Source of the DNA: Giardia intestinalis
Lineage: Eukaryota
Direction: 5' to 3' (one strand)
Length of the DNA: 64,000 bases
NCBI GenBank assembly: GCA_000002435.2
Contig: CM018793.1
Below the pieces are notes generated by a model that was not told where the DNA came from, did not search any database, and saw nothing but the letters and a program-made list of their open reading frames with translations. Numbering within the stretch: the first letter of the stretch is position 1; the number at the start of each line of letters is the position of its first letter. Made by a program: the position numbers and the translations under genes. Shown here piece after piece: positions 1 through 64,000 of the stretch.

Positions 1-868
1 GGGGAATGGAACCCGGCTGCTGTGGTTCAGCAAAGGAGTATCCTCGACTTGACTCATTGGGGAAGGTGCTGTGGGCCTACTGTATGCTTGTCTAAGATCC
101 TTCAACAGAAGAAGAAACATACGAAGAAAGTCGGGCCCTGCGCGCGCCAAGTCTCTTTCTATGAACAAATGAGCAGGAGAGACGAGCACATTGGTTCGAA
201 GCACACTCAGTGCCTTTGTCCAATTGTTATAGGCCACGGCCGGAGTGTGCTGGTCTGAAAGGCCTGGAATGCTTGTGCACCCTAAGAGCTCGACAAGCTT
301 GCCAAAGATAAACCCGTTCTGCATCGTGGCCTTTATTTTTGCAGGTGCTCCTGCAGTGGGTGTAGGCGAGACTGCGATTGACTGTAGAAGCTCAGGGATC
401 TGTGCACTGAATGCGCGTGCCCACGGGTCAGTACCTTTCCTCAGTACACCTAGCATCCAAGATAACGTGTCCGCCTCGTCGTAAGTTAGTGCAACATCAT
501 GTGAATCTGCAAGGGAGGTTGTGCTGGGGAGATCGGCTGGGGCTACATTACAGTGGGCCTTGGAGGTTCTTTGCCCTTTAGATGGAATGCCTGTCGATGC
601 AGACCGTCTCCTTGTACTCTTACTATCTTTACGAATGGGTGTGCACTCATGTCGCTGTGGAAGAGAAGGTCTGAATGGAAGACCTGACTGCTTCTTTTGA
701 ATGCCCCTGTCTTCGGCCTCGAGGATATTGAGTCCAATGTTGGGCAGGGAAAAAGCTGGAACAGATGTGTAGTCCTGGGTCTTAAAGAGGCTTTGCATAC
801 AGTATTGCAATCTGTATACTCAAAAAAACCACATTTTTGCTCCAGAAACACGTGGGTTCAGGCCTTGC

Positions 869-1876
869 ATGAGTTTCAATGAGCTCTATGACATCAGCTA
901 TCATAAGATAGGTGAAAGCGCAGTTGGAATGGTCTATTATGGAACAGAAATCCGCACAAACACGCCCGTGGCAATTAAGCTCATCTGCAAGGCCTCAACA
1001 AAGCTCGATCCCTACTTTATGGAGCGAGAGGCAAATACACTACTATCCATCACCCATGAAAACATCAATCGCGTCCGCGGGATCTATGAGAGTGCAGAAA
1101 ACCTGTACATTGTCATGGACCTCTGCGTAGGAAACGATGTGTTCACTCATGCCATACGGAAAAAGTACTATTCCGAGGACGATGCCCGGGAGATCATCAG
1201 GCAAATCTGTCGAGCTCTAGCCTACCTACACTCGCGTCACATAGCGCACCTGGGGATTAAGCCCGAGAATCTTCTCATAACGTGCAATTCGCAAAGGCCC
1301 ATAGTTTCCCACCTCAATGACAGCGAAGGGCCACAGCCATCTCGGGAGCTTGATGAGAAATACCTTGTGAAGCTTGTGGATGTGATGCTATCTCAGTACC
1401 TACACGGGGGAGAACCGTTGATCAGGCCCGAATACATCTCATTCATGGCTCCAGAAGTCTTGCGCCATCAGCCATACTCCACAGAGCCGGACATCTACGC
1501 CATGGGAGTCACTACTTATCTTCTCCTTGGCGGCGTACTTCCTTACGAGGAGCGTGACGCAGGAGAGCTGCTGGTTCTCATTGAAAAGGGTCAATGGGGC
1601 TTTCAGAATGCAAACTTCAATGGTATTTCAGCTAATGCTAAGGACTTTATTACTCAGTGTCTCAAGCCGGCGATTTCTGAGCGCATTACAGCACGCAAGG
1701 CGCTTCAGCACCCCTGGCTCTGCGATCCTCTACCGCACATAGTTCCCCTCAGCGGAACCCAGTCTCAACTCGAGCGCTATCTCGCCTCTTTGAAATTGCA
1801 CACCATGTCTGTAACAGAACAAGAGCCAATCCCGGCCACAATCTTTACTAATAGTGGGGAGAATGTGCCACAGTAG
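869..1876 (+). CDS. Ser/Thr protein kinase-like (CAMK-like), probable pseudokinase
   Basis: Starts at ATG 869. Gly-loop IGESAVGMVYYG, VAIK (VAIKLI) and APE (FMAPEV) are present. The catalytic loop reads HLGIKPENL rather than HRDLKPEN, and the DFG position reads DVM. Single 335-aa ORF. Confidence 0.75.
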   Translation: MSFNELYDISYHKIGESAVGMVYYGTEIRTNTPVAIKLICKASTKLDPYFMEREANTLLSITHENINRVRGIYESAENLYIVMDLCVGNDVFTHAIRKKYYSEDDAREIIRQICRALAYLHSRHIAHLGIKPENLLITCNSQRPIVSHLNDSEGPQPSRELDEKYLVKLVDVMLSQYLHGGEPLIRPEYISFMAPEVLRHQPYSTEPDIYAMGVTTYLLLGGVLPYEERDAGELLVLIEKGQWGFQNANFNGISANAKDFITQCLKPAISERITARKALQHPWLCDPLPHIVPLSGTQSQLERYLASLKLHTMSVTEQEPIPATIFTNSGENVPQ

Positions 1877-1990
1877 CCACAACAAGATGTCTGATCGGGC
1901 TTTCGCTTTGATGCTCAGCTATGCAAGCAAGGGTTACTCGTGCCTTCACTGTAGATCTACTCTTGTAAACGATAGCATCAACAGTCTTCG

Positions 1991-3745
1991 ATGGTTGTTC
2001 CTGGGTTTTCTAGACTTTCAAAAACGGAATTTTGGTGCATGTCAAGCCTGGATACCCCCGTTTCTTCTCTTGAGCAACTCACACGGCTTAAGGTTGAAGC
2101 ACACAGCAACCTCCTGCACGGAGACTTCCAAGGGACACTACAGATCTGTCACGACGTATTACAGATTATTCACCGCCAACCAGAGAGTACGCAGCACGCA
2201 GAAGATCAGATTCTCTTCTTTCTCATGAGAATAGAAGCGGAGCTACGGCTGGGGCTCTTCCAGCAGGCTCGTGAGGGACTCGAAAAGCACATCCCGCCGC
2301 TTCTTGCTCTCCTTTCCGAAGAGCATCCTTTTAACATAACGCACATATTCGACTCTGTCCACCTAGAGCTTGCAATGGGGAATTATGCGACCGCACTGAA
2401 GGCAGCCAAACGACTTATAACTTACATACGTGCAGCTCAGCAAACTGCAGACGACATCACGAGGAACAACTTACAGTTGGCGCGGGCGCTTCTTATGTAT
2501 GCCCATGCAGCAGCTGGGATGAACGACTTCAAGGATGCATTCATTGCCCTTGCAGAGGCCAGAAACATCCAGATGTCCGCTGGCGCCGAGTGCGAAGCAG
2601 CGCTGACGACGGCTCACGAAATTTCCACCCGGCTGCTATCGGGAGATACAACCGATGCTGTGGTCAGTCTCGTTGCAGTGTGTGAAAAGATCCTCACGGA
2701 CAACCCTACCTGGGCTGGCCTGCCCTCGCTTTACCACAACATTGCCGTAGCACTGAACTGCGAGGGTAGACCTTCAGATGCTGTCGACTTTCTTGCGAAG
2801 GCCGCAAGCATGTGCAAGATATTCTATGGCGAAGGGTCTGCTGATTATTGTCGTGAACTTCTGAGCCTTGCGCAGACACAGCTTATCATAGGGAACATGA
2901 GTGAGTGCAGTTTGCTCTTAGAGAGAGTTGGGTCCGTGAGCAGCATGGCAACTGACGGAAATTACTGGTTTATTAAGGGAGATGTCGCATATCTGTCGGG
3001 GGATAGCGAGACGGCCGTCCAGCACTATCGCACAGCTATTATCCATATCACAAACCCAGTTATTAAGGCAGATGCAGAGCAAGCGTTAGCCTCAGCCCTG
3101 CAGGCCTCTGGCTCCCCAAAAGATGCCCTTTTGTTGCTAGACAAGCTAGCTAGTCGCTACGAAAAGCAATATGGAGAGCGCTCGCCGCGGACAGCATCGG
3201 TTTGCGTCTCACTGGGTAACATTTTTCGGCATCAAGCGCGATACAAAGAGTGTCTGGTGCTTTATGAAAGAGCCCTTAACATTTTCGAAGAGACCTATGG
3301 TCGCAGTCATGCGTACGTTGCAACCGTAAAGATCAATATTGGTGGGGTCTACTATACTCAGAGATCCTTCCGGAACGCCCTTATTTACTTTACCCATGTA
3401 AAAGCCATCCGTGAGGCCGTCTTCGGTCCTGTGCATCCACTCACCATTAGATTATATCTAGCAATCGCCAAGACCTACGAGCAAATCTGCATAGAACTAG
3501 CGAGCACAGTCACGGGGATGACCGCTTCAGGTAGTGCGAGCCTGGGTCCTCGAAGCGTCGGGCCAACAACCGGGAACATGGTCAGGCAGATAGCAGGCGA
3601 AGAAAGATCTAGTTTCGAGGAGGCACAAGCATTCTATGATAGGGCGCTAAAGGGGTGCATGGAAGCATATGGACCCAATGCACCCGAAACTATAGAAGTT
3701 CGCAAGAGTATGACGGAGTTGAAGAGACGGCGAAGAAACTGGTGA
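1991..3745 (+). CDS. TPR-repeat protein (kinesin-light-chain / nephrocystin-3-like TPR_12 repeats)
   Basis: 584 aa. C-terminal half has stacked 42-aa TPR-like units (…YERALNIFEETYGRSHAYVATVKINIGGVYYTQRSFRNALIYFTHVKAIREAVFGPVHPLTI…). Start at ATG 1991; an alternative ATG lies at 2039. Confidence 0.7.
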   Translation: MVVPGFSRLSKTEFWCMSSLDTPVSSLEQLTRLKVEAHSNLLHGDFQGTLQICHDVLQIIHRQPESTQHAEDQILFFLMRIEAELRLGLFQQAREGLEKHIPPLLALLSEEHPFNITHIFDSVHLELAMGNYATALKAAKRLITYIRAAQQTADDITRNNLQLARALLMYAHAAAGMNDFKDAFIALAEARNIQMSAGAECEAALTTAHEISTRLLSGDTTDAVVSLVAVCEKILTDNPTWAGLPSLYHNIAVALNCEGRPSDAVDFLAKAASMCKIFYGEGSADYCRELLSLAQTQLIIGNMSECSLLLERVGSVSSMATDGNYWFIKGDVAYLSGDSETAVQHYRTAIIHITNPVIKADAEQALASALQASGSPKDALLLLDKLASRYEKQYGERSPRTASVCVSLGNIFRHQARYKECLVLYERALNIFEETYGRSHAYVATVKINIGGVYYTQRSFRNALIYFTHVKAIREAVFGPVHPLTIRLYLAIAKTYEQICIELASTVTGMTASGSASLGPRSVGPTTGNMVRQIAGEERSSFEEAQAFYDRALKGCMEAYGPNAPETIEVRKSMTELKRRRRNW

Positions 3746-3771
3746 TCTAGCCAATCTGGTTATCATGGCAG

Positions 3772-6700
3772 TTACACAGCTTTGCTCCTACGACAGCACA
3801 AGAACCATACGAGTACACCCACAGCGCAGCCAATTACGGCGATAACGGCAATTGCTATCCCCGTGATCGCGCCGGCAGAAAGAGACGATTTATTGCCCGC
3901 TTCACTCGAGTCTAGGCAAAGGGCGATCCCAGCCTGTTGAGGGGCTATACAAATGCGACAACCCTGAACGCCCTGGTAGCCATCTGTAATGGTTGTATCG
4001 TCACACCGCTTGCAAACGCCCTGAGAGCCACTAAAGGCAGGGAAGAATCCCTCGGTACAAGAAGTACAAGCAGAAGCGGCTGTGCTGCTACATGAGCTGC
4101 AGCCGAGCACACAGTTGGAGCATATGCCATTGGTATTTGTAAAGCCGTCTGCGCAATTTGTGCAAAGCCCGTCCGACGAGGAGGTGCACACAGCTGATCC
4201 AGGGTATCGAGACGTTGCATAGCACCCTCCATTGAAGAGAAAGAGACCTCCTGAACACGATTCGCATGTGCCATCGCCGGATGTTATGCACATCACATTG
4301 CGTGCGGCAGAAACTGGCTCGCATCGCCCATTGATGGGTGCTTCTCCAGGCGTGCACTTGGAACAATAGCGCGTGCCATCAATAATTGCATTACAAACTG
4401 CACAATTACCTGCTGCGGTCGCTGAGCATTCTTGCAAGCACGAGCCAAGACCTGTACCAGTAGAGTGAACGGTACCAGTTGGGCAAGTCAGGCAGTCGTT
4501 CTCTGTACCCCCTCCGCAGGTCTTACAAGAGGTACTGCACGTTACACACTCGCCGTTAGAAAGAAATGAGGAGTCTGTGCATGAGGTGCAGGTTGTTTCG
4601 TTTGTACAGCTTGTGCAGTGTTCGCCGGTGCACGGAGCACACTGTCCTTGCTTGTTGTAGTACCCTTGGTCGCATTTTTCAACACAAGACGCATCAGTCT
4701 GGTGGAGAATGTATCCGTCAGCGCATACCAAGCACGTACTTTCATCAGTGCATGTCATGCAGTTTGCTAGACACTTCTTACAGTGCACGTCGGTTTTACG
4801 GAGACGCATGATAAATCTGGCAAGTACAGATACTTCATAATATCCGCTTTGGCACCCAGTGCAGATACTAGAGTCCTCAGCATCCTCACAGACACAACCA
4901 AGAGGGCAGACCGTCTCGCAAACCACAAGCTCTGTGTCTGGAGTTAACGTAGGAGACGCGCCTGGTCGACATTCCACACATGAGTCTAGATTTTCGTCGC
5001 AACGCAAACAGTTCTCATCATTGCAGTTGAAGCACACATTGTTGATAGATCCCATCCCATCCGGGCATGCGTCCAAACATTGCGTTGATTCCCCGGAGAC
5101 CAGCAGATGCTTTCCCTGGACGCACTGAGTACAAATAGCAGGTCCGGGGCTTGATGGCGTTGTGCACATAGCACAGCCAGCTACTCCATTCCAGGAGGCG
5201 TCCCTAACAATTTGCAAGCTGATTGAATCTGTCCTTTTTCTTCTTATAGATAGTAGCCTTTCTAAGCGCCTCGCTCCGGAAATGCGCGTCGGAATATAAC
5301 GGGTAGGAATGCTGCAACGCATGCAGCGTCCACTCGCTTCATCGGTGGGGTCTACCTCAAAGTATCCGTCCGCACATCCATTGCAAGTACTTGTTCCAGG
5401 AACACATGTACACCCGAGAGGACAGATAGGAACAAGAGCTATGCATGATTTCTTATCTTGAGACAGCTGGTAGTCTGGCATGCACTCGGTACACTTTGTG
5501 TGCTCAGACGCGCTGCACCTGTTACAACCCTCGATTGAGCAGGCGCTGCAGCCCTGTTTATCAGCACACTCGATGCATATATTAACCGATTCGAGAGATC
5601 GTCTATATGCATACCGTCTACCAGGACTGAAAGTATGACCGAAGAAAGTAGCATCATTGGGTACGCGTCCGCAAGAAGAGCAGAAATCTCCACTACATGG
5701 CTCGCAACGTGCCGCGTCAGTTCTAGATGGATCGAATGTGAAGTATCCATCCGCGCACCCCGAACAAATATTTCCAACCGCACATGTACAAATAGAGGGA
5801 CAAGCAGAGCTGTCCTTAACGCATGTCAGGCCATTGAACGAAATGCTGTACCCCAGGAGACAGACACAACGTCCATTTTGCTCCTCTGAAAACTCGGGAC
5901 ATTCGGGAACACATTGATCACTCCGAAGGCTCAGCTTGTATGCTGGATTATAGCACGTGCTGCAGAGCTCGGGATCACCGTTGCACGTCTTGCAGGTCAC
6001 ATGGCAGCTATGGCACGTTCCCTCTACCAAGCCTTTCCCATCGTCGCACAGGGTACAAGTGACCTTTGACGTGCTTCGACGCAAGGACGAACCTTCCACT
6101 GTGCACGTTTTACAACCAGAGATGGCAGAGCTACACCGCACGCAATTCTCTGCTGAGGGCGTAGATAATGTAAAGTATCCCCTCTGACAGCTAACACACG
6201 TGGGAGACACATCTGTGCAGATGCAATTAGAGGGACAATCTTCGTGTCCAGAGTCGTCTAAGACGCAAACTTCCCCCTTTAACGTGTATCCTAAATCACA
6301 TTCTTTGCACACCACAATAAGGTCACCGTTTTCCTGCACCCCTCTGCAATCGATGCAGTGCTCAACTCCAATGACCGATCCATCGGAAAAGCTGCTCAAG
6401 TCACAAGGTATACACTGACCTTTCCAGCTACCACTGGCGAGGAAAAACCCGGATCTGCATGTTACACACTTGTCAATCTCTCCTCCAGAACACGTGTCGC
6501 ATGATTCGTCACATTTCTCACATCCCTGTAGCGTTGAGTAATACCCGTGAATACATGAGCACTTCTTATTTGTAGCTGCAACGGAATTAGGCGGACAAGC
6601 AGAAAGACATTCTGTTAAGGCAGGATTAAAGTACGGTGTTTCAGCAAAGCACTCTGCACACTTATTGGCCCTATGTGGGCACGACTTGCAGCCATTACCA

Positions 6701-8601
6701 CAGGGCTCACACAGCCCATCATCCATCCTATATCCATCCAGACACTCCTCACAGACAATGCTGTCAGACTCAGGAATGTATGAGCATAAGCCACAATGCT
6801 CCACCTCTAGCGCACACGATAAGCAAGTATCCCCTGAGACAACTCCTGCCGCTATAAAGCCCGGCTTACAGCTGGTACACAGAGCAGGAACATCTTGATC
6901 GGCACAGAGACAAGACAGGGGGCACTCGCTGGCTGGCAACGGGGTACAGAATCCGTCCTCATCAGGCTCGTACGCCTCCTGACAAGCAAGGCACTCAGTC
7001 AGGGCAGGATCACAAAGGACACAGTTTGGAATTGCGCAGGCGTTACACTCTGTTTTGTCAGTGCAGTCTACGCACATGTTATCTCGACACGCTGCACAGT
7101 GCTCTCCCTCACAAGCTACACAAGCTGTCCCGGTAAAGAAGTACTTAGGATCACACGCGTTGCAGGTAGCGACATCACTCTTACAATCTAAGCAATGTGC
7201 TATTGTACATGGAGAGCATTCACCTTCGTGAATTCCGTACCCGTCTCTGCACTTAATACATGTTGTCCCAGAAACTTCTGCACAAATGATATTCCCAGGG
7301 ATACTAGCCAGCGTATAGCAGCCTCCTTGAAATAGGAAATAACCTGTAGTCTTGCAGCCTGTGCACGCTCCATCGCGTACATCACAATGGTCGGCCGCTG
7401 CCTCTGTGCACTCTCCGTTGAGGGGGGCCTCCTTCTTTTGGTTACACTTGCTACAGTATACCTTACCCCCTATAGCGATTTGATTTTCTATGGAACAGAT
7501 CTGGAGTCCATAAGATCCTGTCGTTGCGTAGCATCCGCCACTATAAAGTAGATGCTCTCCCTCGCAGCTGATGCAAATCTGGGAAAAGTTTTTCTGACAG
7601 GTTGTTAGGCCTGATGTGCATATGCCTGCTACGGGGACGTCTTCTTCATAGGCACACTTGGTGCACAACGTTCCCTCAAAAGCTGTACAGTGGCCTATTG
7701 CACAGCTCTGAAGCCCGTTTCCTTCTGAGCATAGCTTAACACACCTCCCACTGCTTCGTAGGACATAGCCTTGTTGGCACTGTGTGCAGGACTCGTTCTC
7801 ACAGAGCAAGCAATGATCCACGGGACAATATGTGCATACGCCGTCAGTCACAGGATAATGACTTCCGCATTCTGTGCATTCACCATCACGAACCTCTGCA
7901 CAAATGGCTGATCCCGGATGTTCGTTGGCGTTGTAGCAGCCACCATTGAACAAAAAGTATCCATCGGCAACACAGTTGATGCATTGGCCACTCTCTGCAT
8001 CACAGTACGAGGAATGCTCGTCAGTGCAATGTCCATTGATTGGGGCCTCGTTCTCGTCATTGCATAGGCTACAGTAAAGCATGCCTTCGACAACTATCTG
8101 GTTATCGGTAGCACATATAGACTGGGCTAAAGCACTCTTGCTAGGGTAACAGCCTCCTCGATAAAGTAGGTGTCCTGATTCGCAAGATATGCAGATTCCG
8201 TGACTGTCTTTAACGCACGTTGTAACCCCGGTGTTACATACCCCGGCTGCCGGCACGTCTCCCTCGTGTGCGCACTTTGAGCATAGAGTGTCATCAAACA
8301 CAGTGCAGTGACCAACAGCACAATTTGTCTCCGAGTCTCCTTCAATGCAAAGGTCGACACACCGTCCTCTATTGGTAAGGGTGTACCCGTGGTCACAGAC
8401 TTCACAGATATACGGGTCTGTACATGATGTACAGTTCTCAGGACAGTCTGACACATCACTGAATAGAATGCGCTCTGCAGTGCCGGCCTTAGCTGCCAAA
8501 CGGCACAAGGCGCCGCCCTTCAAGTAATGGTTACTGTTGTGCAGATAATGGTGACGGTTGCTACACGTGCACATTAGGAGAGTAAGAATCCATGTGTGCA
8601 T
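3772..8601 (-). CDS. High-cysteine membrane protein (VSP/HCMP-like cysteine-rich surface protein)
   Basis: Start trimmed to ATG at 8601 (MHTWILTLLMCTCS, a signal-peptide-like N-terminus). The upstream sequence is cacaaaacaaaaATG. About 1,610 aa, rich in CXXC, with repeated GGCY motifs (RGGCYPS, NGGCYNANEHPGS, QGGCYTLASIPGN, NGGCYATSRYPGS). C-terminal TM helix ITGIAIAVIAVIGCAVGVLVWFLCC followed by the basic tail RRSKAV. Confidence 0.85.
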   Translation of the reverse strand: MHTWILTLLMCTCSNRHHYLHNSNHYLKGGALCRLAAKAGTAERILFSDVSDCPENCTSCTDPYICEVCDHGYTLTNRGRCVDLCIEGDSETNCAVGHCTVFDDTLCSKCAHEGDVPAAGVCNTGVTTCVKDSHGICISCESGHLLYRGGCYPSKSALAQSICATDNQIVVEGMLYCSLCNDENEAPINGHCTDEHSSYCDAESGQCINCVADGYFLFNGGCYNANEHPGSAICAEVRDGECTECGSHYPVTDGVCTYCPVDHCLLCENESCTQCQQGYVLRSSGRCVKLCSEGNGLQSCAIGHCTAFEGTLCTKCAYEEDVPVAGICTSGLTTCQKNFSQICISCEGEHLLYSGGCYATTGSYGLQICSIENQIAIGGKVYCSKCNQKKEAPLNGECTEAAADHCDVRDGACTGCKTTGYFLFQGGCYTLASIPGNIICAEVSGTTCIKCRDGYGIHEGECSPCTIAHCLDCKSDVATCNACDPKYFFTGTACVACEGEHCAACRDNMCVDCTDKTECNACAIPNCVLCDPALTECLACQEAYEPDEDGFCTPLPASECPLSCLCADQDVPALCTSCKPGFIAAGVVSGDTCLSCALEVEHCGLCSYIPESDSIVCEECLDGYRMDDGLCEPCGNGCKSCPHRANKCAECFAETPYFNPALTECLSACPPNSVAATNKKCSCIHGYYSTLQGCEKCDESCDTCSGGEIDKCVTCRSGFFLASGSWKGQCIPCDLSSFSDGSVIGVEHCIDCRGVQENGDLIVVCKECDLGYTLKGEVCVLDDSGHEDCPSNCICTDVSPTCVSCQRGYFTLSTPSAENCVRCSSAISGCKTCTVEGSSLRRSTSKVTCTLCDDGKGLVEGTCHSCHVTCKTCNGDPELCSTCYNPAYKLSLRSDQCVPECPEFSEEQNGRCVCLLGYSISFNGLTCVKDSSACPSICTCAVGNICSGCADGYFTFDPSRTDAARCEPCSGDFCSSCGRVPNDATFFGHTFSPGRRYAYRRSLESVNICIECADKQGCSACSIEGCNRCSASEHTKCTECMPDYQLSQDKKSCIALVPICPLGCTCVPGTSTCNGCADGYFEVDPTDEASGRCMRCSIPTRYIPTRISGARRLERLLSIRRKRTDSISLQIVRDASWNGVAGCAMCTTPSSPGPAICTQCVQGKHLLVSGESTQCLDACPDGMGSINNVCFNCNDENCLRCDENLDSCVECRPGASPTLTPDTELVVCETVCPLGCVCEDAEDSSICTGCQSGYYEVSVLARFIMRLRKTDVHCKKCLANCMTCTDESTCLVCADGYILHQTDASCVEKCDQGYYNKQGQCAPCTGEHCTSCTNETTCTSCTDSSFLSNGECVTCSTSCKTCGGGTENDCLTCPTGTVHSTGTGLGSCLQECSATAAGNCAVCNAIIDGTRYCSKCTPGEAPINGRCEPVSAARNVMCITSGDGTCESCSGGLFLFNGGCYATSRYPGSAVCTSSSDGLCTNCADGFTNTNGICSNCVLGCSSCSSTAASACTSCTEGFFPAFSGSQGVCKRCDDTTITDGYQGVQGCRICIAPQQAGIALCLDSSEAGNKSSLSAGAITGIAIAVIAVIGCAVGVLVWFLCCRRSKAV
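7141..8367 (-). repeat. Internal tandem duplication (two ~206-aa / ~618-nt units) within the HCMP gene
   Basis: Protein residues ~97-302 (GRCVDLCIEGDSETNCAVGHCTVFDDTLCSKCAHEGDVP…NGGCYNANEHPGSAICAEV…) recur at ~303-505 (GRCVKLCSEGNGLQSCAIGHCTAFEGTLCTKCAYEEDVP…QGGCYTLASIPGNIICAEV…). I estimate ~55-60% aa identity. Confidence 0.6.
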
Positions 8602-8687
8602 TTTTGTTTTGTGGGCATCTACTGCAGAAAAGGCTCCATCTCCTATCCTGTACACTTGTAGATATCTGCTGTACTATCGACATCACG

Positions 8688-9695
8688 CTAGAGGTCTACA
8701 AACATGAAGTCTAACAAGGAATCGTCCACATCCTGTGACACGGTGAGAGTTTCTGCCGACCGTGCTCGCCGTGCAGCGGGAATAGTTGGCTGGATAACCG
8801 GCGGAGGAAACTGGACAATACTGGAAAAGGGAGAAGGGTTCTTCTCATCATCTCTCTCAGGTTCTTCATCCCAAGCTACACGGGCATGACGGGCTTGGCG
8901 CCTGGCAAGGGTGGCAAGGGAGGGGTTTTCTACTGCAGTGAGGCTAAGGGACTGTAGATTATCTAGTGTGCCTTTTGCAAGGAGAGAAGACAGGAGAGGT
9001 CCTTGTTTGCAGTTGACTGGATTCGATGGGCACGGCTCGAAAATCATGTTGGAGCTCTGAAGAAGCCCGCAATCTGCACGAAGCCGCATCCCTTTTGAAG
9101 TAGTGCTAGAAGGAGACCCTTGGGGAACGACCGGATCTAGAGACCTATATGGACTATTGTCATGCAAGATTTCTTGTGGCGAAGTTGTATCCGCTGGAAT
9201 TAAGGCTGGGACAAGATTATCCGAAAACTGCGCCCCTGTACATTTCTGTCTCAGCTCCAGCTCATTCTGATCATCCTTATCTTGCCTGAGGGACAGCTTC
9301 GGCTCTACATTCACTGCTTTTGTCCGCTGTTGCTTGGTAGACTTGGCCGAGCGCCGTGGAGAAGCTGGCGGAGAATGCTCTGCCAAGTGATGGACTGAAG
9401 GAGTGGCAGATCCTTGACGTGTCGCTGACCTGTATTTATACTGAAAGTAAGATGGCGGCAAGAACTTTATATTTGTTGTGTATTCATATCTAGGGTGCCC
9501 TGCAGGGCCAGGCACCGCCTCAAAGTCTCGCGAGGCGACTATCTTTGTGCACCGGGGGCGTGTTGTGTGAGGCCTGGTCCTCTTGGAGGGAAGAGAACTT
9601 CTGGGACCTGCACCCTCGGGAGTAGCTTGAGGTGCCTGCGCCTCTGCCTGGAGCTGCCGAGTTCTTGGCCGCGGCGAAGCTCGCCGAGCAGGCAT
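8688..9695 (-). CDS. Hypothetical Pro/Ser/Arg-rich low-complexity protein
   Basis: 335-aa ORF. ATG at 9695 is preceded by an A/T-rich initiator (caacaaaaatcgagttctaaaaaacgATG). Overlaps the 3' end of the upstream same-strand ORF by 175 nt in a different frame. Confidence 0.4.
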   Translation of the reverse strand: MPARRASPRPRTRQLQAEAQAPQATPEGAGPRSSLPSKRTRPHTTRPRCTKIVASRDFEAVPGPAGHPRYEYTTNIKFLPPSYFQYKYRSATRQGSATPSVHHLAEHSPPASPRRSAKSTKQQRTKAVNVEPKLSLRQDKDDQNELELRQKCTGAQFSDNLVPALIPADTTSPQEILHDNSPYRSLDPVVPQGSPSSTTSKGMRLRADCGLLQSSNMIFEPCPSNPVNCKQGPLLSSLLAKGTLDNLQSLSLTAVENPSLATLARRQARHARVAWDEEPERDDEKNPSPFSSIVQFPPPVIQPTIPAARRARSAETLTVSQDVDDSLLDFMFVDL

Positions 9696-10119
9696 CGTTT
9701 TTTAGAACTCGATTTTTGTTGAGCCAGGAAGGTTTTGCCTTTGCTGAATCCCTGCATGATTGGAGTGAAAGAGGAGCAAACGCAGTAAACGCAGGGGAGC
9801 TACTATTATCCTGGATTTGGGACAGATTGGGCCTATCTGCACGTGGCGTTGACCCATTGGTGGGTGTTCTTCTGCATCTTGACATGTTCTGATTTGGATG
9901 CGGGGACTTTACAGATCTAGATGCGGGTGGACAGGGGCTTGAATAGCTGGACTTGAGTCGCAGAGTCTCATGCTTAGCTTCAGAGCTTTCTAAGAAATTG
10001 CGAGAGCTTTTGCGCTGCGAGTCTATGGGTTGGTCAACTGGTTCCTTCAGCAGCTGTATTCCAGCCTGCGTCGTCAAAAATGCTCGAATGATGGGAGCAA
10101 GATAGTGCTCCTCGGGCAT
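9520..10119 (-). CDS. Hypothetical Ser-rich protein
   Basis: 199-aa ORF. ATG at 10119 is preceded by taaagataatttacacATG. No recognisable domain. Confidence 0.4.
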   Translation of the reverse strand: MPEEHYLAPIIRAFLTTQAGIQLLKEPVDQPIDSQRKSSRNFLESSEAKHETLRLKSSYSSPCPPASRSVKSPHPNQNMSRCRRTPTNGSTPRADRPNLSQIQDNSSSPAFTAFAPLSLQSCRDSAKAKPSWLNKNRVLKNDACSASFAAAKNSAAPGRGAGTSSYSRGCRSQKFSSLQEDQASHNTPPVHKDSRLARL

Positions 10120-10245
10120 GTGTAAATTATCTTTAAGCGGTCACGGGGACATAGAGATAGTATGGGAAGAACAACTGATGTATCGAAGACACTGTAGTTT
10201 ACAACCCGTAGGTAGATAAAGGGAGGCTAAGTCAGATTTCTAATT

Positions 10246-10773
10246 CTATGACTGGTGAGGTTCTCCAGCGCCATTGCGCGGGTTGATACCAGAGTTGGAC
10301 AGGGAGCTATGAAGACTGAGAAGCAAGTCATTGCTAATTGCACGACCTTCAGGAGGAATATCATCGACAAGATTATTCAAGGCATGCTGAATACGTGCTT
10401 GGGTTCGTATGGCGTCTGCATTTTGGTTCCCATCAAAAAGTGACGATGTGAGGCGCGAAGACGGGGAGGTTGACGATCTAAAAGGCTGCACTCGTGCTCG
10501 AGAGGAACAAGGGTGCAGAGCAGCCCTACGGAGACTGCAGTAGGGCATACTTGCATACATGTCCGCAACGGGAGGGCTCTGGAGGAGATCTCTATTGAGC
10601 TCGCGGCGACCCCACTGAACAGCAGATGCAATATTTGAACTCACATAGTTCCTCGTCGGACGCTTCAGACAGAGCGGGAGGGCTGAAACCATGCGGCCTA
10701 TCTCTGCTGGAGGTAGCCGCGGGGCTCGTGGGGACGGAGGCGTCGGAGACAAAGCCAGTGAATCTAATAACAT
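10246..10773 (-). CDS. Hypothetical Ser/Pro/Arg-rich protein
   Basis: ORF-track start 10791 is TTG; the first ATG is at 10773. Compositionally biased, so it could be a spurious ORF. Confidence 0.3.
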   Translation of the reverse strand: MLLDSLALSPTPPSPRAPRLPPAEIGRMVSALPLCLKRPTRNYVSSNIASAVQWGRRELNRDLLQSPPVADMYASMPYCSLRRAALHPCSSRARVQPFRSSTSPSSRLTSSLFDGNQNADAIRTQARIQHALNNLVDDIPPEGRAISNDLLLSLHSSLSNSGINPRNGAGEPHQS

Positions 10774-10817
10774 ATTCACAAGACAGCACAAAAGGCAGGA
10801 GGAGGGGTGACCACGGA

Positions 10818-12449
10818 TCAGTCGTTCAGTCCAATCATGTTCTTTGCAACGTTCATCACCATGGCTCCCTTTGTAGGGATGCCTGTTCCACTTTCCTTGG
10901 GCCCGAATACGCTCATGAGGCCCTTCGACTCCTTCGTACCCTTCTTACTCTTCTTGCTGTCATCCTCACTAGTCCGCTTACGAATCTTGCAGCGCTTGCA
11001 CTGAACAAATACATATGTCACCCAGAGGGCTACTGCAACCGGAGATAGTGCGACTATAGCCCAGTACATGTTCAGAAACCAAGCATCGAATTTGCATGCA
11101 TTGGCAACTGTGTCCTTGAAGAGTTTGTACACACCAGACGCATTAGTATATTCGCTCATCATCACGATAAGAAACAGGAGAGACGGGAGCGCACCTACAC
11201 ACATCATCATAGAATTAAATACAAAGCCCACAAGGGGCGTGTTGTTCCGCTCCATAGGGTAGATCTTCATGAAAAACACAAACTTGAGTCCCAGGATTGT
11301 CACCCCGTTAACAAAACAGAACAAGATATAAATGGCGAGGCTACTGTAAAAGATTATCGACAGGATGGGGAAAGGCAAGGCACTGTCCATGGCTGCGAAT
11401 GCTTTGTCTAAAATGTAAAAGGGCTTAGGTAGCGCGGCCGCTATTATCTGGATGTACCAGAGCACAGAAACTATTAAGAAAAATATTCCAAGTACCAGTA
11501 GTAAATAGTACTTGAGTGGATTAGCTGTCTCCTTGATATTCATGGCGAGAGTGTCAGTGTACTCCCTCTCCATCTCCTCGAGGTCTCGCTCAAGCTTCTC
11601 GAAATTACGTGCCTCTTTCCTTAAAGATGACCTGCTGAACAGGGCGCTTCTTTCGTTTCTCTTTATCATCCTTTCAACGTGGTCTCGGCTGTACTCTTTG
11701 ATCAGTAGTTCATATATTCTGTCGTACTCCTTCAAAAGATTGAGTGACCTCTGCTTGTAGCGCTGCTTGAACGTGAGGAGCTCGTCCTTGTTCATGCTAT
11801 GAGGCCGTTTGATAAACCTAATGATGTATGATACGGGATAAATAAATAGCCCGACGGATAAGAACAAAACGAAAATTATGCTACCGAGGAAGCAAGCAAA
11901 AACAATGAAGTAAATGTAGATAGGCATGGTCGAAGATGTGGACGCTTTCAGAATCCTCTCTGGTGCAGCCAGGGCATTTGTCGTCTGCTTTGGGCAGGTG
12001 TTCCTTACTTCCAGTAGCCACCACAGAAATGCAGACAAGAGCAGCGTGCTCGCGATGATGACTGCGGCCTTCCAGAGGCCCCCAAGCAACGACCTTCCTA
12101 TCGTTTCTCCGGCATTACGAGAAGAGATGTAGAAGTAGCAGAGAGGGAGGAGAAATGTTGCCAAAAAAATTGCGAAGAGCATCAATCCGACCCAAATATA
12201 TGACATGATGGTCGGATTTATCCCAACTGGAGACGTAGCATTGAACGTTGAACTATTCGCCCGATCAAGGGGGATCATGACAGGGAGCATGAACAGGAAG
12301 AAAAGAGAGAAGACAACTAAAATCCGAGACGGCAACTCGACCCATTTGTCGCTAGGCCTCGACCAGTAAAGCAATATGTAAATTGACATGGCCAGCACGA
12401 TGGCTGCAGCCCCCAGAGCAAGCCCCAGGAGAACCCAGGAGACACCCAT
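10818..12449 (-). CDS. Multi-pass membrane protein, LMBR1/LIMR-like topology
   Basis: 543 aa. N-terminal block of 4-5 TM helices, a central cytoplasmic coiled-coil loop (…ELLIKEYSRDHVERMIKRNERSALFSRSSLRKEARNFEKLERDLEEMEREY…), then 4-5 further TM helices and a Lys-rich tail. ATG 12449 is preceded by caaaatcaaaaaagtgaATG. Confidence 0.55.
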   Translation of the reverse strand: MGVSWVLLGLALGAAAIVLAMSIYILLYWSRPSDKWVELPSRILVVFSLFFLFMLPVMIPLDRANSSTFNATSPVGINPTIMSYIWVGLMLFAIFLATFLLPLCYFYISSRNAGETIGRSLLGGLWKAAVIIASTLLLSAFLWWLLEVRNTCPKQTTNALAAPERILKASTSSTMPIYIYFIVFACFLGSIIFVLFLSVGLFIYPVSYIIRFIKRPHSMNKDELLTFKQRYKQRSLNLLKEYDRIYELLIKEYSRDHVERMIKRNERSALFSRSSLRKEARNFEKLERDLEEMEREYTDTLAMNIKETANPLKYYLLLVLGIFFLIVSVLWYIQIIAAALPKPFYILDKAFAAMDSALPFPILSIIFYSSLAIYILFCFVNGVTILGLKFVFFMKIYPMERNNTPLVGFVFNSMMMCVGALPSLLFLIVMMSEYTNASGVYKLFKDTVANACKFDAWFLNMYWAIVALSPVAVALWVTYVFVQCKRCKIRKRTSEDDSKKSKKGTKESKGLMSVFGPKESGTGIPTKGAMVMNVAKNMIGLND

Positions 12450-12454
12450 TCACT
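12448..12454 (-). promoter_or_regulatory. AGTGAAT poly(A) signal of the RNA polymerase gene, overlapping the start codon of the next gene
   Basis: Minus strand reads aaaagtgaATGggt. An AGTRAAY motif lies 41-47 nt downstream of the RNAP stop (12495) and overlaps the ATG of the LMBR1-like gene. Confidence 0.5.
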
Positions 12455-12494
12455 TTTTTGATTTTGGACGAACAAATTGATAGTTAGTAGATGC

Positions 12495-15400
12495 CTACTC
12501 AACTAGAGATACATTGAAGCGCATTCTCACACCCATCGCTGCGAGGTCATTGGCAAGAACGAGCAGCACCATGGGTATTTGTATGAGCCGCCCGTGGCCT
12601 GTAGCCTTACATTCTCGGCAGACACTTCCGCCCAGCTGCATTCCAAGCAGACTTCCACATGCAGCGCAGACAACGTGCTCCGTGGCGTCACTCTCTGTGC
12701 AGAGTCTACCCCTAAGGCTCGCCATAGCTCCGTGGGCCAACAAAGCATCTCGCTCCATTTCTCCGAAGCGCAGGCCGCCACCCCTCTTACGCCCCTTGAT
12801 GGGCTGCTTTGTGATCTTGTCGGAGGGGCCTTCTGCGCGAACCTGGTACTTGTCTGACACCATGTGTCGTAGACGCTGATAGTAGACAACGCCAATGAAA
12901 ATGTCGGCTGGCATTGGGTCCCCAGTTATGGCGCTGTACATGACCTCCGACCCGTACCTATTAAATTGGCCTGTTTTGAGAAGTTGCTCACCAAAGACAT
13001 CTATAGCGCGACGCTCGTCACTCCACTGAAAAGGCGAAGAATCAACAAAGTCAGCGTAGTGCACGCCTATCTTGGAGGCAAGTGACTCTATAAGCATTCC
13101 GACTGTCATTCTGGATGGAAAAGCGTGGGGGTTAATGATGAGGTCGGGAACTATACCGCTGGAGGTAAAGGGCATGTCGGTTTGCCGCCACCGTATCCCC
13201 ATGATTCCTTTCTGGCCATGTCGGCTTGCAACCTTGTCTCCCACAACAGGAGTTCTGTCGTGCCGAATGACTATGCGCACGCGCTGAATAAAGTGTAGAG
13301 ATGAGCTCTCAGTTCGAGCACGGGTCTGCAACTGTCTAGAGGACTTTCTCTCCGCCTTGCTTGCGTGTGACCGCGGCGTTGCTGTTTGGTTATCTTCATT
13401 TGATTCGGAACCGCTACCTGGCTGGTTACTTATCTCATCATCCGAAGCATCATTATCAAGGTTGGATGAGTTGGAGTCTCCAGCTGGAAACGAAGAGTCC
13501 CGTTTCTTCTTTGTAGCAATATCGTTATCGGTCCAATACTCTCCTTTCGCAGCGCTTTTATGAATAACGATGACCTTCTCCACAAACCCCGGTTCGTGAT
13601 GGTACAGCTTGGTTGAGTAGCACTGCTTAGTTGGGTCATACGTTTGGTAGAATACACTGCCATGCGACAGGTATGCCCCAACGGGAGGAAGCCCGTCCTC
13701 GTCTAGCTCTGTGTCGTAGTTCTCATCCATGTGAGTCACAATATAGTCTGGGCTGCGCTTGAGGTAGGGCACGGCAGTGGCTACGGTTCGCATGTATCTC
13801 ATTAGCTTGTCGTCGTAGCAATCTATGTCGTGAACCGAATAAACGGTTCCGTGAAAAAGACCTCGCTCCAGCGAGGCCTTGTTGATCAGTGCTGCGTCCT
13901 CCATATCGTATGAGGTATACGCCGAGACTGCCACCACTAGGTTCGTGCCTGTTGGGTGGGTATCGAAGCCACCAATATCATGTATGATTGCGTTCCGCAC
14001 AAGAGGCTTCTGGGGAGTTGTAAGGAGATAGGACTTTGTATCATATTTATATGCAAGATTGCGGCACGGGATTCCCATCGTTTGCTTGAGCATTTGGCAC
14101 TCATACATGTTCCTGGGGGACTGATTGTGGTCCGAGAATGGCACCAGAAGCCCAAGAATGGAGAGAAGGGAGGTTGGGGTAATTTCTTGATGCGTAGTCA
14201 CCCCCAGGCGCACGTCGTCGCCATAGATGGCTATCTGAAGGAATATCTGCTCAAGAGGAGTAATATACTCTGGTGAATTATTAGTCAGTGAGTGGACAGG
14301 GCGATAGAATCGTCCCATGGATGTGTTCATATAGATTCCCGGAAAGAGATGATCTTTATTGCCCTTCTCTATAAAAACGACTTCGGTGTACGGGAAAATA
14401 ATAGACTTTACCTTTGCTGCGCGAATGCACGCGACAAGCTGAATTGCACGTTCATTCGTATCTAAATAGCCTAGAATAGTGCCATTGAGCACCACACAAA
14501 GGCTGTAGATATCAGAAAGAGAGGGGGAAAGCCCAAATTGTGCCAATAATATGAATAGATTTGCAATTTGATCGGTGGTTGGGGTGGAGCTGAGGACCGT
14601 GGCCTTATAGCAAAGATGCGTGAGTATTCCACATGGCGCACCATCCGGGGTGTGGACAGCACACTGGAAGCCGTAGGACTCTGGGTACAGTTTTCTAATG
14701 CTAGTGATTTTGTGAGTCGCAAAGGCGTTTCCTCGGTTTATGCAACGAAAATGCGCCAGGAAGCGGACGTAGTTTATCCTATCTGCAAGGACCGAGAGGC
14801 CACTCATATTAGAGTAGTCGTGGCCCTTGTATGCGCGCATCACTCCCGGTCCGGCAAGAGATCGCAGGCCACTAGACAAGGGCCTCCAAAGTTTGGGAGA
14901 GGCTATGTAATGAGAAATCCAAGAGTTTGAGAGCTCATAGCTGCCAATGGCTCCGGTGGAGGTGGCGTTTCGAGAGACAAGACGCATGATTTTGATGAGG
15001 GTAGACGTGACCTCTGCCTTGAAAAAGGCGCCAGGAGTAAGAGCCTCTTGCGAAGACAGCAGGTCTGGACTGTCTGGCTTTATAAAGCTACCAAAGAGCA
15101 GCAGGCATTTGCGGGCCATGAGGCACATCATATTAAACTTGGCTCTGGTGTCTTCCTTGGGGATGTTTATCAGAAGGTACTGCTCGAATAATAGGTCACA
15201 GCAGTCCACATCTGTCAAGTCATACCTATCTAACAAGGAAAGGATCATCCTGAACTTACCGCCAAGTAACTGCTTGCAGGCTTTGTGGGAGAAAATGCGA
15301 TATTTGTGAAAGTCTCGCAGCATAGCTTCAACCCGAAGGGAGACATATCCATCTTCTTTGGGGTGTGCTGAAGCACAGATGGTACAGATGGTGGAATAAA

Positions 15401-16202
15401 TCTCCTTATCTGTTGTCGAAACTAGAGCACGCAGAACCAGTATGAGAGGCACATAAATGTATCTTCCATCTATTGTGAATTTCACGCTGAGAAAGTTATC
15501 CTTTCGTGCCTGTATGACTGTGGAGTAGACGTGCCCATCTTCTCGAACCCCTTTGTAGTGCACGCCTGCAGGAGCAAATTCAGAAATCGTGGACAAAGAA
15601 CGATATTTGGTGAACGCAAGGGGGGTATTAGACAGACAGTCCAAATAAAGGCGCACAACTTTGTCTTGACCATTTGAGATAAAGTATCCCCCCGCATCAC
15701 GCTCATCCTCGCGGAGTCGTATCCTTTCTTCCCGTGTTTTCCCATGCAACAAGCAAAGCTTTGATCCTACCATGACCGGAACGTCTCCGGCATTGATGAC
15801 TACGGTCTTGGACATTGGTCCGTCCGACACCTTGAGGGTAACGTGTAGTGGGCCACAATAGTTGGCGCGTGTTTCCCGGGCAAAAGCTGGTGTAAAAGAA
15901 GGAGGCTTGATGGTTAGATTGACTATTTCGACCTTAATAGCCTTGGATGTGCTTAGGTTAATAACTATTGCAGGTGCGTGTTTGATGATTGTTGTATTTA
16001 AGGAATCAATGAAATCGTTGAATGAGTTGACGTGAGCACTGACGGCTTCTGTGTTGAAGTTCTCGTTGAACTGCGACGTATATCCAGTATGTCTTGGAGA
16101 TAGTTTGCGGCGCCACCGGTTGTCCTTATGGTCTTTCTTCTGGTTGCAGATCTTTAAATCATCTATATCCTCGGTTGGGAGGTCAGTAAGGCAGAGCGTC
16201 AT
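12495..16202 (-). CDS. DNA-directed RNA polymerase second-largest subunit (Rpb2/RPA2 family; motifs favour Pol I A135-type)
   Basis: GDKVASRHGQKG signature and C-terminal Zn ribbon CAACGSLLG…CRECK. N-terminal HVNSFNDFI, and TPDGAPCGILTHL (closest to the A135 TPDGSPCGLLNH). ORF-track start 16316 is GTG. The first ATG is at 16202, with the initiator aatttcaattaaaacttATG. Confidence 0.88.
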   Translation of the reverse strand: MTLCLTDLPTEDIDDLKICNQKKDHKDNRWRRKLSPRHTGYTSQFNENFNTEAVSAHVNSFNDFIDSLNTTIIKHAPAIVINLSTSKAIKVEIVNLTIKPPSFTPAFARETRANYCGPLHVTLKVSDGPMSKTVVINAGDVPVMVGSKLCLLHGKTREERIRLREDERDAGGYFISNGQDKVVRLYLDCLSNTPLAFTKYRSLSTISEFAPAGVHYKGVREDGHVYSTVIQARKDNFLSVKFTIDGRYIYVPLILVLRALVSTTDKEIYSTICTICASAHPKEDGYVSLRVEAMLRDFHKYRIFSHKACKQLLGGKFRMILSLLDRYDLTDVDCCDLLFEQYLLINIPKEDTRAKFNMMCLMARKCLLLFGSFIKPDSPDLLSSQEALTPGAFFKAEVTSTLIKIMRLVSRNATSTGAIGSYELSNSWISHYIASPKLWRPLSSGLRSLAGPGVMRAYKGHDYSNMSGLSVLADRINYVRFLAHFRCINRGNAFATHKITSIRKLYPESYGFQCAVHTPDGAPCGILTHLCYKATVLSSTPTTDQIANLFILLAQFGLSPSLSDIYSLCVVLNGTILGYLDTNERAIQLVACIRAAKVKSIIFPYTEVVFIEKGNKDHLFPGIYMNTSMGRFYRPVHSLTNNSPEYITPLEQIFLQIAIYGDDVRLGVTTHQEITPTSLLSILGLLVPFSDHNQSPRNMYECQMLKQTMGIPCRNLAYKYDTKSYLLTTPQKPLVRNAIIHDIGGFDTHPTGTNLVVAVSAYTSYDMEDAALINKASLERGLFHGTVYSVHDIDCYDDKLMRYMRTVATAVPYLKRSPDYIVTHMDENYDTELDEDGLPPVGAYLSHGSVFYQTYDPTKQCYSTKLYHHEPGFVEKVIVIHKSAAKGEYWTDNDIATKKKRDSSFPAGDSNSSNLDNDASDDEISNQPGSGSESNEDNQTATPRSHASKAERKSSRQLQTRARTESSSLHFIQRVRIVIRHDRTPVVGDKVASRHGQKGIMGIRWRQTDMPFTSSGIVPDLIINPHAFPSRMTVGMLIESLASKIGVHYADFVDSSPFQWSDERRAIDVFGEQLLKTGQFNRYGSEVMYSAITGDPMPADIFIGVVYYQRLRHMVSDKYQVRAEGPSDKITKQPIKGRKRGGGLRFGEMERDALLAHGAMASLRGRLCTESDATEHVVCAACGSLLGMQLGGSVCRECKATGHGRLIQIPMVLLVLANDLAAMGVRMRFNVSLVE

Positions 16203-16701
16203 AAGTTTTAATTGAAATTCAGTGATTTGGAACTCTGGCCTACCATACCAATCTGGTAACGAGCTAGAGAGATTATGGGCGGCTATCCTGATTGCTATTT
16301 CTTTACTCCTCGTCACTCACTATGTCCCCTTACTTCATTTAATGCGATGTGATAGCTGAGCTACGAGTCTGGGCAGACATACCCTTTCGCTCTCCCAGTG
16401 ACATGTGTTTGATGGTATGGCCTTAAAAAGTAAATACCTCTATGCTCTGCTTAGTCTAGACGCCAATCGACACAGGACAGGATTGGTAAAAAATTGAAGC
16501 GCAATCTCAGCACTGATCAACACAGGAAAAGCTGACCGAACACACCCTGCTCTACTCACCCTGTGCACAAAAACATCCCCCCTCGGGGAACGGAAGGCTG
16601 ACCTAGCCACCCCCAAGCGTCGATCGGTGGCTCCATTATTGGGGCAGCGCGCAGCGGAATGGGCCTCGCCGGCGCGCAGCACGGGCGACCCCAAGGAGGA
16701 G

Positions 16702-17493
16702 ATGAAAGCCAGAGCTATAGACCAATTACAGGCCAACATCCATTGGAAGCAGTCCTATCAGAATAGGAAAGAGCTTGAGGAGCTCACTACGGGGAGGACA
16801 GGTGTCTCATTCATAGCGGCCAGACTAAACAACAGAGCCCCAGAAAACTTAAACATATCTGCCATAGGGTATCAAAGACGTGCTTTGAGTCCGCGCCGTA
16901 GCCTCAGTAAGTCATCTCCGCAATCAAGCATTCTGGCTCCAGATAGCCTTCGGTTCCTTTTCGAAGAAAGCCCCCAGCAAGTGCCCACGAGGATGAAGCC
17001 ACAGGAGCTTCCACGTGCAAATGGTAACTCAATGACAAGGGAGGAGATAAGCCAGGCCATGAGCAGGATTCGTGCAAGGAGAGCGGCTAGCCTGAACAAA
17101 ACATATACTCTTGATGGGAGCCCATGTACCTTGATTACCTTCAATTCCCATCTGAAGGACGAAGATGTTGATAAACTTAACGTGTCTCTCCAAACCAGGG
17201 GTGCCGGCACTTCCATAGATGGTGGCTGCATGCGAGGAGGTGCACTATCAACCGTTCTTCGTGAGATTGACCAGATTCCAGACCAGGAGCTCCTTTGTGA
17301 GTCCCCTCGTGACCCAATATCTGGCTGTGTGGACACGGCTTTCAGAAGTTACAGCAGAGGAAGCTCTACAGCAGCGCCCACTCGACCGCAGGCACAGCTG
17401 GGGTTTTCTACTATGTCACTTAAGCCATTCTTCGGAGAGTCTATGTGCCTAAACCACGCAGCAGCCCGCCACAGAGCGAAGGCTATTGCTTGA
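16702..17493 (+). CDS. Hypothetical protein (low confidence)
   Basis: Longest ORF in a 1.3-kb gap. Track start 16627 is GTG; the first ATG is at 16702. No A/T-rich initiator and no recognisable domain. Confidence 0.3.
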   Translation: MKARAIDQLQANIHWKQSYQNRKELEELTTGRTGVSFIAARLNNRAPENLNISAIGYQRRALSPRRSLSKSSPQSSILAPDSLRFLFEESPQQVPTRMKPQELPRANGNSMTREEISQAMSRIRARRAASLNKTYTLDGSPCTLITFNSHLKDEDVDKLNVSLQTRGAGTSIDGGCMRGGALSTVLREIDQIPDQELLCESPRDPISGCVDTAFRSYSRGSSTAAPTRPQAQLGFSTMSLKPFFGESMCLNHAAARHRAKAIA

Positions 17494-17608
17494 TAGCCAT
17501 ACAGCAATAGAAGGGCTGCTGTGCACGTGTTTGCACTTACTTTCCCACGCTGATTAAGTAAATTATATTAGCAGAATTCATAAAAAACTACCGCTTGGAT
17601 TCTACGCC

Positions 17609-19855
17609 ATGTCTATAACGACTTCTGGCCAGTGGTTCGAGGCGGTGCACCAGAGGAACTACATGCTTGTTGAGCGCTACGCAGACAGGTTTGCGTCCTC
17701 GGTCAATAGTCACGGAGAGACCGCACTTATGTTGGCTACGCGCGCGCAAGATGTCCAGATGATGGAGCTCCTGGTTGGCTATGAGCGGGGCATGTTCAAT
17801 AAGATGGGGGAAACGGCGCTTGTCATTGCCATAGACAACAACTTGTTCATGGGGATCGAGCTTTTGGCGCGGAATGAGGCTAATTCGACGGGGTATGATG
17901 GGTCGTCTCCTCTACACCACGTTGTGAGGTCAAACAAGATTGATTTTGTCCCGTACCTGGCTCCTCTTCTGGCGCAGAAGTGCGATGACGCTGGAAGGAC
18001 GCCTCTCGAGCTGGCAGCAGAACTAGGCTACACAGAAATGATGGAGCGTCTCATCCGCCACGGACTCCCTGTGGCCACGGCAGATCAGATCAATCGTGCA
18101 GCTCAAATTGCTGAGGAGCACGGATTTCCAGACTGTGCGTATGCCATCCGCAATACATCGGCGCCGCCCACCGATACGCAGGGAGGACGCCAGATTTTCA
18201 GCGGCACAGGACATATTTGCGAGAATGCCCGAAGTGATCAGTATTATAATGACGTCACTGCGAATCAACTACACGCTCACAGCGCACGAATTGTTGCACC
18301 AGTTGTGCCTCCAGAGCTAGACCCAGAGCAGATAGAGGGCATGGGGAAAGGGCACAGCATGTCCCCCTATGCAATTTACAACACAAACTGTCTAAACTGC
18401 GAAAAGAACATCACCGCTCTTGTTTCCTTGCTAATCGATAGGGATCAGACGGTGTCAGAGCTTAGACACAGACTTGATGTTGCCCAGAATGATAACGTTA
18501 TCCTCAAGAAGAAGATCCGAGCCCTGGAAGAACTTCAGGAGCGGCACTACCAGGGGTCGATAGAGCACGCCATGGCCATCGAACGCGAGGCTAACCCGGA
18601 TCGCTACGTGGGGACAAATAATACTGTCGACCCATCGCATTCTCAGATCGAAAACCAATTGGACTTCAGCCATTCGGCCACGGCAACTCCGTCGCGGCAA
18701 GCAACTACTTCCAAGCTGGGGACTTCCAGGGGGAACTCGTCGATGCAATTGACAGGAGGATTCACTGAAAGGCACCTGAAGTGTCTGTCTCCGTCTCAAC
18801 GACAACAAGTCATCGAAGACGCAGCAACTATCGAGCTGGCAAATGACTACAAGACCCTCAGAACCCTGGGAATAGACGTCTCGAATGTCGTATCAGGGAC
18901 GACAAAGCTGTCCAGTAGCTCTACTGCAGATACGCTCAGGAGATCTCTGAGTAATTCGGGCCGGGTTCGGTCTATGCCAAGTGACACTGTACTGAACTGC
19001 GAGCCGGGATCTGCTCCATACTCCACACATATTTCCCGCAGATATGGCGACTCTCCATCCCGTTCGACATCTCGCACCAGAACAGCCCTATCGAGTTCAC
19101 AAACACGTGCGGGGAGCAACACTCTGCGTCGTTCTGGCTCAGTTACAGGTACGGCCACAGGAGCAACCAAGGCACATGGATCTACCTCTACCTCAAGAGC
19201 CCAGTCCAGAACACAGTCTAGGAATCAATCCCGCACGGGCCGGTCGGGCTCCACGGTGGACCGGCAAAGACATATGCCCCCGAGCAAGACTAATGCGATG
19301 GATGAAACGGAGCTCATGCTTGCCGCGCTTAACGGTGACTTGATGCTCGTCGATCAGCTGAGACATACGCAAGTGGGGTATGTCAACAAGTTTGGTAAAA
19401 CAGCGCTGATGTACGCGGCAGAACGGAACCATGTATCCTGCGTAACGCTCCTGTTTCTGAAGGAAAGTGGAAAGCAAGATAGAGATGGGATGTCCGCCTT
19501 GATGTACGCGGCTCAGTATGGCTACATGACCGTCTGCAAGACCCTTATGTATGCCGAGGCGAAGCTCACACGACACGACGGAATGACTGCATTGATGCTT
19601 GCGGCAAACAACGGTCACGAGCTTGTGGTTTCAATTCTCTTAGAGTTCGAAGCAGGATACCAGAACGTGGAGGGCATGACGGCGCTTATGTTAGCTGCAC
19701 AGAATGGCCACCTGGAATGCTGCAAGCTGCTGTGTTCGCAGGAGATCTTTATGGTTGATAATGAGGGCCACGACGCGGTCTGGCATGCTCGGGAATACGG
19801 CAGACAAGCCATTGCAATTGAGCTTAAGCATTACAAGGACTGCTTCAGTAAATAG
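17609..19855 (+). CDS. Ankyrin-repeat protein, Giardia 'protein 21.1' family
   Basis: N-terminal ankyrin block with a DWF-type start (SGQWFEAVHQRNY…GETALMLA), a coiled-coil segment, an Arg/Ser/Thr-rich middle, and a C-terminal ankyrin block with repeated G(M/K)TALM.AA. Initiator cataaaaaactaccgcttggattctacgccATG. Confidence 0.85.
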   Translation: MSITTSGQWFEAVHQRNYMLVERYADRFASSVNSHGETALMLATRAQDVQMMELLVGYERGMFNKMGETALVIAIDNNLFMGIELLARNEANSTGYDGSSPLHHVVRSNKIDFVPYLAPLLAQKCDDAGRTPLELAAELGYTEMMERLIRHGLPVATADQINRAAQIAEEHGFPDCAYAIRNTSAPPTDTQGGRQIFSGTGHICENARSDQYYNDVTANQLHAHSARIVAPVVPPELDPEQIEGMGKGHSMSPYAIYNTNCLNCEKNITALVSLLIDRDQTVSELRHRLDVAQNDNVILKKKIRALEELQERHYQGSIEHAMAIEREANPDRYVGTNNTVDPSHSQIENQLDFSHSATATPSRQATTSKLGTSRGNSSMQLTGGFTERHLKCLSPSQRQQVIEDAATIELANDYKTLRTLGIDVSNVVSGTTKLSSSSTADTLRRSLSNSGRVRSMPSDTVLNCEPGSAPYSTHISRRYGDSPSRSTSRTRTALSSSQTRAGSNTLRRSGSVTGTATGATKAHGSTSTSRAQSRTQSRNQSRTGRSGSTVDRQRHMPPSKTNAMDETELMLAALNGDLMLVDQLRHTQVGYVNKFGKTALMYAAERNHVSCVTLLFLKESGKQDRDGMSALMYAAQYGYMTVCKTLMYAEAKLTRHDGMTALMLAANNGHELVVSILLEFEAGYQNVEGMTALMLAAQNGHLECCKLLCSQEIFMVDNEGHDAVWHAREYGRQAIAIELKHYKDCFSK
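19847..19853 (+). promoter_or_regulatory. AGTAAAT poly(A) signal overlapping stop codon
   Basis: …ttcAGTAAATAGagag. The AGTRAAY motif shares its last T with the TAG stop at 19853-19855. Confidence 0.5.
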
Positions 19856-19911
19856 AGAGGGTGAGGGTCACAGGGGAGGATGTGCGCGAAGGCGTGTAAT
19901 CAAAAATTCAT

Positions 19912-22062
19912 ATGGGCTCGGACACAGTGACCGATTGGTTCAATGCCGCTTTTGACAATGATCACCGCTTCATCAAAGAAAATGTTGAAACGTATGCACG
20001 AACCATAGACTCCACCAAGGAGACAGCGCTCATGAAGGCTGCCAGACGCAATTGCGGGTCCGTGGTGGAGATCCTTTGCGATCATGAATCTGGGCTTTAT
20101 AATAGCCGTGGAGAGAGTGCCCTTATGCTAGCGATACAGAACAACAGCGTGGACTGTTTGGGTGTGCTCTGCGAATACGAGTCTGAACAAATGATCTCAA
20201 ATGGGGACACGCCCCTCCATTACGCCATTCGTATGGGCTGTGTTGAAGCCATCTCTTATTTGACAAGCCGTTATAAGAGAGCACGCTCTAGGGCCGACCG
20301 CACACCCCTCGAGTTTGCAGCTGAGTTGGGGTCCATTCGCTCTATCGAGCACTTGCTGGTCTCTGGTACCCCATATACACAATTAGAAATAGATCGGGCG
20401 ATTGAGCATGCTCGTGCATGTGGACAGATGGTGATCGTCTCTACTCTCCCGATCCTTTTTAAGAGGTACTGGCGTGTCGCAAATTCAAGACAAGACACAG
20501 GAGAGCCAGTAACAGTAGAAGATCTGCGAGCCTTCGAGCCTGAGCCTGCACCTGGAGGGCCTGTCGTTGACGGTCTAGCCCTGAAGAACGCTCTTTTGTC
20601 TGCCGGTGTCCCTGTCAGTGAAGCCAACTCTGTTGTCAGGTCTCTCAGCCAGCCGGCAATCCAATCTATGAGGCAGCTCGCTGCTCCAGCTCCGTGCACG
20701 GACAGCTTCAGAGAGCTTACTGATTCTATGCGACAGCTAGCGTATCCTAGTAACGAAACACTCGATCAGATCCACGAGTCGCAGAATGGGCCGCAGGTAT
20801 TGGCTTCCGCCTATCAGGATCCCGGTGCCGATGGCGTGGATTATGCGAACTTCATGGGGTTCAGAGGGAGACGTGACGACGAGTCGGTGATTTCGGCCGA
20901 TGTCGTGGATAACATCGTTGCCGTCAAGAATGCAGAGATTGCAAGGCTAGAGGACGCTCTTCGCGAGGCAAATGCTCGCCTTCGCATGGCTGAAGGTAAC
21001 GCGGCTGTGAGTCAGGCTAATAGGGTCACTGGGACCTCTTCGGGACACATAGACCGCAAGACACACGAGTATATTCCTGGGACAGTGGAGAGCCCACTCA
21101 ACTATTGTTCAAACAAGATCGCAAACGACGGAGGAGACCACCGTGCCGCTTATCGCGGGGATGTCTACTCAGCTTCTTGCAGCATCCAGTCTCCGAGCAG
21201 ATCGGGCAGGGCGAGCTCTCGTAGTAGAAGCCGCAGTAGCAGTCGTAGCACATCTCGCTCGCATTACGGTAAGGGCTATAGGCCGGAGGTCAAGCCCCGC
21301 ACCAACTCGGCGTCGAGCGTTGCTCGGTCTGATAGCGCTCGTACGTCTCAACTTAAACCTGAGACGCTGATTCCTCCTATGTCCCAGAGGCGCTTGCAAC
21401 CAGGCGCTGCTGGAGACTCTGATCTGATAATTGCAGTGAAGAACGGTGATATCATCAAATTCAGGAAGTATCTTCCCCACCAGACAAGACAGGTCGACTC
21501 TCGCGGACGCACTGCCCTCATGCATGCTGTAGATCGAAACAACACGCTGATGATCACGGAGCTGTGCAACATAGAAGCAGGAATTCAGGATGCGGATGGC
21601 ACCACGGCGCTCATGATAGCTGCGGCCCTAAATCTGCCCCTGGCTGTCTCAATGCTTGTGTCACACGAGAAGCGATTCACCAAGCGCATTGACGGCTCCA
21701 CGGCCCTTATGGCGGCTGCCTCCAATGGGAACATAGATTGTGTCGATATTCTTGCCCGCCACGAAAAGGGCATTCAGGCCCACGATGGATCAACGGCCCT
21801 AATTCATGCGATTCGTAATAATAGGCGCCGCTGTGCGTGCCTACTCTGGCCACTTGAGCACGCAATAGCAGACCGTGACGGCATCTCTCCGCGCGACTGG
21901 GCCAAAAGGTTTAACCGTCAAGAGATTCTCAAGGTGGTAGACTCGCATACCCCATCGAACACTGAGGCGAGGTCGAATATGTATCTTCCTCCTACTATAA
22001 ATCCATCCTATATGGTTCGTGATATCGAACATACTGTCAACCTCCTAAACACAAAAAAGTGA
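19912..22062 (+). CDS. Ankyrin-repeat protein, 21.1 family
   Basis: N-terminal TDWFNAAF…KETALMKA ankyrin block, a coiled-coil segment (AEIARLEDALREANARLRMAEG), an RS-rich tract (RSGRASSRSRSRSSSRSTSRS), and a C-terminal ankyrin block. Confidence 0.85.
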   Translation: MGSDTVTDWFNAAFDNDHRFIKENVETYARTIDSTKETALMKAARRNCGSVVEILCDHESGLYNSRGESALMLAIQNNSVDCLGVLCEYESEQMISNGDTPLHYAIRMGCVEAISYLTSRYKRARSRADRTPLEFAAELGSIRSIEHLLVSGTPYTQLEIDRAIEHARACGQMVIVSTLPILFKRYWRVANSRQDTGEPVTVEDLRAFEPEPAPGGPVVDGLALKNALLSAGVPVSEANSVVRSLSQPAIQSMRQLAAPAPCTDSFRELTDSMRQLAYPSNETLDQIHESQNGPQVLASAYQDPGADGVDYANFMGFRGRRDDESVISADVVDNIVAVKNAEIARLEDALREANARLRMAEGNAAVSQANRVTGTSSGHIDRKTHEYIPGTVESPLNYCSNKIANDGGDHRAAYRGDVYSASCSIQSPSRSGRASSRSRSRSSSRSTSRSHYGKGYRPEVKPRTNSASSVARSDSARTSQLKPETLIPPMSQRRLQPGAAGDSDLIIAVKNGDIIKFRKYLPHQTRQVDSRGRTALMHAVDRNNTLMITELCNIEAGIQDADGTTALMIAAALNLPLAVSMLVSHEKRFTKRIDGSTALMAAASNGNIDCVDILARHEKGIQAHDGSTALIHAIRNNRRRCACLLWPLEHAIADRDGISPRDWAKRFNRQEILKVVDSHTPSNTEARSNMYLPPTINPSYMVRDIEHTVNLLNTKK

Positions 22063-22064
22063 AT
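22058..22064 (+). promoter_or_regulatory. AGTGAAT poly(A) signal overlapping stop codon
   Basis: aaaaAGTGAATgtcc. The TGA stop is at 22060-22062. Confidence 0.5.
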
Positions 22065-22117
22065 GTCCTGTAAGTTTGGCGCGGTGACCCCCAAGTGTAT
22101 AAAATTCTCCACCCTGT

Positions 22118-22131
22118 GACATTTTTAAAAA
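22118..22131 (+). promoter_or_regulatory. A/T-rich initiator element
   Basis: gacatttttaaaaaATG lies immediately 5' of the 22132 start, in the Giardia-type initiator context. Confidence 0.45.
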
Positions 22132-24003
22132 ATGGTCGTTTCAACGCAGTCGGACTGGTTCCGTGCCATTGCGCAGAAGAACTACGGGGAGATCTCCGCA
22201 GCCTCAGCAGCGTTTTCGAAGTCTGTAGACCAAGAAGGGAACACGGGGCTCATGATTGCTGCCTCAAATAATGACGCGGAAATGTGTCGCATGCTGGGGC
22301 CTCTCGAGAAGGGCATGTTTAATAGGCACGGCGAAAACGCCATCACCATCGCCATTAAGAAGCGTGCGCTCGACTCTGTCCCCGTTCTGGCTCAGTTTGA
22401 GGCGTTTTATCGTCTGCGTGACGATTCGACCCCGCTACATTATGCTGTTCGCAATCTCTTCCCGGAGAGCATACCCTTCCTCGTCCACTATCTAAAGGAC
22501 AAACCTGATGGTCGTGGGATGACAGCACTGGACCTTGCCGCTGATCAGGGCAACGCAGTCGCTTGTGAGACAATTCTCAAGTATGGTGTTGGCTGGACCC
22601 CACTCCAGCTAGAACGCGCCGCTGAACATGCCAATCTTCATAGCTATCACACGGTTGCAAATCTCATCAGGGATTACAAGATGGACAGTACTCTTGCAAC
22701 CAAGCTCGCGGTCGACGCCGCAGTGATTCGTAACAGCATCGTCGGAAGCACTCTTAATCCCCTGGCTGCCGTTGACCCTGTTACGGCGAGTATCGAGAAT
22801 GCCGTCTTGTCATCGAGAATCACCGACGAAATCGCGCGTACCGGCCACTCCTCGACGTTAGATGCCGTGACAGCCTCGAAGCTTATTCCCCCGTCACTGG
22901 CTACAGCGTCTGCCATTACTGCCTCCCAGCTTGCTACTCGCGCTGCACTCGCCACGACTCCCTACTATAACCCAGTAGCTGCTCAGGCCGCTGCTACCCA
23001 AGCAGCCCTAACGGCATCTCAGCTCTACAACCCTCTTGTTCCAGGGTCGGCCACCGTTGCCACTGCCGCCGCGAACGCCGCAGCCACGGCAGCTGTCCAG
23101 GACACGCTTGTTCGCTCTGCGGTTGCCAACAACGTCTTGGCAGCCCAGCGCATATATGATCCGCTGTGGTTCCAGCCTTCTCTTGCCGCCACCGCCTCGT
23201 TCGTTGCAGCCAACAGGATCAACCAGGCTCTGACTGAGAGTGCAAGGATCCGGGCCAATGCCGCCTTGCACGCCGCCAATGCCGCTGCCGCCGCTGCAAC
23301 CGACAAGTCTGCAGCGGTAGCTTCCCTCAAGGCGACACTCGATGAGCTGGCTGAGTCCACTCCTGAGGCAGCGGCTATCAATAGCATTACTGCCTCCATG
23401 CGTGCCGAGAATTACGTTCTCGACAGCGCCACTGGCCGCTATCCTAATGGGGATACAGAACTGATAAACGCCGCAAAGAATGGAAACCTCAACTCTGTCC
23501 GTATCTTGTTGAACACGCAGGCGGGACTCATCAATAACCGCGGGAAGACCGCGCTCATATGTGCTGCTGAGCGCAACCACATAGCCTGCGTCTGTGAGCT
23601 CTCGCCCAAAGAGAGCGGCATGTCGGATTATGAAGGGATGACGGCACTTATGTACGGTGCGTCGTACGGCCTTCGCGAGGTTGTTACCGCCCTGCTACAT
23701 CCTGAAAAGCGCCTTTCTAGGCCGCGTGATGGAGGCACTGCCATGATGGCTGCGGCGGCTAATGGCCACTTTGACTGCGTAAAAGTTCTGCTCGACCACG
23801 AGCATGGAATGCAGTCGTTGGACGGAACGACTGCGCTGATCCTTGCCGTTAAGTTTAACCGTAGGCACGTGGCTCAACTCCTTTACAGCACCGAGTACGA
23901 CATCAAGGACTCCATGGGCAAGTCTGCGCGTGACTGGGCGACGGAGCTCAACAGAAATGCTATCCTTGAGGATATGAAGGAGTATGAGCGTGCAAGGTCT
24001 TAG
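22132..24003 (+). CDS. Ankyrin-repeat protein, 21.1 family, with Ala/Thr-rich repetitive core
   Basis: N-terminal QSDWFRAIAQKNY…GNTGLMIA ankyrin block, a central Ala-rich low-complexity region of about 200 aa (ATASAITASQLATRAALATTPYYNPVAAQAAATQAAL…), and a C-terminal ankyrin block. Confidence 0.85.
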   Translation: MVVSTQSDWFRAIAQKNYGEISAASAAFSKSVDQEGNTGLMIAASNNDAEMCRMLGPLEKGMFNRHGENAITIAIKKRALDSVPVLAQFEAFYRLRDDSTPLHYAVRNLFPESIPFLVHYLKDKPDGRGMTALDLAADQGNAVACETILKYGVGWTPLQLERAAEHANLHSYHTVANLIRDYKMDSTLATKLAVDAAVIRNSIVGSTLNPLAAVDPVTASIENAVLSSRITDEIARTGHSSTLDAVTASKLIPPSLATASAITASQLATRAALATTPYYNPVAAQAAATQAALTASQLYNPLVPGSATVATAAANAAATAAVQDTLVRSAVANNVLAAQRIYDPLWFQPSLAATASFVAANRINQALTESARIRANAALHAANAAAAAATDKSAAVASLKATLDELAESTPEAAAINSITASMRAENYVLDSATGRYPNGDTELINAAKNGNLNSVRILLNTQAGLINNRGKTALICAAERNHIACVCELSPKESGMSDYEGMTALMYGASYGLREVVTALLHPEKRLSRPRDGGTAMMAAAANGHFDCVKVLLDHEHGMQSLDGTTALILAVKFNRRHVAQLLYSTEYDIKDSMGKSARDWATELNRNAILEDMKEYERARS

Positions 24004-24069
24004 GCTCTCTTCTGGACCTGCGCTGCAAAGTGTAAATGAATCTCTGGTAGCGTTAGGAAGAATAAAAAG

Positions 24070-25503
24070 ATGTCCTTCCGGGATCCCGATCAGTGGTTTT
24101 GCGCGATACGGGAACGCAATTTAGAGGCTATCAAGGCGAATGCCGAGCGATTTGCAGGAGCCCGTGGGCCTCATGGAGAGACGGGACTAATGCTGGCGGC
24201 AAAACTGAATATTCCAGAAGTTGTCTTTTTCTTAGCCCCTCGTGAAAAAGGGTGCTACAATCATGACGGAGATACGGCGCTAAAACTGGCTATGGACGAA
24301 CACAATTTTGCATGCATTGATGAGCTTTTGCACTACGAGATACACCTAAAGACATCGAAGGGCTCCACACCTCTTCACTCGGCTGTTCGGCAAAATCTTC
24401 TGGGCTACCTATCTGTCTTGGTCAGATACTGGAAGAGCACACCTGATGGCCAGGGGCTGAGTGCTTTAGATCTAGCGGCGCAGCTGGGGCATGACGAAGC
24501 AGCAGAGTATCTACTCAAGCACGGCTCCTTCACTCATCAGGAGGCAGAGCACGCAAGTGAGGTTGCTAGAGGGGCAAATCACTATATGCTTGCAAGGAGC
24601 ATATTGTCTGTTGCAGCACAGTTCTGCGATCAGTCGGCAACTGAGTCGCGGCGAGCAATGGTGTCTCATCATCAAAGCAGTAGAAGTATAGGCAAATCGA
24701 TTACTGAAGACTCTGCACACGGACCTTCGCTTCCGCTCCCAATCTCTGATCGCTCCAGGTCCTTTAGACACTCATATCTTGATAAGGACAATACCGAAAC
24801 CCTTGCAAGCACGCCAGAACTCTATGCCTTTAACTGCCCACGATGTAGGACCATGTTTGAATCTATGGCTAAGCGGCTAAAAGAGACGACAGCTGAGTGT
24901 CGCAGGCTGAAAGAAGAGCTGTCTCGGAGACATGCCAGCGACAAGGGGTCTTCATCGACAAGTGCACTTGTGGAAAAGACGCCAGATCCCAAGCCAATAG
25001 GTCTTAAGACAACGCTAGCCGAGACAGCGCCCCCAGTAAGAGCCCCACAAATGCCCTTTCTGTCGTTCGACACAGACAATAATGCTCCAGGAGAACCGAG
25101 TGGGAGCAGCTTCAGCATAGCAATTGGCCACGACAACCCCCAATCGTCCATCCTTGTTCCCCCGACCATTACTCATGGACTTGATCGACAAAACATTAGT
25201 GGCAGAGCTGAGTCCACAAACCATAGCCTAAGGAGCATTCGAGGCGGGGGACCTTCACTGCACAGTGTTGAGCGGAATAATCCTCTCCACACTCCAGAAT
25301 ACTATAACGCTACGAACCAGTCTCCATCCTACCTGCAACGCATTGCAGCATTGCGTTCGCAAGCTTCAGCGACTCCGCTCCAAGTCCCTGAGCGTGCGGT
25401 TTCCCACAACTTAAATCGTAAGGTGTCTCCTTTGACTCAGGATAACTCCACATATAGCATATCGTCCCTCAGACCATCATCTTACGAGACTACTAGCCAC
25501 TAA
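24070..25503 (+). CDS. Ankyrin-repeat protein (21.1-like N-terminal plus middle portion), possibly the 5' part of a disrupted gene
   Basis: PDQWFCAIRERN…GETGLMLA ankyrin block followed by a Ser/Pro-rich tail. It lacks the C-terminal ankyrin block found in its paralogs. Stop is at 25501-25503. Confidence 0.7.
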   Translation: MSFRDPDQWFCAIRERNLEAIKANAERFAGARGPHGETGLMLAAKLNIPEVVFFLAPREKGCYNHDGDTALKLAMDEHNFACIDELLHYEIHLKTSKGSTPLHSAVRQNLLGYLSVLVRYWKSTPDGQGLSALDLAAQLGHDEAAEYLLKHGSFTHQEAEHASEVARGANHYMLARSILSVAAQFCDQSATESRRAMVSHHQSSRSIGKSITEDSAHGPSLPLPISDRSRSFRHSYLDKDNTETLASTPELYAFNCPRCRTMFESMAKRLKETTAECRRLKEELSRRHASDKGSSSTSALVEKTPDPKPIGLKTTLAETAPPVRAPQMPFLSFDTDNNAPGEPSGSSFSIAIGHDNPQSSILVPPTITHGLDRQNISGRAESTNHSLRSIRGGGPSLHSVERNNPLHTPEYYNATNQSPSYLQRIAALRSQASATPLQVPERAVSHNLNRKVSPLTQDNSTYSISSLRPSSYETTSH

Positions 25504-25571
25504 CTCGGACTTTGCATCCCAATTTAAGGCACGTTGTTACATTACTTTTGCGTCAAAAGTTGGACGCTCCA

Positions 25572-26198
25572 ATGTCACGGCCGCCAAATGGAAAGAATGA
25601 TGACAAGTGGGAGATTATGGGGGAACCAACAGAGTACGTCTACACTATAACAACTAATCGAGCTTTTACAGCCCTCATGGAGGCCGCCCGAGCGGATGCG
25701 TTAGAGGATGTTTTGAACTACTCCAGCACGCAGGCACGCATGACAACTCCTACCGGGCAGACTGCATTAATGATTGCTGCAGAAGCAGGAAACTTCAACT
25801 CTGCACGGGTGCTTTTGCCGCTGGAGAAAGGCATGCAGACGAACGACGGACGTACCGCACTCATGCATGCTGCGGCAGCAGGCTCTATCTCTCTTACCAA
25901 GCTTCTCATTCCGCACGAAGCAAAGATTACCAGTGAACGGGACGGTCACACGGCGTTGATGGAGGCAGCTAGGGAAGGCCACTGTGGGGTTGTGGAGATT
26001 CTTCTCCAGCACGAAGTCGGTATGCGGCAGTACATGGGTTTGACCGCTCTAATTTACGCCATCCATGAGGGACACAGTGAGTGCGTCGCAGCCCTTGCAG
26101 AGGCCGAGAGCCACCTCTGCTCATATGATGGGAAGAGCCCAGTTGTGCATGCACTTGACACCGGCAACAAGTATTTGTTTCCATATTTGAAGATCTGA
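25572..26198 (+). CDS. Ankyrin-repeat protein fragment (21.1-type C-terminal block), possibly the 3' part of a disrupted gene
   Basis: An open frame begins 9 nt after the upstream stop, in a different frame. Track start 25512 is TTG; the first ATG is at 25572. Consists only of G.TALM.AA ankyrin repeats. Confidence 0.55.
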   Translation: MSRPPNGKNDDKWEIMGEPTEYVYTITTNRAFTALMEAARADALEDVLNYSSTQARMTTPTGQTALMIAAEAGNFNSARVLLPLEKGMQTNDGRTALMHAAAAGSISLTKLLIPHEAKITSERDGHTALMEAAREGHCGVVEILLQHEVGMRQYMGLTALIYAIHEGHSECVAALAEAESHLCSYDGKSPVVHALDTGNKYLFPYLKI

Positions 26199-26204
26199 CG
26201 GGGA

Positions 26205-26211
26205 ATTTACT
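26205..26211 (-). promoter_or_regulatory. AGTAAAT poly(A) signal overlapping stop codon
   Basis: Minus strand reads ctAGTAAATtcc. The TAG stop of the 26210..27772 gene lies inside the motif. Confidence 0.45.
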
Positions 26212-27772
26212 AGTACGCTGGAAGGCTCCTAACCATTTGGACTTCGTGTTCATCAGTCCTTCTGCCTGTCCTCTGCAGCGCTTTAGTCACGTTGCAGCTG
26301 CGGAGCATGGTGCTGGATTTAGTTCCCTCTTTGAGTATTGGTGCTGTTGCCGTATTTTGTTGTCCTCCACTAAAGTCTCTAAGGGTGACCGCTGTGCTTC
26401 GAGCCGCGTTGAACTCGTTATAATATTCTCTGTCGTATGTCTCTGATGCATCTACCAGCCTGTCAACAACCTTACGCCAATGCCCTATGTTACTTGCTTC
26501 TTTACGGCCCACAGTGGGCTTTTCGTGTTCTAGCAAGGTTGCTCTAGATGGCCCCGGCAGGGTTTCGCAGAGCTCAGATGCTGTGCGGTACTTCTTCACT
26601 CCCACGACCTGACCTGCATGGGGCATGTGGGAGTCGTCTGCATAGAGCTCCACCTTTTTCTTATACACATGCTCACTTGGGCACGGCTGGTACTCGGGTA
26701 CTATGTGTGGATTGAGTTTAGTATAGGCAATGTACTTCTCGCGATCGTGCTCTAGTTCGTACTTTGTTTCGACAGAAGGGGCGTCTTTATGCGAAGGAAC
26801 ATAGGCAGTAGGGTCGGCCTTGGACATAGGGTTATCATAAGTTTCATCTCCTATGGACCTTTTAATTCCAAAGCCCTTCTTTTCAGCTCCCGAGTAGCTG
26901 TGACTGAGTCTTCTTCCGATGAAATCTGCCGAGTAGATCGGTGGCTGCTTGTTACCACTGATTGCTCCGCATAAAAATGCATAGTCTTTATCTCTAATTG
27001 ATGGATCATGCGGGTCTTTCCCATAATATCTTCTACACTTGTCGCTGAGTTTGTTGAAGCTGTACATGGCTTTCGCCCCCTCAATGTCAATACACGATTG
27101 AGTGTCCTTGGTGGTCTTTCGCAGCGAGCCGTACAGCCTCTCCCGTTTGATACGGTCGTTTTCCAAAATGTCATCGGCCTTGAGTGAAAGGTCTCCCCGT
27201 TCGACTACGTTTCGATTGAGCAGTTTTTCATTTGTTAGGGTGCACCCCGAAGCTACAGGTTGCTCTGCGTGCTTCCACTGATAAATGGGGTTGTTGGGGT
27301 TGAAGTCTGCCTGTCTGAACTCGTATGGTTTGGGGTCGTTAATGCTTACGTCTGAACTGAGCATCATGTAGTCGATTGTTCGGGGCCTGATCTCCTTGAC
27401 CTCTGTTCTCTGTTCTGCAATGTCGCTGACGTCTAGATTTGTGTTGCGGACCTTCTTAGTGTAAAGAGGCTTTGATTTGGCACCTTCAATGTCGGATATA
27501 TCTATCTGGTCCCGCAGAAAGCGCGGGGGCGTGACGGGCCTTTCTTCGACAGTCGGTAGCTTGTAATCCGGTTCCAGTGGGTCCACGCTTCGGTTTGTTC
27601 GAAAGTCCTTGGAATGCGGTTGCGCGCCTTCGATGTCATCTGTCTTCAGCGAGGAGAAAACCCGCGTGCCAGATTGCCGTATTACGGGAAGCTTTTCCGG
27701 GTAGCAACTGATGACCTTGTCTGCCCTTAGCTCCTTTGTGTGATAGTGCAGTGGTCCATCGCCAGGCTGCAT
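26210..27772 (-). CDS. Hypothetical protein with dispersed DIEGA[KQ] repeats
   Basis: 520 aa. ATG 27772 is preceded by aatttcaaaaATG. Motifs KTDDIEGAQP (aa 46-50), SDIEGAKSKP (aa 94-98) and CIDIEGAKAM (aa 229-233). Otherwise no recognised domain. Confidence 0.6.
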   Translation of the reverse strand: MQPGDGPLHYHTKELRADKVISCYPEKLPVIRQSGTRVFSSLKTDDIEGAQPHSKDFRTNRSVDPLEPDYKLPTVEERPVTPPRFLRDQIDISDIEGAKSKPLYTKKVRNTNLDVSDIAEQRTEVKEIRPRTIDYMMLSSDVSINDPKPYEFRQADFNPNNPIYQWKHAEQPVASGCTLTNEKLLNRNVVERGDLSLKADDILENDRIKRERLYGSLRKTTKDTQSCIDIEGAKAMYSFNKLSDKCRRYYGKDPHDPSIRDKDYAFLCGAISGNKQPPIYSADFIGRRLSHSYSGAEKKGFGIKRSIGDETYDNPMSKADPTAYVPSHKDAPSVETKYELEHDREKYIAYTKLNPHIVPEYQPCPSEHVYKKKVELYADDSHMPHAGQVVGVKKYRTASELCETLPGPSRATLLEHEKPTVGRKEASNIGHWRKVVDRLVDASETYDREYYNEFNAARSTAVTLRDFSGGQQNTATAPILKEGTKSSTMLRSCNVTKALQRTGRRTDEHEVQMVRSLPAY

Positions 27773-27838
27773 TTTTGAAATTTACAAGGGTTAGAGATAA
27801 TGGCTTTGAAGAGTACGCGGGCCAAGGCATTAAGAATG

Positions 27839-30800
27839 CTAGTCCCGGACGAGCTTATAGCGCGAGGCTGCGGTCCTATTAGCCATTCGGCTAGCAGGTG
27901 CCCTTCTGTTTGATTCGTTGCCAAGCTGCTGATATGAAGCAGCCGCTACTGGGGGTGGCGTGGGTTCCTTCTGTACTGGTGGAGGTATCTCGTCGCCATT
28001 CTCGTCTAGTGTGACCCAGCACTCATAGACCTTGGAGTATGCCATTCGCCCCGTGGAATTAGCCTTTAGATCTACCACAGCTACGCCGTCGCCTTCCTGC
28101 TTTGACTTTGAGGGTTTAAAGAAGTTGAAAATCAATGGCTGAGGACGCTTATCCTTTGGCTGTTCTGGAATAGGTTCTTGGCAACCTTTCTCATTGCTGC
28201 TATCGGGGACTAGGACATTTTTTCTAAGAGGAGAAGGTAACGGAATCATTGTAGCGTTGAGGTCAGTTGGGTTGACAGGGGTTGTGACTTCCGAGACTGC
28301 AGGCGTATTGCATGTGTGTGATGATGCAGTGAACTTGGGAACAGTTATTGCTGAAACGTTCAGTGGCACTTGAGGTATGGTCAAGGCCTGGGTAGGTAGT
28401 TCCCTTGCCAGGGAACTTAAGGGATCTATTTGAATGATAGGGGGCGGGGACCTTCCGGATGGTACAACATCCTGGTCTGAACTAGTGCTATACTCGTCAG
28501 TAGACACATCCTGTTCAAAAATGGGGACCTCAGAAGTCTTCCCTCTGAAACCTGGAGGGATTGCTAGAGGAGGAGGAAGATGGGGAACCGTGGTATGCCT
28601 CTCTTCTGGGGTTATGAATGGAAATCCTGGTGGATTCTCCACTAACGTTGTCACGACAGGCTCAGTTGAGCCGGAATAAGTCTGCTCCGGATTCTGTATT
28701 ACGGATGTAGTAAATGCTGAGCCCTGTATTGACTGTGAATCCGAAGCAGATCCTTGATCTATGCTGCTGTTGGGTTCGTACTCTGCTCTGATCAAGGTTG
28801 TGGTGGGGATGGTGACGTTTTCGGTGTAGATCTGCACAGGAGCAGGAGTCAAGGATGAACGTGTCACAGTCTGGCCTCGATAGTTTTCGTGCTGTTGAAT
28901 TACACTCGGGTTGGTTACATTGGTCGATCCACTTGTTTCCGGATCTAGGAGAACCTTTTCGAGGGCACCTAGATCGTTATCCTCACTTTCAAAGCTATCG
29001 TTGTCAAACTCTGGATGGACGCCGAAGTCCAGCGAAGAGTCCTCTACCACCTTTTGGGGATCTTCACATGAGTCGCAGCTTTCAGAGATATCCCCCTGAA
29101 GCATAGTGCATCTTTGGAACTTTGATTTACCCCCTGTGCATCCTACAAATGCTTGGAAGAGAAATTCTGGCTCCTTTCCAAAGAGGTAATCTGTAGTGAG
29201 CCTACCTCTGTCAGTTAAGCTCGGCTCTGCTGATCTGTTGATAGTGCTCGCACCGTTTTCAGAGCACTCACGCTCATCGTGGCTGTCCTTGTCTGCGGCA
29301 GCCATATTCTTTTGCTTCTTTGCATTGTTGCTTTTTAACGTTGATCTCATGCACTGACGTCGAACAATCGGTACTTCATCGCCCAAGATGCTCGTATCGT
29401 GCAGGTTATCCCCAGAAGTTCTGTGTGGCGTGTAGTTGCTTGAAAAATCAGAAGTGAGGACACAATCTATATCAATGCCTTCGATCAGAACTTGAATCTC
29501 CTTCAGCAACGCGCGCTGAGTCGGACGCAAGGACGTTTCACACAGCAAGTCGTCTAGCCAATGATACGCTTCCTTTTGCAGATGATGTACGGATTCTATG
29601 GCCTCAGACGAGATGAGCATCAATTCCTTAATATACTTAGCAGAAATTGATGCCTTGCTTCTGAGTTCTTTCTTGTAATTGCTGGCGAGACGGAGAGTGT
29701 TAATAAATATATCCCCGCACTCAATAGGGGCAACAATAGCTGGATAATCGAACCCCAAGGGATAATCTAGGGTAGCGGTAGAGAGATCATTGATGGGCGT
29801 GGACTTGGAATCAGTTGGAAGACACGACGGCTTCATAAGCAGGGCGTCGCTGTCTGCGGCTACCGCATCCTTACGCGTCAAGTACTCACCTGAAAGATTA
29901 ACCCGTGAAATAACTTGCTCGATACTGCTATAGGCCATGGTGGTGTATAAAAGACCATACCTGGCTAGCGTATCATTGGTCCGGCTCTCTCTTCGCAAAA
30001 ACCCTGCAAACGCGAGCTTATATGGAAGGAGGTGGGGGAAGAACGGCAGAGTAAGGTCATATTTGTAGGAGTGGTGGAACCCGTGATTGGCCAATAGCAC
30101 CGGCTTTGTTGCCTGATAGAATAACTCGTGCGGGATATGCGTTGTACGAAAATGAATATATTCTAAAATCTCGTGAATTCTGAAAGTAAATAGATCAACG
30201 GACTGAATGTTCTTCGTAGGAAGTTTTTGCAAGAAGAGCTCTAGTTCAGTAGACACCTCTGATCGAATGTGCTTCCCCCCAATATTAATGGGTCCACTCA
30301 CATGGGGTTGAGATGTCTGCCCCTCCATTTGTCCAGACTCCGCAGGAAAAAGGTCTGTAAAGCAGAAACGACCATAACTATCATAGACAGGGGGGATTCC
30401 TAATAGAATACACAGAAGTGCACGAAGATAGCGATTCTCAGATGCTTCTTTAGAGTACACCAGAAGCGATACCAGGACATCGTTCCGCTCATCTTTGGTG
30501 AGAACATGAATATAGGAGAATGCTATTTTATGTAGAATGTCTCCTGCGGTAAATGTGGCGTACTGTCTTCTGATGCTAGATCCTGGCCCAGAATTTTGCA
30601 GCAAGGACACCAGAGATCCATCCCAATGAATTCGGGGTCCTCCCGCATCAGCGTAGAGCTCTCCTTGCTCCATCGTTGTCAGCATCTGTGGACGCTCCTT
30701 AAAGTCTGCGGTTGTAGTAGCATTTGTGGCTGAACTCGGATGTTGGTCATGACTGGTCTTAAAGTGTGATGATTTTGAGTCGCTACTGCTGCCTTGTACT

Positions 30801-33313
30801 GAGCTCCAACGCAAGTGCCGATTCTTAGTTGCATATGCGGAGTACAGAAGAGAAAGAGTGGGGTCAATAGACGAGTATACATGACCCTCAAATGCAGCCA
30901 AGGCAGAGCAAAGAACCTCAGCATTTCCAGATACTATGGCTAGGTACAGTGCGTGATCGTACATCTCGTGGTCTAAACACTGGTTAACCACTGTCTCCGG
31001 GGGTGACGAGAGCAGCTCCTGTCGAATGTCCTCCAAAGCTTTAGAGGCCCCCTTGGGCTTCTCTGGTAATGACGAGTAGCAGGGGCTCGACAAGGAAGCA
31101 AGAAGGTCCCTGCAAAACCGTGCCAAGTTGGTCCTGTTGTCATCCGTGTCAAATGTACAGTTACGTAGCTCTGGACATGCTGTAAGCAGCCGGAAGCGGA
31201 TAGCTTGTAGGATAAGTTGTTTATATGAGGGAAGATTCCTCTGGGATCCCGAAGACGCTGATAGTTCCTCTCCCAGTAGGCTGTCTAAATAACCGAGGAT
31301 TCTTGCAGCAGATGCAGAGGGCAGGATGGGAAACAGAGTAGGATCATCATCAAATCTTCTACTATAGTAGGGAACGTGCGCTGTCCTCTTTCCTTGGCCG
31401 GAGGCGTGAGTGGCCGGCTGCTTAGCGTCTTGTCTGACAGACTCTGTCAGGGAAACATGGGGAATCTCGATGGAAGACGTGAGATCCAATGGACTATTAG
31501 ACTTCTCATCTATATTACTGGCCTCAGTAACACCCGTTTGGGTGCCTTCCCTGGAGCCTATGGGCTTTGGTACAATAGTATCTCTGGTTAGTGTGATTCT
31601 GGATGGGGTAATACCCTTGCACGACTTAGCGCGACGCTCTGTAAGGAGCACAACGGAGCGTGTATCATAGATAACAGGAGATGCAGTTCCTAGAATGGGC
31701 TCGGCCGTGGGAGCCGCTAGTATCCCACCTTTATCCGAGTTCATAGCATCCTGTTGCGCAGCCATGTTCATTGGCTTTTCAGCCTTGCTAACTTCGTAGT
31801 AAGCCGTGCTAGCGGTCTTCTCGCCCTCAGAAAGTTCAGAGACGGTCGGAGCGGACTCCCTCTCCACACTCTTCTCTGAACTATCTTTTACGGTAGTAAG
31901 AGTGACTCCAGCACCGGTGCCAAGCTCAGCATTGCAAGGATCCAGAAGTAGCTGAGTAGAGTCACAGAGTTCGGTTATCCCGCCGCGAAGGAGGGAGGCA
32001 GACGTGGTTGGATCGTTTGCATATCTAGGTTCCACGTTGTTATCGTGAAACAGTCCCTTTGTTGGTGAGTCACACTCTTGTTGCAAGTTAGAGTTTTCAG
32101 CCCAGTAGTCAGGGGGCTCCACAGTGCTTCTCCTGTTAAAGGTGGCCGTGACTAACTCGTGCGACGATAACCTTGGCTTCTTGACGTAGGGATTGGTTAT
32201 CTCACTAGCATTATCCGTCTCGCTCTGCTCCTTGAGGGTCCCGCTGTGACAAACCACGTGATTTGGTCTTGTCCTGTTAGTAGCATTGTTAAGGCTTGCG
32301 TGCTTAGAGATAGACGCTCCAGGAACAAGGGTATGAGAGGGAGAGCTATTCAAATAGCGTAGATCCTGGTCAGTGTCGAACGCGCTTCCCGAAACGAGCA
32401 GTTGGTTGTCAGTAACGGATCTGTTAGCAGGGGTAATATCCTCGCTATCGCAATTGTGCGATAGCCTGTCAATGCTAGTGCTGAAGTAAGAGTGGGGTTT
32501 TTGATCTGCGATATTCATCATTATAGCTAAAGGCTGCGCTGCTGTATGTGCCTTTGAAGCAGCTGCTTCCTGCTGTCTCGCCTCTGTTTCTGAAGCACGG
32601 AAATCAGATCTGCCCATATGAGGACCTCCATGTAAATTTATGATAATTCCGTCAAAGCTGGGGTCAGCTAGTTCCATCCGTATTTCTTGATTATGGAGGT
32701 TATCGGACTTAGGTGCTTCATCTGTCTCCCCCTCTGTGGCGAACTCTTGAGTTGTCTTCTCACTAGAGGCCATGGATAGTTTTGCAGATTCAGGTGAAAT
32801 TCCAGGCTGCTGAGTCTGTCTGAAATAAGATAGGGGGCCTAGATCAGGGAACGGCGGGGCTTCGCTGGTCACAACGCTCGCTGGTAGAGCATCGCCAGCG
32901 TCGCTTGCAGCATCTATTTGCTCCTTGGAGTCGTCTAAGAACACATTGTGTTGGATGCTCTCTTGGGTAATGCTAATTAAAGCAGGATCAAGGATCTGCA
33001 GCTCATTCGGCTGCACTGCTGACTCGGAGGGACTCAGTGGAATAGTGTTCGTCTGAGGAGTCGCAAAGGTAGAGGCAGAATTGATTGGTTGTAGAGGTAA
33101 TGCTACTGGTGGACCCACCTGCGACCTGGCGGGAGCTCTGCGCCGGCCTCTGCGGGTCCCTGCACCGGGGCTTGCTATTTCAGAAGAGCTCCCCTTCATC
33201 TGGGCTAGTGTTGGTGGTGGGAGAATGGTGGCCGGGTCAGCTGGGAAAGAAGGATCCATTGATTGAACAACAGCTCTAAAATAAAAAACGTTCCCTACCC
33301 TACCATACATCAT
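27839..33313 (-). CDS. Giant hypothetical protein (~1,824 aa) with disordered Ser/Thr/Pro-rich flanks and a helical core
   Basis: Track start 33337 is TTG. The first ATG pair (MMYGRVGNVFYF) is at 33313, preceded by gtataaaaatcgagcagATGATG. The central ~550 aa (…DHEMYDHALYLAIVSGNAEVLCSALAAFEG…LLCILLGIPPVYDSYGRFCF…) looks globular or helical. The rest is low complexity. Confidence 0.7.
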   Translation of the reverse strand: MMYGRVGNVFYFRAVVQSMDPSFPADPATILPPPTLAQMKGSSSEIASPGAGTRRGRRRAPARSQVGPPVALPLQPINSASTFATPQTNTIPLSPSESAVQPNELQILDPALISITQESIQHNVFLDDSKEQIDAASDAGDALPASVVTSEAPPFPDLGPLSYFRQTQQPGISPESAKLSMASSEKTTQEFATEGETDEAPKSDNLHNQEIRMELADPSFDGIIINLHGGPHMGRSDFRASETEARQQEAAASKAHTAAQPLAIMMNIADQKPHSYFSTSIDRLSHNCDSEDITPANRSVTDNQLLVSGSAFDTDQDLRYLNSSPSHTLVPGASISKHASLNNATNRTRPNHVVCHSGTLKEQSETDNASEITNPYVKKPRLSSHELVTATFNRRSTVEPPDYWAENSNLQQECDSPTKGLFHDNNVEPRYANDPTTSASLLRGGITELCDSTQLLLDPCNAELGTGAGVTLTTVKDSSEKSVERESAPTVSELSEGEKTASTAYYEVSKAEKPMNMAAQQDAMNSDKGGILAAPTAEPILGTASPVIYDTRSVVLLTERRAKSCKGITPSRITLTRDTIVPKPIGSREGTQTGVTEASNIDEKSNSPLDLTSSIEIPHVSLTESVRQDAKQPATHASGQGKRTAHVPYYSRRFDDDPTLFPILPSASAARILGYLDSLLGEELSASSGSQRNLPSYKQLILQAIRFRLLTACPELRNCTFDTDDNRTNLARFCRDLLASLSSPCYSSLPEKPKGASKALEDIRQELLSSPPETVVNQCLDHEMYDHALYLAIVSGNAEVLCSALAAFEGHVYSSIDPTLSLLYSAYATKNRHLRWSSVQGSSSDSKSSHFKTSHDQHPSSATNATTTADFKERPQMLTTMEQGELYADAGGPRIHWDGSLVSLLQNSGPGSSIRRQYATFTAGDILHKIAFSYIHVLTKDERNDVLVSLLVYSKEASENRYLRALLCILLGIPPVYDSYGRFCFTDLFPAESGQMEGQTSQPHVSGPINIGGKHIRSEVSTELELFLQKLPTKNIQSVDLFTFRIHEILEYIHFRTTHIPHELFYQATKPVLLANHGFHHSYKYDLTLPFFPHLLPYKLAFAGFLRRESRTNDTLARYGLLYTTMAYSSIEQVISRVNLSGEYLTRKDAVAADSDALLMKPSCLPTDSKSTPINDLSTATLDYPLGFDYPAIVAPIECGDIFINTLRLASNYKKELRSKASISAKYIKELMLISSEAIESVHHLQKEAYHWLDDLLCETSLRPTQRALLKEIQVLIEGIDIDCVLTSDFSSNYTPHRTSGDNLHDTSILGDEVPIVRRQCMRSTLKSNNAKKQKNMAAADKDSHDERECSENGASTINRSAEPSLTDRGRLTTDYLFGKEPEFLFQAFVGCTGGKSKFQRCTMLQGDISESCDSCEDPQKVVEDSSLDFGVHPEFDNDSFESEDNDLGALEKVLLDPETSGSTNVTNPSVIQQHENYRGQTVTRSSLTPAPVQIYTENVTIPTTTLIRAEYEPNSSIDQGSASDSQSIQGSAFTTSVIQNPEQTYSGSTEPVVTTLVENPPGFPFITPEERHTTVPHLPPPLAIPPGFRGKTSEVPIFEQDVSTDEYSTSSDQDVVPSGRSPPPIIQIDPLSSLARELPTQALTIPQVPLNVSAITVPKFTASSHTCNTPAVSEVTTPVNPTDLNATMIPLPSPLRKNVLVPDSSNEKGCQEPIPEQPKDKRPQPLIFNFFKPSKSKQEGDGVAVVDLKANSTGRMAYSKVYECWVTLDENGDEIPPPVQKEPTPPPVAAASYQQLGNESNRRAPASRMANRTAASRYKLVRD

Positions 33314-33354
33314 CTGCTCGATTTTTATACGCAGCAACTAATCTGCGCCCTCGA
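33314..33354. promoter_or_regulatory. 41-bp bidirectional promoter/initiator region
   Basis: ctgctcgatttttatacgcagcaactaatctgcgccctcgaATG. This is the entire spacer between divergent starts 33313 (-) and 33355 (+), with an A/T-rich core atttttatac. Confidence 0.4.
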
Positions 33355-34005
33355 ATGAGCTCGAGCCACACGCGGGAGAACGGCCCGTCCCAATCCACCG
33401 ACGGCACACGCGCCTCTGCAGTGCACATGCCGGAATCTGTAAAAGCCAGGAAAATGCAAATTTACAGTAGATCCTCCAGTAGGGCCCAGCCGAAAGTTCG
33501 AGACTGCGACGGATGGGATGTCGAGGATGACGACCCAGAGTCCTCACGTGGCGCAGAAAAGGCGAAACCTAAAAGATCGGATGAAGATCAGCGGTCCAGT
33601 GGTAAAACGCGGGAAGAGGACCTACCACTCATTGTAGAGAAACTGAAGACCAACACAAAGATGCTTATCAAGAACATCACCAGGCAAAACGACGTGATCA
33701 CGAATCAGCTTGAAACTATCAATAAGCAAAACGAGAAAATTAAGAGCCTGGAAGAGCGACTCGAGAAGCTGGAGAGCAGGCTGTCGGAGAAAGAGCAGGA
33801 GGAGAAGCGGGTACAGTTTGCAGGCCTCGATATAAAGAGAGAAGAAGAGAAGGAGGATGAGGCCCTTTTTAAAAAGAAGGTGCTGGGCGTGGTTAGCAAG
33901 GAGCTAGAGCACGTAGAATATGTATGCCACATTGTCGAGGCTATTCAGACGCTGGATGCAGAGCTGGATGAGGTTCGGAAGTTTATCCGCCAGGCGTTCA
34001 GCTAG
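33355..34005 (+). CDS. Hypothetical coiled-coil protein
   Basis: 216 aa. Acidic/basic N-terminus, then a heptad-rich segment (ITNQLETINKQNEKIKSLEERLEKLESRLSEKEQEEKR). Confidence 0.55.
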   Translation: MSSSHTRENGPSQSTDGTRASAVHMPESVKARKMQIYSRSSSRAQPKVRDCDGWDVEDDDPESSRGAEKAKPKRSDEDQRSSGKTREEDLPLIVEKLKTNTKMLIKNITRQNDVITNQLETINKQNEKIKSLEERLEKLESRLSEKEQEEKRVQFAGLDIKREEEKEDEALFKKKVLGVVSKELEHVEYVCHIVEAIQTLDAELDEVRKFIRQAFS

Positions 34006-34030
34006 GTCATTAACTGGGGAAGAGAGTTTT

Positions 34031-34037
34031 AGTAAAC
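34031..34037 (+). promoter_or_regulatory. AGTAAAC poly(A) signal
   Basis: agagagttttAGTAAACagg, 26 nt downstream of the TAG stop at 34003-34005. Confidence 0.45.
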
Positions 34038-34173
34038 AGGACAGAGCCCAGATCCTGGGCTCCCTCGCTCCATAGCTAAACTTTAGAATTTTGTACAAAC
34101 TGTACACAAGAATGGACTTTGTACAATTTTAGAGAAAATTATCGCACAAATTTGAGAGCTTATACACAACAAG

Positions 34174-37100
34174 ATGCCTTTTGCAGGCTCGGCGCACCCA
34201 CCTATACTACAGCAGAAAGGCCCGGCCAAGCAGAAAATGCAGCGGCCGGAAACTCCCTTGGGAGCAAGCATGGCGCGCCGCACCTGCATGGAAGGCTCTC
34301 TTGTTTATTTGGATAAGTCTACGAACATAAAGAGCATGCAACGCGTCAATCACTCAATCATAATGGCTAACTATACCGTGCTAGAGATCCTCGGACAAGG
34401 ATGCTCTGGGAAAACCTACAAGGTTCTTTTCCAAAGGGACGGACGACTCTATGCAATGAAAAAGAAGCGAAGCGCTACCAGTGAAGACGTCAAGGAAGGC
34501 ATTCTGATCACATCGCTGAAGTGCCCTGTCTGTATACCGTGCTATCTCTGTTGGATAGAGGACAATAGTACGTACTTTGTCACAGACCTAGCTCATTGTA
34601 GTCTCGATAGCATTCTTGACTACTATCATTTTCTTATTGAGGATCTCATCTGGATACTGATGGCAGACATCTCTATGGCTCTGGAGTACATCCACGCTAA
34701 CGGGATTGCACATTGTGATCTAAAGCCAGAGAACATCTTGGTCACCAACAGGATAGATGGGTATAACGTCCCTCCCAAGAATTGTGGAGATAGCTACACC
34801 ATTGACACTAGTATGGACCGCTTAACTCCCATAAACGATCCCAATCTCAAGAGGTCTTACGTAGCACAGCGTGCCGCCGCGTTGGCAAGATCCAAGTCCG
34901 ACAAGGCAAAGGACACATACATTAATAAGAGCCAGAATAAGCCTTTTTCAGTCGCCTCTTCCTCTCATTCTCAGCAAGCTAGTGCAACCAACACTGTTCC
35001 CACAACTGGTGTAGCCAGTGTTGTCAGCACACCAATGCATACCAGTATTGTGAGCACTGCAGTCAATCAAAAACTGTCAGAGGACACCCTTTATCCAATC
35101 GCCTCAGAAAACGTCACGACATCTATGGATCAACTCTCACTTCACACCACCTTTCCTCGCGCGCAAGTTATCCACAGTGATCTCAGGAATTGCATCTTAT
35201 CGACACATAGACAGAGCTTTCCACTTATTATCTCACCATGTTATGAGCGTGCAGCTGACGGAAAATACTTTGTTCGACACAAAAAGGGAGGGTTCCTCCT
35301 CGACAAGATCAACCTGATCAAGAGAAGCTATTCAGATAGCACCCTAGTGGTCCTGAAGCACACAGAAACAATGTTGTCGAATAATTATCCGCGTGAATAC
35401 ATCTTTTGTGAATATGAGGACCAATTTCACAATGAGGTGCAAGATAATTCCCACTTAATCATTCAGCACTTTGAGCTAGGGAGCCCGATGAAGACAAGAT
35501 ACTCCACCCCAATGCATAGGTTCAGTAGCACCTTGAACCAAACTATGGACTGCCAGGCCGTGGACGCAGATGTCGACCAAGGCATGCGTATTCCGCATTT
35601 GGGCATGTCTGAACCTGTCATTAATTTTCACTTCGTCAATATCTCTGAGCGGATAAGTGACACAGAGTGGACACGCTCCTTTGAAAAACCCCAAAGCACA
35701 ATAGAAAACAGCGTGGACTCGGTCGTCTTTTCAAGCAAGCAAGACCTAGAGGTCTTTCGCGTTGAGGAGGAATCCTCGGGAGGGATGAAATCCAACTGTG
35801 TCCCCAATGAGTTAATGCGCCACAGCTCAGTGCTTGCTGTAAGTGCAAAGTCTTTAGAGAAGGCAGATGACGTCATAGAGGATCTAGAAGAATCACTGAC
35901 GGCAACGCAACCCTCTAAGAAAGTGGAGGTCGATCATCTCAGCACTGATGCCACTCTCCAGAATACATCACCAACATCGCAGAGCAACAAAGCAATAACC
36001 TTACTAGCCACATGCAAGCATGATCACACGTGCCATTCTGCCGTTTTCAATTGCAGTGAAGACTCGTCCACAACTAACCCAAAACACGCAACCAAGCTTG
36101 TAAGCCTTCAGAAGGATAAGTCAGTATTGTGTGCTGCATTTCGAAAGCTTCCTCGTAATAACAGCTACCGACTAGCCCTTCTCGCCATGGTCAGTAGGAA
36201 GCCCCTGTACAGTCTGTACTTTAATACCAGATTCCTTTACAGGAGAAGACCTAACCATTGGGCATACTATTTCAACCATTGCAAAAAGCATACCTATCAC
36301 ATAGCAAAGCCATCCTTTCTTCTCTGTAGGAGTGTCAATAGTGTACCAATTAAGCCAAAAACCTTGATGGACGAGATACTATCATTGAGCCATTATGACC
36401 ATAACTCCCAAATACCTACGGTTACCATGCCAGCTCCTCAGGATCAAGAGTCAGTAGACCAAGATTCTCGCGGTATTAAAAGTGCCATAACCATTGGCTT
36501 AGCTAAGAACTTCTTACTAGATAGCTGCTCGTCGTCAGGCCTCTATATTGATGAGAAATCCATCAAGTATGCCAACCACGACTCTTCCAAGTCCAGCATC
36601 TTGTCGAGCCATTTAGAGGGAGACATTTCGCCCAGTATTGAAGCAGATACATTTACAAAGCAGCTATCATCAATTCCTCACCAGTCACGGTGTGCAATGC
36701 TCCCTGCCCCAGCGACTACTGGGCAATGCAGCCATCAGCCTAACTTAGCCATCCAGTACAATTTTGATAGATACCACCACTCTGGAGAGAACCCCAAGGT
36801 GGACACTTTCAGAAAGCGGGGGCACACAATGTATAACTCTAGCAGGCATGCTTTGCAGGCCACTACGTCTCCTCCTAGTAGATCATGCTCCCAAGGCCTA
36901 ACAACCTGGAGCGTATCTCGGCCCACAACCGACCTGTCTCTTTCTTTGCTACTGGAACCTACATCTACCTACGACTCAGCTATAACAGAATATGCACAGT
37001 ACAGAACAAATAACTTTAAAACTAATTCCCGACATAATGAATTGGCAGAGTCATTGAACAAACCAACCTTGCAAGGACAAAAAAGGCAAAATGCATTTCT

Positions 37101-40100
37101 AGGGTCACTCCCTGACGACATGCAGCTCTTTAATCTCTCTCACAGTGCACACTTTCAAAATGGCAGCTTCTCAGGAGACATCCAACCACCGTTCTTTGAA
37201 GATTATAGCTATCCTAATTCGCGATATGCATTTAGTCCCGCACAGGCTTATAAAACCCCGTTCACGAGATCTACTGGCTCTCAAAAGAAGCATGACCCCT
37301 GCATATACGCATCATCAAGCAAAGTCCATCGTCTTTGTAGGCCAAAGGACATGTATGCTGTGCTCGATGTGCATCCTTTTCAACAGATGGGGTTTATGGA
37401 CTCGGATATCTCTTGCTTGCTGCCCCCCTATGGGTATCAATTATATAGGGCAAACAACCTCTTGTCAACATCTATGTGCGGAGATACATATGGAAATCAC
37501 AGTCCAATGAACTTCTTATCATTAGTGCCTTCTACTTCCCACACGCCTGTCAACGTAGTTCCAGTTGCCGTTGATACAGAGCACAGCAGTCCTGAGTCAT
37601 CCTCCTCTAACGAAGGATCCGTACAGCACACTCCCCTACTGACGCCTCGCCAGTTTCCAGTTCTTCCAGGCCCTCCTGACCGAGATGCTAACTGTTCAAA
37701 CTGTTCACAGCCCTCTATCAAGTCTGCCTCTTTTCAGGACAGTATGAAATGCGGTGACCAAACTAAGCAGTCTAATAGACCTATCTTCTCACCAGTGTCC
37801 TCAGATACGTCCCTGAGCAGGTCTTCAGTGATCAATACATGCAATTCTCAGTCAATCCTTCAGAACCTGGTCTTTACCCTTTCCGACTTCGGGCACGCTC
37901 AAGAAGCACCATTCAAGGAAAGTAACACAGGGGATAGTCGATATATATGCCCCCAATTTTTGCGTACGGGAATCCCAGATTACTCAGCAGATGTATATTC
38001 TTTTGGGATGACAATCCTTGAAGTCATGACTAACGTCAACATTCCCCCCAACGGCGAGTCTTTTGAGTGTTTGAGAAGCCACAAAAAAGCCGTATTAGAC
38101 ATGCTGGATGCTAACGTATTTGGGCGGAACTTAAGTGCACAGTTGCACGAGGACGATGCAGCAGGGTCTGACCTTCACAGGTCTTTATCGTTCATTACGC
38201 CGCGCATCACCTACAGTAAAGATCTCTGGCTGGCAATGTTGGATCTCATCGAGCCAGACACGTCTCTACGACCCTCTATTAGGACTTGGCGTAAAAAGTG
38301 GAAAAGTCAGCTGGACCGTATAGACAGAACTAAGCTTTACCAAAAGATAGAGTCTGATCAGCGCGCAGTTGGCCTAATAATGAACGACCGTTTAGCACCG
38401 TCTGCCGTTGATAAGATGAAAGATGCTAGTTCCAAAGATCTTCTTTTCCCGCAGCATACAAGTTTTACCAACGGCGATAGCAGCCATAACCCTTTTCAGT
38501 CCACAGTCTCATCTTGCAAATCCAACGCAGACTTTATCAATACACTGAACTCAACGTATCAATCTAAAGTATATTATAACAAAGACAATCAAATACACCC
38601 CCATTCTATCAATAATTCCACAGCAACTAGCACTAAAATGGTTCCTATTAAATGGTTAGACTCTTGCTTCTGCCAGGACCCCTCGAAGTCTACAAATGCA
38701 ATTTCTTCTATTAACAGACCTGCAGATATGTTAAACACGCGACCACTGAATTATGGAGATCTGCACTGCTCAGCTCACCTTGACACTCAGCTGAACCCCA
38801 GTGACTTGTGCCACGATACGTACAAACACGCTGTCCCGGTTCCTGGGACATATACTTCAATCTGCTCTTGTGATACTCCATGCAATGTTTACGCCAAATC
38901 AAGGAGCAGGAGCCATTGTACTGACTTTCAATCACGGACAGAGTTGCTGGGTCCAGATATAGGAGACGACTATCTGGACTTCGGCTTATCCTATAGGCAA
39001 GAGTCCATGACTCCGACAACCATTGTTATAAACAAACAGCACACAAATACACAGGGCTCTTTACAGCAAGATCATCATCATGTTGTAGGAGCTATGTCGA
39101 TGGGCCCAGCAAAGTCGGTGCACAAATCAGCTCGCTCAGAAGGAGCTGAAACCCCTGCGTCACTTGAGAGGTGCGGCTATCTGTCGCTAAATTGGCACTC
39201 GTCACTAAACGAAGATAGCTTCGAACTGGATCACTCTCAACTGAAGTCGCCGACAAGTGCCCTTCAGAAAGCTCATCAGTCTGCGTTGACATGTGCAGGA
39301 CTCGATGTGGGAGCACTAGACTCGTTTTCCATCCGGGCAGAGTCGGATATGATCCTGCTTGACAATCGCATGCGCGAGGCCCCTTCCGAGATTCAGGTGG
39401 GAGAGCCGTTCCCCATTAGCTTTCAGTCGCATGAGTCCAGCGAGTCCGCGCTTCTTTCCACGGAGCTGCAGCTAAAGGCTCTCGTAGACGACGGGAGTTG
39501 TGAGAACCTGGACGTAGAACCCAAGGATAGTGACCACCTCATAAAGAGCGCCGTGAACACGACTCTCAGCTCTAAGGCACACGCCAGCACACAATCGGTG
39601 GCATTGTTTGCCTCACCTCGCAAACCGGCAGAGCAGACCTCCGCCACTTGCACCTCAGAGAGTCAGATCGACTCTATCCAGAACGACACATTGGCTGTTG
39701 GTAAGCACGTTGCAGTCGGGCAAGCTCACTCTAGTGCTAGTTTCACGTCCAATACGACAGACCGTGGAAAAGCGAACAATCCGACGCAATCCATAGTTAA
39801 CACGCTTCTAAATTCTCCTGTGTCCGGGATCTTCGAACACAGTGATCACAGTGACCTGAGCGTCCATAGTACCAAGAGTAGCAAGAGCTGTAACAGTACG
39901 CTCCACCAAAGCGTAGTGCATCCAAAGAGCTTCGTCAAAAGCTCCCTATCAGATCAGAAGTCCCATCTGGGACAAAAGGATTATGCGAGCACCCAATCAC
40001 TTACATCCAGTTGCGAGAGTGCCCTCAGAAACACTCACTCACTGCCACACATATCTCCACTGTGCTCTTCGTTGAGGTCCGTCATACTCAGCGCTAATCC

Positions 40101-41760
40101 CATTGATGTGGCCGAAACCTCTCCGGAAAGCCAATCGGTGAGCCTTTGCGCAGATGGTATATCCCTTCTGTCCGCACGCCGTGGAAGGGCTATCAGCCAA
40201 ATAACCCGCCGGGAGCTGCAGACCATTGGGGTGAACTCGGCCGTAGACGATAGTACCACGTCTCTGCACGAAAGGCCGGGATACTGTCCGGTTTGCAAGC
40301 TTTTACGTGTTCCTTCGGACTTGCGCCTCACGCAGCGCGCTATGGCCTTGTGCCCCTCTTCCTCTCAGGCTGAAGAGCTTATCCATTACTGTGTGTGTGC
40401 CCAAGCAAGCGCCTTTCCAGATGCAGGAGAGTTCACCCATTCTTATTCAGAGCCTGCATGTACTAACTACAGTAACCACTCTATTGACAAGCTCATTCTT
40501 TCGTGCTACATACAGAAGGACAACTGCGATGCTAATAGCCACGCCCCGTCCCCTCTTCCTCGCGCTGCTCGTAGTGGGGCATCCTTTGGCCCGGGACCCT
40601 TGGTTTCTCAGGAGGATGTTGGCAAGAACAATGACAGAACGGTGTCTGCCAACGATTGTGAGTGTTTACCGAGTCAATTTGTCCTGTCGCACGTATCTGT
40701 ATCGCACCCTTCCTCAACAGTGGGCCCCTGGATGTTACCCTTCAGCAAAACAAGGTCGCTTGTGCTCACTTACACCGAGAGGCTAATAGTTTCTGCGATC
40801 TCGTACCTGTCACTTCGCTCCGGAATATATACCTCAATGCAGGTTCCAAGCGAGGCAGCGGCATCCTGCTTCACGAAATATGAGCAAACGCCAACTGTAA
40901 TCGGATGTAAGACGAACCAGGTACTTTTGTCTAAAGTAGATACGGTCTGCGAGCCTGGTAAAAAGCACTGTTTAGAAGCTGGGAGTGAGGTAAGAGAGAT
41001 TGGCGACGACTCTACTAACTCAGTCGGGAGCTCCGGGGCGGAAAGGGTGCGGTTAGCCTGCAGGCACCGAAGGAGGTCTGCCGGTAACACAGGAAATTTC
41101 AAGGCAGTGGGCTGGGCAGACGATCTGGGTGGAACGGAGGGGCGCACACAAAAGCCCCGCTATAGCACTTTATCTCATTCAAAGTCCGGGATGCTCACAC
41201 GATTGCCATATGCAGAGCTCCAAAGACTTGGATACGTAACTCCACTACCGAAGCAACGAAGGACGCCGGTAAAGTGGAAAAAGCCTAGTAAGGTTTTCTT
41301 ACTTTCTAAGGAAATATCCACCTGCTCGTCTAGAGAGCCGTGCATATCTGTGTGCTCTCTGGCCTTCACGGCGCATGGCGTATTCAACTGTCTGCTGCTT
41401 CTGGACATAGGGCTCATTGACTTTTTTCATACAGCACGCATGTTTCGGTGGATTGGCGTTGTAATTACAATCGTTCTAGCAGGAGTTTTAGCATCTATAT
41501 TGAAGGAGCTCAACACATACCTAGTCTTTGAAGACAAGAGTCCGGGATACGTCTGTGTTCCATATACACGGATATACGTCTCCCCGCGCCAGATCGTGGC
41601 TGTCTGTCTGCGCTTCCTCCTGCCGACAGTTTGCTTTATGGCAACAGGAGTGGGGCTAAGCCTGTACCCACAGTCACGTCTTCTGATGCTTCTGTTGGCT
41701 CTACTCGAGTGTATGTTCGTCGCAAAAATAAGCAAATTCTCAATTCGGAACATTTCGTAG
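34174..41760 (+). CDS. Giant Myt1/Wee1-family protein kinase with split catalytic domain and C-terminal TM anchor
   Basis: N-lobe at aa ~60-195: LGQGCSGKTYKVLFQRDGRLYAMKKKR (compare Myt1 GRLYAVKR), and catalytic loop IAHCDLKPENILV. The C-lobe resumes at aa 1238 with DFG (LSDFGHAQ, nt 37885-37893), followed by GDSRYICPQFL, DVYSFGMTILEVMTNVNIPPNGE (compare Myt1 DVFSLGLTILEVA…ELPHGGE) and LIEPDTSLRPSI. Two C-terminal hydrophobic helices lie at aa ~2440-2520. Single uninterrupted ORF. Confidence 0.8.
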   Translation: MPFAGSAHPPILQQKGPAKQKMQRPETPLGASMARRTCMEGSLVYLDKSTNIKSMQRVNHSIIMANYTVLEILGQGCSGKTYKVLFQRDGRLYAMKKKRSATSEDVKEGILITSLKCPVCIPCYLCWIEDNSTYFVTDLAHCSLDSILDYYHFLIEDLIWILMADISMALEYIHANGIAHCDLKPENILVTNRIDGYNVPPKNCGDSYTIDTSMDRLTPINDPNLKRSYVAQRAAALARSKSDKAKDTYINKSQNKPFSVASSSHSQQASATNTVPTTGVASVVSTPMHTSIVSTAVNQKLSEDTLYPIASENVTTSMDQLSLHTTFPRAQVIHSDLRNCILSTHRQSFPLIISPCYERAADGKYFVRHKKGGFLLDKINLIKRSYSDSTLVVLKHTETMLSNNYPREYIFCEYEDQFHNEVQDNSHLIIQHFELGSPMKTRYSTPMHRFSSTLNQTMDCQAVDADVDQGMRIPHLGMSEPVINFHFVNISERISDTEWTRSFEKPQSTIENSVDSVVFSSKQDLEVFRVEEESSGGMKSNCVPNELMRHSSVLAVSAKSLEKADDVIEDLEESLTATQPSKKVEVDHLSTDATLQNTSPTSQSNKAITLLATCKHDHTCHSAVFNCSEDSSTTNPKHATKLVSLQKDKSVLCAAFRKLPRNNSYRLALLAMVSRKPLYSLYFNTRFLYRRRPNHWAYYFNHCKKHTYHIAKPSFLLCRSVNSVPIKPKTLMDEILSLSHYDHNSQIPTVTMPAPQDQESVDQDSRGIKSAITIGLAKNFLLDSCSSSGLYIDEKSIKYANHDSSKSSILSSHLEGDISPSIEADTFTKQLSSIPHQSRCAMLPAPATTGQCSHQPNLAIQYNFDRYHHSGENPKVDTFRKRGHTMYNSSRHALQATTSPPSRSCSQGLTTWSVSRPTTDLSLSLLLEPTSTYDSAITEYAQYRTNNFKTNSRHNELAESLNKPTLQGQKRQNAFLGSLPDDMQLFNLSHSAHFQNGSFSGDIQPPFFEDYSYPNSRYAFSPAQAYKTPFTRSTGSQKKHDPCIYASSSKVHRLCRPKDMYAVLDVHPFQQMGFMDSDISCLLPPYGYQLYRANNLLSTSMCGDTYGNHSPMNFLSLVPSTSHTPVNVVPVAVDTEHSSPESSSSNEGSVQHTPLLTPRQFPVLPGPPDRDANCSNCSQPSIKSASFQDSMKCGDQTKQSNRPIFSPVSSDTSLSRSSVINTCNSQSILQNLVFTLSDFGHAQEAPFKESNTGDSRYICPQFLRTGIPDYSADVYSFGMTILEVMTNVNIPPNGESFECLRSHKKAVLDMLDANVFGRNLSAQLHEDDAAGSDLHRSLSFITPRITYSKDLWLAMLDLIEPDTSLRPSIRTWRKKWKSQLDRIDRTKLYQKIESDQRAVGLIMNDRLAPSAVDKMKDASSKDLLFPQHTSFTNGDSSHNPFQSTVSSCKSNADFINTLNSTYQSKVYYNKDNQIHPHSINNSTATSTKMVPIKWLDSCFCQDPSKSTNAISSINRPADMLNTRPLNYGDLHCSAHLDTQLNPSDLCHDTYKHAVPVPGTYTSICSCDTPCNVYAKSRSRSHCTDFQSRTELLGPDIGDDYLDFGLSYRQESMTPTTIVINKQHTNTQGSLQQDHHHVVGAMSMGPAKSVHKSARSEGAETPASLERCGYLSLNWHSSLNEDSFELDHSQLKSPTSALQKAHQSALTCAGLDVGALDSFSIRAESDMILLDNRMREAPSEIQVGEPFPISFQSHESSESALLSTELQLKALVDDGSCENLDVEPKDSDHLIKSAVNTTLSSKAHASTQSVALFASPRKPAEQTSATCTSESQIDSIQNDTLAVGKHVAVGQAHSSASFTSNTTDRGKANNPTQSIVNTLLNSPVSGIFEHSDHSDLSVHSTKSSKSCNSTLHQSVVHPKSFVKSSLSDQKSHLGQKDYASTQSLTSSCESALRNTHSLPHISPLCSSLRSVILSANPIDVAETSPESQSVSLCADGISLLSARRGRAISQITRRELQTIGVNSAVDDSTTSLHERPGYCPVCKLLRVPSDLRLTQRAMALCPSSSQAEELIHYCVCAQASAFPDAGEFTHSYSEPACTNYSNHSIDKLILSCYIQKDNCDANSHAPSPLPRAARSGASFGPGPLVSQEDVGKNNDRTVSANDCECLPSQFVLSHVSVSHPSSTVGPWMLPFSKTRSLVLTYTERLIVSAISYLSLRSGIYTSMQVPSEAAASCFTKYEQTPTVIGCKTNQVLLSKVDTVCEPGKKHCLEAGSEVREIGDDSTNSVGSSGAERVRLACRHRRRSAGNTGNFKAVGWADDLGGTEGRTQKPRYSTLSHSKSGMLTRLPYAELQRLGYVTPLPKQRRTPVKWKKPSKVFLLSKEISTCSSREPCISVCSLAFTAHGVFNCLLLLDIGLIDFFHTARMFRWIGVVITIVLAGVLASILKELNTYLVFEDKSPGYVCVPYTRIYVSPRQIVAVCLRFLLPTVCFMATGVGLSLYPQSRLLMLLLALLECMFVAKISKFSIRNIS

Positions 41761-41779
41761 CCGTAGACAGCCAAAATAA

Positions 41780-42415
41780 ATGCCTGTCAAGCACATCTAC
41801 CTTGTCCGCCATGGAGAGACAGATTTCAACACGGACCCCGAGCCCCGCATCAGAGGCCACGTTCCCAATCCACTGAACGAAATAGGGCGCCTCCATGCCA
41901 AGGAGGCCAGCGCCGCATTGAAGGACGTGAAATTTGATGCCATCTTTTACAGTAGAATTCCCCGTGCCAAGGAAACGGCCGAGGCCATTCGAGCCAATCA
42001 GCCCCAAGCTCGTTTTGAGGAGGAGCCCCTTGTTTGTGATATCTCTTGGGGCGACTGGGAGGGAAAGACGTACCTCGAGGCCTTTGGGACGCCCGAGCGC
42101 GTGCATCTCTTTAAGACAGACCCTGCGCGCCTCGAGATACCAAATGGAGAAAGCTTCTACTCCGTTCTGGCGCGCCTCGAGGCCCTGGTCCACAAGCTTG
42201 AGCGCAGCACCGACGAGACCATCTGCATTGTGTCTCATGGTGCCGTGCTCAACCTTTTCATGTGCTTGATCACCTCCGCCCCGCTGTCGAAGTTTTGGAT
42301 GTTCTATGGCGATGCATGCTCCATTTCGCAAGTGGATATGCACGACCCTTCGACGTTCCACATCCGCTCATACAACGAGACCCGTCACCTGTCTAAGAGT
42401 CTCCCTAGTAAATAG
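41780..42415 (+). CDS. Histidine phosphatase, phosphoglycerate mutase family
   Basis: YLVRHGETDFN (RHG catalytic His motif) plus a second His in ICIVSHGAVL. 211 aa. The ATG lies 19 nt after the upstream stop (ccaaaataaATG). Confidence 0.85.
   Translation: MPVKHIYLVRHGETDFNTDPEPRIRGHVPNPLNEIGRLHAKEASAALKDVKFDAIFYSRIPRAKETAEAIRANQPQARFEEEPLVCDISWGDWEGKTYLEAFGTPERVHLFKTDPARLEIPNGESFYSVLARLEALVHKLERSTDETICIVSHGAVLNLFMCLITSAPLSKFWMFYGDACSISQVDMHDPSTFHIRSYNETRHLSKSLPSK
42407..42413 (+). promoter_or_regulatory. AGTAAAT poly(A) signal overlapping stop codon
   Basis: ccctAGTAAATAGtcg. The TAG stop is at 42413-42415. Confidence 0.5.
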
Positions 42416-42418
42416 TCG

Positions 42419-44002
42419 TTAGGTTCTGTGGGGCCTAGTCGACGGGCTCAGATCTCCGTGCAGAACAGGCCCCTGGTAGCGGATGCGTCTGGAGGCGCAG
42501 GACGCCTCGCTGGACCCGACGTCCGTGCTCTGGACGAGGATGTCCGTCAGAGCAAGATCCTTCTGTCTACTTTCCTGGAAGAGTTCAGGAGTCAAAGATG
42601 ACTCTGCAGCACACGAAGGAATTGGTACTGCGTTGCTATAGATCACATGGGGCTTTGTAGCTGGTCGCTGCTTGTGTTTCCTGGCTTCACGTCGCAAGGC
42701 AGCCTGTAACAATACTGAGCTTGGAGCTGGTAGATCAAGGGCTGAAATCCGGAGGGGCGGGCTTTGTGTTCCAGAGGTGCGCTTTGATAGGCGCATGCGT
42801 GCACGGTAGAGAGAGCTCATGTGTGAAAGCCGCGTGCTAAAGGACGAGTCCTCTCCAACGCTTGAAGGTCGAATAGGCTTGTGGACTGCGGCGACAAAGT
42901 CATCGCAAACAACACGGGCATAAGTGGGCTGAGCGGTCAACACCCGCGCGATGTTCAAACCTGGGGCCGAGTGTGGACGGTTGCCTGTACGGAAAGCAAT
43001 TTCTCTCTGTATATGTGGGCCGTGAATCTTCTCCAAACGTTCCATGGCTTTTTGGTGCTCTCGATAGGTGCGTGTCTGCATGTAAAGGGGTGTGCTAACG
43101 TGTAGACGATCAACAACGTTGGAGCTAAGATACTCACGAGTCTTTTGCGAAAGACTTCTTTCCACCGCTTGTGCAGTCTGGGCACGCCGAGCACGCGCTT
43201 GCTCGTCACGAAGTGCCCGAGGAAGATCGAGCTTCTGACGAGTCGCTTCCTTAATTACTTTGAGCCTGTTCGGTTGCAAGTAGGCATCCAGGGCAGAGCC
43301 GTCGTTGATAAAATTACAATTATGGTTATCGTAGCGGATCAGTTGCGGGGACGAACTATGCAGGTGCGGAGATATTGTTCGCTGGGCCACCATTCGATCA
43401 TTTCGTTCGTAAAAGTTCAACCGAAAATGTGGATCCTGATCACATCTTGCTCGAAACAACGCTCTTGAAGGAGTCAGGTCTGGCTTAAAGGTGCACTCTG
43501 CCATCTCCTCCTTTTCTCGTTGATCCAAGTATTCGCGTAGTGTGCGGCTGGTCCGGTGCAAGGTATCTTCCTGCTCTTCAAGGCGTCGCCGAAGTCGAAC
43601 GTCATCCGACACCCGGTTCTGTACTCGTTGGCTGTATGGAGAAATATACCTGAAGTTCTGGCTACGCGATCTCTTGTGAGGCGGTGACTGGTACTCTCCT
43701 GTGCGTTTTCTCTTTTGCCGAGTACGTGGCTTGGAAGCATCCAGATCTTCGGGGGTGAGAAATCCATGAACAGGGTTGTAGTTTTCAGGCTTGGGGAGGC
43801 TGCTTGCGGGCTCATATAGTTTTGCGATCTTCTCCATGGTTGCTGAGACATCGTAAAGACTAATCGGATCAAGCTGCTCCTTCTCGGTCTGTAGCCCGCT
43901 TCGAGAGTCTGCTTCAGCGGACCGTTCTGTTGCTGATAAAATAAACGAGTCGCTGGGCTCACTGAGCCGAGCCTGTGGAACTACGTGAAGATTTGTATCC
44001 AT
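42419..44002 (-). CDS. Hypothetical protein (basic, coiled-coil-rich)
   Basis: 527 aa. ATG 44002 is preceded by ctcgaattaagaataaATG. Contains an ECTFKPDLTP motif. No confident family assignment. Confidence 0.6.
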   Translation of the reverse strand: MDTNLHVVPQARLSEPSDSFILSATERSAEADSRSGLQTEKEQLDPISLYDVSATMEKIAKLYEPASSLPKPENYNPVHGFLTPEDLDASKPRTRQKRKRTGEYQSPPHKRSRSQNFRYISPYSQRVQNRVSDDVRLRRRLEEQEDTLHRTSRTLREYLDQREKEEMAECTFKPDLTPSRALFRARCDQDPHFRLNFYERNDRMVAQRTISPHLHSSSPQLIRYDNHNCNFINDGSALDAYLQPNRLKVIKEATRQKLDLPRALRDEQARARRAQTAQAVERSLSQKTREYLSSNVVDRLHVSTPLYMQTRTYREHQKAMERLEKIHGPHIQREIAFRTGNRPHSAPGLNIARVLTAQPTYARVVCDDFVAAVHKPIRPSSVGEDSSFSTRLSHMSSLYRARMRLSKRTSGTQSPPLRISALDLPAPSSVLLQAALRREARKHKQRPATKPHVIYSNAVPIPSCAAESSLTPELFQESRQKDLALTDILVQSTDVGSSEASCASRRIRYQGPVLHGDLSPSTRPHRT

Positions 44003-44531
44003 TTATTCTTAATTCGAGAAACTAGTCTCGACAGCACCCCAGGAAGGGTCCTCTTGAAGCGTCAGGCCCAGACATAGAAAGCTTATATCTGTGGTAAAAA
44101 ACTCAAATTTACATTTGTTGCCGACTCAAAGGACGAAAGATTTGAAGCACATGGCGAGTCAGGGAGTGATACGGTGTAGTTCTAAAATAATTGAATGTGT
44201 CATAACAGATGCATAGCTAGAAGAGGTGAACATAAGATCATCTTGCCGAGCCCATTTTCAGCACAATCTCTGTGCTTAGAAGCTCATTCTCTGAAGTGCC
44301 AGAGGCTTGCAGCCACAAAGACATCTTCTGCCCTTAGTTTTTATAAAGGAAGTCCATAATATACGTCGAAGTTATGGCAAGCTCTATTGCAAGAGTGTAA
44401 CACGCCTGCCTACCTTGTAACTTTCAATCTCCGGATCAATTAAAATTGCCTTGGTGAAACGTCACAGTGTATCTAAAACGACTTGTGCATAAATTAACCA
44501 GAAATACAGGACTGGATAACGCATTATAAAA

Positions 44532-45122
44532 ATGCACACCTTTGGTGAGCAGCTTAATGGTATATGCTCTAAAAAGGCTGCTGGGGTCGGTGCTCGCACA
44601 GCCAGATCACGTGATGATGGGAAGAGCGTGCTCCAACATATGCTCCTTGCTGTTAGTATGATTCTCGCTGCGTCTATTGGACTAATGTCCACCTCGACCT
44701 ACTTCTCTTTGGGAAAGGCCGATCCCGTTAATAGATTGAATCCTTCTGACGTCGCTCACATCTCGAATAGCATGCGTTTTGTTATTTCTTCCGATGTTAC
44801 ACCAACATACAATGCCATCCTAAAGCTCGTGGGCCACCTCTGCATAGGAATTTCACTGTGTACTGTCGTGCTTCTCTGCTTGCTGTTCGCCCACTGGATA
44901 TATGTTTTACCGTCCTGGAGTGTTTTTTGTAATCTAGGCATAGCTCTTGTCGCGACCCTGGAATACCTTGGCATTTCCATTCACCTCAGTATCATCAGCT
45001 CCCCACAAATCAGCAGGATTGTTTCCTTCCCACGGACAGTCCTTCTCCAAGCGGTTTCTATGGCGACAGCAATCGTCCTCTTCATCGCCGCATCTTTGTT
45101 TTCGGATACGATGCACAGGTAA
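44532..45122 (+). CDS. Hypothetical small membrane protein (~4 TM)
   Basis: 196 aa. Initiator gcattataaaaATG. Four hydrophobic helices. The stop lies 1 nt from the stop of the convergent ankyrin gene. Confidence 0.45.
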   Translation: MHTFGEQLNGICSKKAAGVGARTARSRDDGKSVLQHMLLAVSMILAASIGLMSTSTYFSLGKADPVNRLNPSDVAHISNSMRFVISSDVTPTYNAILKLVGHLCIGISLCTVVLLCLLFAHWIYVLPSWSVFCNLGIALVATLEYLGISIHLSIISSPQISRIVSFPRTVLLQAVSMATAIVLFIAASLFSDTMHR

Positions 45123-45123
45123 T

Positions 45124-48100
45124 TTACCTACGGGAATTGTTGCGAACACTGCGCACAGCCTCCTGGGCCTGTCTAAGCAATTTGATCATTTCATTGTTGT
45201 TCTTCTTGCAGGCAAGCATCAACGCAGTGTTTCTCTTAGCATCCTGAAGCATGACTTCGTATGGAACTAGCAATCTTGCAGACGTAAGGTTGTTGTTGGA
45301 AACTGCAGCCATCAGTGCCGACCATCCACTAGGTGTCTGCTCCCCTGCTTCGACGGGTGCTAGGATCTCTACGCACTCGTCAAACCCGAAGCGGGCCGCA
45401 AACATCAAGGCGGTGAACCCCTTATTTGTCTTGAGATTTGCTTCGTAGTCTTTCAGTGACTTAACTATCTCAGCTTGGTTGTCTAAAACAGCCATCATCA
45501 TAGCAGACCAACCCTCAGCGTCCTGGAGTCCGCACTCCGTTCCGGCGAGCACTTGGACGCCGATGAGGTTGCAGTTGCGTGCAGCAAACATCAGCGCTGT
45601 ACGGCCCATGTTGGCACGCTTTCCTGCCTCTTCCTTCTGGAGGACAAGCACGATGTCGTTCAGACCGAGCTGCGCCGCCATCATTAGGGCTGTTCTCCCC
45701 TCCGGATCTTGCACGTTGCTCTCTGCATACACCAGTTTTTCGACGCACTCGACTTCATTATTCAGAGTAGCGTACATCATAGCCGTTCTTCCATAACTAT
45801 CACAGAGCTTCGCCTCCTCTTTGATAAGTAAAGGAATTATGCCAGACCTCCCCATGTATGCAGCGATCATCATCGCGCTGACCTTGCTCCTATCCTGGAT
45901 CCCAGCCTCGCACCCAGCAAGCAGTTCCACGCATCCTATTGCGTTGAACTTGATAGCTATCATTAATGCGGTCCAACCATCGTTGGTGACACTGCGCGCT
46001 TCATGGTCCATAAGAAGCCTCACCGCTTCGACACTGTTGTGAAACGCAGCAACCATGAGGGCTGTCCACCCCTCATTAGTTTTTCTACCAGCTTCGCCTG
46101 CCTTTATCAGCAACTTTGCATTGGCAATATCCCCAATGCGAGCAGCAACCATCAAAGCTGTCATATGGGTGTCCGAACATAGGTTTGCCTGTGTCTTCAT
46201 ATTCTGCTTAATAAGCTTCTTGTCTCCATTGTAGATTCCTTGCATAAGGTCTGTATAACTGGGATCAGCTTCAAAGTTCGGGATCTCCAGGATTGTTATG
46301 TCATTTCTTTGGATGTGCCTGCTCAGCGGACCAATGGGCATGGCTGTCTGGGAGGGGTTAAGGCAGAGCGTGTCCTCGTAGCGGTCTGCAGAGGTCGACG
46401 CCCTGAGGTCCACATAGGTTGGTCTAAGATCTACTTCTTCTTTTAGTCGAATGGTTGAAGACCTCATGGACATAGTGGGGGTTTGTAGGCGTGAAGGGGA
46501 TTCTATTTGGTCAACGCTAAAGTCTTCTTGGGGCAATGCATTAGACCTTGCTCTAGGGTTCCTTGACCCCGATTTGCTTCGAGAAAGTGTGCGACTCTTG
46601 GTAACTAAGTTAACATCTCTAGAACTGACGGGGTGAAGAATGCTTGCCGTTAGACTAGATTCCGTCGGGTTGAAATTTTCAGCGGTAGTACTGGGTCCAT
46701 AAAATGTTCCGGAGAGAGGATTGACCTCTGCAAATCTGTTGTTCGTGTTGCTACGAATGGCCTTTATGTTTGATTTATTTAGCGCAGCCATAGTAGATGC
46801 AGACGCCCCGGGTTGCCTTGGCGGGGGTGAAACGTCCTCATAGTAGCGTGCAACCATCGCTTCTTGTAACTGTGGGTCTTTTGTAAGAATATCTGCATCA
46901 AGAGACCGTGGGTGGGTGCCCTGTGGTGGTGTGATAAGTTTCTTCTTCGACGCCTTCTCGATTGCTTCGTACAGAGAGTACTGAGCGTTATCAACGTACG
47001 AAGACCTAGATGCTGTGGGGCTTATGTTCCGCTGCTGGGTAGATGTACCCATCATGCTTGCTTGACCGGGTGTCACGTAGTTGGAGCGTCGAGGGGAAGT
47101 AGTTTGCAGATTGCTCTGCACAAGCGATCTGTTCAGGTTCCTGTTAAGATTACTCGTGTTATATGTGTTGGATAAGAGCGTGCTGCTTGTCAGAGTGCGC
47201 TCCGAGGCCATATTCCTGGTTTCAGCAGTAGAGGTTAGTTTGGTGTTGTCTACCTTGAGCGCTGTCGTGGGAGTGCGCGCCTTTGATACCTTAGCAGTAG
47301 CAGACTTGATAGTCGGCGTTTTGGGGCGCTTTTCGCGTAGTGTTACAGCAGACCCTTTATCCTTGTCTTTTCCCTTTCCGGGACTTCGCCTATTAATGAT
47401 CGAGACGTTCGGCGATAGGTCTAGGCTTGGCTCTACGTACCCAGAGACCTGAAGAGCATCGACAACTCCCGGCTCCGGGACAAATTCTAGCGTCCCCTGG
47501 TGAGGAGCCACAGGAGCCTCACTGCTAGCAGGAGCTGAGCTTGATGAGAGAGCAGGCCGCTGTGTGAGGTGGAGCTCTGCCGGGCGAACATTGTAGATGT
47601 TCGAGTCTTGAAGACCTTGGAGTCCGAGATCCGTCTGCGGAAGAATGTCATCATAGCGATAGTAATCCCTATCCATATCATCCTCCTCAGTCGGCACAGT
47701 GGCCAGGTAGTTTATTTTCCCGTCTCTGATGTATATAGTCAAGGCATGAACACAATCGGCGTGGCTGTTACCAGCTGCTGCAACGAGGGCTGCCTTGGCC
47801 TCCATGTCCGTTATCTCCTGTTTGTATCTTATCAGATAGTTGACGACATTGAGCTTCCCATTGCAGGCTGCATACGTCAAACAGGTGCGGCCTTTGAGGT
47901 CCTTAGTCTTTTCCAGATGGGGCAGCAGCACAGCGACAGACTTAAGCGCTCCCACGCTAGCAGCCAAGATAAGGGCGTCCTCCCCATACCCAAGTCTGTG
48001 GTCACACTCAGAGGGAATTTCGACCAGAAAGGAACATATCTCGGAGTTGTTGTTGAGCGCAGCAATCATCAGCGCATTATGTCCTTCGTTGTTGACAATC

Positions 48101-48282
48101 CCTGCCTCGACAGGGGCCAGCATTTTGGCGAGCTTAATGTCATTAAACTTTGCTGCCTTCATCAGCCCTGTCTCTCCTGCAGCGTCACGAGAACCGTGAA
48201 AGACCCCATCGGCATCATAGATCGCCTCGTAATCCTGGTTTCTGATGGCGTCAAACCAGTCCACCTGTGTCGAGACCTGCAT
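45124..48282 (-). CDS. Ankyrin-repeat protein, 21.1 family (1,052 aa)
   Basis: QVDWFDAIRNQDYEAIY…GETGLMKA N-terminal ankyrin block, a long Ser/Thr/Asn-rich middle, and a C-terminal block of ~11 ankyrin repeats. Initiator aaaaattaaaattttaatccATG. Confidence 0.85.
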   Translation of the reverse strand: MQVSTQVDWFDAIRNQDYEAIYDADGVFHGSRDAAGETGLMKAAKFNDIKLAKMLAPVEAGIVNNEGHNALMIAALNNNSEICSFLVEIPSECDHRLGYGEDALILAASVGALKSVAVLLPHLEKTKDLKGRTCLTYAACNGKLNVVNYLIRYKQEITDMEAKAALVAAAGNSHADCVHALTIYIRDGKINYLATVPTEEDDMDRDYYRYDDILPQTDLGLQGLQDSNIYNVRPAELHLTQRPALSSSSAPASSEAPVAPHQGTLEFVPEPGVVDALQVSGYVEPSLDLSPNVSIINRRSPGKGKDKDKGSAVTLREKRPKTPTIKSATAKVSKARTPTTALKVDNTKLTSTAETRNMASERTLTSSTLLSNTYNTSNLNRNLNRSLVQSNLQTTSPRRSNYVTPGQASMMGTSTQQRNISPTASRSSYVDNAQYSLYEAIEKASKKKLITPPQGTHPRSLDADILTKDPQLQEAMVARYYEDVSPPPRQPGASASTMAALNKSNIKAIRSNTNNRFAEVNPLSGTFYGPSTTAENFNPTESSLTASILHPVSSRDVNLVTKSRTLSRSKSGSRNPRARSNALPQEDFSVDQIESPSRLQTPTMSMRSSTIRLKEEVDLRPTYVDLRASTSADRYEDTLCLNPSQTAMPIGPLSRHIQRNDITILEIPNFEADPSYTDLMQGIYNGDKKLIKQNMKTQANLCSDTHMTALMVAARIGDIANAKLLIKAGEAGRKTNEGWTALMVAAFHNSVEAVRLLMDHEARSVTNDGWTALMIAIKFNAIGCVELLAGCEAGIQDRSKVSAMMIAAYMGRSGIIPLLIKEEAKLCDSYGRTAMMYATLNNEVECVEKLVYAESNVQDPEGRTALMMAAQLGLNDIVLVLQKEEAGKRANMGRTALMFAARNCNLIGVQVLAGTECGLQDAEGWSAMMMAVLDNQAEIVKSLKDYEANLKTNKGFTALMFAARFGFDECVEILAPVEAGEQTPSGWSALMAAVSNNNLTSARLLVPYEVMLQDAKRNTALMLACKKNNNEMIKLLRQAQEAVRSVRNNSRR

Positions 48283-48853
48283 GGATTAAAATTTTAATTT
48301 TTACAAGCATTCATGGCCCCGGGGAGGCTCATCTCTGCTTCTTAGGGCTCGAATATGGAGCGCGCCTCTAATTATAACCCACGATGCTTCTGAAGAAAGG
48401 TATCATGGTATAAAAGCACAATCCCACCTAGTTCCAAGGCACTTTCTGGCAAACTTTTTGTGAAAAAGGAAATTGATGGCCTACGCGAGCCATTGTCTTC
48501 CTTCGAGCCCTCCATTGTAATTCTTGTCATGTGGGGTGCGCTCTTAGGTTTCTAAAGTCACCCTCTTCAGGAGTGTTAAAAAGCACCGCAGCCAGAACAG
48601 GAGGTTGGTTCTTAAGTGTGCATACATCAACAACAGAGCCCTTCTACTTGTCAACTTTTATCTGCGTCTATGCATGTTGTTTTCGTAGAGTTCCGTTTTC
48701 ATCAGAAGGGAATGCATACCGAGAATGTGCCTTTAGGGCTGAAGCCACACGCCAGACAAGGGGGGAGCCTAGAATAGAAGCAAGTGTAGAGGTAAATTTG
48801 AAGTATCACTCTCTATCTGAGAACACCATTGGCTGCTCAAAAATTAAAAACAC

Positions 48854-50989
48854 ATGTTGAGTCCGGTTGAGACAAACTACCTCATCTATCGCTTCCTTTT
48901 GGAGTCGGGATATGTTCATGCCGCGTTCATGTTTGGACATGAATCTGGTATTATTTCTGCTGGAATAGCCGATCGGTCAGTTCCTGTAGGCGCACTATTG
49001 ACTCTCTTGGAAAAGGGCATGCAACTGCTCGACATAGAAGTACATATGGATGCGAATGGGCGACTACATATATGTGAGCAGCCCTTCAGCCTTTTCCAGC
49101 CTCACAGATGCTCAGTGAAAACACTTCGGAATAGAGACCCCGAGTCTAACCATCTAGACGAACACGGTCAACAACCTGAAGAATTTCCGGCAGCAGAAGA
49201 TACCGAGTTGATGAACTCGCTTACGGTATCTAAGAAGTCTCTCGATAAAGACGATCAGGCAGCAGGCGAGGCTCTTGCGCTGCTAGCCAATAACACAACC
49301 CAGTACACAGAGAATAGTATAATGGACTGTCTCATAGAGAAGAAAGAGATCCTTCCCGCTGCAGAAGATCTCATCAACATGTCGCCTGCCATGCTCGACC
49401 TGCATCCAAAGACTCTAAACTTAACGGTACGGGAAGATCAGTACATAAGAGAAATAATAAAACGGATATATGCCGCAGGGTTGGACCAGGTGGGCAACGA
49501 AGATGGAAATGATGAGGTGTCCGTAACAGACAAGGGGACCCAGCAGGATGCAAAGGGTGCACATGAAGATATTAGGCTTGTGCCTCCCCAGGTGTTTGAG
49601 TCTATGCTACAAACAGTTCAGCAGCCCACAGACGTGAACGTGACAAAGGAGTACATATATCTACCCGTCAAATATCAAGGTATCCTCGATAATATCGCTT
49701 CGCAGGAAACAGGCATGCGTGGATCTTTGGTAGAGCGGTGTATAACAGTGGCCGATGTTGGTATACTTGTAATCGAGATAGAGAACAACAGAAGTCGGGA
49801 ACGGACGCGTGCCAGTCGGACAAGCCGGGGAAGCAAGTCCTCTGGTATCGAGATCTCCTTCATTTCATACAGCATGTTGGTGTCGCCTCCCAACAACGCT
49901 TTTGTTACATCAGAAATGCTGGCCACAGCTGCTACGCATACGATAATCGACAATCTATTATACATGGTAATCGGCTTCAGCGACGGAATGATTCTCGTGT
50001 GCACCTGCAATAGCTCCTTGAATATCTCAGCAATCTATGCAGCCCATCCCTTTGGCTATTTTGCGGTCCGGAAAATAGTGTTTTCCGATTGTAAAGGATA
50101 TGTGGTAGTGATTGGAGACACCACTAGACCATTCGTTTTGGACATCGGAACGTATACAAGCATGCTCCTAGAGCAGCACGTTCTAGGTACAGACATAGGT
50201 TCTCACGCAGGCGACCTAGGAAGAGCGTGTGCAGACGTTTTTGTGCACATCACAAGGAACAAAGATTTTGATGCTAGTAGCAGCTTAACATCGTGGCCAC
50301 TGTGCACTAGTGACTTTCACATCAACTTTAATGAACATAACGCCCTCAAGCAATTGTGCGCAGATGTGTGCTGGGTGACTGACAGGTCATTCTCAGTGTT
50401 GGGCGATGGCTATATTATTATACTATCCTTTCATTCCGAGGACAAGACCCTTCGGCTGAACGGTGTCTACCAGTGTTCGGTACAGAAGGCAAACAGAATG
50501 ATTTGGATAAACGATAGCAAGATGTTGGCTGTGATAGGAAGTAACTGCATTGCATACTACAGTGTGAATGTAACGAAGGCCGCTGAACACTCAGCTCCGA
50601 ATGGCTTGGAAAGGATCCAGCTGCGCATGCTTTCTGACACAATGCAATTTTCTGAAGAGTGCTTCTCCGATGTCTTCGATTACCAAAAACACATTGTAGT
50701 GACGGCGACGAATGGTCAAATATATGGAATAAACAAAACGTCTCCAACGTCACTGGCGTGGGACGTCAAGCTTTCAGGCCGGCCTGTATATGTGCACCTG
50801 GCTAGCATCAGTGACTGGTTCTTTGTGAGCATGGATACCGGTAATCTATTCATCATTAATGATTCTGGTCACGTTCTCGGGGAACTCTCGATTTTTGACG
50901 GTGAATCATGCGACGCAATAAGCGGCCTCACCAACCCACTTTTGTATGGCTCTGCAAACACGGTGTGCCTACTGAGTGATATCTACTAG
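48854..50989 (+). CDS. LisH-domain protein, TBL1/Sif2-like N-terminus
   Basis: N-terminal VETNYLIYRFLLESGYVHAAFMFGHESGI resembles the TBL1 LisH ([30 protein letters not shown]). Initiator aaattaaaaacacATG. The C-terminal ~400 aa are Cys/hydrophobic-rich and may be a divergent propeller. 711 aa. Confidence 0.65.
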   Translation: MLSPVETNYLIYRFLLESGYVHAAFMFGHESGIISAGIADRSVPVGALLTLLEKGMQLLDIEVHMDANGRLHICEQPFSLFQPHRCSVKTLRNRDPESNHLDEHGQQPEEFPAAEDTELMNSLTVSKKSLDKDDQAAGEALALLANNTTQYTENSIMDCLIEKKEILPAAEDLINMSPAMLDLHPKTLNLTVREDQYIREIIKRIYAAGLDQVGNEDGNDEVSVTDKGTQQDAKGAHEDIRLVPPQVFESMLQTVQQPTDVNVTKEYIYLPVKYQGILDNIASQETGMRGSLVERCITVADVGILVIEIENNRSRERTRASRTSRGSKSSGIEISFISYSMLVSPPNNAFVTSEMLATAATHTIIDNLLYMVIGFSDGMILVCTCNSSLNISAIYAAHPFGYFAVRKIVFSDCKGYVVVIGDTTRPFVLDIGTYTSMLLEQHVLGTDIGSHAGDLGRACADVFVHITRNKDFDASSSLTSWPLCTSDFHINFNEHNALKQLCADVCWVTDRSFSVLGDGYIIILSFHSEDKTLRLNGVYQCSVQKANRMIWINDSKMLAVIGSNCIAYYSVNVTKAAEHSAPNGLERIQLRMLSDTMQFSEECFSDVFDYQKHIVVTATNGQIYGINKTSPTSLAWDVKLSGRPVYVHLASISDWFFVSMDTGNLFIINDSGHVLGELSIFDGESCDAISGLTNPLLYGSANTVCLLSDIY

Positions 50990-51000
50990 AGCGTAGCGGC

Positions 51001-52056
51001 CTATCCCTTGACTACCTTTACTTTGGTATTTTCCCTGTGATTAGCTAATTGTTCCACGGATTGGTATGGAACTTTTTTATTTATATTTAATGTGTGGAGC
51101 ACGGGCAAGGGCTCTCCTTCAAATCGATGGCTCAACAGCGAGCGTGGAAAGCCATTGTTTGCTAGCACGTGTTTGACGAGTTCCTCATATGCTCTAATGG
51201 AGCAATAAAAGGATCCACTGCTAGGCAATGGAGGGTACCACCCGCATTTAAAAGTAAGATACCGTGAGGGAACCAGAGGGAAGGAGTGCCCGGATATTGA
51301 TAGCTCTTTTGTCAAGAGATACTCTATGGCAGATTCGTTCTCTAGACCTGCCATTATATGTATTAACATACTAGCCATATAGCGCACCTGGTGATACAAA
51401 AATGCGGATCCAATTACGTGAAAAATGCACGCATTTTCGTGTTCATATACCTCAGAGCAATATATTTGCCTGTTGTAAACTGTCTTGTGATCCCTTTCAT
51501 GGTGACAGAAATTATGGAAGCTATTAGACCCAAGGAAGCGCTGCGCTGCTGAGTTTGCTTTCTCGCGCAGATTTGGCGGTACGTTATAACCTAGAATGTA
51601 TTCATACTCTCGTGCAACACAAGAGTGTCGTGCAGAGAAGTCCTTTGGAATGGCTGTCGATAACCCTAAGACCCGTATCTGCGACGGAAGAACCCGATTG
51701 AGGTGGAAAGCAAGGCATGTAGCTGAGCCTGATGTGTGAATACAAATAGAACTCGGCTCAATCGGAAGACCCTCCAAAGCTCCAAGTACCCTAGAGTTGT
51801 GAGGAGGCAGGCAGGGAACGGCTGGGACGAGCTTGCCGAGCTGCAGCGTGTACAGCATGCACTCAGCAGAAACACCTGCGTCGGTTCTTCCGGTGCGCTC
51901 CAGTTCTATATCCTTAATGGTCTCATTTTCCTTAAGATATCCTGTCTTCTGCAACCCCTCAAAAAGGGCTCCCTCGACCGTCGAGCCTCCAGTGGGCTGG
52001 TATGCGTTGCCGTGGAAGGCAGTTCCGTGGAAGGCAACGAGCAGAGCAACCCGCAT
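51001..52056 (-). CDS. tRNA pseudouridine synthase, TruA/Pus1-Pus3 family
   Basis: MRVALLVAFHGTAFHGNAYQ…TVEGALFEGL…RTDAGVSA (the catalytic Asp motif RTDxGV) and a YHQVRYM motif. 351 aa. Confidence 0.8.
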   Translation of the reverse strand: MRVALLVAFHGTAFHGNAYQPTGGSTVEGALFEGLQKTGYLKENETIKDIELERTGRTDAGVSAECMLYTLQLGKLVPAVPCLPPHNSRVLGALEGLPIEPSSICIHTSGSATCLAFHLNRVLPSQIRVLGLSTAIPKDFSARHSCVAREYEYILGYNVPPNLREKANSAAQRFLGSNSFHNFCHHERDHKTVYNRQIYCSEVYEHENACIFHVIGSAFLYHQVRYMASMLIHIMAGLENESAIEYLLTKELSISGHSFPLVPSRYLTFKCGWYPPLPSSGSFYCSIRAYEELVKHVLANNGFPRSLLSHRFEGEPLPVLHTLNINKKVPYQSVEQLANHRENTKVKVVKG

Positions 52057-52133
52057 TGCTTCAAGGGATTTACAAATTTAGACCAGGAGCACAGACTTCT
52101 TCGCAAGGCGCTACACCCGATGTTCTAAGCAGC

Positions 52134-55100
52134 CTAGTTATTCTCGTCATCTGTAAAAGATATGGATGTGTCTGCATTGCTTGCGGGTATCTGGCTTAGC
52201 GTGCCTGGAAGGTGTCTGGACCTTCGCTGATGCTTGAGGTATCCAGCCGAGCTTTCTCGCGGTAATTCATGGTCTTCGTCCACTGGGCTAGGAGAAAGCA
52301 TACCATGGACTGTTAGCAGTTGTGCTCGTTGCGATTCCGAATGCAAGGGCTGGGCAACTGGCCGTGGAACATTCTTCTTTGAGGGTTCAGCTACCGGCAA
52401 CCGGATGCCCATCTCATGCCTAGGACTCTTTGGTGATTCCCCATACTTGCTTCCATGCGGCTTTGGGGGCAGGCTAGGGCTCTTTTGAAGTGGCCGACCG
52501 TTCATGTCAATAATGTGCACACTTGTCTTCATGTTTATAATACGTTGGTCCGAGACTACTATTGGCTTGGAGTGTACTTTAAGCACCTGGCCGAGTGTGT
52601 ATCGCTTGTTCGGGCACTCTGTATGCTCTCGTTCTTTATGTTCTTCAGACACAACATAGGTGCACTCAAGTTGCATGCGAGCAAGCACGTCGCGAGGAAG
52701 TGCTTTAGCACTCATGGCAGCCAACTCTGACGCAGGTTTCACCGTAGTTATCTGCGGCTTGAGCATGGCACTACCCCTGTCTGCACAAGCTCGTGCAAGC
52801 ATACCTATGCTCATTGTATGCCCTCGCTTCATTGCATACGGTGAAACATGATGTAGCATTCCTTTGCGTGATACGTTAGCTAAGGAGCGACCAAAGCAGG
52901 ATTCACGCTTTAATACGGCATTAGAGTGCGTTGGAGACCCAACCAGCTTGAAATTACTCACGTCCAGGGGAACCGTCTTACGACCAGGGCTTATCCAGAG
53001 AGAGTTTTGGAAGGTTGTCATCTCTCCCTTGGTGAGCTTGTGTGATTGAATGGCGTACAATCCTGTCTTCTCGTGACTTTTCTGTGTGCTGGAGTATCCC
53101 TCCACTTTATGACGCCACCTTAGCAGAGATGATAGGATGTCTGGACCCCCATGTAAGAGATCCGGGGTCTGGCCTCCTTCTCGTAGACCAAAGCCCCGAA
53201 CTATTGGGGTAGCATTCACGTTATACACCTTTTGATGAAGAGCGTTACGCACTGCTCGGGAGAACATCAGCTGGGCATTCTTGCTACACAAATCACGAGT
53301 GCTCTGTGACCGCCGAGACCCGGCAGCTATTTCCCATGCGCTCATCTTCTTTGATTCTATGGATTCACGACATCTTTGTGCTGTGATCATCTTGTTCCCG
53401 TGCGCTAGCTGGATTGCTTTGGAGAGAACCTCAAAGGTTTGCGATAGAACTATGTTGTGGAACTCCTCGTCTGTCATTTTAGCTTCTGGATACGACGCCA
53501 CATATGTATGGTCCTGCTGTGTGTTCCCTGACCCCCACACAGAGAATGGTGTCAGAGCAAACCCTGGATCATCAGGCTCTAGCTGCTTCTTTATCACCGT
53601 CGGGGTTGCTGCCGAATTCTGCATGCTGATTGTTGTAGGGCTACAATAGCTATTAGCCTCGGCACTGAGCGTTGTAAGCTCAACCTTTGTCTGTTCCACC
53701 TGCTTCCTTATCCGTATGTCTGCTTCAATGTCCGTGTACTGCTGCAGCGTTGTTCTGGGTGCTGCCTTAGCAAACTCGCGAATTAACGTATAATCGGTTT
53801 GCCTTTCTTCCTTTGAAGTCTGCTCTGTGCTTAGCTCAAAGAGAGAAGATGTGTTAACAGACATCACGTTGATCATCTCAGAGTATCTATTTGTAATTGG
53901 ATCCGTGAGTAGACACTCCTCTAGCATCCGAATGAGCTCCTGGTTCCTCCGCTGCACAGGAGGAATGTCCTGCTGGTTGCTATCTTCAGAGGACTTGGTC
54001 GAAGATGGTAAATCACCTACTATCATTGAGGGCCGCGAGATCTCTCGCATTGACTGTGTCTGCTCTATCTCTTGATCATCCTGCTGTGCTGTGATAAAGA
54101 TGTTTGCGTCTATTTTTGATACTATATAATCTTTCATATCCTCAATTGGTGGGCGAACGGGCTTGGGAGTAGGTATAGAGGAAGGGTCTGGGTCAGCGTC
54201 CAGCAATACTTTGTCATTCCGGAACATATTAGCTGAGCCAACATACTTTAACCTCTTCGTCCTTCTCCATGCGCTTACATACTCTGCTTTGATATGTGTC
54301 TTATCCATGGTACTCGAGGACTCTGAGGATACAAAAGTGGGGCTCAAGATTGGATTTCGAGAAGCACGATGATACTTAGCAATCATTCGTTTAGTCAGGA
54401 GAGAAGGCTGAAGAGGCTTTGTCGGCGCATTCCACATGGCATTTCCAAGAGTTGCAATCCCCGTGGATGTGTGCACTGCTAACGTAGGCAGGTGTACCCG
54501 CGCTTCTTTCTTCGCAGCAGCCAGATGAATGGATATCGAAGAGCGTCGTTTTGGCTTCTGGATGCTATGTTGTTCGGAGTATCTCATGGCTGGTGAAGAT
54601 GTCACGCGTATGAGCTTTTTCCACTTATATTTTGGCAATGTGGTTGTACCTTTTCCCTGAAGAAGTCCTTCGTTTCTTCGCAGCATCGTGTTTCGTTTGT
54701 AGGCGTCTGCAGATGAGACTGTGCGCTCGCTATTAGAAGCATCTCGAGCCCACCTGCACTCCCTTAAGATTCTATTATAGCATGTAACGTTTAGTTCTCT
54801 TAGTGTAGGATTAGAAAGAGTGCGCTTGTTAGATTCACCTGAGGAAGGTGGCTTTTTGTCATATCTTGTGGTTATCTTACCAATTTTCTTGTTTCTTTGA
54901 AGTATCTGAGGTCTCGACATCTTCTTTGCGCAGCTTCCACCACGGCTCAGAGTGTGCACAGTTGGTAATTCGGTCATATCTAGGCATGCACGATTGCTGG
55001 CTTGATCAGATAAGGGTGAGTCTGGTGGGATAAGATCGCTCACTGATAATGATGGGGATGACGAAGTGATGCTATCCAGATCTATGATAAAGGAGTCACC

Positions 55101-58100
55101 CTCATCCCGCAGAAGGGATTCGCTGCTAGATAAGTTTAGGTCATCAGCCTCTTTGATATACTGGAGCATGGTGCGTTGCTCTTTCCAGTTCCTAGCTTTT
55201 GGGCCGACCATGTCCTGTATCTTTTCCTCAATGTGCTGTAAGCGTGAATATTGATGATTAATCGATAGTTCCGTAACATTCATAGATTCGAATGGTGTAC
55301 TTATCAACCCAGATTGCATCCTAAGTGCAGAGTTATCACTCAAGTCTACTCTGGGGATGATATTGCCCAATTCATCAAGAAGTTTTTGGTGCGCAAGCCG
55401 TGAAACGCTCTTGTTTCCGATGCGTGGAGAGGCCACTCGCATCGAATTGCGTAGCTGCATCTGCCGAGAAATGGTTTTCTCTAAGTCCATAGTCAGCTGA
55501 AGTAATTCTGTAGTTGGTGCTGGCTTCACCAAAAAGTCAAGCTCGTCATCTGATGTGCTTTCTTGCTCTGCAACAGTGACATTTGAAGGAACATATTTCT
55601 GGCCATCCGTAGTAAGACCTTCAATGGTAACGTCTATCGACTCAAGCGCGGGCTCTTGTAGATGTTTAAAGAGGTTAGCAATTCTTTCTTCCGCAGAGTC
55701 GGCTTCTACGTCCACAAATTTTGATTGAATATTCTGAAGAATATCAAGTATCTTGTCAGACGTTGAGAGACGCTCACTGCATTGTTCTAGAATCGGTATA
55801 GATGTGGCCTCATTGATACTACCTTGTTGGATTGCGGATATGGGGGTTCCAGCGAACGATGACGTAACATCTGTGACAGTTTCTAATTGTAGATTAATAG
55901 CTGTGTAGGCAGAAGTGTGCCCATCCTTGGTCGAGTTATCGCTCTGTGCAGAAGCAAACCTTCTAGATGTATTAGAGGCTGGTGATGTCTGCAGTGTATG
56001 CTTTGAGACTTTATTGTTGCCTATCGTCTCCTGACTTGCAGGAAGAGATGATGCCTGTGAAGCAGGCCTTTCCAACCTGAGCTTCTGTGTACTGTTGGGC
56101 CTAACAATTGTAGCAGTCCGTGATGCGCTGTCTGAAGGATTGCACGGTGCACTAGGTGCCCGGCAGAAGCTGTGCTGTAATCGGTTAAGGTCTGTGTTTA
56201 TGCCAACCAATACGTCAGCGACCGGCAGGGGGCTAATCAGTTCAGCATCCTTTAGTGACACTGCGCCAGCTTCAGAGGAATAAGGGCGAGAGCTAATTGA
56301 TTTATGGGGTGATGCAGATGCTATTCTAGACAATTCCTCGTCTATTTGGTGACTTATCTGACGAACTGTCTCGCGAGACCTCAATTGGCTGGAGACAAGA
56401 ACACTGCGAGACGAGCTTTCTCTGTCAGGAGGCAAATCCTGAAAGAATGCTAAAAGAGATGCTTCAGAGGAGTCCTCACCTCGGTCCCGTTCGTGTTGCT
56501 CGGACTGGTTATCTTGAATAGCAACATTGGGTGATTTTGATCGACAAGATTGAGCAGACAATCCCCCGGTGGGTTCAATTTCAAAGCCTGGAGGCAACTC
56601 TGCTAGTACAGGAACCAGTCTGCTCGTAGATGAACTTCGTCGCGGACTAGCATCAGTCTTAGCTACAGTATAATGAGATGATGACTCCCTTGTAACAATT
56701 GGAGGTACCAATATAGGGTTTGTGGGTGCCAGTGGAAAAGCTGGAGCGGACGAAGGATCTGGATCGCTAAGATTGCTGATTGAATAAGCAGGAGAATTCT
56801 CAGAAATAGCGACCTGATACCTACGCCCTAAGAGCTCATGTCTTGTGGATGGTTTAGATGAGGAAGATTCTGGTCGTATTTTGCCCGTGTTTTGAGTAGT
56901 CTGCCTTGCTTGTGCGGGCTCAATGTGCATCTGCTGAGTATCTCCCTGCTTTGTGCTAATTTGCTCAGATGGCAAGATAGGCTCTATAGCTGTGGATTGT
57001 GAGCCCGACTGAAGTGGTGTGTTAATGGAGTGTTTTACAGGCTCACTAAGCTCAAGAGAAAGTAGCCTTTCCTGTGCCCGCTGAATGGAGGCAATATTAT
57101 CATCATAATCCTTGAACGATCCATCGTCAAGGGCATCGAGTGATAGGTACACGTTTTGTGGAGATGCAGAAGGTGTAAAGGAACGTGTGGTAAATACTAC
57201 TTCCGTGTAAAGTAAAGCATTCCTGAGCATAGATCCACTGGGGGCTTGAACAGAAAGCCTGGGATACGTAGGCGCTTCAAGGCTTTGAGGGTGTTCTCCT
57301 TCTACCTGCTTATAGACTTCTATCCGCTCGATCAGCTCTCTGTTTGCGTAATTGATCAGTAAATCTGCAGTCTTTCCAATTTCAAAGTCTTCCAATGTCT
57401 GAAGAGGCTTCTCCTCTAAACCACTAGCCGGTTCTAACAGTAGGGGTTGTGACAGGGCCTTCTTTGGAAATGCTGTCTTGCCCTTACGCTTTTGCTTCCT
57501 CCTGTTCTTATTTTTATGCTGAATGTGAGCCACAATAACCTTGGCTACCGGCTCCTCGGTCTCATTTTCTAGTGTAGCAGATATCTTTACTGTCCCTCCC
57601 GCTTCCAGCGAATCTGTGATAATGGCATTATTCAGAAAGCTATATGGTGCAGCAGACAAGTCAGCAGTGTTCATAAGAAGGAGTCGCAAACAGTCCTTAT
57701 CTATTTGATGACGAAGAAATGTGTCTCCACAGACACGAAAACACTGTAAAGACAAAGAAAGGCTTGCGGCATAGTCTTCATCTATATCGTTGCAGTCCTC
57801 GCTCATCTCAGAGAGGAAAGCTAACGCAGAATCTATACGCTTATACGATGCATAGGTAATCGCTGGATAATTAGTGAATATAAGTGACCGCCTCATTATT
57901 GTATTCTTCATGCAACGACAACGCTGGTCGCAGAAGCAATAGAAGCACAGGCAGCCGCTGCATATATGGCAATATTTATCAGAAGAGGACGAGCTAGTGC
58001 TGCTGCGGGAAAGAGTAGCGGACTCCAGAAGATTTCTGAGACGATGCGGAATAGCTTGTGGGGCAAGAAAGCATTTGCAAAGAGCAGACTTCAAAACTCT

Positions 58101-61100
58101 TGTTTTAGCATCTAAGTCATCGGCCATCTGCATCACCCGTAGCTTAGTTCCTCCTCTGTGGCGGGGGCTATCCAACGCACCAGTCAGCTTTGCCTCCAAT
58201 TTAGTCGTTATCCCAGCAGAAATTTCTGCAGAAACGGCATCTAACAGCCTCTGTAAGAGCAAGCTGTTTGACGCATGGGCATCAAAGAGAAGAAGTTTGT
58301 GTGCAGCTTCTGTTGTTAGCTCGGTTGTATTTTTACTAACATAGCTTCTCTCGCGCTTTAAGCGCTCCATCAAACTACTGGTGTTGCCACTTAGGGTTGT
58401 GTTGTCCAATATCGTCTTTATCATGCTTTGCTTTTCGTTGAACAGTTTGCAGACAGCAATATCCTCTTGGAGCATCTGGGGAACAAGAGCCTCAAGGGGC
58501 TCCGCATGCTGCTCCATGGCTGTGACATCCATCTCTATCGACTGATATTTCTCTAGTAAATCAGCTTCCATTTTGGCCATTGTCTGGAGTTTGTTGTAGT
58601 TCCTGAGAAGCGAGTAGACAGTATCAAGGCCACAGCAGCTCAATATGGAACGAAGATTGCTCATTCTTCTGTCCCATGTAGAAACTTGAAATCTAGGAGC
58701 TAAGTCGGTAGTTTTCTGGCGTGGGAATGATGCATACTTGAAATTCGTATGTAAAATAGCAACACTGGCAAACAATTGCATGGTCTTCAGTCTTGATAAA
58801 CATGTGCCCAGGCTAGATCTCGTGGTCAAATAGCAGGCACTTTCTAACTGTTTAGTTGAGAGGGACAGTATTCTGGAAATAACAGATTTAAAAAGGTGAA
58901 GGTCTAGTTCTGGGATGAAGTCAGAAATGTTGATCATGGACCCGACTGATGGTAAGTGGGTGATCTTGTGCAATAGCGTAAGAAATAGCAAGCTATGTGT
59001 TTTGAAAAATAGAAGGTGCACAAATGAATCAGGAGCTTTCTGAGATACCAATTCATTAAGTGTAGGTTTTGATAAGACTGGGTCGGTATCAGATTGACTT
59101 CTTGCGTCAGAGTGATTGCTGATTGCGCCTGTTAAGAATATGTCTTGGAGTGCATCCTTATCTGTGCGAGTAGCAGTAACGTGAAGTGCATCTCCTTCGA
59201 TATGTTTCTTCTGCTTTGCAAGACGCTCCTTGTTGGCTAAGATGTACGCCTTCCACAGTTGTAAGGAAACCAGCTGCTTATAGATTCTGTCCCCGGCCTG
59301 AAGAAGCAAAGCAAAGCGTAGAAACGACCGCCTTGCCATAGGGCGCTGCTTGAGAACTTGAAAAACCCGGAACTTGAGGCAAAATTCATCGTGGTATGAC
59401 ATGCAGTATGGAACAGGTGTTCCGCGACTACCAGACTTCTTCCGGGGTGGAGGGGCAACCAACCGTTTAATTGAATCGCCTTCTGAGTCACTTTCATCAT
59501 CTGGACGTTGAGTAAGAAAGGTCGAGCCAGCTGCACGGGCCTGTCGAGATCCTATGTGGGCATCAAAGAGGTTACGCAGTTGGCTCTCTTTTCTCTGCAG
59601 CGCTGCCTCTTCTTCCCTTGCTTTTCTATTCTCCAGTGTCTTAGTCGCTACGTCACCAGGGATCATCAAAAAGCCATCATCATCCTCGATGGTACGATAT
59701 CCTACTCTCCCATCTTCAGCAAATGACTCAACAACATATGCTTTCTTGACAATCCGTCGATTGACAGCGTCATAAACGGTGCATCCGTTTATCATCAGGT
59801 AGAGTGTGCATATGAAGAAACTAGCATACCCAGGGCGCGCAGCCAGCGAGGAGGCAGCCATCAGACGGGCAATGTCTTTCGAGAAGCAGTAGTCCTCCCA
59901 TCTGCGCAGATACGTTTGAACCAACGACTTGACCCTGAATTGATTTGCCAGTAGAATCTTGTACCGCTGCAATCGTATCTTATCTATGTACTGCTTCCAG
60001 AGGCCCAAGTACTTAGTCATGAGCTTGTGTCTTCCACGGGCAAGGTCTGACCACCGGTAGAATGCTGTGATTAGAAGCTTATCGTAGGTCAAAAGAAGGA
60101 AAGTCTTCCTGATTCGGAGCATTCTGATTGTTGTTAGCCAGGCTACAAAAATGGGTGAGATGAGAGTGTACTTGAGCAGAGTCAAGCGAATGTACAGGAC
60201 AACCTGCACTCGATACTGAATATCAAAGACAAAGCTGTGTATGAGATACGAAGATCGAGTAGGAACTAACGTCTTTGCTATGTCGTAAAATCTTATTGGC
60301 ATTCCTTTCAGTAATTCTTTGTAGACCGATCGGGGATTATCAGGAGGTAGTTGGAGACTCTGGTAGCCGTTTGCTTGGCCTTCATCACGCTCAATGAATG
60401 CCTTTAGTTGCTTGCGGTAAGTCTTAAGATACTTCATTAGATATAAGAAAAACTGAAAGATGTCATTTGTGACCCTCAGATTGATCCTTTTCGTAAATGT
60501 GACGACGAAGAGGTTGAGCTGCGTGTTGATGCGGGCCCTCTCCTTGAAGCACGCAAAGTACTTGCTCTGTAGAAAGATATTACATAGATACTCCATCTGC
60601 TTGTGTTTGATACAAATCAGCATCTCTGTTCTCCAAGTCGAGAACACCTTACGATGTAGAACATGACGATACATTCTTATTATGAAGGTGTAGACACGCC
60701 AGAGGCGGAAGACGATCCCTGGAATGACCAAAGCCCGGCGGTGGGCCGACTCCAAGAGCCTCAAGATTGCCGCACTGCGCCGGAGCAAGCGGATCTGTCT
60801 CTGCAAAAAGATCACTGACCGGACGCTCTGCTCAGTGATCAGCTCGCTGTGAACGAATGCGTGAATGTCCTCCATATTAACGGGGATTGTCCAATTGTAA
60901 ATGAACGATTGTGGGGGCTTGTAGGACGCCCCCAATATCCTGTTCTTACTCCTGCAATGAGAAAGTATCTCTGAAGTAGAGCTGATAGTGTCAGTTTTAG
61001 AAGTATCACTCAAGGCGGAGGTAGATGGGAGGGTGTTGCGTCTCACCAGTGGAAGGTCTGCAGTGGGCGAGTGGACAAGCAAGGGGCTAGCTATTCCAGT

Positions 61101-61283
61101 ATCCATCTGTAAACCGTCCCCTTGCCCCATCAACTTTGGAATATTCTCAGAAAGCTTCATCTGCCCCTCATGGAATGTGTTGCTCGGCCTCAGCTGGTAT
61201 ATAGTTTGGAGGTGCAGGGGAAGCAGACTTACCAGGCTCCCACTGCTGGGCCTGCGGCCGCGATCGTTGAGAGGAGAGCTCAT
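52134..61283 (-). CDS. Giant hypothetical protein (~3,049 aa): basic helical-repeat N-terminal region, Ser-rich disordered remainder
   Basis: Track start 61286 is TTG; the adjacent ATG is at 61283. aa ~150-470 are Arg/Lys/Leu-rich with recurring [FL]xxW[KR] spacing (FRLWR, FSTWR, FVAWL, FYRWS, LGLWK, LRRWE). The rest is Ser/Thr-rich low complexity. Confidence 0.7.
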   Translation of the reverse strand: MSSPLNDRGRRPSSGSLVSLLPLHLQTIYQLRPSNTFHEGQMKLSENIPKLMGQGDGLQMDTGIASPLLVHSPTADLPLVRRNTLPSTSALSDTSKTDTISSTSEILSHCRSKNRILGASYKPPQSFIYNWTIPVNMEDIHAFVHSELITEQSVRSVIFLQRQIRLLRRSAAILRLLESAHRRALVIPGIVFRLWRVYTFIIRMYRHVLHRKVFSTWRTEMLICIKHKQMEYLCNIFLQSKYFACFKERARINTQLNLFVVTFTKRINLRVTNDIFQFFLYLMKYLKTYRKQLKAFIERDEGQANGYQSLQLPPDNPRSVYKELLKGMPIRFYDIAKTLVPTRSSYLIHSFVFDIQYRVQVVLYIRLTLLKYTLISPIFVAWLTTIRMLRIRKTFLLLTYDKLLITAFYRWSDLARGRHKLMTKYLGLWKQYIDKIRLQRYKILLANQFRVKSLVQTYLRRWEDYCFSKDIARLMAASSLAARPGYASFFICTLYLMINGCTVYDAVNRRIVKKAYVVESFAEDGRVGYRTIEDDDGFLMIPGDVATKTLENRKAREEEAALQRKESQLRNLFDAHIGSRQARAAGSTFLTQRPDDESDSEGDSIKRLVAPPPRKKSGSRGTPVPYCMSYHDEFCLKFRVFQVLKQRPMARRSFLRFALLLQAGDRIYKQLVSLQLWKAYILANKERLAKQKKHIEGDALHVTATRTDKDALQDIFLTGAISNHSDARSQSDTDPVLSKPTLNELVSQKAPDSFVHLLFFKTHSLLFLTLLHKITHLPSVGSMINISDFIPELDLHLFKSVISRILSLSTKQLESACYLTTRSSLGTCLSRLKTMQLFASVAILHTNFKYASFPRQKTTDLAPRFQVSTWDRRMSNLRSILSCCGLDTVYSLLRNYNKLQTMAKMEADLLEKYQSIEMDVTAMEQHAEPLEALVPQMLQEDIAVCKLFNEKQSMIKTILDNTTLSGNTSSLMERLKRERSYVSKNTTELTTEAAHKLLLFDAHASNSLLLQRLLDAVSAEISAGITTKLEAKLTGALDSPRHRGGTKLRVMQMADDLDAKTRVLKSALCKCFLAPQAIPHRLRNLLESATLSRSSTSSSSSDKYCHICSGCLCFYCFCDQRCRCMKNTIMRRSLIFTNYPAITYASYKRIDSALAFLSEMSEDCNDIDEDYAASLSLSLQCFRVCGDTFLRHQIDKDCLRLLLMNTADLSAAPYSFLNNAIITDSLEAGGTVKISATLENETEEPVAKVIVAHIQHKNKNRRKQKRKGKTAFPKKALSQPLLLEPASGLEEKPLQTLEDFEIGKTADLLINYANRELIERIEVYKQVEGEHPQSLEAPTYPRLSVQAPSGSMLRNALLYTEVVFTTRSFTPSASPQNVYLSLDALDDGSFKDYDDNIASIQRAQERLLSLELSEPVKHSINTPLQSGSQSTAIEPILPSEQISTKQGDTQQMHIEPAQARQTTQNTGKIRPESSSSKPSTRHELLGRRYQVAISENSPAYSISNLSDPDPSSAPAFPLAPTNPILVPPIVTRESSSHYTVAKTDASPRRSSSTSRLVPVLAELPPGFEIEPTGGLSAQSCRSKSPNVAIQDNQSEQHERDRGEDSSEASLLAFFQDLPPDRESSSRSVLVSSQLRSRETVRQISHQIDEELSRIASASPHKSISSRPYSSEAGAVSLKDAELISPLPVADVLVGINTDLNRLQHSFCRAPSAPCNPSDSASRTATIVRPNSTQKLRLERPASQASSLPASQETIGNNKVSKHTLQTSPASNTSRRFASAQSDNSTKDGHTSAYTAINLQLETVTDVTSSFAGTPISAIQQGSINEATSIPILEQCSERLSTSDKILDILQNIQSKFVDVEADSAEERIANLFKHLQEPALESIDVTIEGLTTDGQKYVPSNVTVAEQESTSDDELDFLVKPAPTTELLQLTMDLEKTISRQMQLRNSMRVASPRIGNKSVSRLAHQKLLDELGNIIPRVDLSDNSALRMQSGLISTPFESMNVTELSINHQYSRLQHIEEKIQDMVGPKARNWKEQRTMLQYIKEADDLNLSSSESLLRDEGDSFIIDLDSITSSSPSLSVSDLIPPDSPLSDQASNRACLDMTELPTVHTLSRGGSCAKKMSRPQILQRNKKIGKITTRYDKKPPSSGESNKRTLSNPTLRELNVTCYNRILRECRWARDASNSERTVSSADAYKRNTMLRRNEGLLQGKGTTTLPKYKWKKLIRVTSSPAMRYSEQHSIQKPKRRSSISIHLAAAKKEARVHLPTLAVHTSTGIATLGNAMWNAPTKPLQPSLLTKRMIAKYHRASRNPILSPTFVSSESSSTMDKTHIKAEYVSAWRRTKRLKYVGSANMFRNDKVLLDADPDPSSIPTPKPVRPPIEDMKDYIVSKIDANIFITAQQDDQEIEQTQSMREISRPSMIVGDLPSSTKSSEDSNQQDIPPVQRRNQELIRMLEECLLTDPITNRYSEMINVMSVNTSSLFELSTEQTSKEERQTDYTLIREFAKAAPRTTLQQYTDIEADIRIRKQVEQTKVELTTLSAEANSYCSPTTISMQNSAATPTVIKKQLEPDDPGFALTPFSVWGSGNTQQDHTYVASYPEAKMTDEEFHNIVLSQTFEVLSKAIQLAHGNKMITAQRCRESIESKKMSAWEIAAGSRRSQSTRDLCSKNAQLMFSRAVRNALHQKVYNVNATPIVRGFGLREGGQTPDLLHGGPDILSSLLRWRHKVEGYSSTQKSHEKTGLYAIQSHKLTKGEMTTFQNSLWISPGRKTVPLDVSNFKLVGSPTHSNAVLKRESCFGRSLANVSRKGMLHHVSPYAMKRGHTMSIGMLARACADRGSAMLKPQITTVKPASELAAMSAKALPRDVLARMQLECTYVVSEEHKEREHTECPNKRYTLGQVLKVHSKPIVVSDQRIINMKTSVHIIDMNGRPLQKSPSLPPKPHGSKYGESPKSPRHEMGIRLPVAEPSKKNVPRPVAQPLHSESQRAQLLTVHGMLSPSPVDEDHELPRESSAGYLKHQRRSRHLPGTLSQIPASNADTSISFTDDENN

Positions 61284-61439
61284 CAAGAGCTTTGCTAAAT
61301 TTGGTTGAAAGAGTTATTGAAGAGCATTAGGGGACTGCTCAGCGACGAGGCGCAGGGATCAATGAGGCAGTTACGTGTGTGACTAGCTGACCAATGTTCA
61401 CTTTAGGTGGAGGCAGCGGAGCCTTTCGAGAGAAAGTCC

Positions 61440-61964
61440 TTAGGAGCTTTTCTCACAGAAGTCTGGATCACCTATTCCAACGACGCGTACGTGATTATAG
61501 AAGATTACTGCATTACTACAGCCCCAATTCGTCAAGCAACGTAAAACCCTGTATGTGTTTATAAAGCGCGCCAAATGGGTTGCTCCTGGCAACGACACAG
61601 ATGCGTATCGCTTAGGTTGTAGCTCTAGAAGCACCAGCCCCGTCATACCATCGCTCGCTTCGTTTAGTTTGTCCAGAACAAAAGGAGGGATCTCTGTGGC
61701 AGGGTGAATGACTCTATTCTGCATTAGCAAACATGGTTGCGTAGGGTTGTAGGATGTTAAATAGGATATCTGCTGAGTGAACCGGTACGAGTTTCGCAGA
61801 GCCCTTAGTGAGGAGGTCGTTGTTTTATCGGACGGCGCAAAAAGAATGACCCTCTTCCCCTCTGTGCGGGCCTTTACTTGCGCTCTGGCAGCAATTCCGA
61901 GGGCTCGTGCAATAAGCACGAGAAGGAAACCCGCTATGAGGGTCAAAGACGAATAAAACCCCAT
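61440..61964 (-). CDS. Hypothetical N-terminally membrane-anchored protein
   Basis: 174 aa. Initiator gaaaccaaaaATG. N-terminal TM (LTLIAGFLLVLIARALGIAA), then a soluble domain. Confidence 0.5.
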   Translation of the reverse strand: MGFYSSLTLIAGFLLVLIARALGIAARAQVKARTEGKRVILFAPSDKTTTSSLRALRNSYRFTQQISYLTSYNPTQPCLLMQNRVIHPATEIPPFVLDKLNEASDGMTGLVLLELQPKRYASVSLPGATHLARFINTYRVLRCLTNWGCSNAVIFYNHVRVVGIGDPDFCEKSS

Positions 61965-62121
61965 TTTTGGTTTCAGTCCAGGAAGCAGCTCAGCCGAACC
62001 TAGCAGTGCTTACCTATTAGATAAGCGTAAAATATGTAACTTATGGAGCAGGATCATCGGTAGGTGACAGTCTTCTCCTATCTGCTCGCAATCTATTCCA
62101 GAAGCTTCTGACACAAAATAT

Positions 62122-62649
62122 ATGAGCAGCGACAGTTCTGAGTACTTGGATCTCACCGCTGAGGTGAATTCGCAAGCCATCACAGGAATACTCTGTGATT
62201 CCCTGCACACTCCCGTTTCAAAGATATGCCGCCTGACTCGTAGACTGTGCGTGGATCTCCTTTTGGACCCAGCAGTCCACGGTCATGAAAGTGGGCTGCA
62301 CATCTGCCTGCAGGCGTCTGATGCGCTAGCAGATTACTTGCTCGCTGAGATCTGCGCCGTGCAGAACGTAAGGCTGGACCCACTTGTGAGGGAAAGGTCT
62401 CTACAGCCTCATAAGATTCCTTTGCAATTCGCAGCAATTTCGTGCATCAATGACACGGAACTAAGCTTTGTGATTGGCAGTGCGATGTTCCTTTACAGAT
62501 ACGGCGAAGATGGACCCCTTATTGACCATTTCTTCCAGGGATTGGGAAGAGCTGCATACATGGCTAACATGTGCGATGCAAACGGTGTCACGGGGCAGCA
62601 ATCCACTGCCTGTGTTCTCTGCACACACGTCGTTCTTCTTCCGGCTTAG
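62122..62649 (+). CDS. Hypothetical protein
   Basis: 175 aa. Initiator acacaaaatatATG. No recognisable motif. Confidence 0.45.
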   Translation: MSSDSSEYLDLTAEVNSQAITGILCDSLHTPVSKICRLTRRLCVDLLLDPAVHGHESGLHICLQASDALADYLLAEICAVQNVRLDPLVRERSLQPHKIPLQFAAISCINDTELSFVIGSAMFLYRYGEDGPLIDHFFQGLGRAAYMANMCDANGVTGQQSTACVLCTHVVLLPA

Positions 62650-63254
62650 TCTTCACAGTCCCATAGGTCATCTCCGCTTTCACTGAGGTCTCTGTGCGTG
62701 TCGGCCCTCACCCGATCGCGCAGATGAACATAGGAGAAGACGTTCCTTGCGTTGCGAATCAACTCTGTGTCTAGCTCGTCTGCCCCAGCGTTTCTTTTAG
62801 ATAGTAGGACCCGCTGGTATCTGTCAAGTTGACGCTGGAGACGCTCTTCGACCGATCGCTTTGCTGAGGCAGACTCGATTGTAGAGGGCGGGGACTGTTC
62901 AATATTCTTGCTAATCTTCCTTCGCAGGTCTCTGTTTCTTTTCGAGCATAACTTAACGACAAGTTTGGCGAGGCGGGCATGTTCGTCGATAGAGGGGGCC
63001 CTCGGCCGAAGAACGGCTGCTATATCGTGCTCATCTAACTTCTGTGCATCTTCTTCTTTTCGTGTGAAGGAAATGTCCCACTTGCGACTCAACTTACCCT
63101 CCACACTGCTCGGAACAGTGGGAGAGGGTGGACCGATTACCCCAGTCAATCTGGGAACAGAATCATGCACAGAGAAAGTTGGCGCAGAAAACGTTGGTGT
63201 GTGCACCTCATTTTCCTTCAGCGCTTGCTTTCTAGCAGCTATCTGCAGTTGCAT
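62646..63254 (-). CDS. Hypothetical basic/coiled-coil protein
   Basis: 202 aa. ATG 63254 is preceded by aaaatcttgcatctATG. Convergent with the 62122..62649 gene, with a 4-nt overlap of the stop codons. Confidence 0.45.
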   Translation of the reverse strand: MQLQIAARKQALKENEVHTPTFSAPTFSVHDSVPRLTGVIGPPSPTVPSSVEGKLSRKWDISFTRKEEDAQKLDEHDIAAVLRPRAPSIDEHARLAKLVVKLCSKRNRDLRRKISKNIEQSPPSTIESASAKRSVEERLQRQLDRYQRVLLSKRNAGADELDTELIRNARNVFSYVHLRDRVRADTHRDLSESGDDLWDCED

Positions 63255-63766
63255 AGATGCAAGATTTTGAAGATTTTTGCCAATTTAATTTTTGGCCAAT
63301 TCAGTTCGTAATCATGGCCCCGGGCTCGCGTTTGTGAAAGTCCATGACACTGGAATTTAACCTCTGTATTCTAGAATAAGCTGCATATCCGCTACGTTCT
63401 TATTTATAAAAAGCTACTTCTTTTACTTCTTTCCGAACCTTACAGTTTCTTCGACCATTGGCCCGCTCAAACACTTCAGAGAAGTCTTCTGAGAGGGCCA
63501 GCGCTTTAAGCACGCATCGGATGGAGCAGGGTCAAGGCTATAACATAGGATATTGAATGGAGTACCTCAAAGAGCTATGCTTCAATGCTTCATAGGTTAC
63601 AACTGCAAAATGAAACTGTTACTTACTTTGTTAGAAGAGGACGGGGCTGCTCATGGGGTTCTGGCTTTGAATGCTAGGATTTCTGACATAATTTATAGCA
63701 ATCAAAAACTCTCGTCTGGCACATCAAGCTTCTCAGATGAGTACCAACCAGCAGGCCACACCCTTT

Positions 63767-64000
63767 ATGTTTAAAATCCTTGTTGTGGGCAAGGCTTACG
63801 CTGGCAAAACGTGCTGCATAAAGCGACTCGTCCATAACACCTTCACCAACTCATACAAATCGACGCTGGGCGTTGACTTTGCAATTACCCACTTTGTCAT
63901 CCCTCAGGAGGAAATCCAGATATACCTCACAGGAGCTCCTCCAGATGTTTACTACACAGCGCCAACCGTTAGCGACACGTCCACGATGCAAATTAACCTG
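63767..64000 (+). CDS. Rab-like small GTPase, 5' partial (runs off window end)
   Basis: MFKILVVGKAYAGKTCCIKRLVHNTFTNSYKSTLGVDFA: a P-loop GxxxxGKT and the Rab-type YxxTxGVDF motif. The region where WDTAGQE is expected reads IQIYLTGAPPD. Not in the ORF track because no stop falls inside the window. Confidence 0.6.
   Translation, partial: MFKILVVGKAYAGKTCCIKRLVHNTFTNSYKSTLGVDFAITHFVIPQEEIQIYLTGAPPDVYYTAPTVSDTSTMQINL

What the first reader, a model, noticed from the sequence alone, without database searches (positions are those of the whole stretch)
24070..26198. One array member is split: N-terminal plus middle (24070..25503) and C-terminal ankyrin block (25572..26198) in different frames, 9 nt apart
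The 477-aa ORF ends after its Ser/Pro-rich middle with no C-terminal ankyrin block. A new frame opens 9 nt later, and from its first ATG at 25572 it encodes only a C-terminal ankyrin block. Together they total ~700 aa, the same as the intact neighbours (748, 716 and 623 aa). This fits a frameshift or nonsense disruption (a recent pseudogene or an assembly error) or a gene-fission event.
Basis: partly seen in the sequence, partly recalled or inferred. Interest (0 to 1): 0.5.

Follow-up and report, generated by a model that had tools for sequence, protein, structure and literature searches.

The report
Conserved split ankyrin gene in Giardia
One member of a four-gene ankyrin-repeat array in Giardia is encoded as two separate, selectively maintained genes in every Giardia duodenalis lineage examined, so this is an old gene fission and not a sequencing error or a dying gene.

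Summary
The window is Giardia intestinalis WB. It carries a tandem array of "Protein 21.1 / ankyrin repeat protein 1" genes. The fourth member is a 477-aa ORF (24070-25503: N-terminal ankyrin block plus Ser/Pro/Thr-rich middle) followed by a 208-aa ankyrin-only ORF (25572-26198) in another frame.

The "recent frameshift / assembly error / pseudogene" reading is refuted. The same two-ORF layout is syntenic in five G. duodenalis lineages: WB (assemblage A), P15 (E), GS-type (B) and two further divergent lineages.
- The upstream stop sits at the homologous codon but is TAA, TAG or TGA.
- The downstream ATG is conserved.
- The spacer is 61-70 nt, so the frame offset differs between lineages.
- dN/dS is 0.10-0.14 for the N gene and 0.03-0.05 for the C gene.
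- The spacer matches normal intergenic spacers of the array in length and has a conserved A-rich island 7-19 nt before the ATG.
- Giardia intron signals are absent.

Best explanation: an ancient gene fission within the linker, giving two independently expressed ankyrin proteins. Public annotations already list them as two genes. Separate transcripts were not shown here. This is ordinary biology of low interest.

The parts
24070..25503 (+). m4N gene: N-terminal ankyrin block (~4 repeats), a CxxC plus coiled-coil-like motif (NCPRCRTMFESMAKRLKE...), and a Ser/Pro/Thr-rich tail ending ...NISSLRPSSYETTSH-stop. It is identical to XP_037902261.1 / KAE8305356.1 'Ankyrin repeat protein 1', G. intestinalis WB.
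   Evidence: Orthologs of 474-487 aa occur in P15, GS-type and two further lineages, with the stop at the homologous codon. dN/dS is 0.10-0.14.
25504..25571 (+). 68-nt spacer between the two genes. It is non-coding, poorly conserved, and variable in length (61-70 nt) between lineages.
   Evidence: The length is like the other spacers in the array (56, 69, 66 nt). In-frame stops lie in the spacer upstream of the ATG in P15 and L005. No intron signals were found.
25553..25565 (+). Conserved A-rich island TCAAAAGTTGGAC (TCAyAAAArTTkGAmC across lineages), 7-19 nt upstream of the ATG. It is the putative AT-rich initiator/promoter of the downstream gene and may overlap the 3'-end signal of the upstream gene.
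   Evidence: It is the only conserved block in the spacer. Analogous conserved A-rich blocks lie just before the ATG of the other array members. Giardia promoters are ~50 bp with an AT-rich initiator around the ATG (PMC2723961). The function is inferred and was not shown.
25572..26198 (+). m4C gene: 208-aa stand-alone ankyrin protein with a ~30-residue N-terminal leader of low predicted order and six ankyrin-type helix pairs.
   Evidence: The ATG and the 208-aa length are conserved in all lineages. dN/dS is 0.03-0.05. The AlphaFold2 model has mean pLDDT 88.8 and pTM 0.81, with six helix pairs over residues 34-205.
17609..24003 (+). The three intact array members: m1 (17609-19855, 748 aa), m2 (19912-22062, 716 aa, GL50803_11164) and m3 (22132-24003, 623 aa, GL50803_17060). 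Each has an N-terminal ankyrin block, a variable middle and a C-terminal ankyrin block.
   Evidence: Identifiers come from Table S1 of PMC3610916 by coordinate mapping. dN/dS is 0.015-0.083.

Best explanation
The window is from Giardia intestinalis WB. It holds a tandem array of four paralogous 'Protein 21.1 / ARP-1' genes with a tripartite build: N-terminal ankyrin block, variable low-complexity middle, C-terminal ankyrin block. In the fourth member the coding sequence was broken within the linker before the divergence of the G. duodenalis assemblages. The break left a stop codon after ...SSYETTSH, a ~60-70 nt non-coding spacer, and a start codon (MS.PP...). The two pieces are now separate genes. 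m4N (477 aa) keeps the N block and the middle. m4C (208 aa) is a self-contained six-repeat ankyrin domain. Each is presumably transcribed from its own short AT-rich promoter. Giardia mRNAs have 1-14 nt 5' UTRs and Giardia ribosomes do not scan, so the strongly constrained C gene needs a transcription start inside the spacer, probably at the conserved A-rich island.

Shown here: the two-ORF layout, its conservation in five lineages, purifying selection on both ORFs, the non-coding behaviour of the spacer, and the absence of splice signals.

Inferred: the direction of change (fission and not fusion), independent transcription, and the biochemical role (protein-protein interaction scaffolds, like other family members).
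For: (1) Organism and family. The N ORF is identical to XP_037902261.1 'Ankyrin repeat protein 1', G. intestinalis WB, and only ankyrin Pfam families match.
(2) Synteny. The same order (m1-m2-m3, N ORF, C ORF, convergent 520-aa gene) occurs in P15 (assemblage E), in three GS-type assemblage B contigs, and in Logan assemblies of ERR3333378 and ERR3333382.
(3) Conserved boundaries. The N ORF stop is at the homologous codon but is TAA/TAA/TAG/TGA/TGA. The C ORF ATG is conserved and the C ORF is 208 aa in all four lineages with a complete contig; in L006 it runs off the contig end after 207 codons. Spacers are 68/70/62/61/61 nt, giving frame offsets 2/1/2/1/1.
(4) Selection. NG86 dN/dS is 0.10-0.14 (N) and 0.03-0.05 (C), with dS of 0.5 to >1.5.
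(5) Reproducibility. The exact 477-aa product is on 144 contigs and the GS-type product is on dozens.
(6) Spacer behaviour. It resembles genuine intergenic spacers of the array in length and in having a conserved A-rich block before the ATG. This matches published Giardia promoter and UTR properties (PMC2723961; PMC3610916).
(7) Annotation. Exactly two identifiers lie between m3 and the 520-aa gene in AS175 (3826, 3825), P15 (495, 496) and GS (1031, 1030). P15 has called genes of 476 and 208 aa.
(8) Collinearity. N+C aligns with the intact paralogs, and a paralog outside this array, P0006 (831 aa, on a 4-kb contig whose called neighbours carry no recorded ankyrin hits), has the same tripartite build.
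(9) Structure. The m4C model is a complete six-repeat solenoid.
(10) Distant lineage. In L008 (neighbouring 520-aa gene 48% identical) the m4N-like gene (657 aa, same position, convergent with the 520-aa gene) also lacks a C-terminal ankyrin block.
Against: No transcript or protein data for either half could be retrieved. The stored part of RNA-seq Table S1 is cut at about FPKM 44 and lacks these genes. The spacer has no exact AGTRAAY/AGTGAA polyadenylation motif, although about 47% of mapped Giardia polyA sites lack a prominent signal (PMC3610916). The polarity is not proven. In the C-block tree m4C is sister to all three intact members (97% bootstrap), which also fits an ancestrally split pair with a later fusion in the ancestor of m1-m3. 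The N-block tree is poorly resolved (46%). m4 evolves faster than m1-m3, which indicates some relaxation of constraint. The state in G. muris is unknown.
Confidence: 0.8

Rival explanations
1. Recent frameshift or nonsense pseudogene, or a sequencing/assembly indel in this assembly.
For: In WB the two frames overlap by only 7 nt (25497-25503), so a single 1-nt change there would fuse them. m4 is the fastest-evolving array member.
Against: The same split occurs in five lineages with dS up to >1.5. dN/dS is 0.03-0.14. The stop position is conserved but uses three different stop codons, and the ATG is conserved. The exact product is on 144 contigs. In P15 and L005 an in-frame stop in the spacer means no single indel could fuse the ORFs.
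Confidence: 0.02
2. Still one gene at the RNA or protein level, with the halves joined by cis- or trans-splicing (Giardia has trans-spliced split genes), programmed frameshifting or readthrough.
For: Giardia is known for trans-spliced split genes: 5 of its 11 introns are trans-spliced (PMC6679479). The CTAAC/CTGAC sequence overlapping the stop codon superficially resembles a branch point.
Against: On the + strand of 24070-26198 there is no VTATGTT 5' splice site and no VCTRACACRCAG branch/3' site, even allowing 2 mismatches. None was found in the other lineages either. The CTRAC is lost in assemblage B (CACTAGG). The frame offset differs between lineages (2/1/2/1/1), so no conserved recoding event can work. 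Protein conservation runs right up to the stop and restarts exactly at the ATG. In-frame stops lie in the spacer in two lineages.
Confidence: 0.03
3. The two-gene state is ancestral. m4N and m4C are the original separate genes, and the tripartite m1-m3 arose by fusion followed by tandem duplication.
For: In the C-block NJ tree m4C is sister to the clade of m1+m2+m3 C blocks (97% bootstrap). Small ankyrin-only proteins exist elsewhere in Giardia, for example the 205-aa G. muris ARP-1 P0017. The distant lineage L008 has an N-only m4-like gene and a gene with only a C-terminal ankyrin block.
Against: A paralog outside this array (P0006, 831 aa) has the same N-block/middle/C-block build and the same N-terminal WF.AI motif. 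In the N-block tree m4N is nested with m1 and m3, not basal, though support is weak at 46%. The spacer length equals that of a ~20-codon linker, and N+C is collinear with the paralogs.
Confidence: 0.12

Closest known systems
[quoted passage not shown]
   Same: Both ORFs contain only ankyrin repeats and no other Pfam domain. The N gene is named 'Ankyrin repeat protein 1' in the WB record, and its orthologs are named 'Protein 21.1' in P15 and GS. The family has 242-267 members in WB (PMC7000408).
   Different: Nothing differs about membership. The particular point is that one tripartite member is represented by two genes, one keeping the N block and middle and one keeping the C block.
Gene fission of a multidomain protein into adjacent genes (split-gene pairs, as catalogued in comparative genomics)
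   Same: Two adjacent same-strand ORFs are collinear with the N- and C-terminal parts of single-gene paralogs. Both are intact, conserved and under purifying selection.
   Different: The break lies in a disordered linker between two repeat blocks of a highly expanded, lineage-specific family and not between two enzymatic domains. Polarity rests on parsimony only. I found no paper describing this case.
Giardia trans-spliced split genes (e.g. Hsp90, dynein heavy chains)
   Same: A protein-coding unit is divided into separately encoded pieces in the same organism.
   Different: Those pieces are joined at the mRNA level through split introns with VTATGTT and VCTRACACRCAG signals and base-pairing intron halves (PMC6679479). 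Those signals are absent here, the N piece ends with a conserved stop, and the C piece begins with a conserved ATG.

Membership tests
Giardia Protein 21.1 / ARP-1 | Ankyrin repeats are the only recognisable domain (no kinase, zinc finger or other domain), per the definition in PMC7000408 | tested here: met
   Only Ank-type Pfam families hit both ORFs. The definition was quoted.
Giardia Protein 21.1 / ARP-1 | Encoded in a Giardia genome and named as such in public records | tested here: met
   The N ORF equals XP_037902261.1 'Ankyrin repeat protein 1'. Orthologs are 'Protein 21.1' in P15 and ATCC 50581. The C ORF product is not in the protein collection, so its public name was not seen.
Gene fission pair | Adjacent ORFs collinear with the N- and C-terminal parts of a single-gene homolog | tested here: met
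   Alignment with m1-m3. The junction lies in the linker.
Gene fission pair | Both pieces retained as intact ORFs under purifying selection in several lineages | tested here: met
   Five lineages. dN/dS is 0.10-0.14 and 0.03-0.05.
Gene fission pair | Ancestral state was a single fused gene | tested here: inconclusive
   A tripartite paralog outside this array (P0006) and three tripartite neighbours favour it. The C-block tree places m4C basal (97%), which also allows the reverse polarity.
Gene fission pair | Separate transcripts and separate proteins | not testable with these tools
   The stored RNA-seq and TSS-seq supplements do not contain these genes. This is inferred from the conserved A-rich island, the very short Giardia 5' UTRs and the lack of ribosome scanning.
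Frameshift pseudogene | Relaxed selection (dN/dS near 1) and lineage-specific, non-homologous disablements | tested here: not met
   dN/dS is far below 1. The stop and the start are at homologous positions in all five lineages.
Giardia spliceosomal (cis/trans) intron | 5' splice site VTATGTT and fused branch point/3' splice site VCTRACACRCAG | tested here: not met
   No + strand match within 24070-26198. No GTATGT or CACAG near the junction in any lineage.
Programmed ribosomal frameshift | Conserved frame relationship and a slippery site in the overlap | tested here: not met
   The frame offset is 2/1/2/1/1 across lineages, and the spacer carries in-frame stops in two lineages.

The most novel reading that the evidence does not exclude
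The two products might still work as one unit. One version is a naturally split scaffold, in which the m4N tail and the six-repeat m4C domain re-associate non-covalently. Another is expression of m4C from a bicistronic m4N-m4C RNA by reinitiation, which would be unusual for Giardia because its ribosomes are thought not to scan. Conserved adjacency and orientation in all five G. duodenalis lineages is compatible with either, but the same adjacency is also expected from simple inheritance.
Probability: 0.07. Interest if true: 0.45.

Novelty: new member of a known kind. Interest (0 to 1): 0.15.

Why it matters
The main use is for annotation. These two ORFs should stay as two genes and should not be merged or flagged as a pseudogene. 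The locus is a clean, datable example of modular evolution in Giardia's largest cytoskeleton-associated gene family: ankyrin blocks are gained, lost or separated at disordered linkers. It does not open a new question. Its practical value is as a natural experiment for asking whether the N and C ankyrin blocks of 21.1 proteins act independently.

Tried and rejected
(1) Fused-query protein search to find an unsplit ortholog. All orthologs of the N part are 474-487 aa and none spans both parts.
(2) Search with the C ORF alone. Its orthologs are missing from the protein collection even though they are called on the contigs, so only distant ankyrin proteins came back.
(3) The G. muris 205-aa ARP-1 (P0017) as a possible C-gene ortholog. 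It is not syntenic, so I rejected it.
(4) Reaching G. muris through the neighbouring 520-aa gene. This gave two unnamed distant lineages (L008, L009) and not G. muris. L009 has no ankyrin genes near the homolog.
(5) Looking for a degraded C block downstream of the m4N-like gene in L008. Only noise appeared (E > 0.1).
(6) Intron and trans-splicing signals: none.
(7) Exact polyadenylation motif AGTRAAY in the spacer: none.
(8) Expression values from Table S1 of PMC3610916 and the TSS-seq supplements of PMC3792122. The stored files are truncated or too small. The neighbours were found but not the two genes.
(9) Literature search by accession or locus tag for the two genes: nothing.
Full report
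**What is in the sequence**

The + strand of the window carries four consecutive paralogous genes:
- m1: 17609-19855, 748 aa
- m2: 19912-22062, 716 aa
- m3: 22132-24003, 623 aa
- a fourth unit made of two ORFs, 24070-25503 (477 aa) and 25572-26198 (208 aa from the first ATG; 228 aa if the bacterial-style TTG at 25512 is used).

Pfam finds only ankyrin-repeat families. They occur at both ends of m1-m3. In the 477-aa ORF they occur only near the N-terminus (Ank_2 E=3e-16). In the 208/228-aa ORF they cover the whole length (E=2.6e-39).

The two ORFs are in different frames. The first ends at TAA 25501-25503. The second frame is open from 25497, after TAG 25494-25496. The distance from the stop to the first ATG is 68 nt.

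Concatenated, the two ORFs (685 aa) align collinearly with m1-m3, and the junction falls in the low-complexity linker shortly before the first C-terminal repeat.

**Where it comes from**

The 477-aa product is identical to XP_037902261.1 / KAE8305356.1, "Ankyrin repeat protein 1" of Giardia intestinalis WB (ATCC 50803). It is recorded on 144 contigs, the longest 4.0 Mb. m3 is XP_001708927.1 / A8B820.

These proteins are members of the Giardia-specific "Protein 21.1" family. The 2020 WB reference renamed the family ARP-1 and counts 267 members (PMC7000408).

Because this is a eukaryote, the ATG at 25572 is the candidate start, not the TTG.

**Comparative test of the frameshift, pseudogene and assembly-error readings**

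A search with the fused 685-aa sequence found no protein spanning both parts. Every ortholog of the N part is 474-487 aa:
- P15 / assemblage E: 86% identity, 476 aa
- a 71%-identical form of 474 aa
- two 67%-identical forms of 480 and 487 aa

I fetched the contigs for these. The 71% form is assemblage B. Its neighbour m3 is identical to EET01676.1, and the cluster contains EET01675.1, "Protein 21.1 [G. intestinalis ATCC 50581]". The 67% forms come from Logan assemblies of ERR3333378 and ERR3333382. I take these to be dog-derived assemblages C/D on the basis of divergence and run numbering only, so this is an inference.

All loci long enough to show it have the same gene order: RNA polymerase I subunit, m1, m2, m3, N ORF, C ORF, and a convergent 520-aa gene.

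In all five lineages:
- The N ORF ends with ...NIS(S/T)LRPSSYxxxxH followed by a stop at the homologous codon. The stop is TAA (A, E), TAG (B) or TGA (the other two).
- The C ORF begins with a conserved ATG-TCA (MS.P...).
- The C ORF is 208 aa wherever the contig is complete.
- The spacer is 68, 70, 62, 61 and 61 nt, so the frame offset is 2, 1, 2, 1, 1.
- In P15 and L005 the C frame has a stop inside the spacer, so no single indel could fuse the ORFs there.
- The second Met in WB (MGEPTEY) is not conserved, so 25572 is the only shared start.

**Selection**

Nei-Gojobori dN/dS between lineages is 0.10-0.14 for the N ORF (0.05-0.10 for its ankyrin block, 0.09-0.18 for the middle). It is 0.03-0.05 for the C ORF. 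dS ranges from about 0.5 (A vs E) to more than 1.5.

For comparison, m1 is about 0.03, m2 is 0.05-0.08, m3 is about 0.015, and the neighbouring 520-aa gene is 0.02-0.05.

The split member is thus the fastest-evolving of the four but is clearly maintained by selection in both halves. Together with the 144 contigs, this removes assembly error and recent pseudogenisation.

**The spacer behaves like an intergenic region**

Its length (68 nt) matches the other spacers in the array (56, 69, 66 nt). Across lineages it is poorly conserved and carries indels that are not multiples of three.

The exception is one island, TCAyAAAArTTkGAmC (window 25553-25565), 7-19 nt before the ATG. The other array spacers likewise keep a conserved A-rich block immediately before the ATG.

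Published work describes Giardia promoters as about 50 bp with an AT-rich initiator around the ATG and little other intergenic conservation between WB and GS (PMC2723961). It describes 5' UTRs of 1-14 nt and ribosomes that do not scan (PMC3610916).

The C ORF is evidently translated, given its dN/dS of 0.03-0.05. I therefore infer that it has its own transcription start in the spacer.

The other spacers also carry a conserved GTGTAAAT-like block that this spacer lacks, and there is no exact AGTRAAY motif. However, about 47% of mapped Giardia polyA sites lack a prominent signal.

**Joining at the RNA or translation level**

Giardia has trans-spliced split genes, so I tested for this. The consensus signals are VTATGTT and VCTRACACRCAG (PMC6679479). 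Neither occurs on the + strand of 24070-26198, even allowing 2 mismatches for the second. GTATGT and CACAG are also absent near the junction in the other lineages.

The CTAAC that overlaps the stop codon is lost in assemblage B. The variable frame offset rules out conserved frameshifting.

**Annotation evidence**

By mapping coordinates (window x = CH991768 position 346653 - x), Table S1 of PMC3610916 gives:
- m2 = GL50803_11164 / AS175_3828 / GLP15_493 / GL50581_1033
- m3 = GL50803_17060 / AS175_3827 / GLP15_494 / GL50581_1032
- the 520-aa gene = GL50803_16973 / AS175_3824 / GLP15_497 / GL50581_1029

Exactly two identifiers lie between m3 and the 520-aa gene in each of three independently annotated genomes. 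The P15 assembly has called genes of 476 and 208 aa.

The rows for the two genes themselves are not in the stored, truncated table, so I have no expression values.

**Fission or fusion**

Three neighbours have the tripartite build. So does P0006 (831 aa, from ERR3333379), a paralog on a separate 4-kb contig whose called neighbours carry no recorded ankyrin hits. By parsimony the build is ancestral and m4 is the derived, split form.

NJ trees are only partly helpful. All orthogroups are 1:1 with 100% support, so the four-member array and the split predate the assemblage radiation. However, m4C is sister to the C blocks of m1+m2+m3 (97%), while m4N is weakly nested with m1 and m3 (46%). The reverse polarity, an ancestrally split pair, keeps roughly 10-15% probability.

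**A more distant lineage**

L008 is a Logan assembly of SRR30592944 with 57% GC. Its homolog of the 520-aa gene is 48% identical to the WB gene.

It has a 657-aa gene convergent with the 520-aa homolog. Its N block is closest to m4N (39-40% identity, against 36% for m1). It shares the CxxC plus coiled-coil motif and has no C-terminal ankyrin block. The 504 nt downstream hold no ankyrin remnant.

The m1-m3 block is inverted relative to WB, and the gene at the m1 position has only a C-terminal ankyrin block.

Orthology at this distance is tentative. The locus does suggest that N-only and C-only forms of these proteins are viable, and that the blocks behave as modules.

**Structure**

An AlphaFold2 model of m4C, built from a 10-sequence alignment, has mean pLDDT 88.8 and pTM 0.81. 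It shows six ankyrin-type helix pairs over residues 34-205 and a low-confidence N-terminal ~30 residues. This is a complete stand-alone repeat domain.

**Function**

Nothing here tests function directly. Family context suggests protein-protein interaction scaffolds:
- m3 (GL50803_17060) was recovered in the interactomes of GlPXD3 and pseudokinase Gl15411 at clathrin assemblies (PMC7058353).
- m3 was detected by proteomics (PMC7761642).
- Several ankyrin-repeat proteins localise to basal bodies and the ventral disc (PMC4931700).

**Verdict**

The feature is real. The explanation is an old, conserved gene fission (confidence about 0.8) in a large lineage-specific repeat-protein family. The two pieces are already annotated as separate genes in public genomes. 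I found no paper that describes the fission as such. It is an ordinary instance of a well-known process, so interest is low.

Noticed in passing
window 26198-26210 and 26210-27772 (-): The 208-aa gene and the convergent 520-aa gene have stop codons only 11 nt apart, so their 3' UTRs must overlap. The 520-aa gene is GL50803_16973, a hypothetical protein reported at basal bodies, posteriolateral axonemes and the median body (PMC4931700). It has no Pfam match.
   Followed up: partly
L008 11270-18483: In a distant Giardia-like lineage (Logan SRR30592944, 57% GC) the m1-m3 block is inverted relative to the m4N-like gene. The gene at the m1 position (13825-15312, 495 aa) has only a C-terminal ankyrin block. 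No C gene follows the 657-aa m4N-like gene. The organism is unidentified.
   Followed up: partly
window 25572-26198; L001 9502-10128; L002 9488-10114: The C-gene products of WB, P15 and GS-type contigs are absent from the 15-billion-protein collection by exact look-up, and they did not appear in the homology searches. This is despite genes being called at those positions on the contigs. The cause is unknown.
   Followed up: partly
window 18350-18520 (m1), 24800-24910 (m4N); L008 ~12700 (-): m1, m4N and the L008 657-aa protein share a CxxC motif followed by a coiled-coil-like stretch (NCLNCEKN..., NCPRCRTMFESMAKRLKE..., CDCRSCKNVFRQLQSRIMILEEENKAL). m2 and m3 lack it. This hints that m1 and m4 are closer relatives than the block trees resolve.
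   Followed up: no
whole window: The Giardia 5' splice-site heptamer VTATGTT occurs 29 times against 18.6 expected (0 of 100 shuffles reach 29), mostly on the - strand. None is paired with a branch/3' site motif near the finding. This is probably a compositional or codon effect.
   Followed up: no
window 41636-42415 and 47569-48297: Long ORFs overlap on opposite strands (41636-42361 - / 41780-42415 +; 47569-48297 + inside 45124-48282 -). I did not examine them.
   Followed up: no

What the first reader, a model, noticed from the sequence alone, without database searches (positions are those of the whole stretch)
34174..41760. Myt1/Wee1-family kinase whose catalytic domain is split by a ~1,040-aa insertion, with a ~1,150-aa tail ending in a TM anchor
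The N-lobe and catalytic loop (aa ~60-195) carry GRLYAMKK and IAHCDLKPENILV, both strongly Myt1/Wee1-like. In a canonical kinase the DFG motif follows the catalytic loop by about 20 residues. Here it appears about 1,040 residues later (LSDFGHAQ at aa 1238, nt 37885-37893). It is followed by Wee1/Myt1-specific C-lobe motifs (GDSRYICPQFL, DVYSFGMTILEVMT…NIPPNGE, LIEPDTSLRPSI). The intervening ~3.1 kb is one continuous, Ser-rich, largely low-complexity frame with no stops, in a genome with very few introns. After the kinase comes ~1,150 aa of further low-complexity sequence, then two hydrophobic helices at the extreme C-terminus. This echoes the membrane tethering of metazoan Myt1. An insertion of this size between subdomains VIb and VII is not something I know from described kinases. 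The known large kinase inserts (eIF2alpha kinases, some Plasmodium kinases) sit elsewhere in the fold or are much shorter. Either a giant disordered loop is tolerated within the activation-segment region of a cell-cycle CDK-inhibitory kinase, or the two halves assemble as a split kinase.
Basis: partly seen in the sequence, partly recalled or inferred. Interest (0 to 1): 0.7.

Follow-up and report, generated by a model that had tools for sequence, protein, structure and literature searches.

The report
Giardia Wee/Myt kinase, giant insert
This is Giardia's single, already annotated Wee/Myt-type cell-cycle kinase; its catalytic domain really is interrupted by about 1,040 translated residues and it ends in a membrane anchor, but the insert was noted in 2011 and sits where SRPK kinases carry their spacer.

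Summary
Window 34174-41760 (+) is one 2,528-aa ORF. It is Giardia lamblia WB gene GL50803_115572, annotated "Kinase, Wee".

Catalytic Asp182 and DFG Asp1238 lie 1,056 residues apart, against 18 in a canonical kinase. With the insert excised, the two halves match Pfam Pkinase as one stretch, and human Myt1 is the best solved relative.

The insert is coding sequence, not an intron:
- Assemblage A vs B identity by codon position is 0.75/0.81/0.47.
- All 15 indels are multiples of 3.
- No Giardia splice motif is present.
- A published RNA-seq intron survey lists no junction in this gene.

The C-terminus has four hydrophobic segments, not two, and these are weakly conserved in Spironucleus.

The novelty claim fails. 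The 2011 Giardia kinome paper already notes the insert, several other Giardia kinases have large inserts, and the SRPK spacer occupies the same loop. The Wee1-versus-Myt1 subfamily is unresolved. Interest is low to moderate.

The parts
34174..41760 (+). Whole ORF, 2,528 aa plus stop: Giardia lamblia WB GL50803_115572, 'Kinase, Wee'
   Evidence: Searches show an uninterrupted ORF. The sequence is identical to the excised kinase sequence printed for GL50803_115572 in PMC3218828 Additional file 1. The assemblage B orthologue P0001 is 2,511 aa, 65% identical and 100% covered.
34174..34353 (+). N-terminal extension, aa 1-60
   Evidence: 92% identical to assemblage B, dN/dS 0.05. aa 24-52 is also conserved in orthologue P0059.
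34354..34758 (+). Kinase N-lobe, helices αD-αE and catalytic loop (aa 61-195). Includes the Gly loop GQGCSG (nt 34393-34410), β3 Lys96 (nt 34459-34461), the family Trp in LCWIED (nt 34546-34563) and HCDLKPEN (nt 34711-34734).
   Evidence: Pfam Pkinase profile 1-133 matches aa 67-192. Myt1 residues 31-166 match aa 63-190. 90% identical to assemblage B.
34759..37863 (+). Insert (spacer) of about 1,035 aa in the β7-β8 turn, between the catalytic loop and DFG (aa 196-1230)
   Evidence: No Pfam family matches. Among 1.84 billion representative proteins only P0001 matches it. A vs B: 62% aa identity, dN 0.25, dN/dS about 0.08 with dS saturated. Codon-position identity is 0.745/0.808/0.467 and all indels are multiples of 3. 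No intron motif and no repeats.
35224..35523 (+). Conserved island 1 inside the insert, aa 351-450 (ISPCYERA.DGKYFVR..GGFLLDKINLIKRSYSDSTLVVLKHTETMLSNNYPREYIFCEYED...)
   Evidence: 92% and 78% identity to assemblage B in the two 50-aa windows, close to the kinase lobes. No homologue elsewhere. AF2 was uninformative.
37096..37548 (+). Conserved island 2 inside the insert, aa ~975-1125 (LPDDMQLFNLSHSA.FQNGSFS ... DPCIYASSSKVHRLCRPK ... HPFQQMGF ... LLSTSMCGDTYGNHS)
   Evidence: 68-82% identity to assemblage B in 50-aa windows; sub-block aa 951-1230 has dN/dS 0.03. Also present in the independent contig fragment P0002.
37864..38328 (+). Kinase C-lobe from β8 onward (aa 1231-1385). Includes DFG (nt 37885-37893), TGDSRY, the family's EGD-type motif (nt 37927-37944), CPQ in place of APE (nt 37948-37956), DVYSFG (nt 37990-38007), NGESFECLR (nt 38050-38076) and LRPS (nt 38266-38277).
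   Evidence: Pfam Pkinase profile 137-255. Myt1 residues 186-242 match aa 1245-1302. 88% identical to assemblage B. Spliced to the N half it gives one Pkinase stretch covering profile 1-254 of 263 at 107 bits.
38329..41340 (+). C-terminal tail, aa 1386-2389. Ser-rich and without recognisable domains, with conserved islands at aa ~2001-2100 (Cys/His-rich) and ~2185-2235.
   Evidence: No Pfam family matches. 64% identical to assemblage B, dN/dS 0.15, codon-position identity 0.77/0.81/0.51. No similarity to the tails of P0059 or Spironucleus.
41341..41745 (+). C-terminal hydrophobic region with four candidate membrane helices: aa 2390-2415, 2421-2448, 2473-2495 and 2501-2524
   Evidence: Apart from one buried N-lobe strand, these are the only Kyte-Doolittle 19-residue windows above 1.6 in the protein. 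The region is conserved in assemblage B. It aligns colinearly with the C-terminus of Spironucleus salmonicida WEE: BLASTP E 0.003, 0 of 300 shuffles reach the score, hmmsearch i-E 0.035.

Best explanation
The ORF encodes one polypeptide: Giardia's only Wee/Myt-family, CDK-inhibitory-type protein kinase. Its catalytic domain is complete and probably active.

The roughly 1,040 extra residues form a surface loop that leaves the fold at the turn between strands β7 and β8. This turn lies right after the catalytic loop and right before DFG, at the same site as the SRPK spacer. The N- and C-terminal halves can therefore still pack into a normal bilobal kinase.

The spacer is translated and under purifying selection. 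It is mostly non-globular, with a few strongly conserved islands. By analogy with SRPKs, I infer that it is dispensable for catalysis and serves as a regulatory, docking or localisation element.

A long tail ends in a three- to four-helix hydrophobic region that anchors the kinase in a membrane, as in Spironucleus. The enzyme would then phosphorylate the inhibitory Thr14/Tyr15-type sites of Giardia CDK1 from a membrane surface, working like metazoan Myt1.

Shown here: one ORF, a coding insert, a complete set of kinase motifs, the insert site, its expansion along the diplomonad lineage, and the hydrophobic C-terminus. Inferred: catalytic activity, the CDK substrate, membrane insertion and the role of the spacer.
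For: - Single ORF. The same architecture occurs in the independently assembled assemblage B genome. An independent contig runs through the insert-to-C-lobe junction.
- Coding constraint on the insert: dN/dS about 0.08; codon-position identity 0.745/0.808/0.467; 15 of 15 indels are multiples of 3; P(open by chance) 3.6e-23.
- No Giardia intron consensus ([G/C]TATGT ... CT[A/G]ACACACAG) in the ORF or anywhere in the window.
- The RNA-seq survey of strain WB (70 runs, 42 candidate introns) lists none in this gene.
- The spliced core gives one Pkinase stretch at 107 bits and one stretch on Myt1.
- The diplomonad core profile scores Myt1 at 97.8 bits, E 6e-27. The named top homologues are PKMYT1.
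- Gly loop, Lys96, Asp182, Asn187, Asp1238, Asp1273 and Arg1366 are all present. The kinome paper calls the protein 'Active (K,D,D present)'.
- Orthologues carry the insert at the same site: 124 residues in S. salmonicida WEE, 599 in P0059, 1,014 in assemblage B and 1,056 here.
- The AF2 model of P0059 aa 60-940 folds both halves at pLDDT 82-96, with the insert (<50) between β7 and β8.
- The SRPK1 spacer is at the same site. It is reported as dispensable for activity and as controlling localisation (PMC5293202, PMC10952393).
- The hydrophobic C-terminus is conserved in assemblage B and weakly in Spironucleus.
Against: - No direct protein-level or transcript-level data were available for this gene. 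The RNA-seq survey could miss a junction in a weakly expressed gene.
- The structural model is of an orthologue whose lobes are about 45% identical to Giardia's, not of the Giardia protein. The tool refuses spliced sequences and the protein exceeds the size limit.
- AF2 on the Giardia insert plus C-lobe was uninformative: mean pLDDT 26.9 from a two-sequence alignment.
- The APE glutamate is replaced in all diplomonad orthologues (CPQ, CPH, QQQ). The family's EGD motif reads TGD, and the subdomain X Trp is Phe.
- The spacer shows no enrichment of CDK, Polo-box or basophilic phosphorylation motifs, so a phospho-regulatory role has no sequence support.
- P0059 has no hydrophobic segment at all, so the membrane anchor is not universal in the lineage.
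- The Giardia-Spironucleus C-terminal similarity is weak (25 bits).
Confidence: 0.72

Rival explanations
1. The roughly 3.1-kb insert is an unannotated intron, or is otherwise removed from the mRNA, so the mature protein has a contiguous kinase domain.
For: The kinase halves abut exactly at a loop, and excising the insert restores a canonical domain. A 2023 RNA-seq study argues that Giardia has more introns than once thought, including non-canonical ones up to kilobases long (PMC10711314).
Against: - The frame is open for 1,035 codons in two assemblages whose synonymous sites are saturated.
- Identity by codon position is 0.745/0.808/0.467, and all 15 indels are multiples of 3.
- Conserved islands reach 92% amino-acid identity.
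- No [G/C]TATGT ... CT[A/G]ACACACAG motif pair exists; the only GTATGT lies at nt 41711.
- Gene 115572 is absent from the 42 junctions found in 70 RNA-seq runs.
- Orthologues in two other diplomonads also keep an in-frame insert at this site.
Confidence: 0.03
2. The protein is a catalytically dead pseudokinase or scaffold. The giant insert next to DFG and the altered APE and EGD motifs abolish activity, and the conserved parts serve only as a membrane-bound docking platform.
For: APE reads CPQ, with the Glu lost in all four diplomonad orthologues. EGD reads TGD. The insert lies directly before β8 and DFG. Giardia has many dead kinases among its Neks, some with large inserts.
Against: - All residues needed for phosphotransfer are kept: GxGxxG, Lys96, Asp182, Asn187 and Asp1238.
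- The kinome authors scored it 'Active'.
- The lobes are the most constrained part of the gene: 88-90% identity, dN about 0.05-0.06.
- SRPKs with a spacer at the same site are constitutively active (PMC10952393).
- It is the only Wee-family gene in Giardia, while CDK1-type kinases and Cdc25-like phosphatases are present (PMC3218828, PMC10100927).
Confidence: 0.12
3. The halves function as a split kinase. The polypeptide is cleaved within the insert, or the C-terminal part is expressed separately, and the two pieces reassemble non-covalently.
For: In-frame Met codons exist at aa 1112 and 1191. The insert is long, and it is predicted unstructured in the orthologue, so it would be accessible to proteases.
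Against: No stop, frameshift or gene boundary exists in either assemblage. Purifying selection acts along the whole insert. No precedent or sequence signal for processing was found. The covalent-loop solution is established for SRPKs.
Confidence: 0.05
4. The kinase and the tail with its membrane region are distinct genes wrongly read as one. The long ORF would be a fusion artefact of assembly or annotation.
For: The tail has no recognisable domain. The closest outgroup orthologue, P0059, has a shorter tail and no hydrophobic region.
Against: The frame is continuous in two independent assemblies, with coding-type conservation throughout: tail codon-position identity 0.77/0.81/0.51. The Spironucleus salmonicida WEE protein (807 aa) combines the same kinase with a hydrophobic C-terminus that aligns colinearly with Giardia's.
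Confidence: 0.03

Closest known systems
GL50803_115572, 'Kinase, Wee' (WEE-unclassified, GK074) of the Giardia lamblia kinome (Manning et al. 2011, PMC3218828)
   Same: It is the same gene. The excised kinase-domain sequence printed in Additional file 1 is identical to the window's protein. [quoted passage not shown]
   Different: - The paper understates the size: about 800 against 1,038 extra residues.
- It does not locate the insert within the fold.
- It does not mention the 1,142-aa tail or the hydrophobic C-terminus.
- It does not compare other diplomonads.
- Later papers only name the gene (PMC10100927).
SRPK family (human SRPK1/2, yeast Sky1p): bipartite kinase domain with a spacer insert
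   Same: The insert is at the same point of the fold, between the catalytic loop and the DFG/DLG motif: HTDIKPENILL-[~270 aa]-KVKIADLG in PDB 6FAD. The spacer is described as a largely disordered loop outside the core. It is reported as dispensable for catalysis and as governing localisation (PMC5293202, PMC10952393).
Metazoan Myt1 / PKMYT1 (membrane-associated Thr14/Tyr15 Cdc2-inhibitory kinase)
   Different: - Myt1 has 18 residues from the catalytic Asp to DFG.
- Myt1 has a single transmembrane segment directly after the kinase domain, followed by a cyclin-binding C-terminus (PMC13398180).
- Giardia has a four-segment region at the extreme C-terminus, after about 1,000 residues.
- A neighbour-joining tree places the diplomonad clade outside both the Myt1 and Wee1/Swe1 groups in 164 of 200 bootstraps.
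Wee1 kinases with short inserts in the same loop (vertebrate Wee1, Trypanosoma brucei TbWee1)
   Same: They belong to the same family and have extra residues at the same site. Distances of 32-36 occur in 3 of 40 sampled Wee/Myt-type proteins, including a fish Wee1. In TbWee1 the catalytic segment ends at residue 336 and the activation loop starts at 390 (PMC3818516).
   Different: Their inserts are 14-40 residues, not hundreds to a thousand. These proteins are soluble and nuclear, and TbWee1 has no transmembrane domain.
Other Giardia kinases with large kinase-domain inserts (NDR GK004, CAMKK GL50803_96363, Neks GL50803_22451 and 9354, family GL1 GL50803_17378 and 17392)
   Same: They come from the same genome and show the same phenomenon. 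The 2011 supplementary table notes 'split by a large insert', 'Large insert within kinase domain' and '~520 AA insert' after the HxD motif.
   Different: They belong to different families and their insert positions were not compared here. The Wee insert is the largest one mentioned in that table.

Membership tests
Eukaryotic protein kinase (ePK) catalytic domain | Full-length match to the Pkinase profile (PF00069) above the gathering score | tested here: met
   Native protein: 92.4 bits in two stretches (cut-off 31.7). Insert excised: one stretch covering profile 1-254 of 263 at 107.3 bits.
Eukaryotic protein kinase (ePK) catalytic domain | Catalytic residues: Gly-rich loop, β3 Lys, HxD catalytic Asp, Asn, DFG Asp | tested here: met
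   GQGCSG at aa 74-79, Lys96 in YAMKK, HCD with Asp182, Asn187, and DFG with Asp1238. All are conserved in assemblage B and P0059. The Gly loop is degenerate (SAGSQG) in Spironucleus.
Eukaryotic protein kinase (ePK) catalytic domain | APE motif glutamate at the end of the activation segment | tested here: not met
   CPQ in both Giardia assemblages, CPH in P0059 and QQQ in Spironucleus. This residue stabilises the C-lobe and is not part of the phosphotransfer chemistry (established knowledge).
Wee/Myt family (KinBase Other/WEE) | Closest relatives by sequence, profile and fold are Wee/Myt kinases | tested here: met
Wee/Myt family (KinBase Other/WEE) | EGD triplet in subdomain VIII (PMC3818516) | tested here: inconclusive
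   TGDSRY in Giardia and P0059, CGDSRY in Spironucleus. Gly-Asp and the following xRY are kept, but the Glu is not.
Wee/Myt family (KinBase Other/WEE) | [quoted passage not shown] | tested here: inconclusive
   The subdomain IV Trp is present (LCWIED; CW in P0059; Phe in Spironucleus). In subdomain X the Trp is replaced by Phe (GESFECLR), as reported for TbWee1, and the Arg is present.
Wee/Myt family (KinBase Other/WEE) | Phosphorylates Cdk1 on Tyr15 (and Thr14) and delays mitotic entry | not testable with these tools
   I found no experimental paper on this gene. It is only named in PMC3218828 and PMC10100927.
Myt1 subfamily | Kinase domain groups with Myt1 rather than Wee1 in a phylogeny | tested here: inconclusive
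   Profile scores favour Myt1. In a neighbour-joining tree (49 sequences, 219 columns, 200 bootstraps) the first labelled relatives of the diplomonad clade include both groups in 164 replicates, Wee1 only in 32 and Myt1 only in 4. This agrees with 'WEE-unclassified' in the kinome paper.
Myt1 subfamily | Single transmembrane or membrane-association segment immediately C-terminal to the kinase domain, followed by a cyclin B/Cdk1-binding C-terminus | tested here: not met
   There is no hydrophobic window between aa 129 and 2389. Four segments cluster at aa 2390-2524, at the very end of the protein. The Myt1 architecture is taken from PMC13398180.
SRPK-type spacer-split kinases | Long insert between the catalytic loop (subdomain VIb) and the DFG/DLG motif (subdomain VII) | tested here: met
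   Giardia Asp182 to Asp1238. SRPK1 reads HTDIKPENILL ... KIADLG in the PDB 6FAD sequence. The orthologue model places the insert between β7 (130-134) and β8 (717-721).
SRPK-type spacer-split kinases | Kinase domain homologous to CMGC/SRPK | tested here: not met

The most novel reading that the evidence does not exclude
The spacer and the membrane anchor could be functional parts of an ancestral diplomonad design rather than tolerated filler. In this reading the diplomonad ancestor already had a membrane-tethered Wee/Myt kinase, since a C-terminal multi-helix anchor is shared by Giardia and Spironucleus. The β7-β8 loop then expanded in steps (124, then 599, then about 1,040 residues) into a regulatory module. 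Its conserved islands (aa 351-450 and about 975-1125) would dock partners or fold back onto the kinase next to the DFG motif to gate activity. If the anchor were also homologous in function to metazoan Myt1 tethering, membrane-bound CDK inhibition would date to early eukaryotes.
Probability: 0.15. Interest if true: 0.55.

Novelty: already known. Interest (0 to 1): 0.3.

Why it matters
Giardia has a single Wee/Myt kinase, and control of its unusual two-nucleus cell cycle is poorly understood. It helps anyone who wants to express, tag or inhibit this enzyme to know three things: the whole 2,528-aa ORF is coding, the catalytic core can be reconstituted by excising aa ~196-1230, and the protein is probably membrane-anchored.

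As far as I could find, this is the largest insert tolerated at the β7-β8 turn of a protein kinase. It extends the SRPK precedent about fourfold. The graded series across diplomonads is a natural experiment in how a loop in a conserved fold expands.

The basic fact was already recorded in 2011, and similar inserts occur in other Giardia kinases. It therefore opens no new category and resolves no long-standing question.

Tried and rejected
- AF2 of Giardia aa 215-1385 with a two-sequence alignment gave mean pLDDT 26.9, and even the C-lobe was not folded. I drew no conclusion about order or disorder in the insert.
- The word-index homologue searches were nearly useless. The full protein found only the assemblage B orthologue. 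The spliced core and the four-sequence profile found mostly generic kinases and missed the diplomonad orthologues. The exhaustive representative search found those orthologues.
- Sensitive single-target HMM searches of the insert and tail against P0059 and Spironucleus found nothing apart from the weak C-terminal match.
- I looked for repeats, internal duplication and enrichment of [ST]P, [ST]Px[KR], S[ST]P or Rxx[ST] in the insert and tail. None was found, so a CDK- or Polo-regulated spacer has no sequence support.
- The organism carrying P0059 could not be named. Neither it nor four neighbouring proteins is within 90% identity of any named protein.
- The type of sequencing run behind fragment P0002 (SRR25944765) could not be determined, so I did not use it as transcript evidence.
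- Myt1-subfamily membership was considered and not adopted: the tree is unresolved and the transmembrane architecture differs.
- dS between assemblages is saturated, so dN/dS values are approximate. Codon-position identities and indel phase served as saturation-independent evidence.
Full report
**What is there.** Window 34174-41760 (+) is a single uninterrupted ORF of 2,528 codons. Pfam finds the protein kinase domain in two pieces, with aa 67-192 matching profile positions 1-133 of 263. The best solved relative, human Myt1 (PKMYT1), also matches in two pieces: aa 63-190 to Myt1 31-166 and aa 1245-1302 to Myt1 186-242.

The catalytic Asp182 and the DFG Asp1238 are 1,056 residues apart.

**Identity of the gene.** The only close homologue in the 5.8-billion-protein collection is "Kinase, Wee [Giardia duodenalis assemblage B]", 2,511 aa, 65% identical over the full length. 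Additional file 1 of the Giardia kinome paper (Manning et al. [quoted passage not shown] ".

That printed sequence is identical to the window's protein. The window is therefore G. lamblia WB, and the split kinase domain was already noticed in 2011, with its size understated. The same table records large kinase-domain inserts in a Giardia NDR, a CAMKK, several Neks and the GL1 family, including one of "~520 AA". A later paper only names the gene as a Wee kinase or a membrane-associated Cdc2-inhibitory kinase homologue (PMC10100927). I found no experimental study of it.

**Is the insert translated?** Yes, on several independent grounds.
- An open frame of 1,035 codons has a chance probability of 3.6e-23 for this composition. 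The other two forward frames of the insert contain 46 and 83 stops.
- The frame is also open in the independently assembled assemblage B genome.
- Synonymous sites between the assemblages are saturated, yet the insert keeps 62% amino-acid identity, with dN 0.25 and dN/dS about 0.08.
- Nucleotide identity by codon position in the insert is 0.745/0.808/0.467. The N-lobe shows the same periodic signature at 0.91/0.96/0.50.
- All 15 gaps in a nucleotide-level alignment of the insert are multiples of three.
- The Giardia intron consensus ([G/C]TATGT ... CT[A/G]ACACACAG; PMC10711314) is absent from the ORF and from the whole window. The only GTATGT is at nt 41711.
- That RNA-seq study searched 70 runs of strain WB for junctions up to 10 kb. 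It tabulates 42 candidates with gene IDs, and none is in gene 115572.

An intron, a frameshift and a two-gene reading are thus effectively excluded.

**Do the halves make one kinase?** Joining aa 55-200 to aa 1225-1400 gives a single Pkinase match over profile 1-254 of 263 at 107.3 bits, against 92.4 bits in two stretches for the native protein. It also gives a single alignment to Myt1 at 80 bits, with Wee1 and Wee2 at 54-55 bits. All phosphotransfer residues are present.

A run on aa 215-1385 with a two-sequence alignment was uninformative, with mean pLDDT 26.9. I therefore modelled aa 60-940 of orthologue P0059 (see the next section). It contains both lobes and a 570-residue insert, and I used a 27-row alignment that included the Giardia lobes.

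**Relatives and history of the insert.** I ran an exhaustive HMM search of 1.84 billion representative proteins with a profile of insert plus C-lobe. Only the assemblage B orthologue matched the insert. Every other hit aligned solely to the C-lobe. Two of those hits are orthologues.
- P0063 is "Kinase, WEE [Spironucleus salmonicida]", 807 aa.
- P0059 is 1,394 aa, from a 99.6-kb contig of an unnamed Giardia-like diplomonad. Its lobes are 45-46% identical to Giardia's.

Both are interrupted at the same place. The catalytic-Asp-to-DFG distance is 124 in Spironucleus, 599 in P0059, 1,014 in assemblage B and 1,056 here. The insert sequences have no detectable similarity between these lineages.

Within G. 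intestinalis the insert is not junk.
- Islands at aa 351-450 (92% and 78% identity in 50-aa windows) and at about aa 975-1125 are conserved nearly as well as the lobes.
- The insert is Ser-rich (14.4%), but its local sequence entropy equals that of the lobes.
- It has no tandem repeats and no internal duplication.
- It shows no excess of CDK, Polo-box or basophilic kinase motifs.

**C-terminus.** After the kinase come 1,142 residues without Pfam domains, under coding constraint (dN/dS 0.15). The last 140 residues contain four hydrophobic windows: aa 2390-2415, 2421-2448, 2473-2495 and 2501-2524. Apart from one buried N-lobe strand, these are the only such windows in the protein. They are conserved in assemblage B.

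The Spironucleus protein also ends in hydrophobic segments (712-731 and 760-806). These align colinearly with Giardia's, including a shared Y..P......FLLP stretch. BLASTP gives E 0.003 with composition correction, none of 300 shuffles reaches the score, and hmmsearch gives i-E 0.035. The match is weak but positionally consistent, and it suggests a membrane anchor older than the Giardia-Spironucleus split. P0059 has no hydrophobic segment, and none is encoded nearby, so the anchor is not universal.

**Family placement.** Membership in the Wee/Myt family is well supported by sequence, profile and fold. Published diagnostic residues (PMC3818516) give partial support.
- The subdomain IV Trp is present.
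- The subdomain X Arg is present, but its Trp is Phe, as in TbWee1.
- EGD reads TGD.
- The APE glutamate is lost in all four diplomonad proteins.

The subfamily is unresolved. Profile scores favour Myt1 (97.8 bits, with Wee1 below the 1e-20 cut-off). In a bootstrapped neighbour-joining tree, however, the diplomonad clade (monophyletic in 158 of 200 replicates) sits outside both the Myt1 and the Wee1/Swe1 groups in 164 of 200 replicates. This matches the kinome paper's "WEE-unclassified".

The membrane architecture also differs from Myt1. Metazoan Myt1 has one transmembrane segment directly after the kinase domain (PMC13398180).

**Precedent for the insert site.** The PDB sequence of full-length human SRPK1 (6FAD) reads HTDIKPENILL-[about 270 residues]-KVKIADLGNA, so the SRPK spacer occupies exactly this loop. 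It is described as a largely disordered loop outside the core. It is reported as not needed for catalysis, and as controlling localisation and partner binding (PMC5293202, PMC10952393).

The size is about four times that of SRPK1, and as far as I could find it is the largest at this site.

**Most likely mechanism.** The gene encodes one polypeptide, an active Wee/Myt-type kinase. Its β7-β8 turn carries a giant, mostly non-globular spacer with a few conserved docking or regulatory islands. A long tail ends in a multi-helix membrane anchor. It would inhibit Giardia CDK1 from a membrane surface, working like Myt1 without being demonstrably a Myt1 orthologue.

Shown here: the anatomy, the coding status, the insert site, the lineage-specific expansion and the hydrophobic C-terminus. 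Inferred: catalytic activity, the substrate, membrane insertion and the spacer's role.

**Verdict.** The feature is real and correctly described in outline, but it belongs to an annotated gene and was already noted in the literature. It is one of several insert-bearing Giardia kinases, and the SRPK family provides a well-studied topological precedent. This analysis adds the following:
- proof that the insert is coding;
- its exact structural location;
- the graded series across diplomonads;
- the finding that the insert has no detectable relative outside G. intestinalis, despite its conserved islands;
- the four-segment C-terminal anchor shared with Spironucleus;
- the unresolved Wee1-versus-Myt1 status.

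Interest is low to moderate (0.3).

Noticed in passing
window ~40261-40398 (aa ~2030-2075 of the kinase tail): This conserved island (82% identical to assemblage B) has a Cys/His pattern, ERPGYCPVCKLL ... ALCPSSSQAE..IHYCVCAQ, that could bind zinc. It has no Pfam match.
   Followed up: partly
window 34243-34329 (aa 24-52): The N-terminal segment PETPLGASMARRTCMEGSLVYLDKS, ahead of the kinase domain, is conserved in the distant orthologue P0059 (aa 26-54; single-target hmmsearch E 3e-4). It is the only non-kinase stretch shared with that species.
   Followed up: partly
window 37948-37956 (aa 1259-1261); P0059 and P0063: The APE-motif glutamate is replaced in all four diplomonad Wee orthologues: CPQ, CPQ, CPH and QQQ. 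This looks like a lineage-wide change at the end of the activation segment.
   Followed up: partly
window 41780-42415 (+): A histidine-phosphatase (His_Phos_1, phosphoglycerate-mutase-like) gene starts only 19 nt after the kinase stop codon. It is 93% identical in protein to assemblage B, and the gene order is kept there (L001 10569-11204).
   Followed up: partly
window 45124-48282 (-): This 1,052-aa protein consists largely of ankyrin repeats (Ank_2, E 3.5e-99).
   Followed up: no
window 27839-33337 (-), 33355-34005 (+), 42419-44002 (-), 26210-27772 (-): Four neighbouring ORFs of 216-1,832 aa have no Pfam family at E <= 0.001. The 1,832-aa ORF has a counterpart upstream of the kinase in assemblage B (L001 1-2162).
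   Followed up: no
L003 (Logan SRR31929897 contig, 99.6 kb), gene at 5001-9185: This is an unnamed Giardia-like diplomonad genome. The Wee orthologue and four neighbouring proteins are each the only member of their 90%-identity cluster and carry no source name. Its Wee kinase has a 599-residue catalytic-loop-to-DFG distance but no hydrophobic C-terminus.
   Followed up: partly
L001 3001-3075 (assemblage B gene model): The assemblage B model starts 25 codons upstream of the Met that aligns with the window's start codon. The window ORF listing begins at 34174 because a stop lies upstream. The assemblage B start may be over-extended.
   Followed up: no
L002 (Logan SRR25944765 contig, 1,732 bp): An independent contig from an assemblage-B-like isolate spans the end of the insert and the C-lobe in one frame. 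It diverges after ...LRPSIK, which suggests a contig-end artefact or frameshift. The run type (DNA or RNA) is unknown.
   Followed up: no
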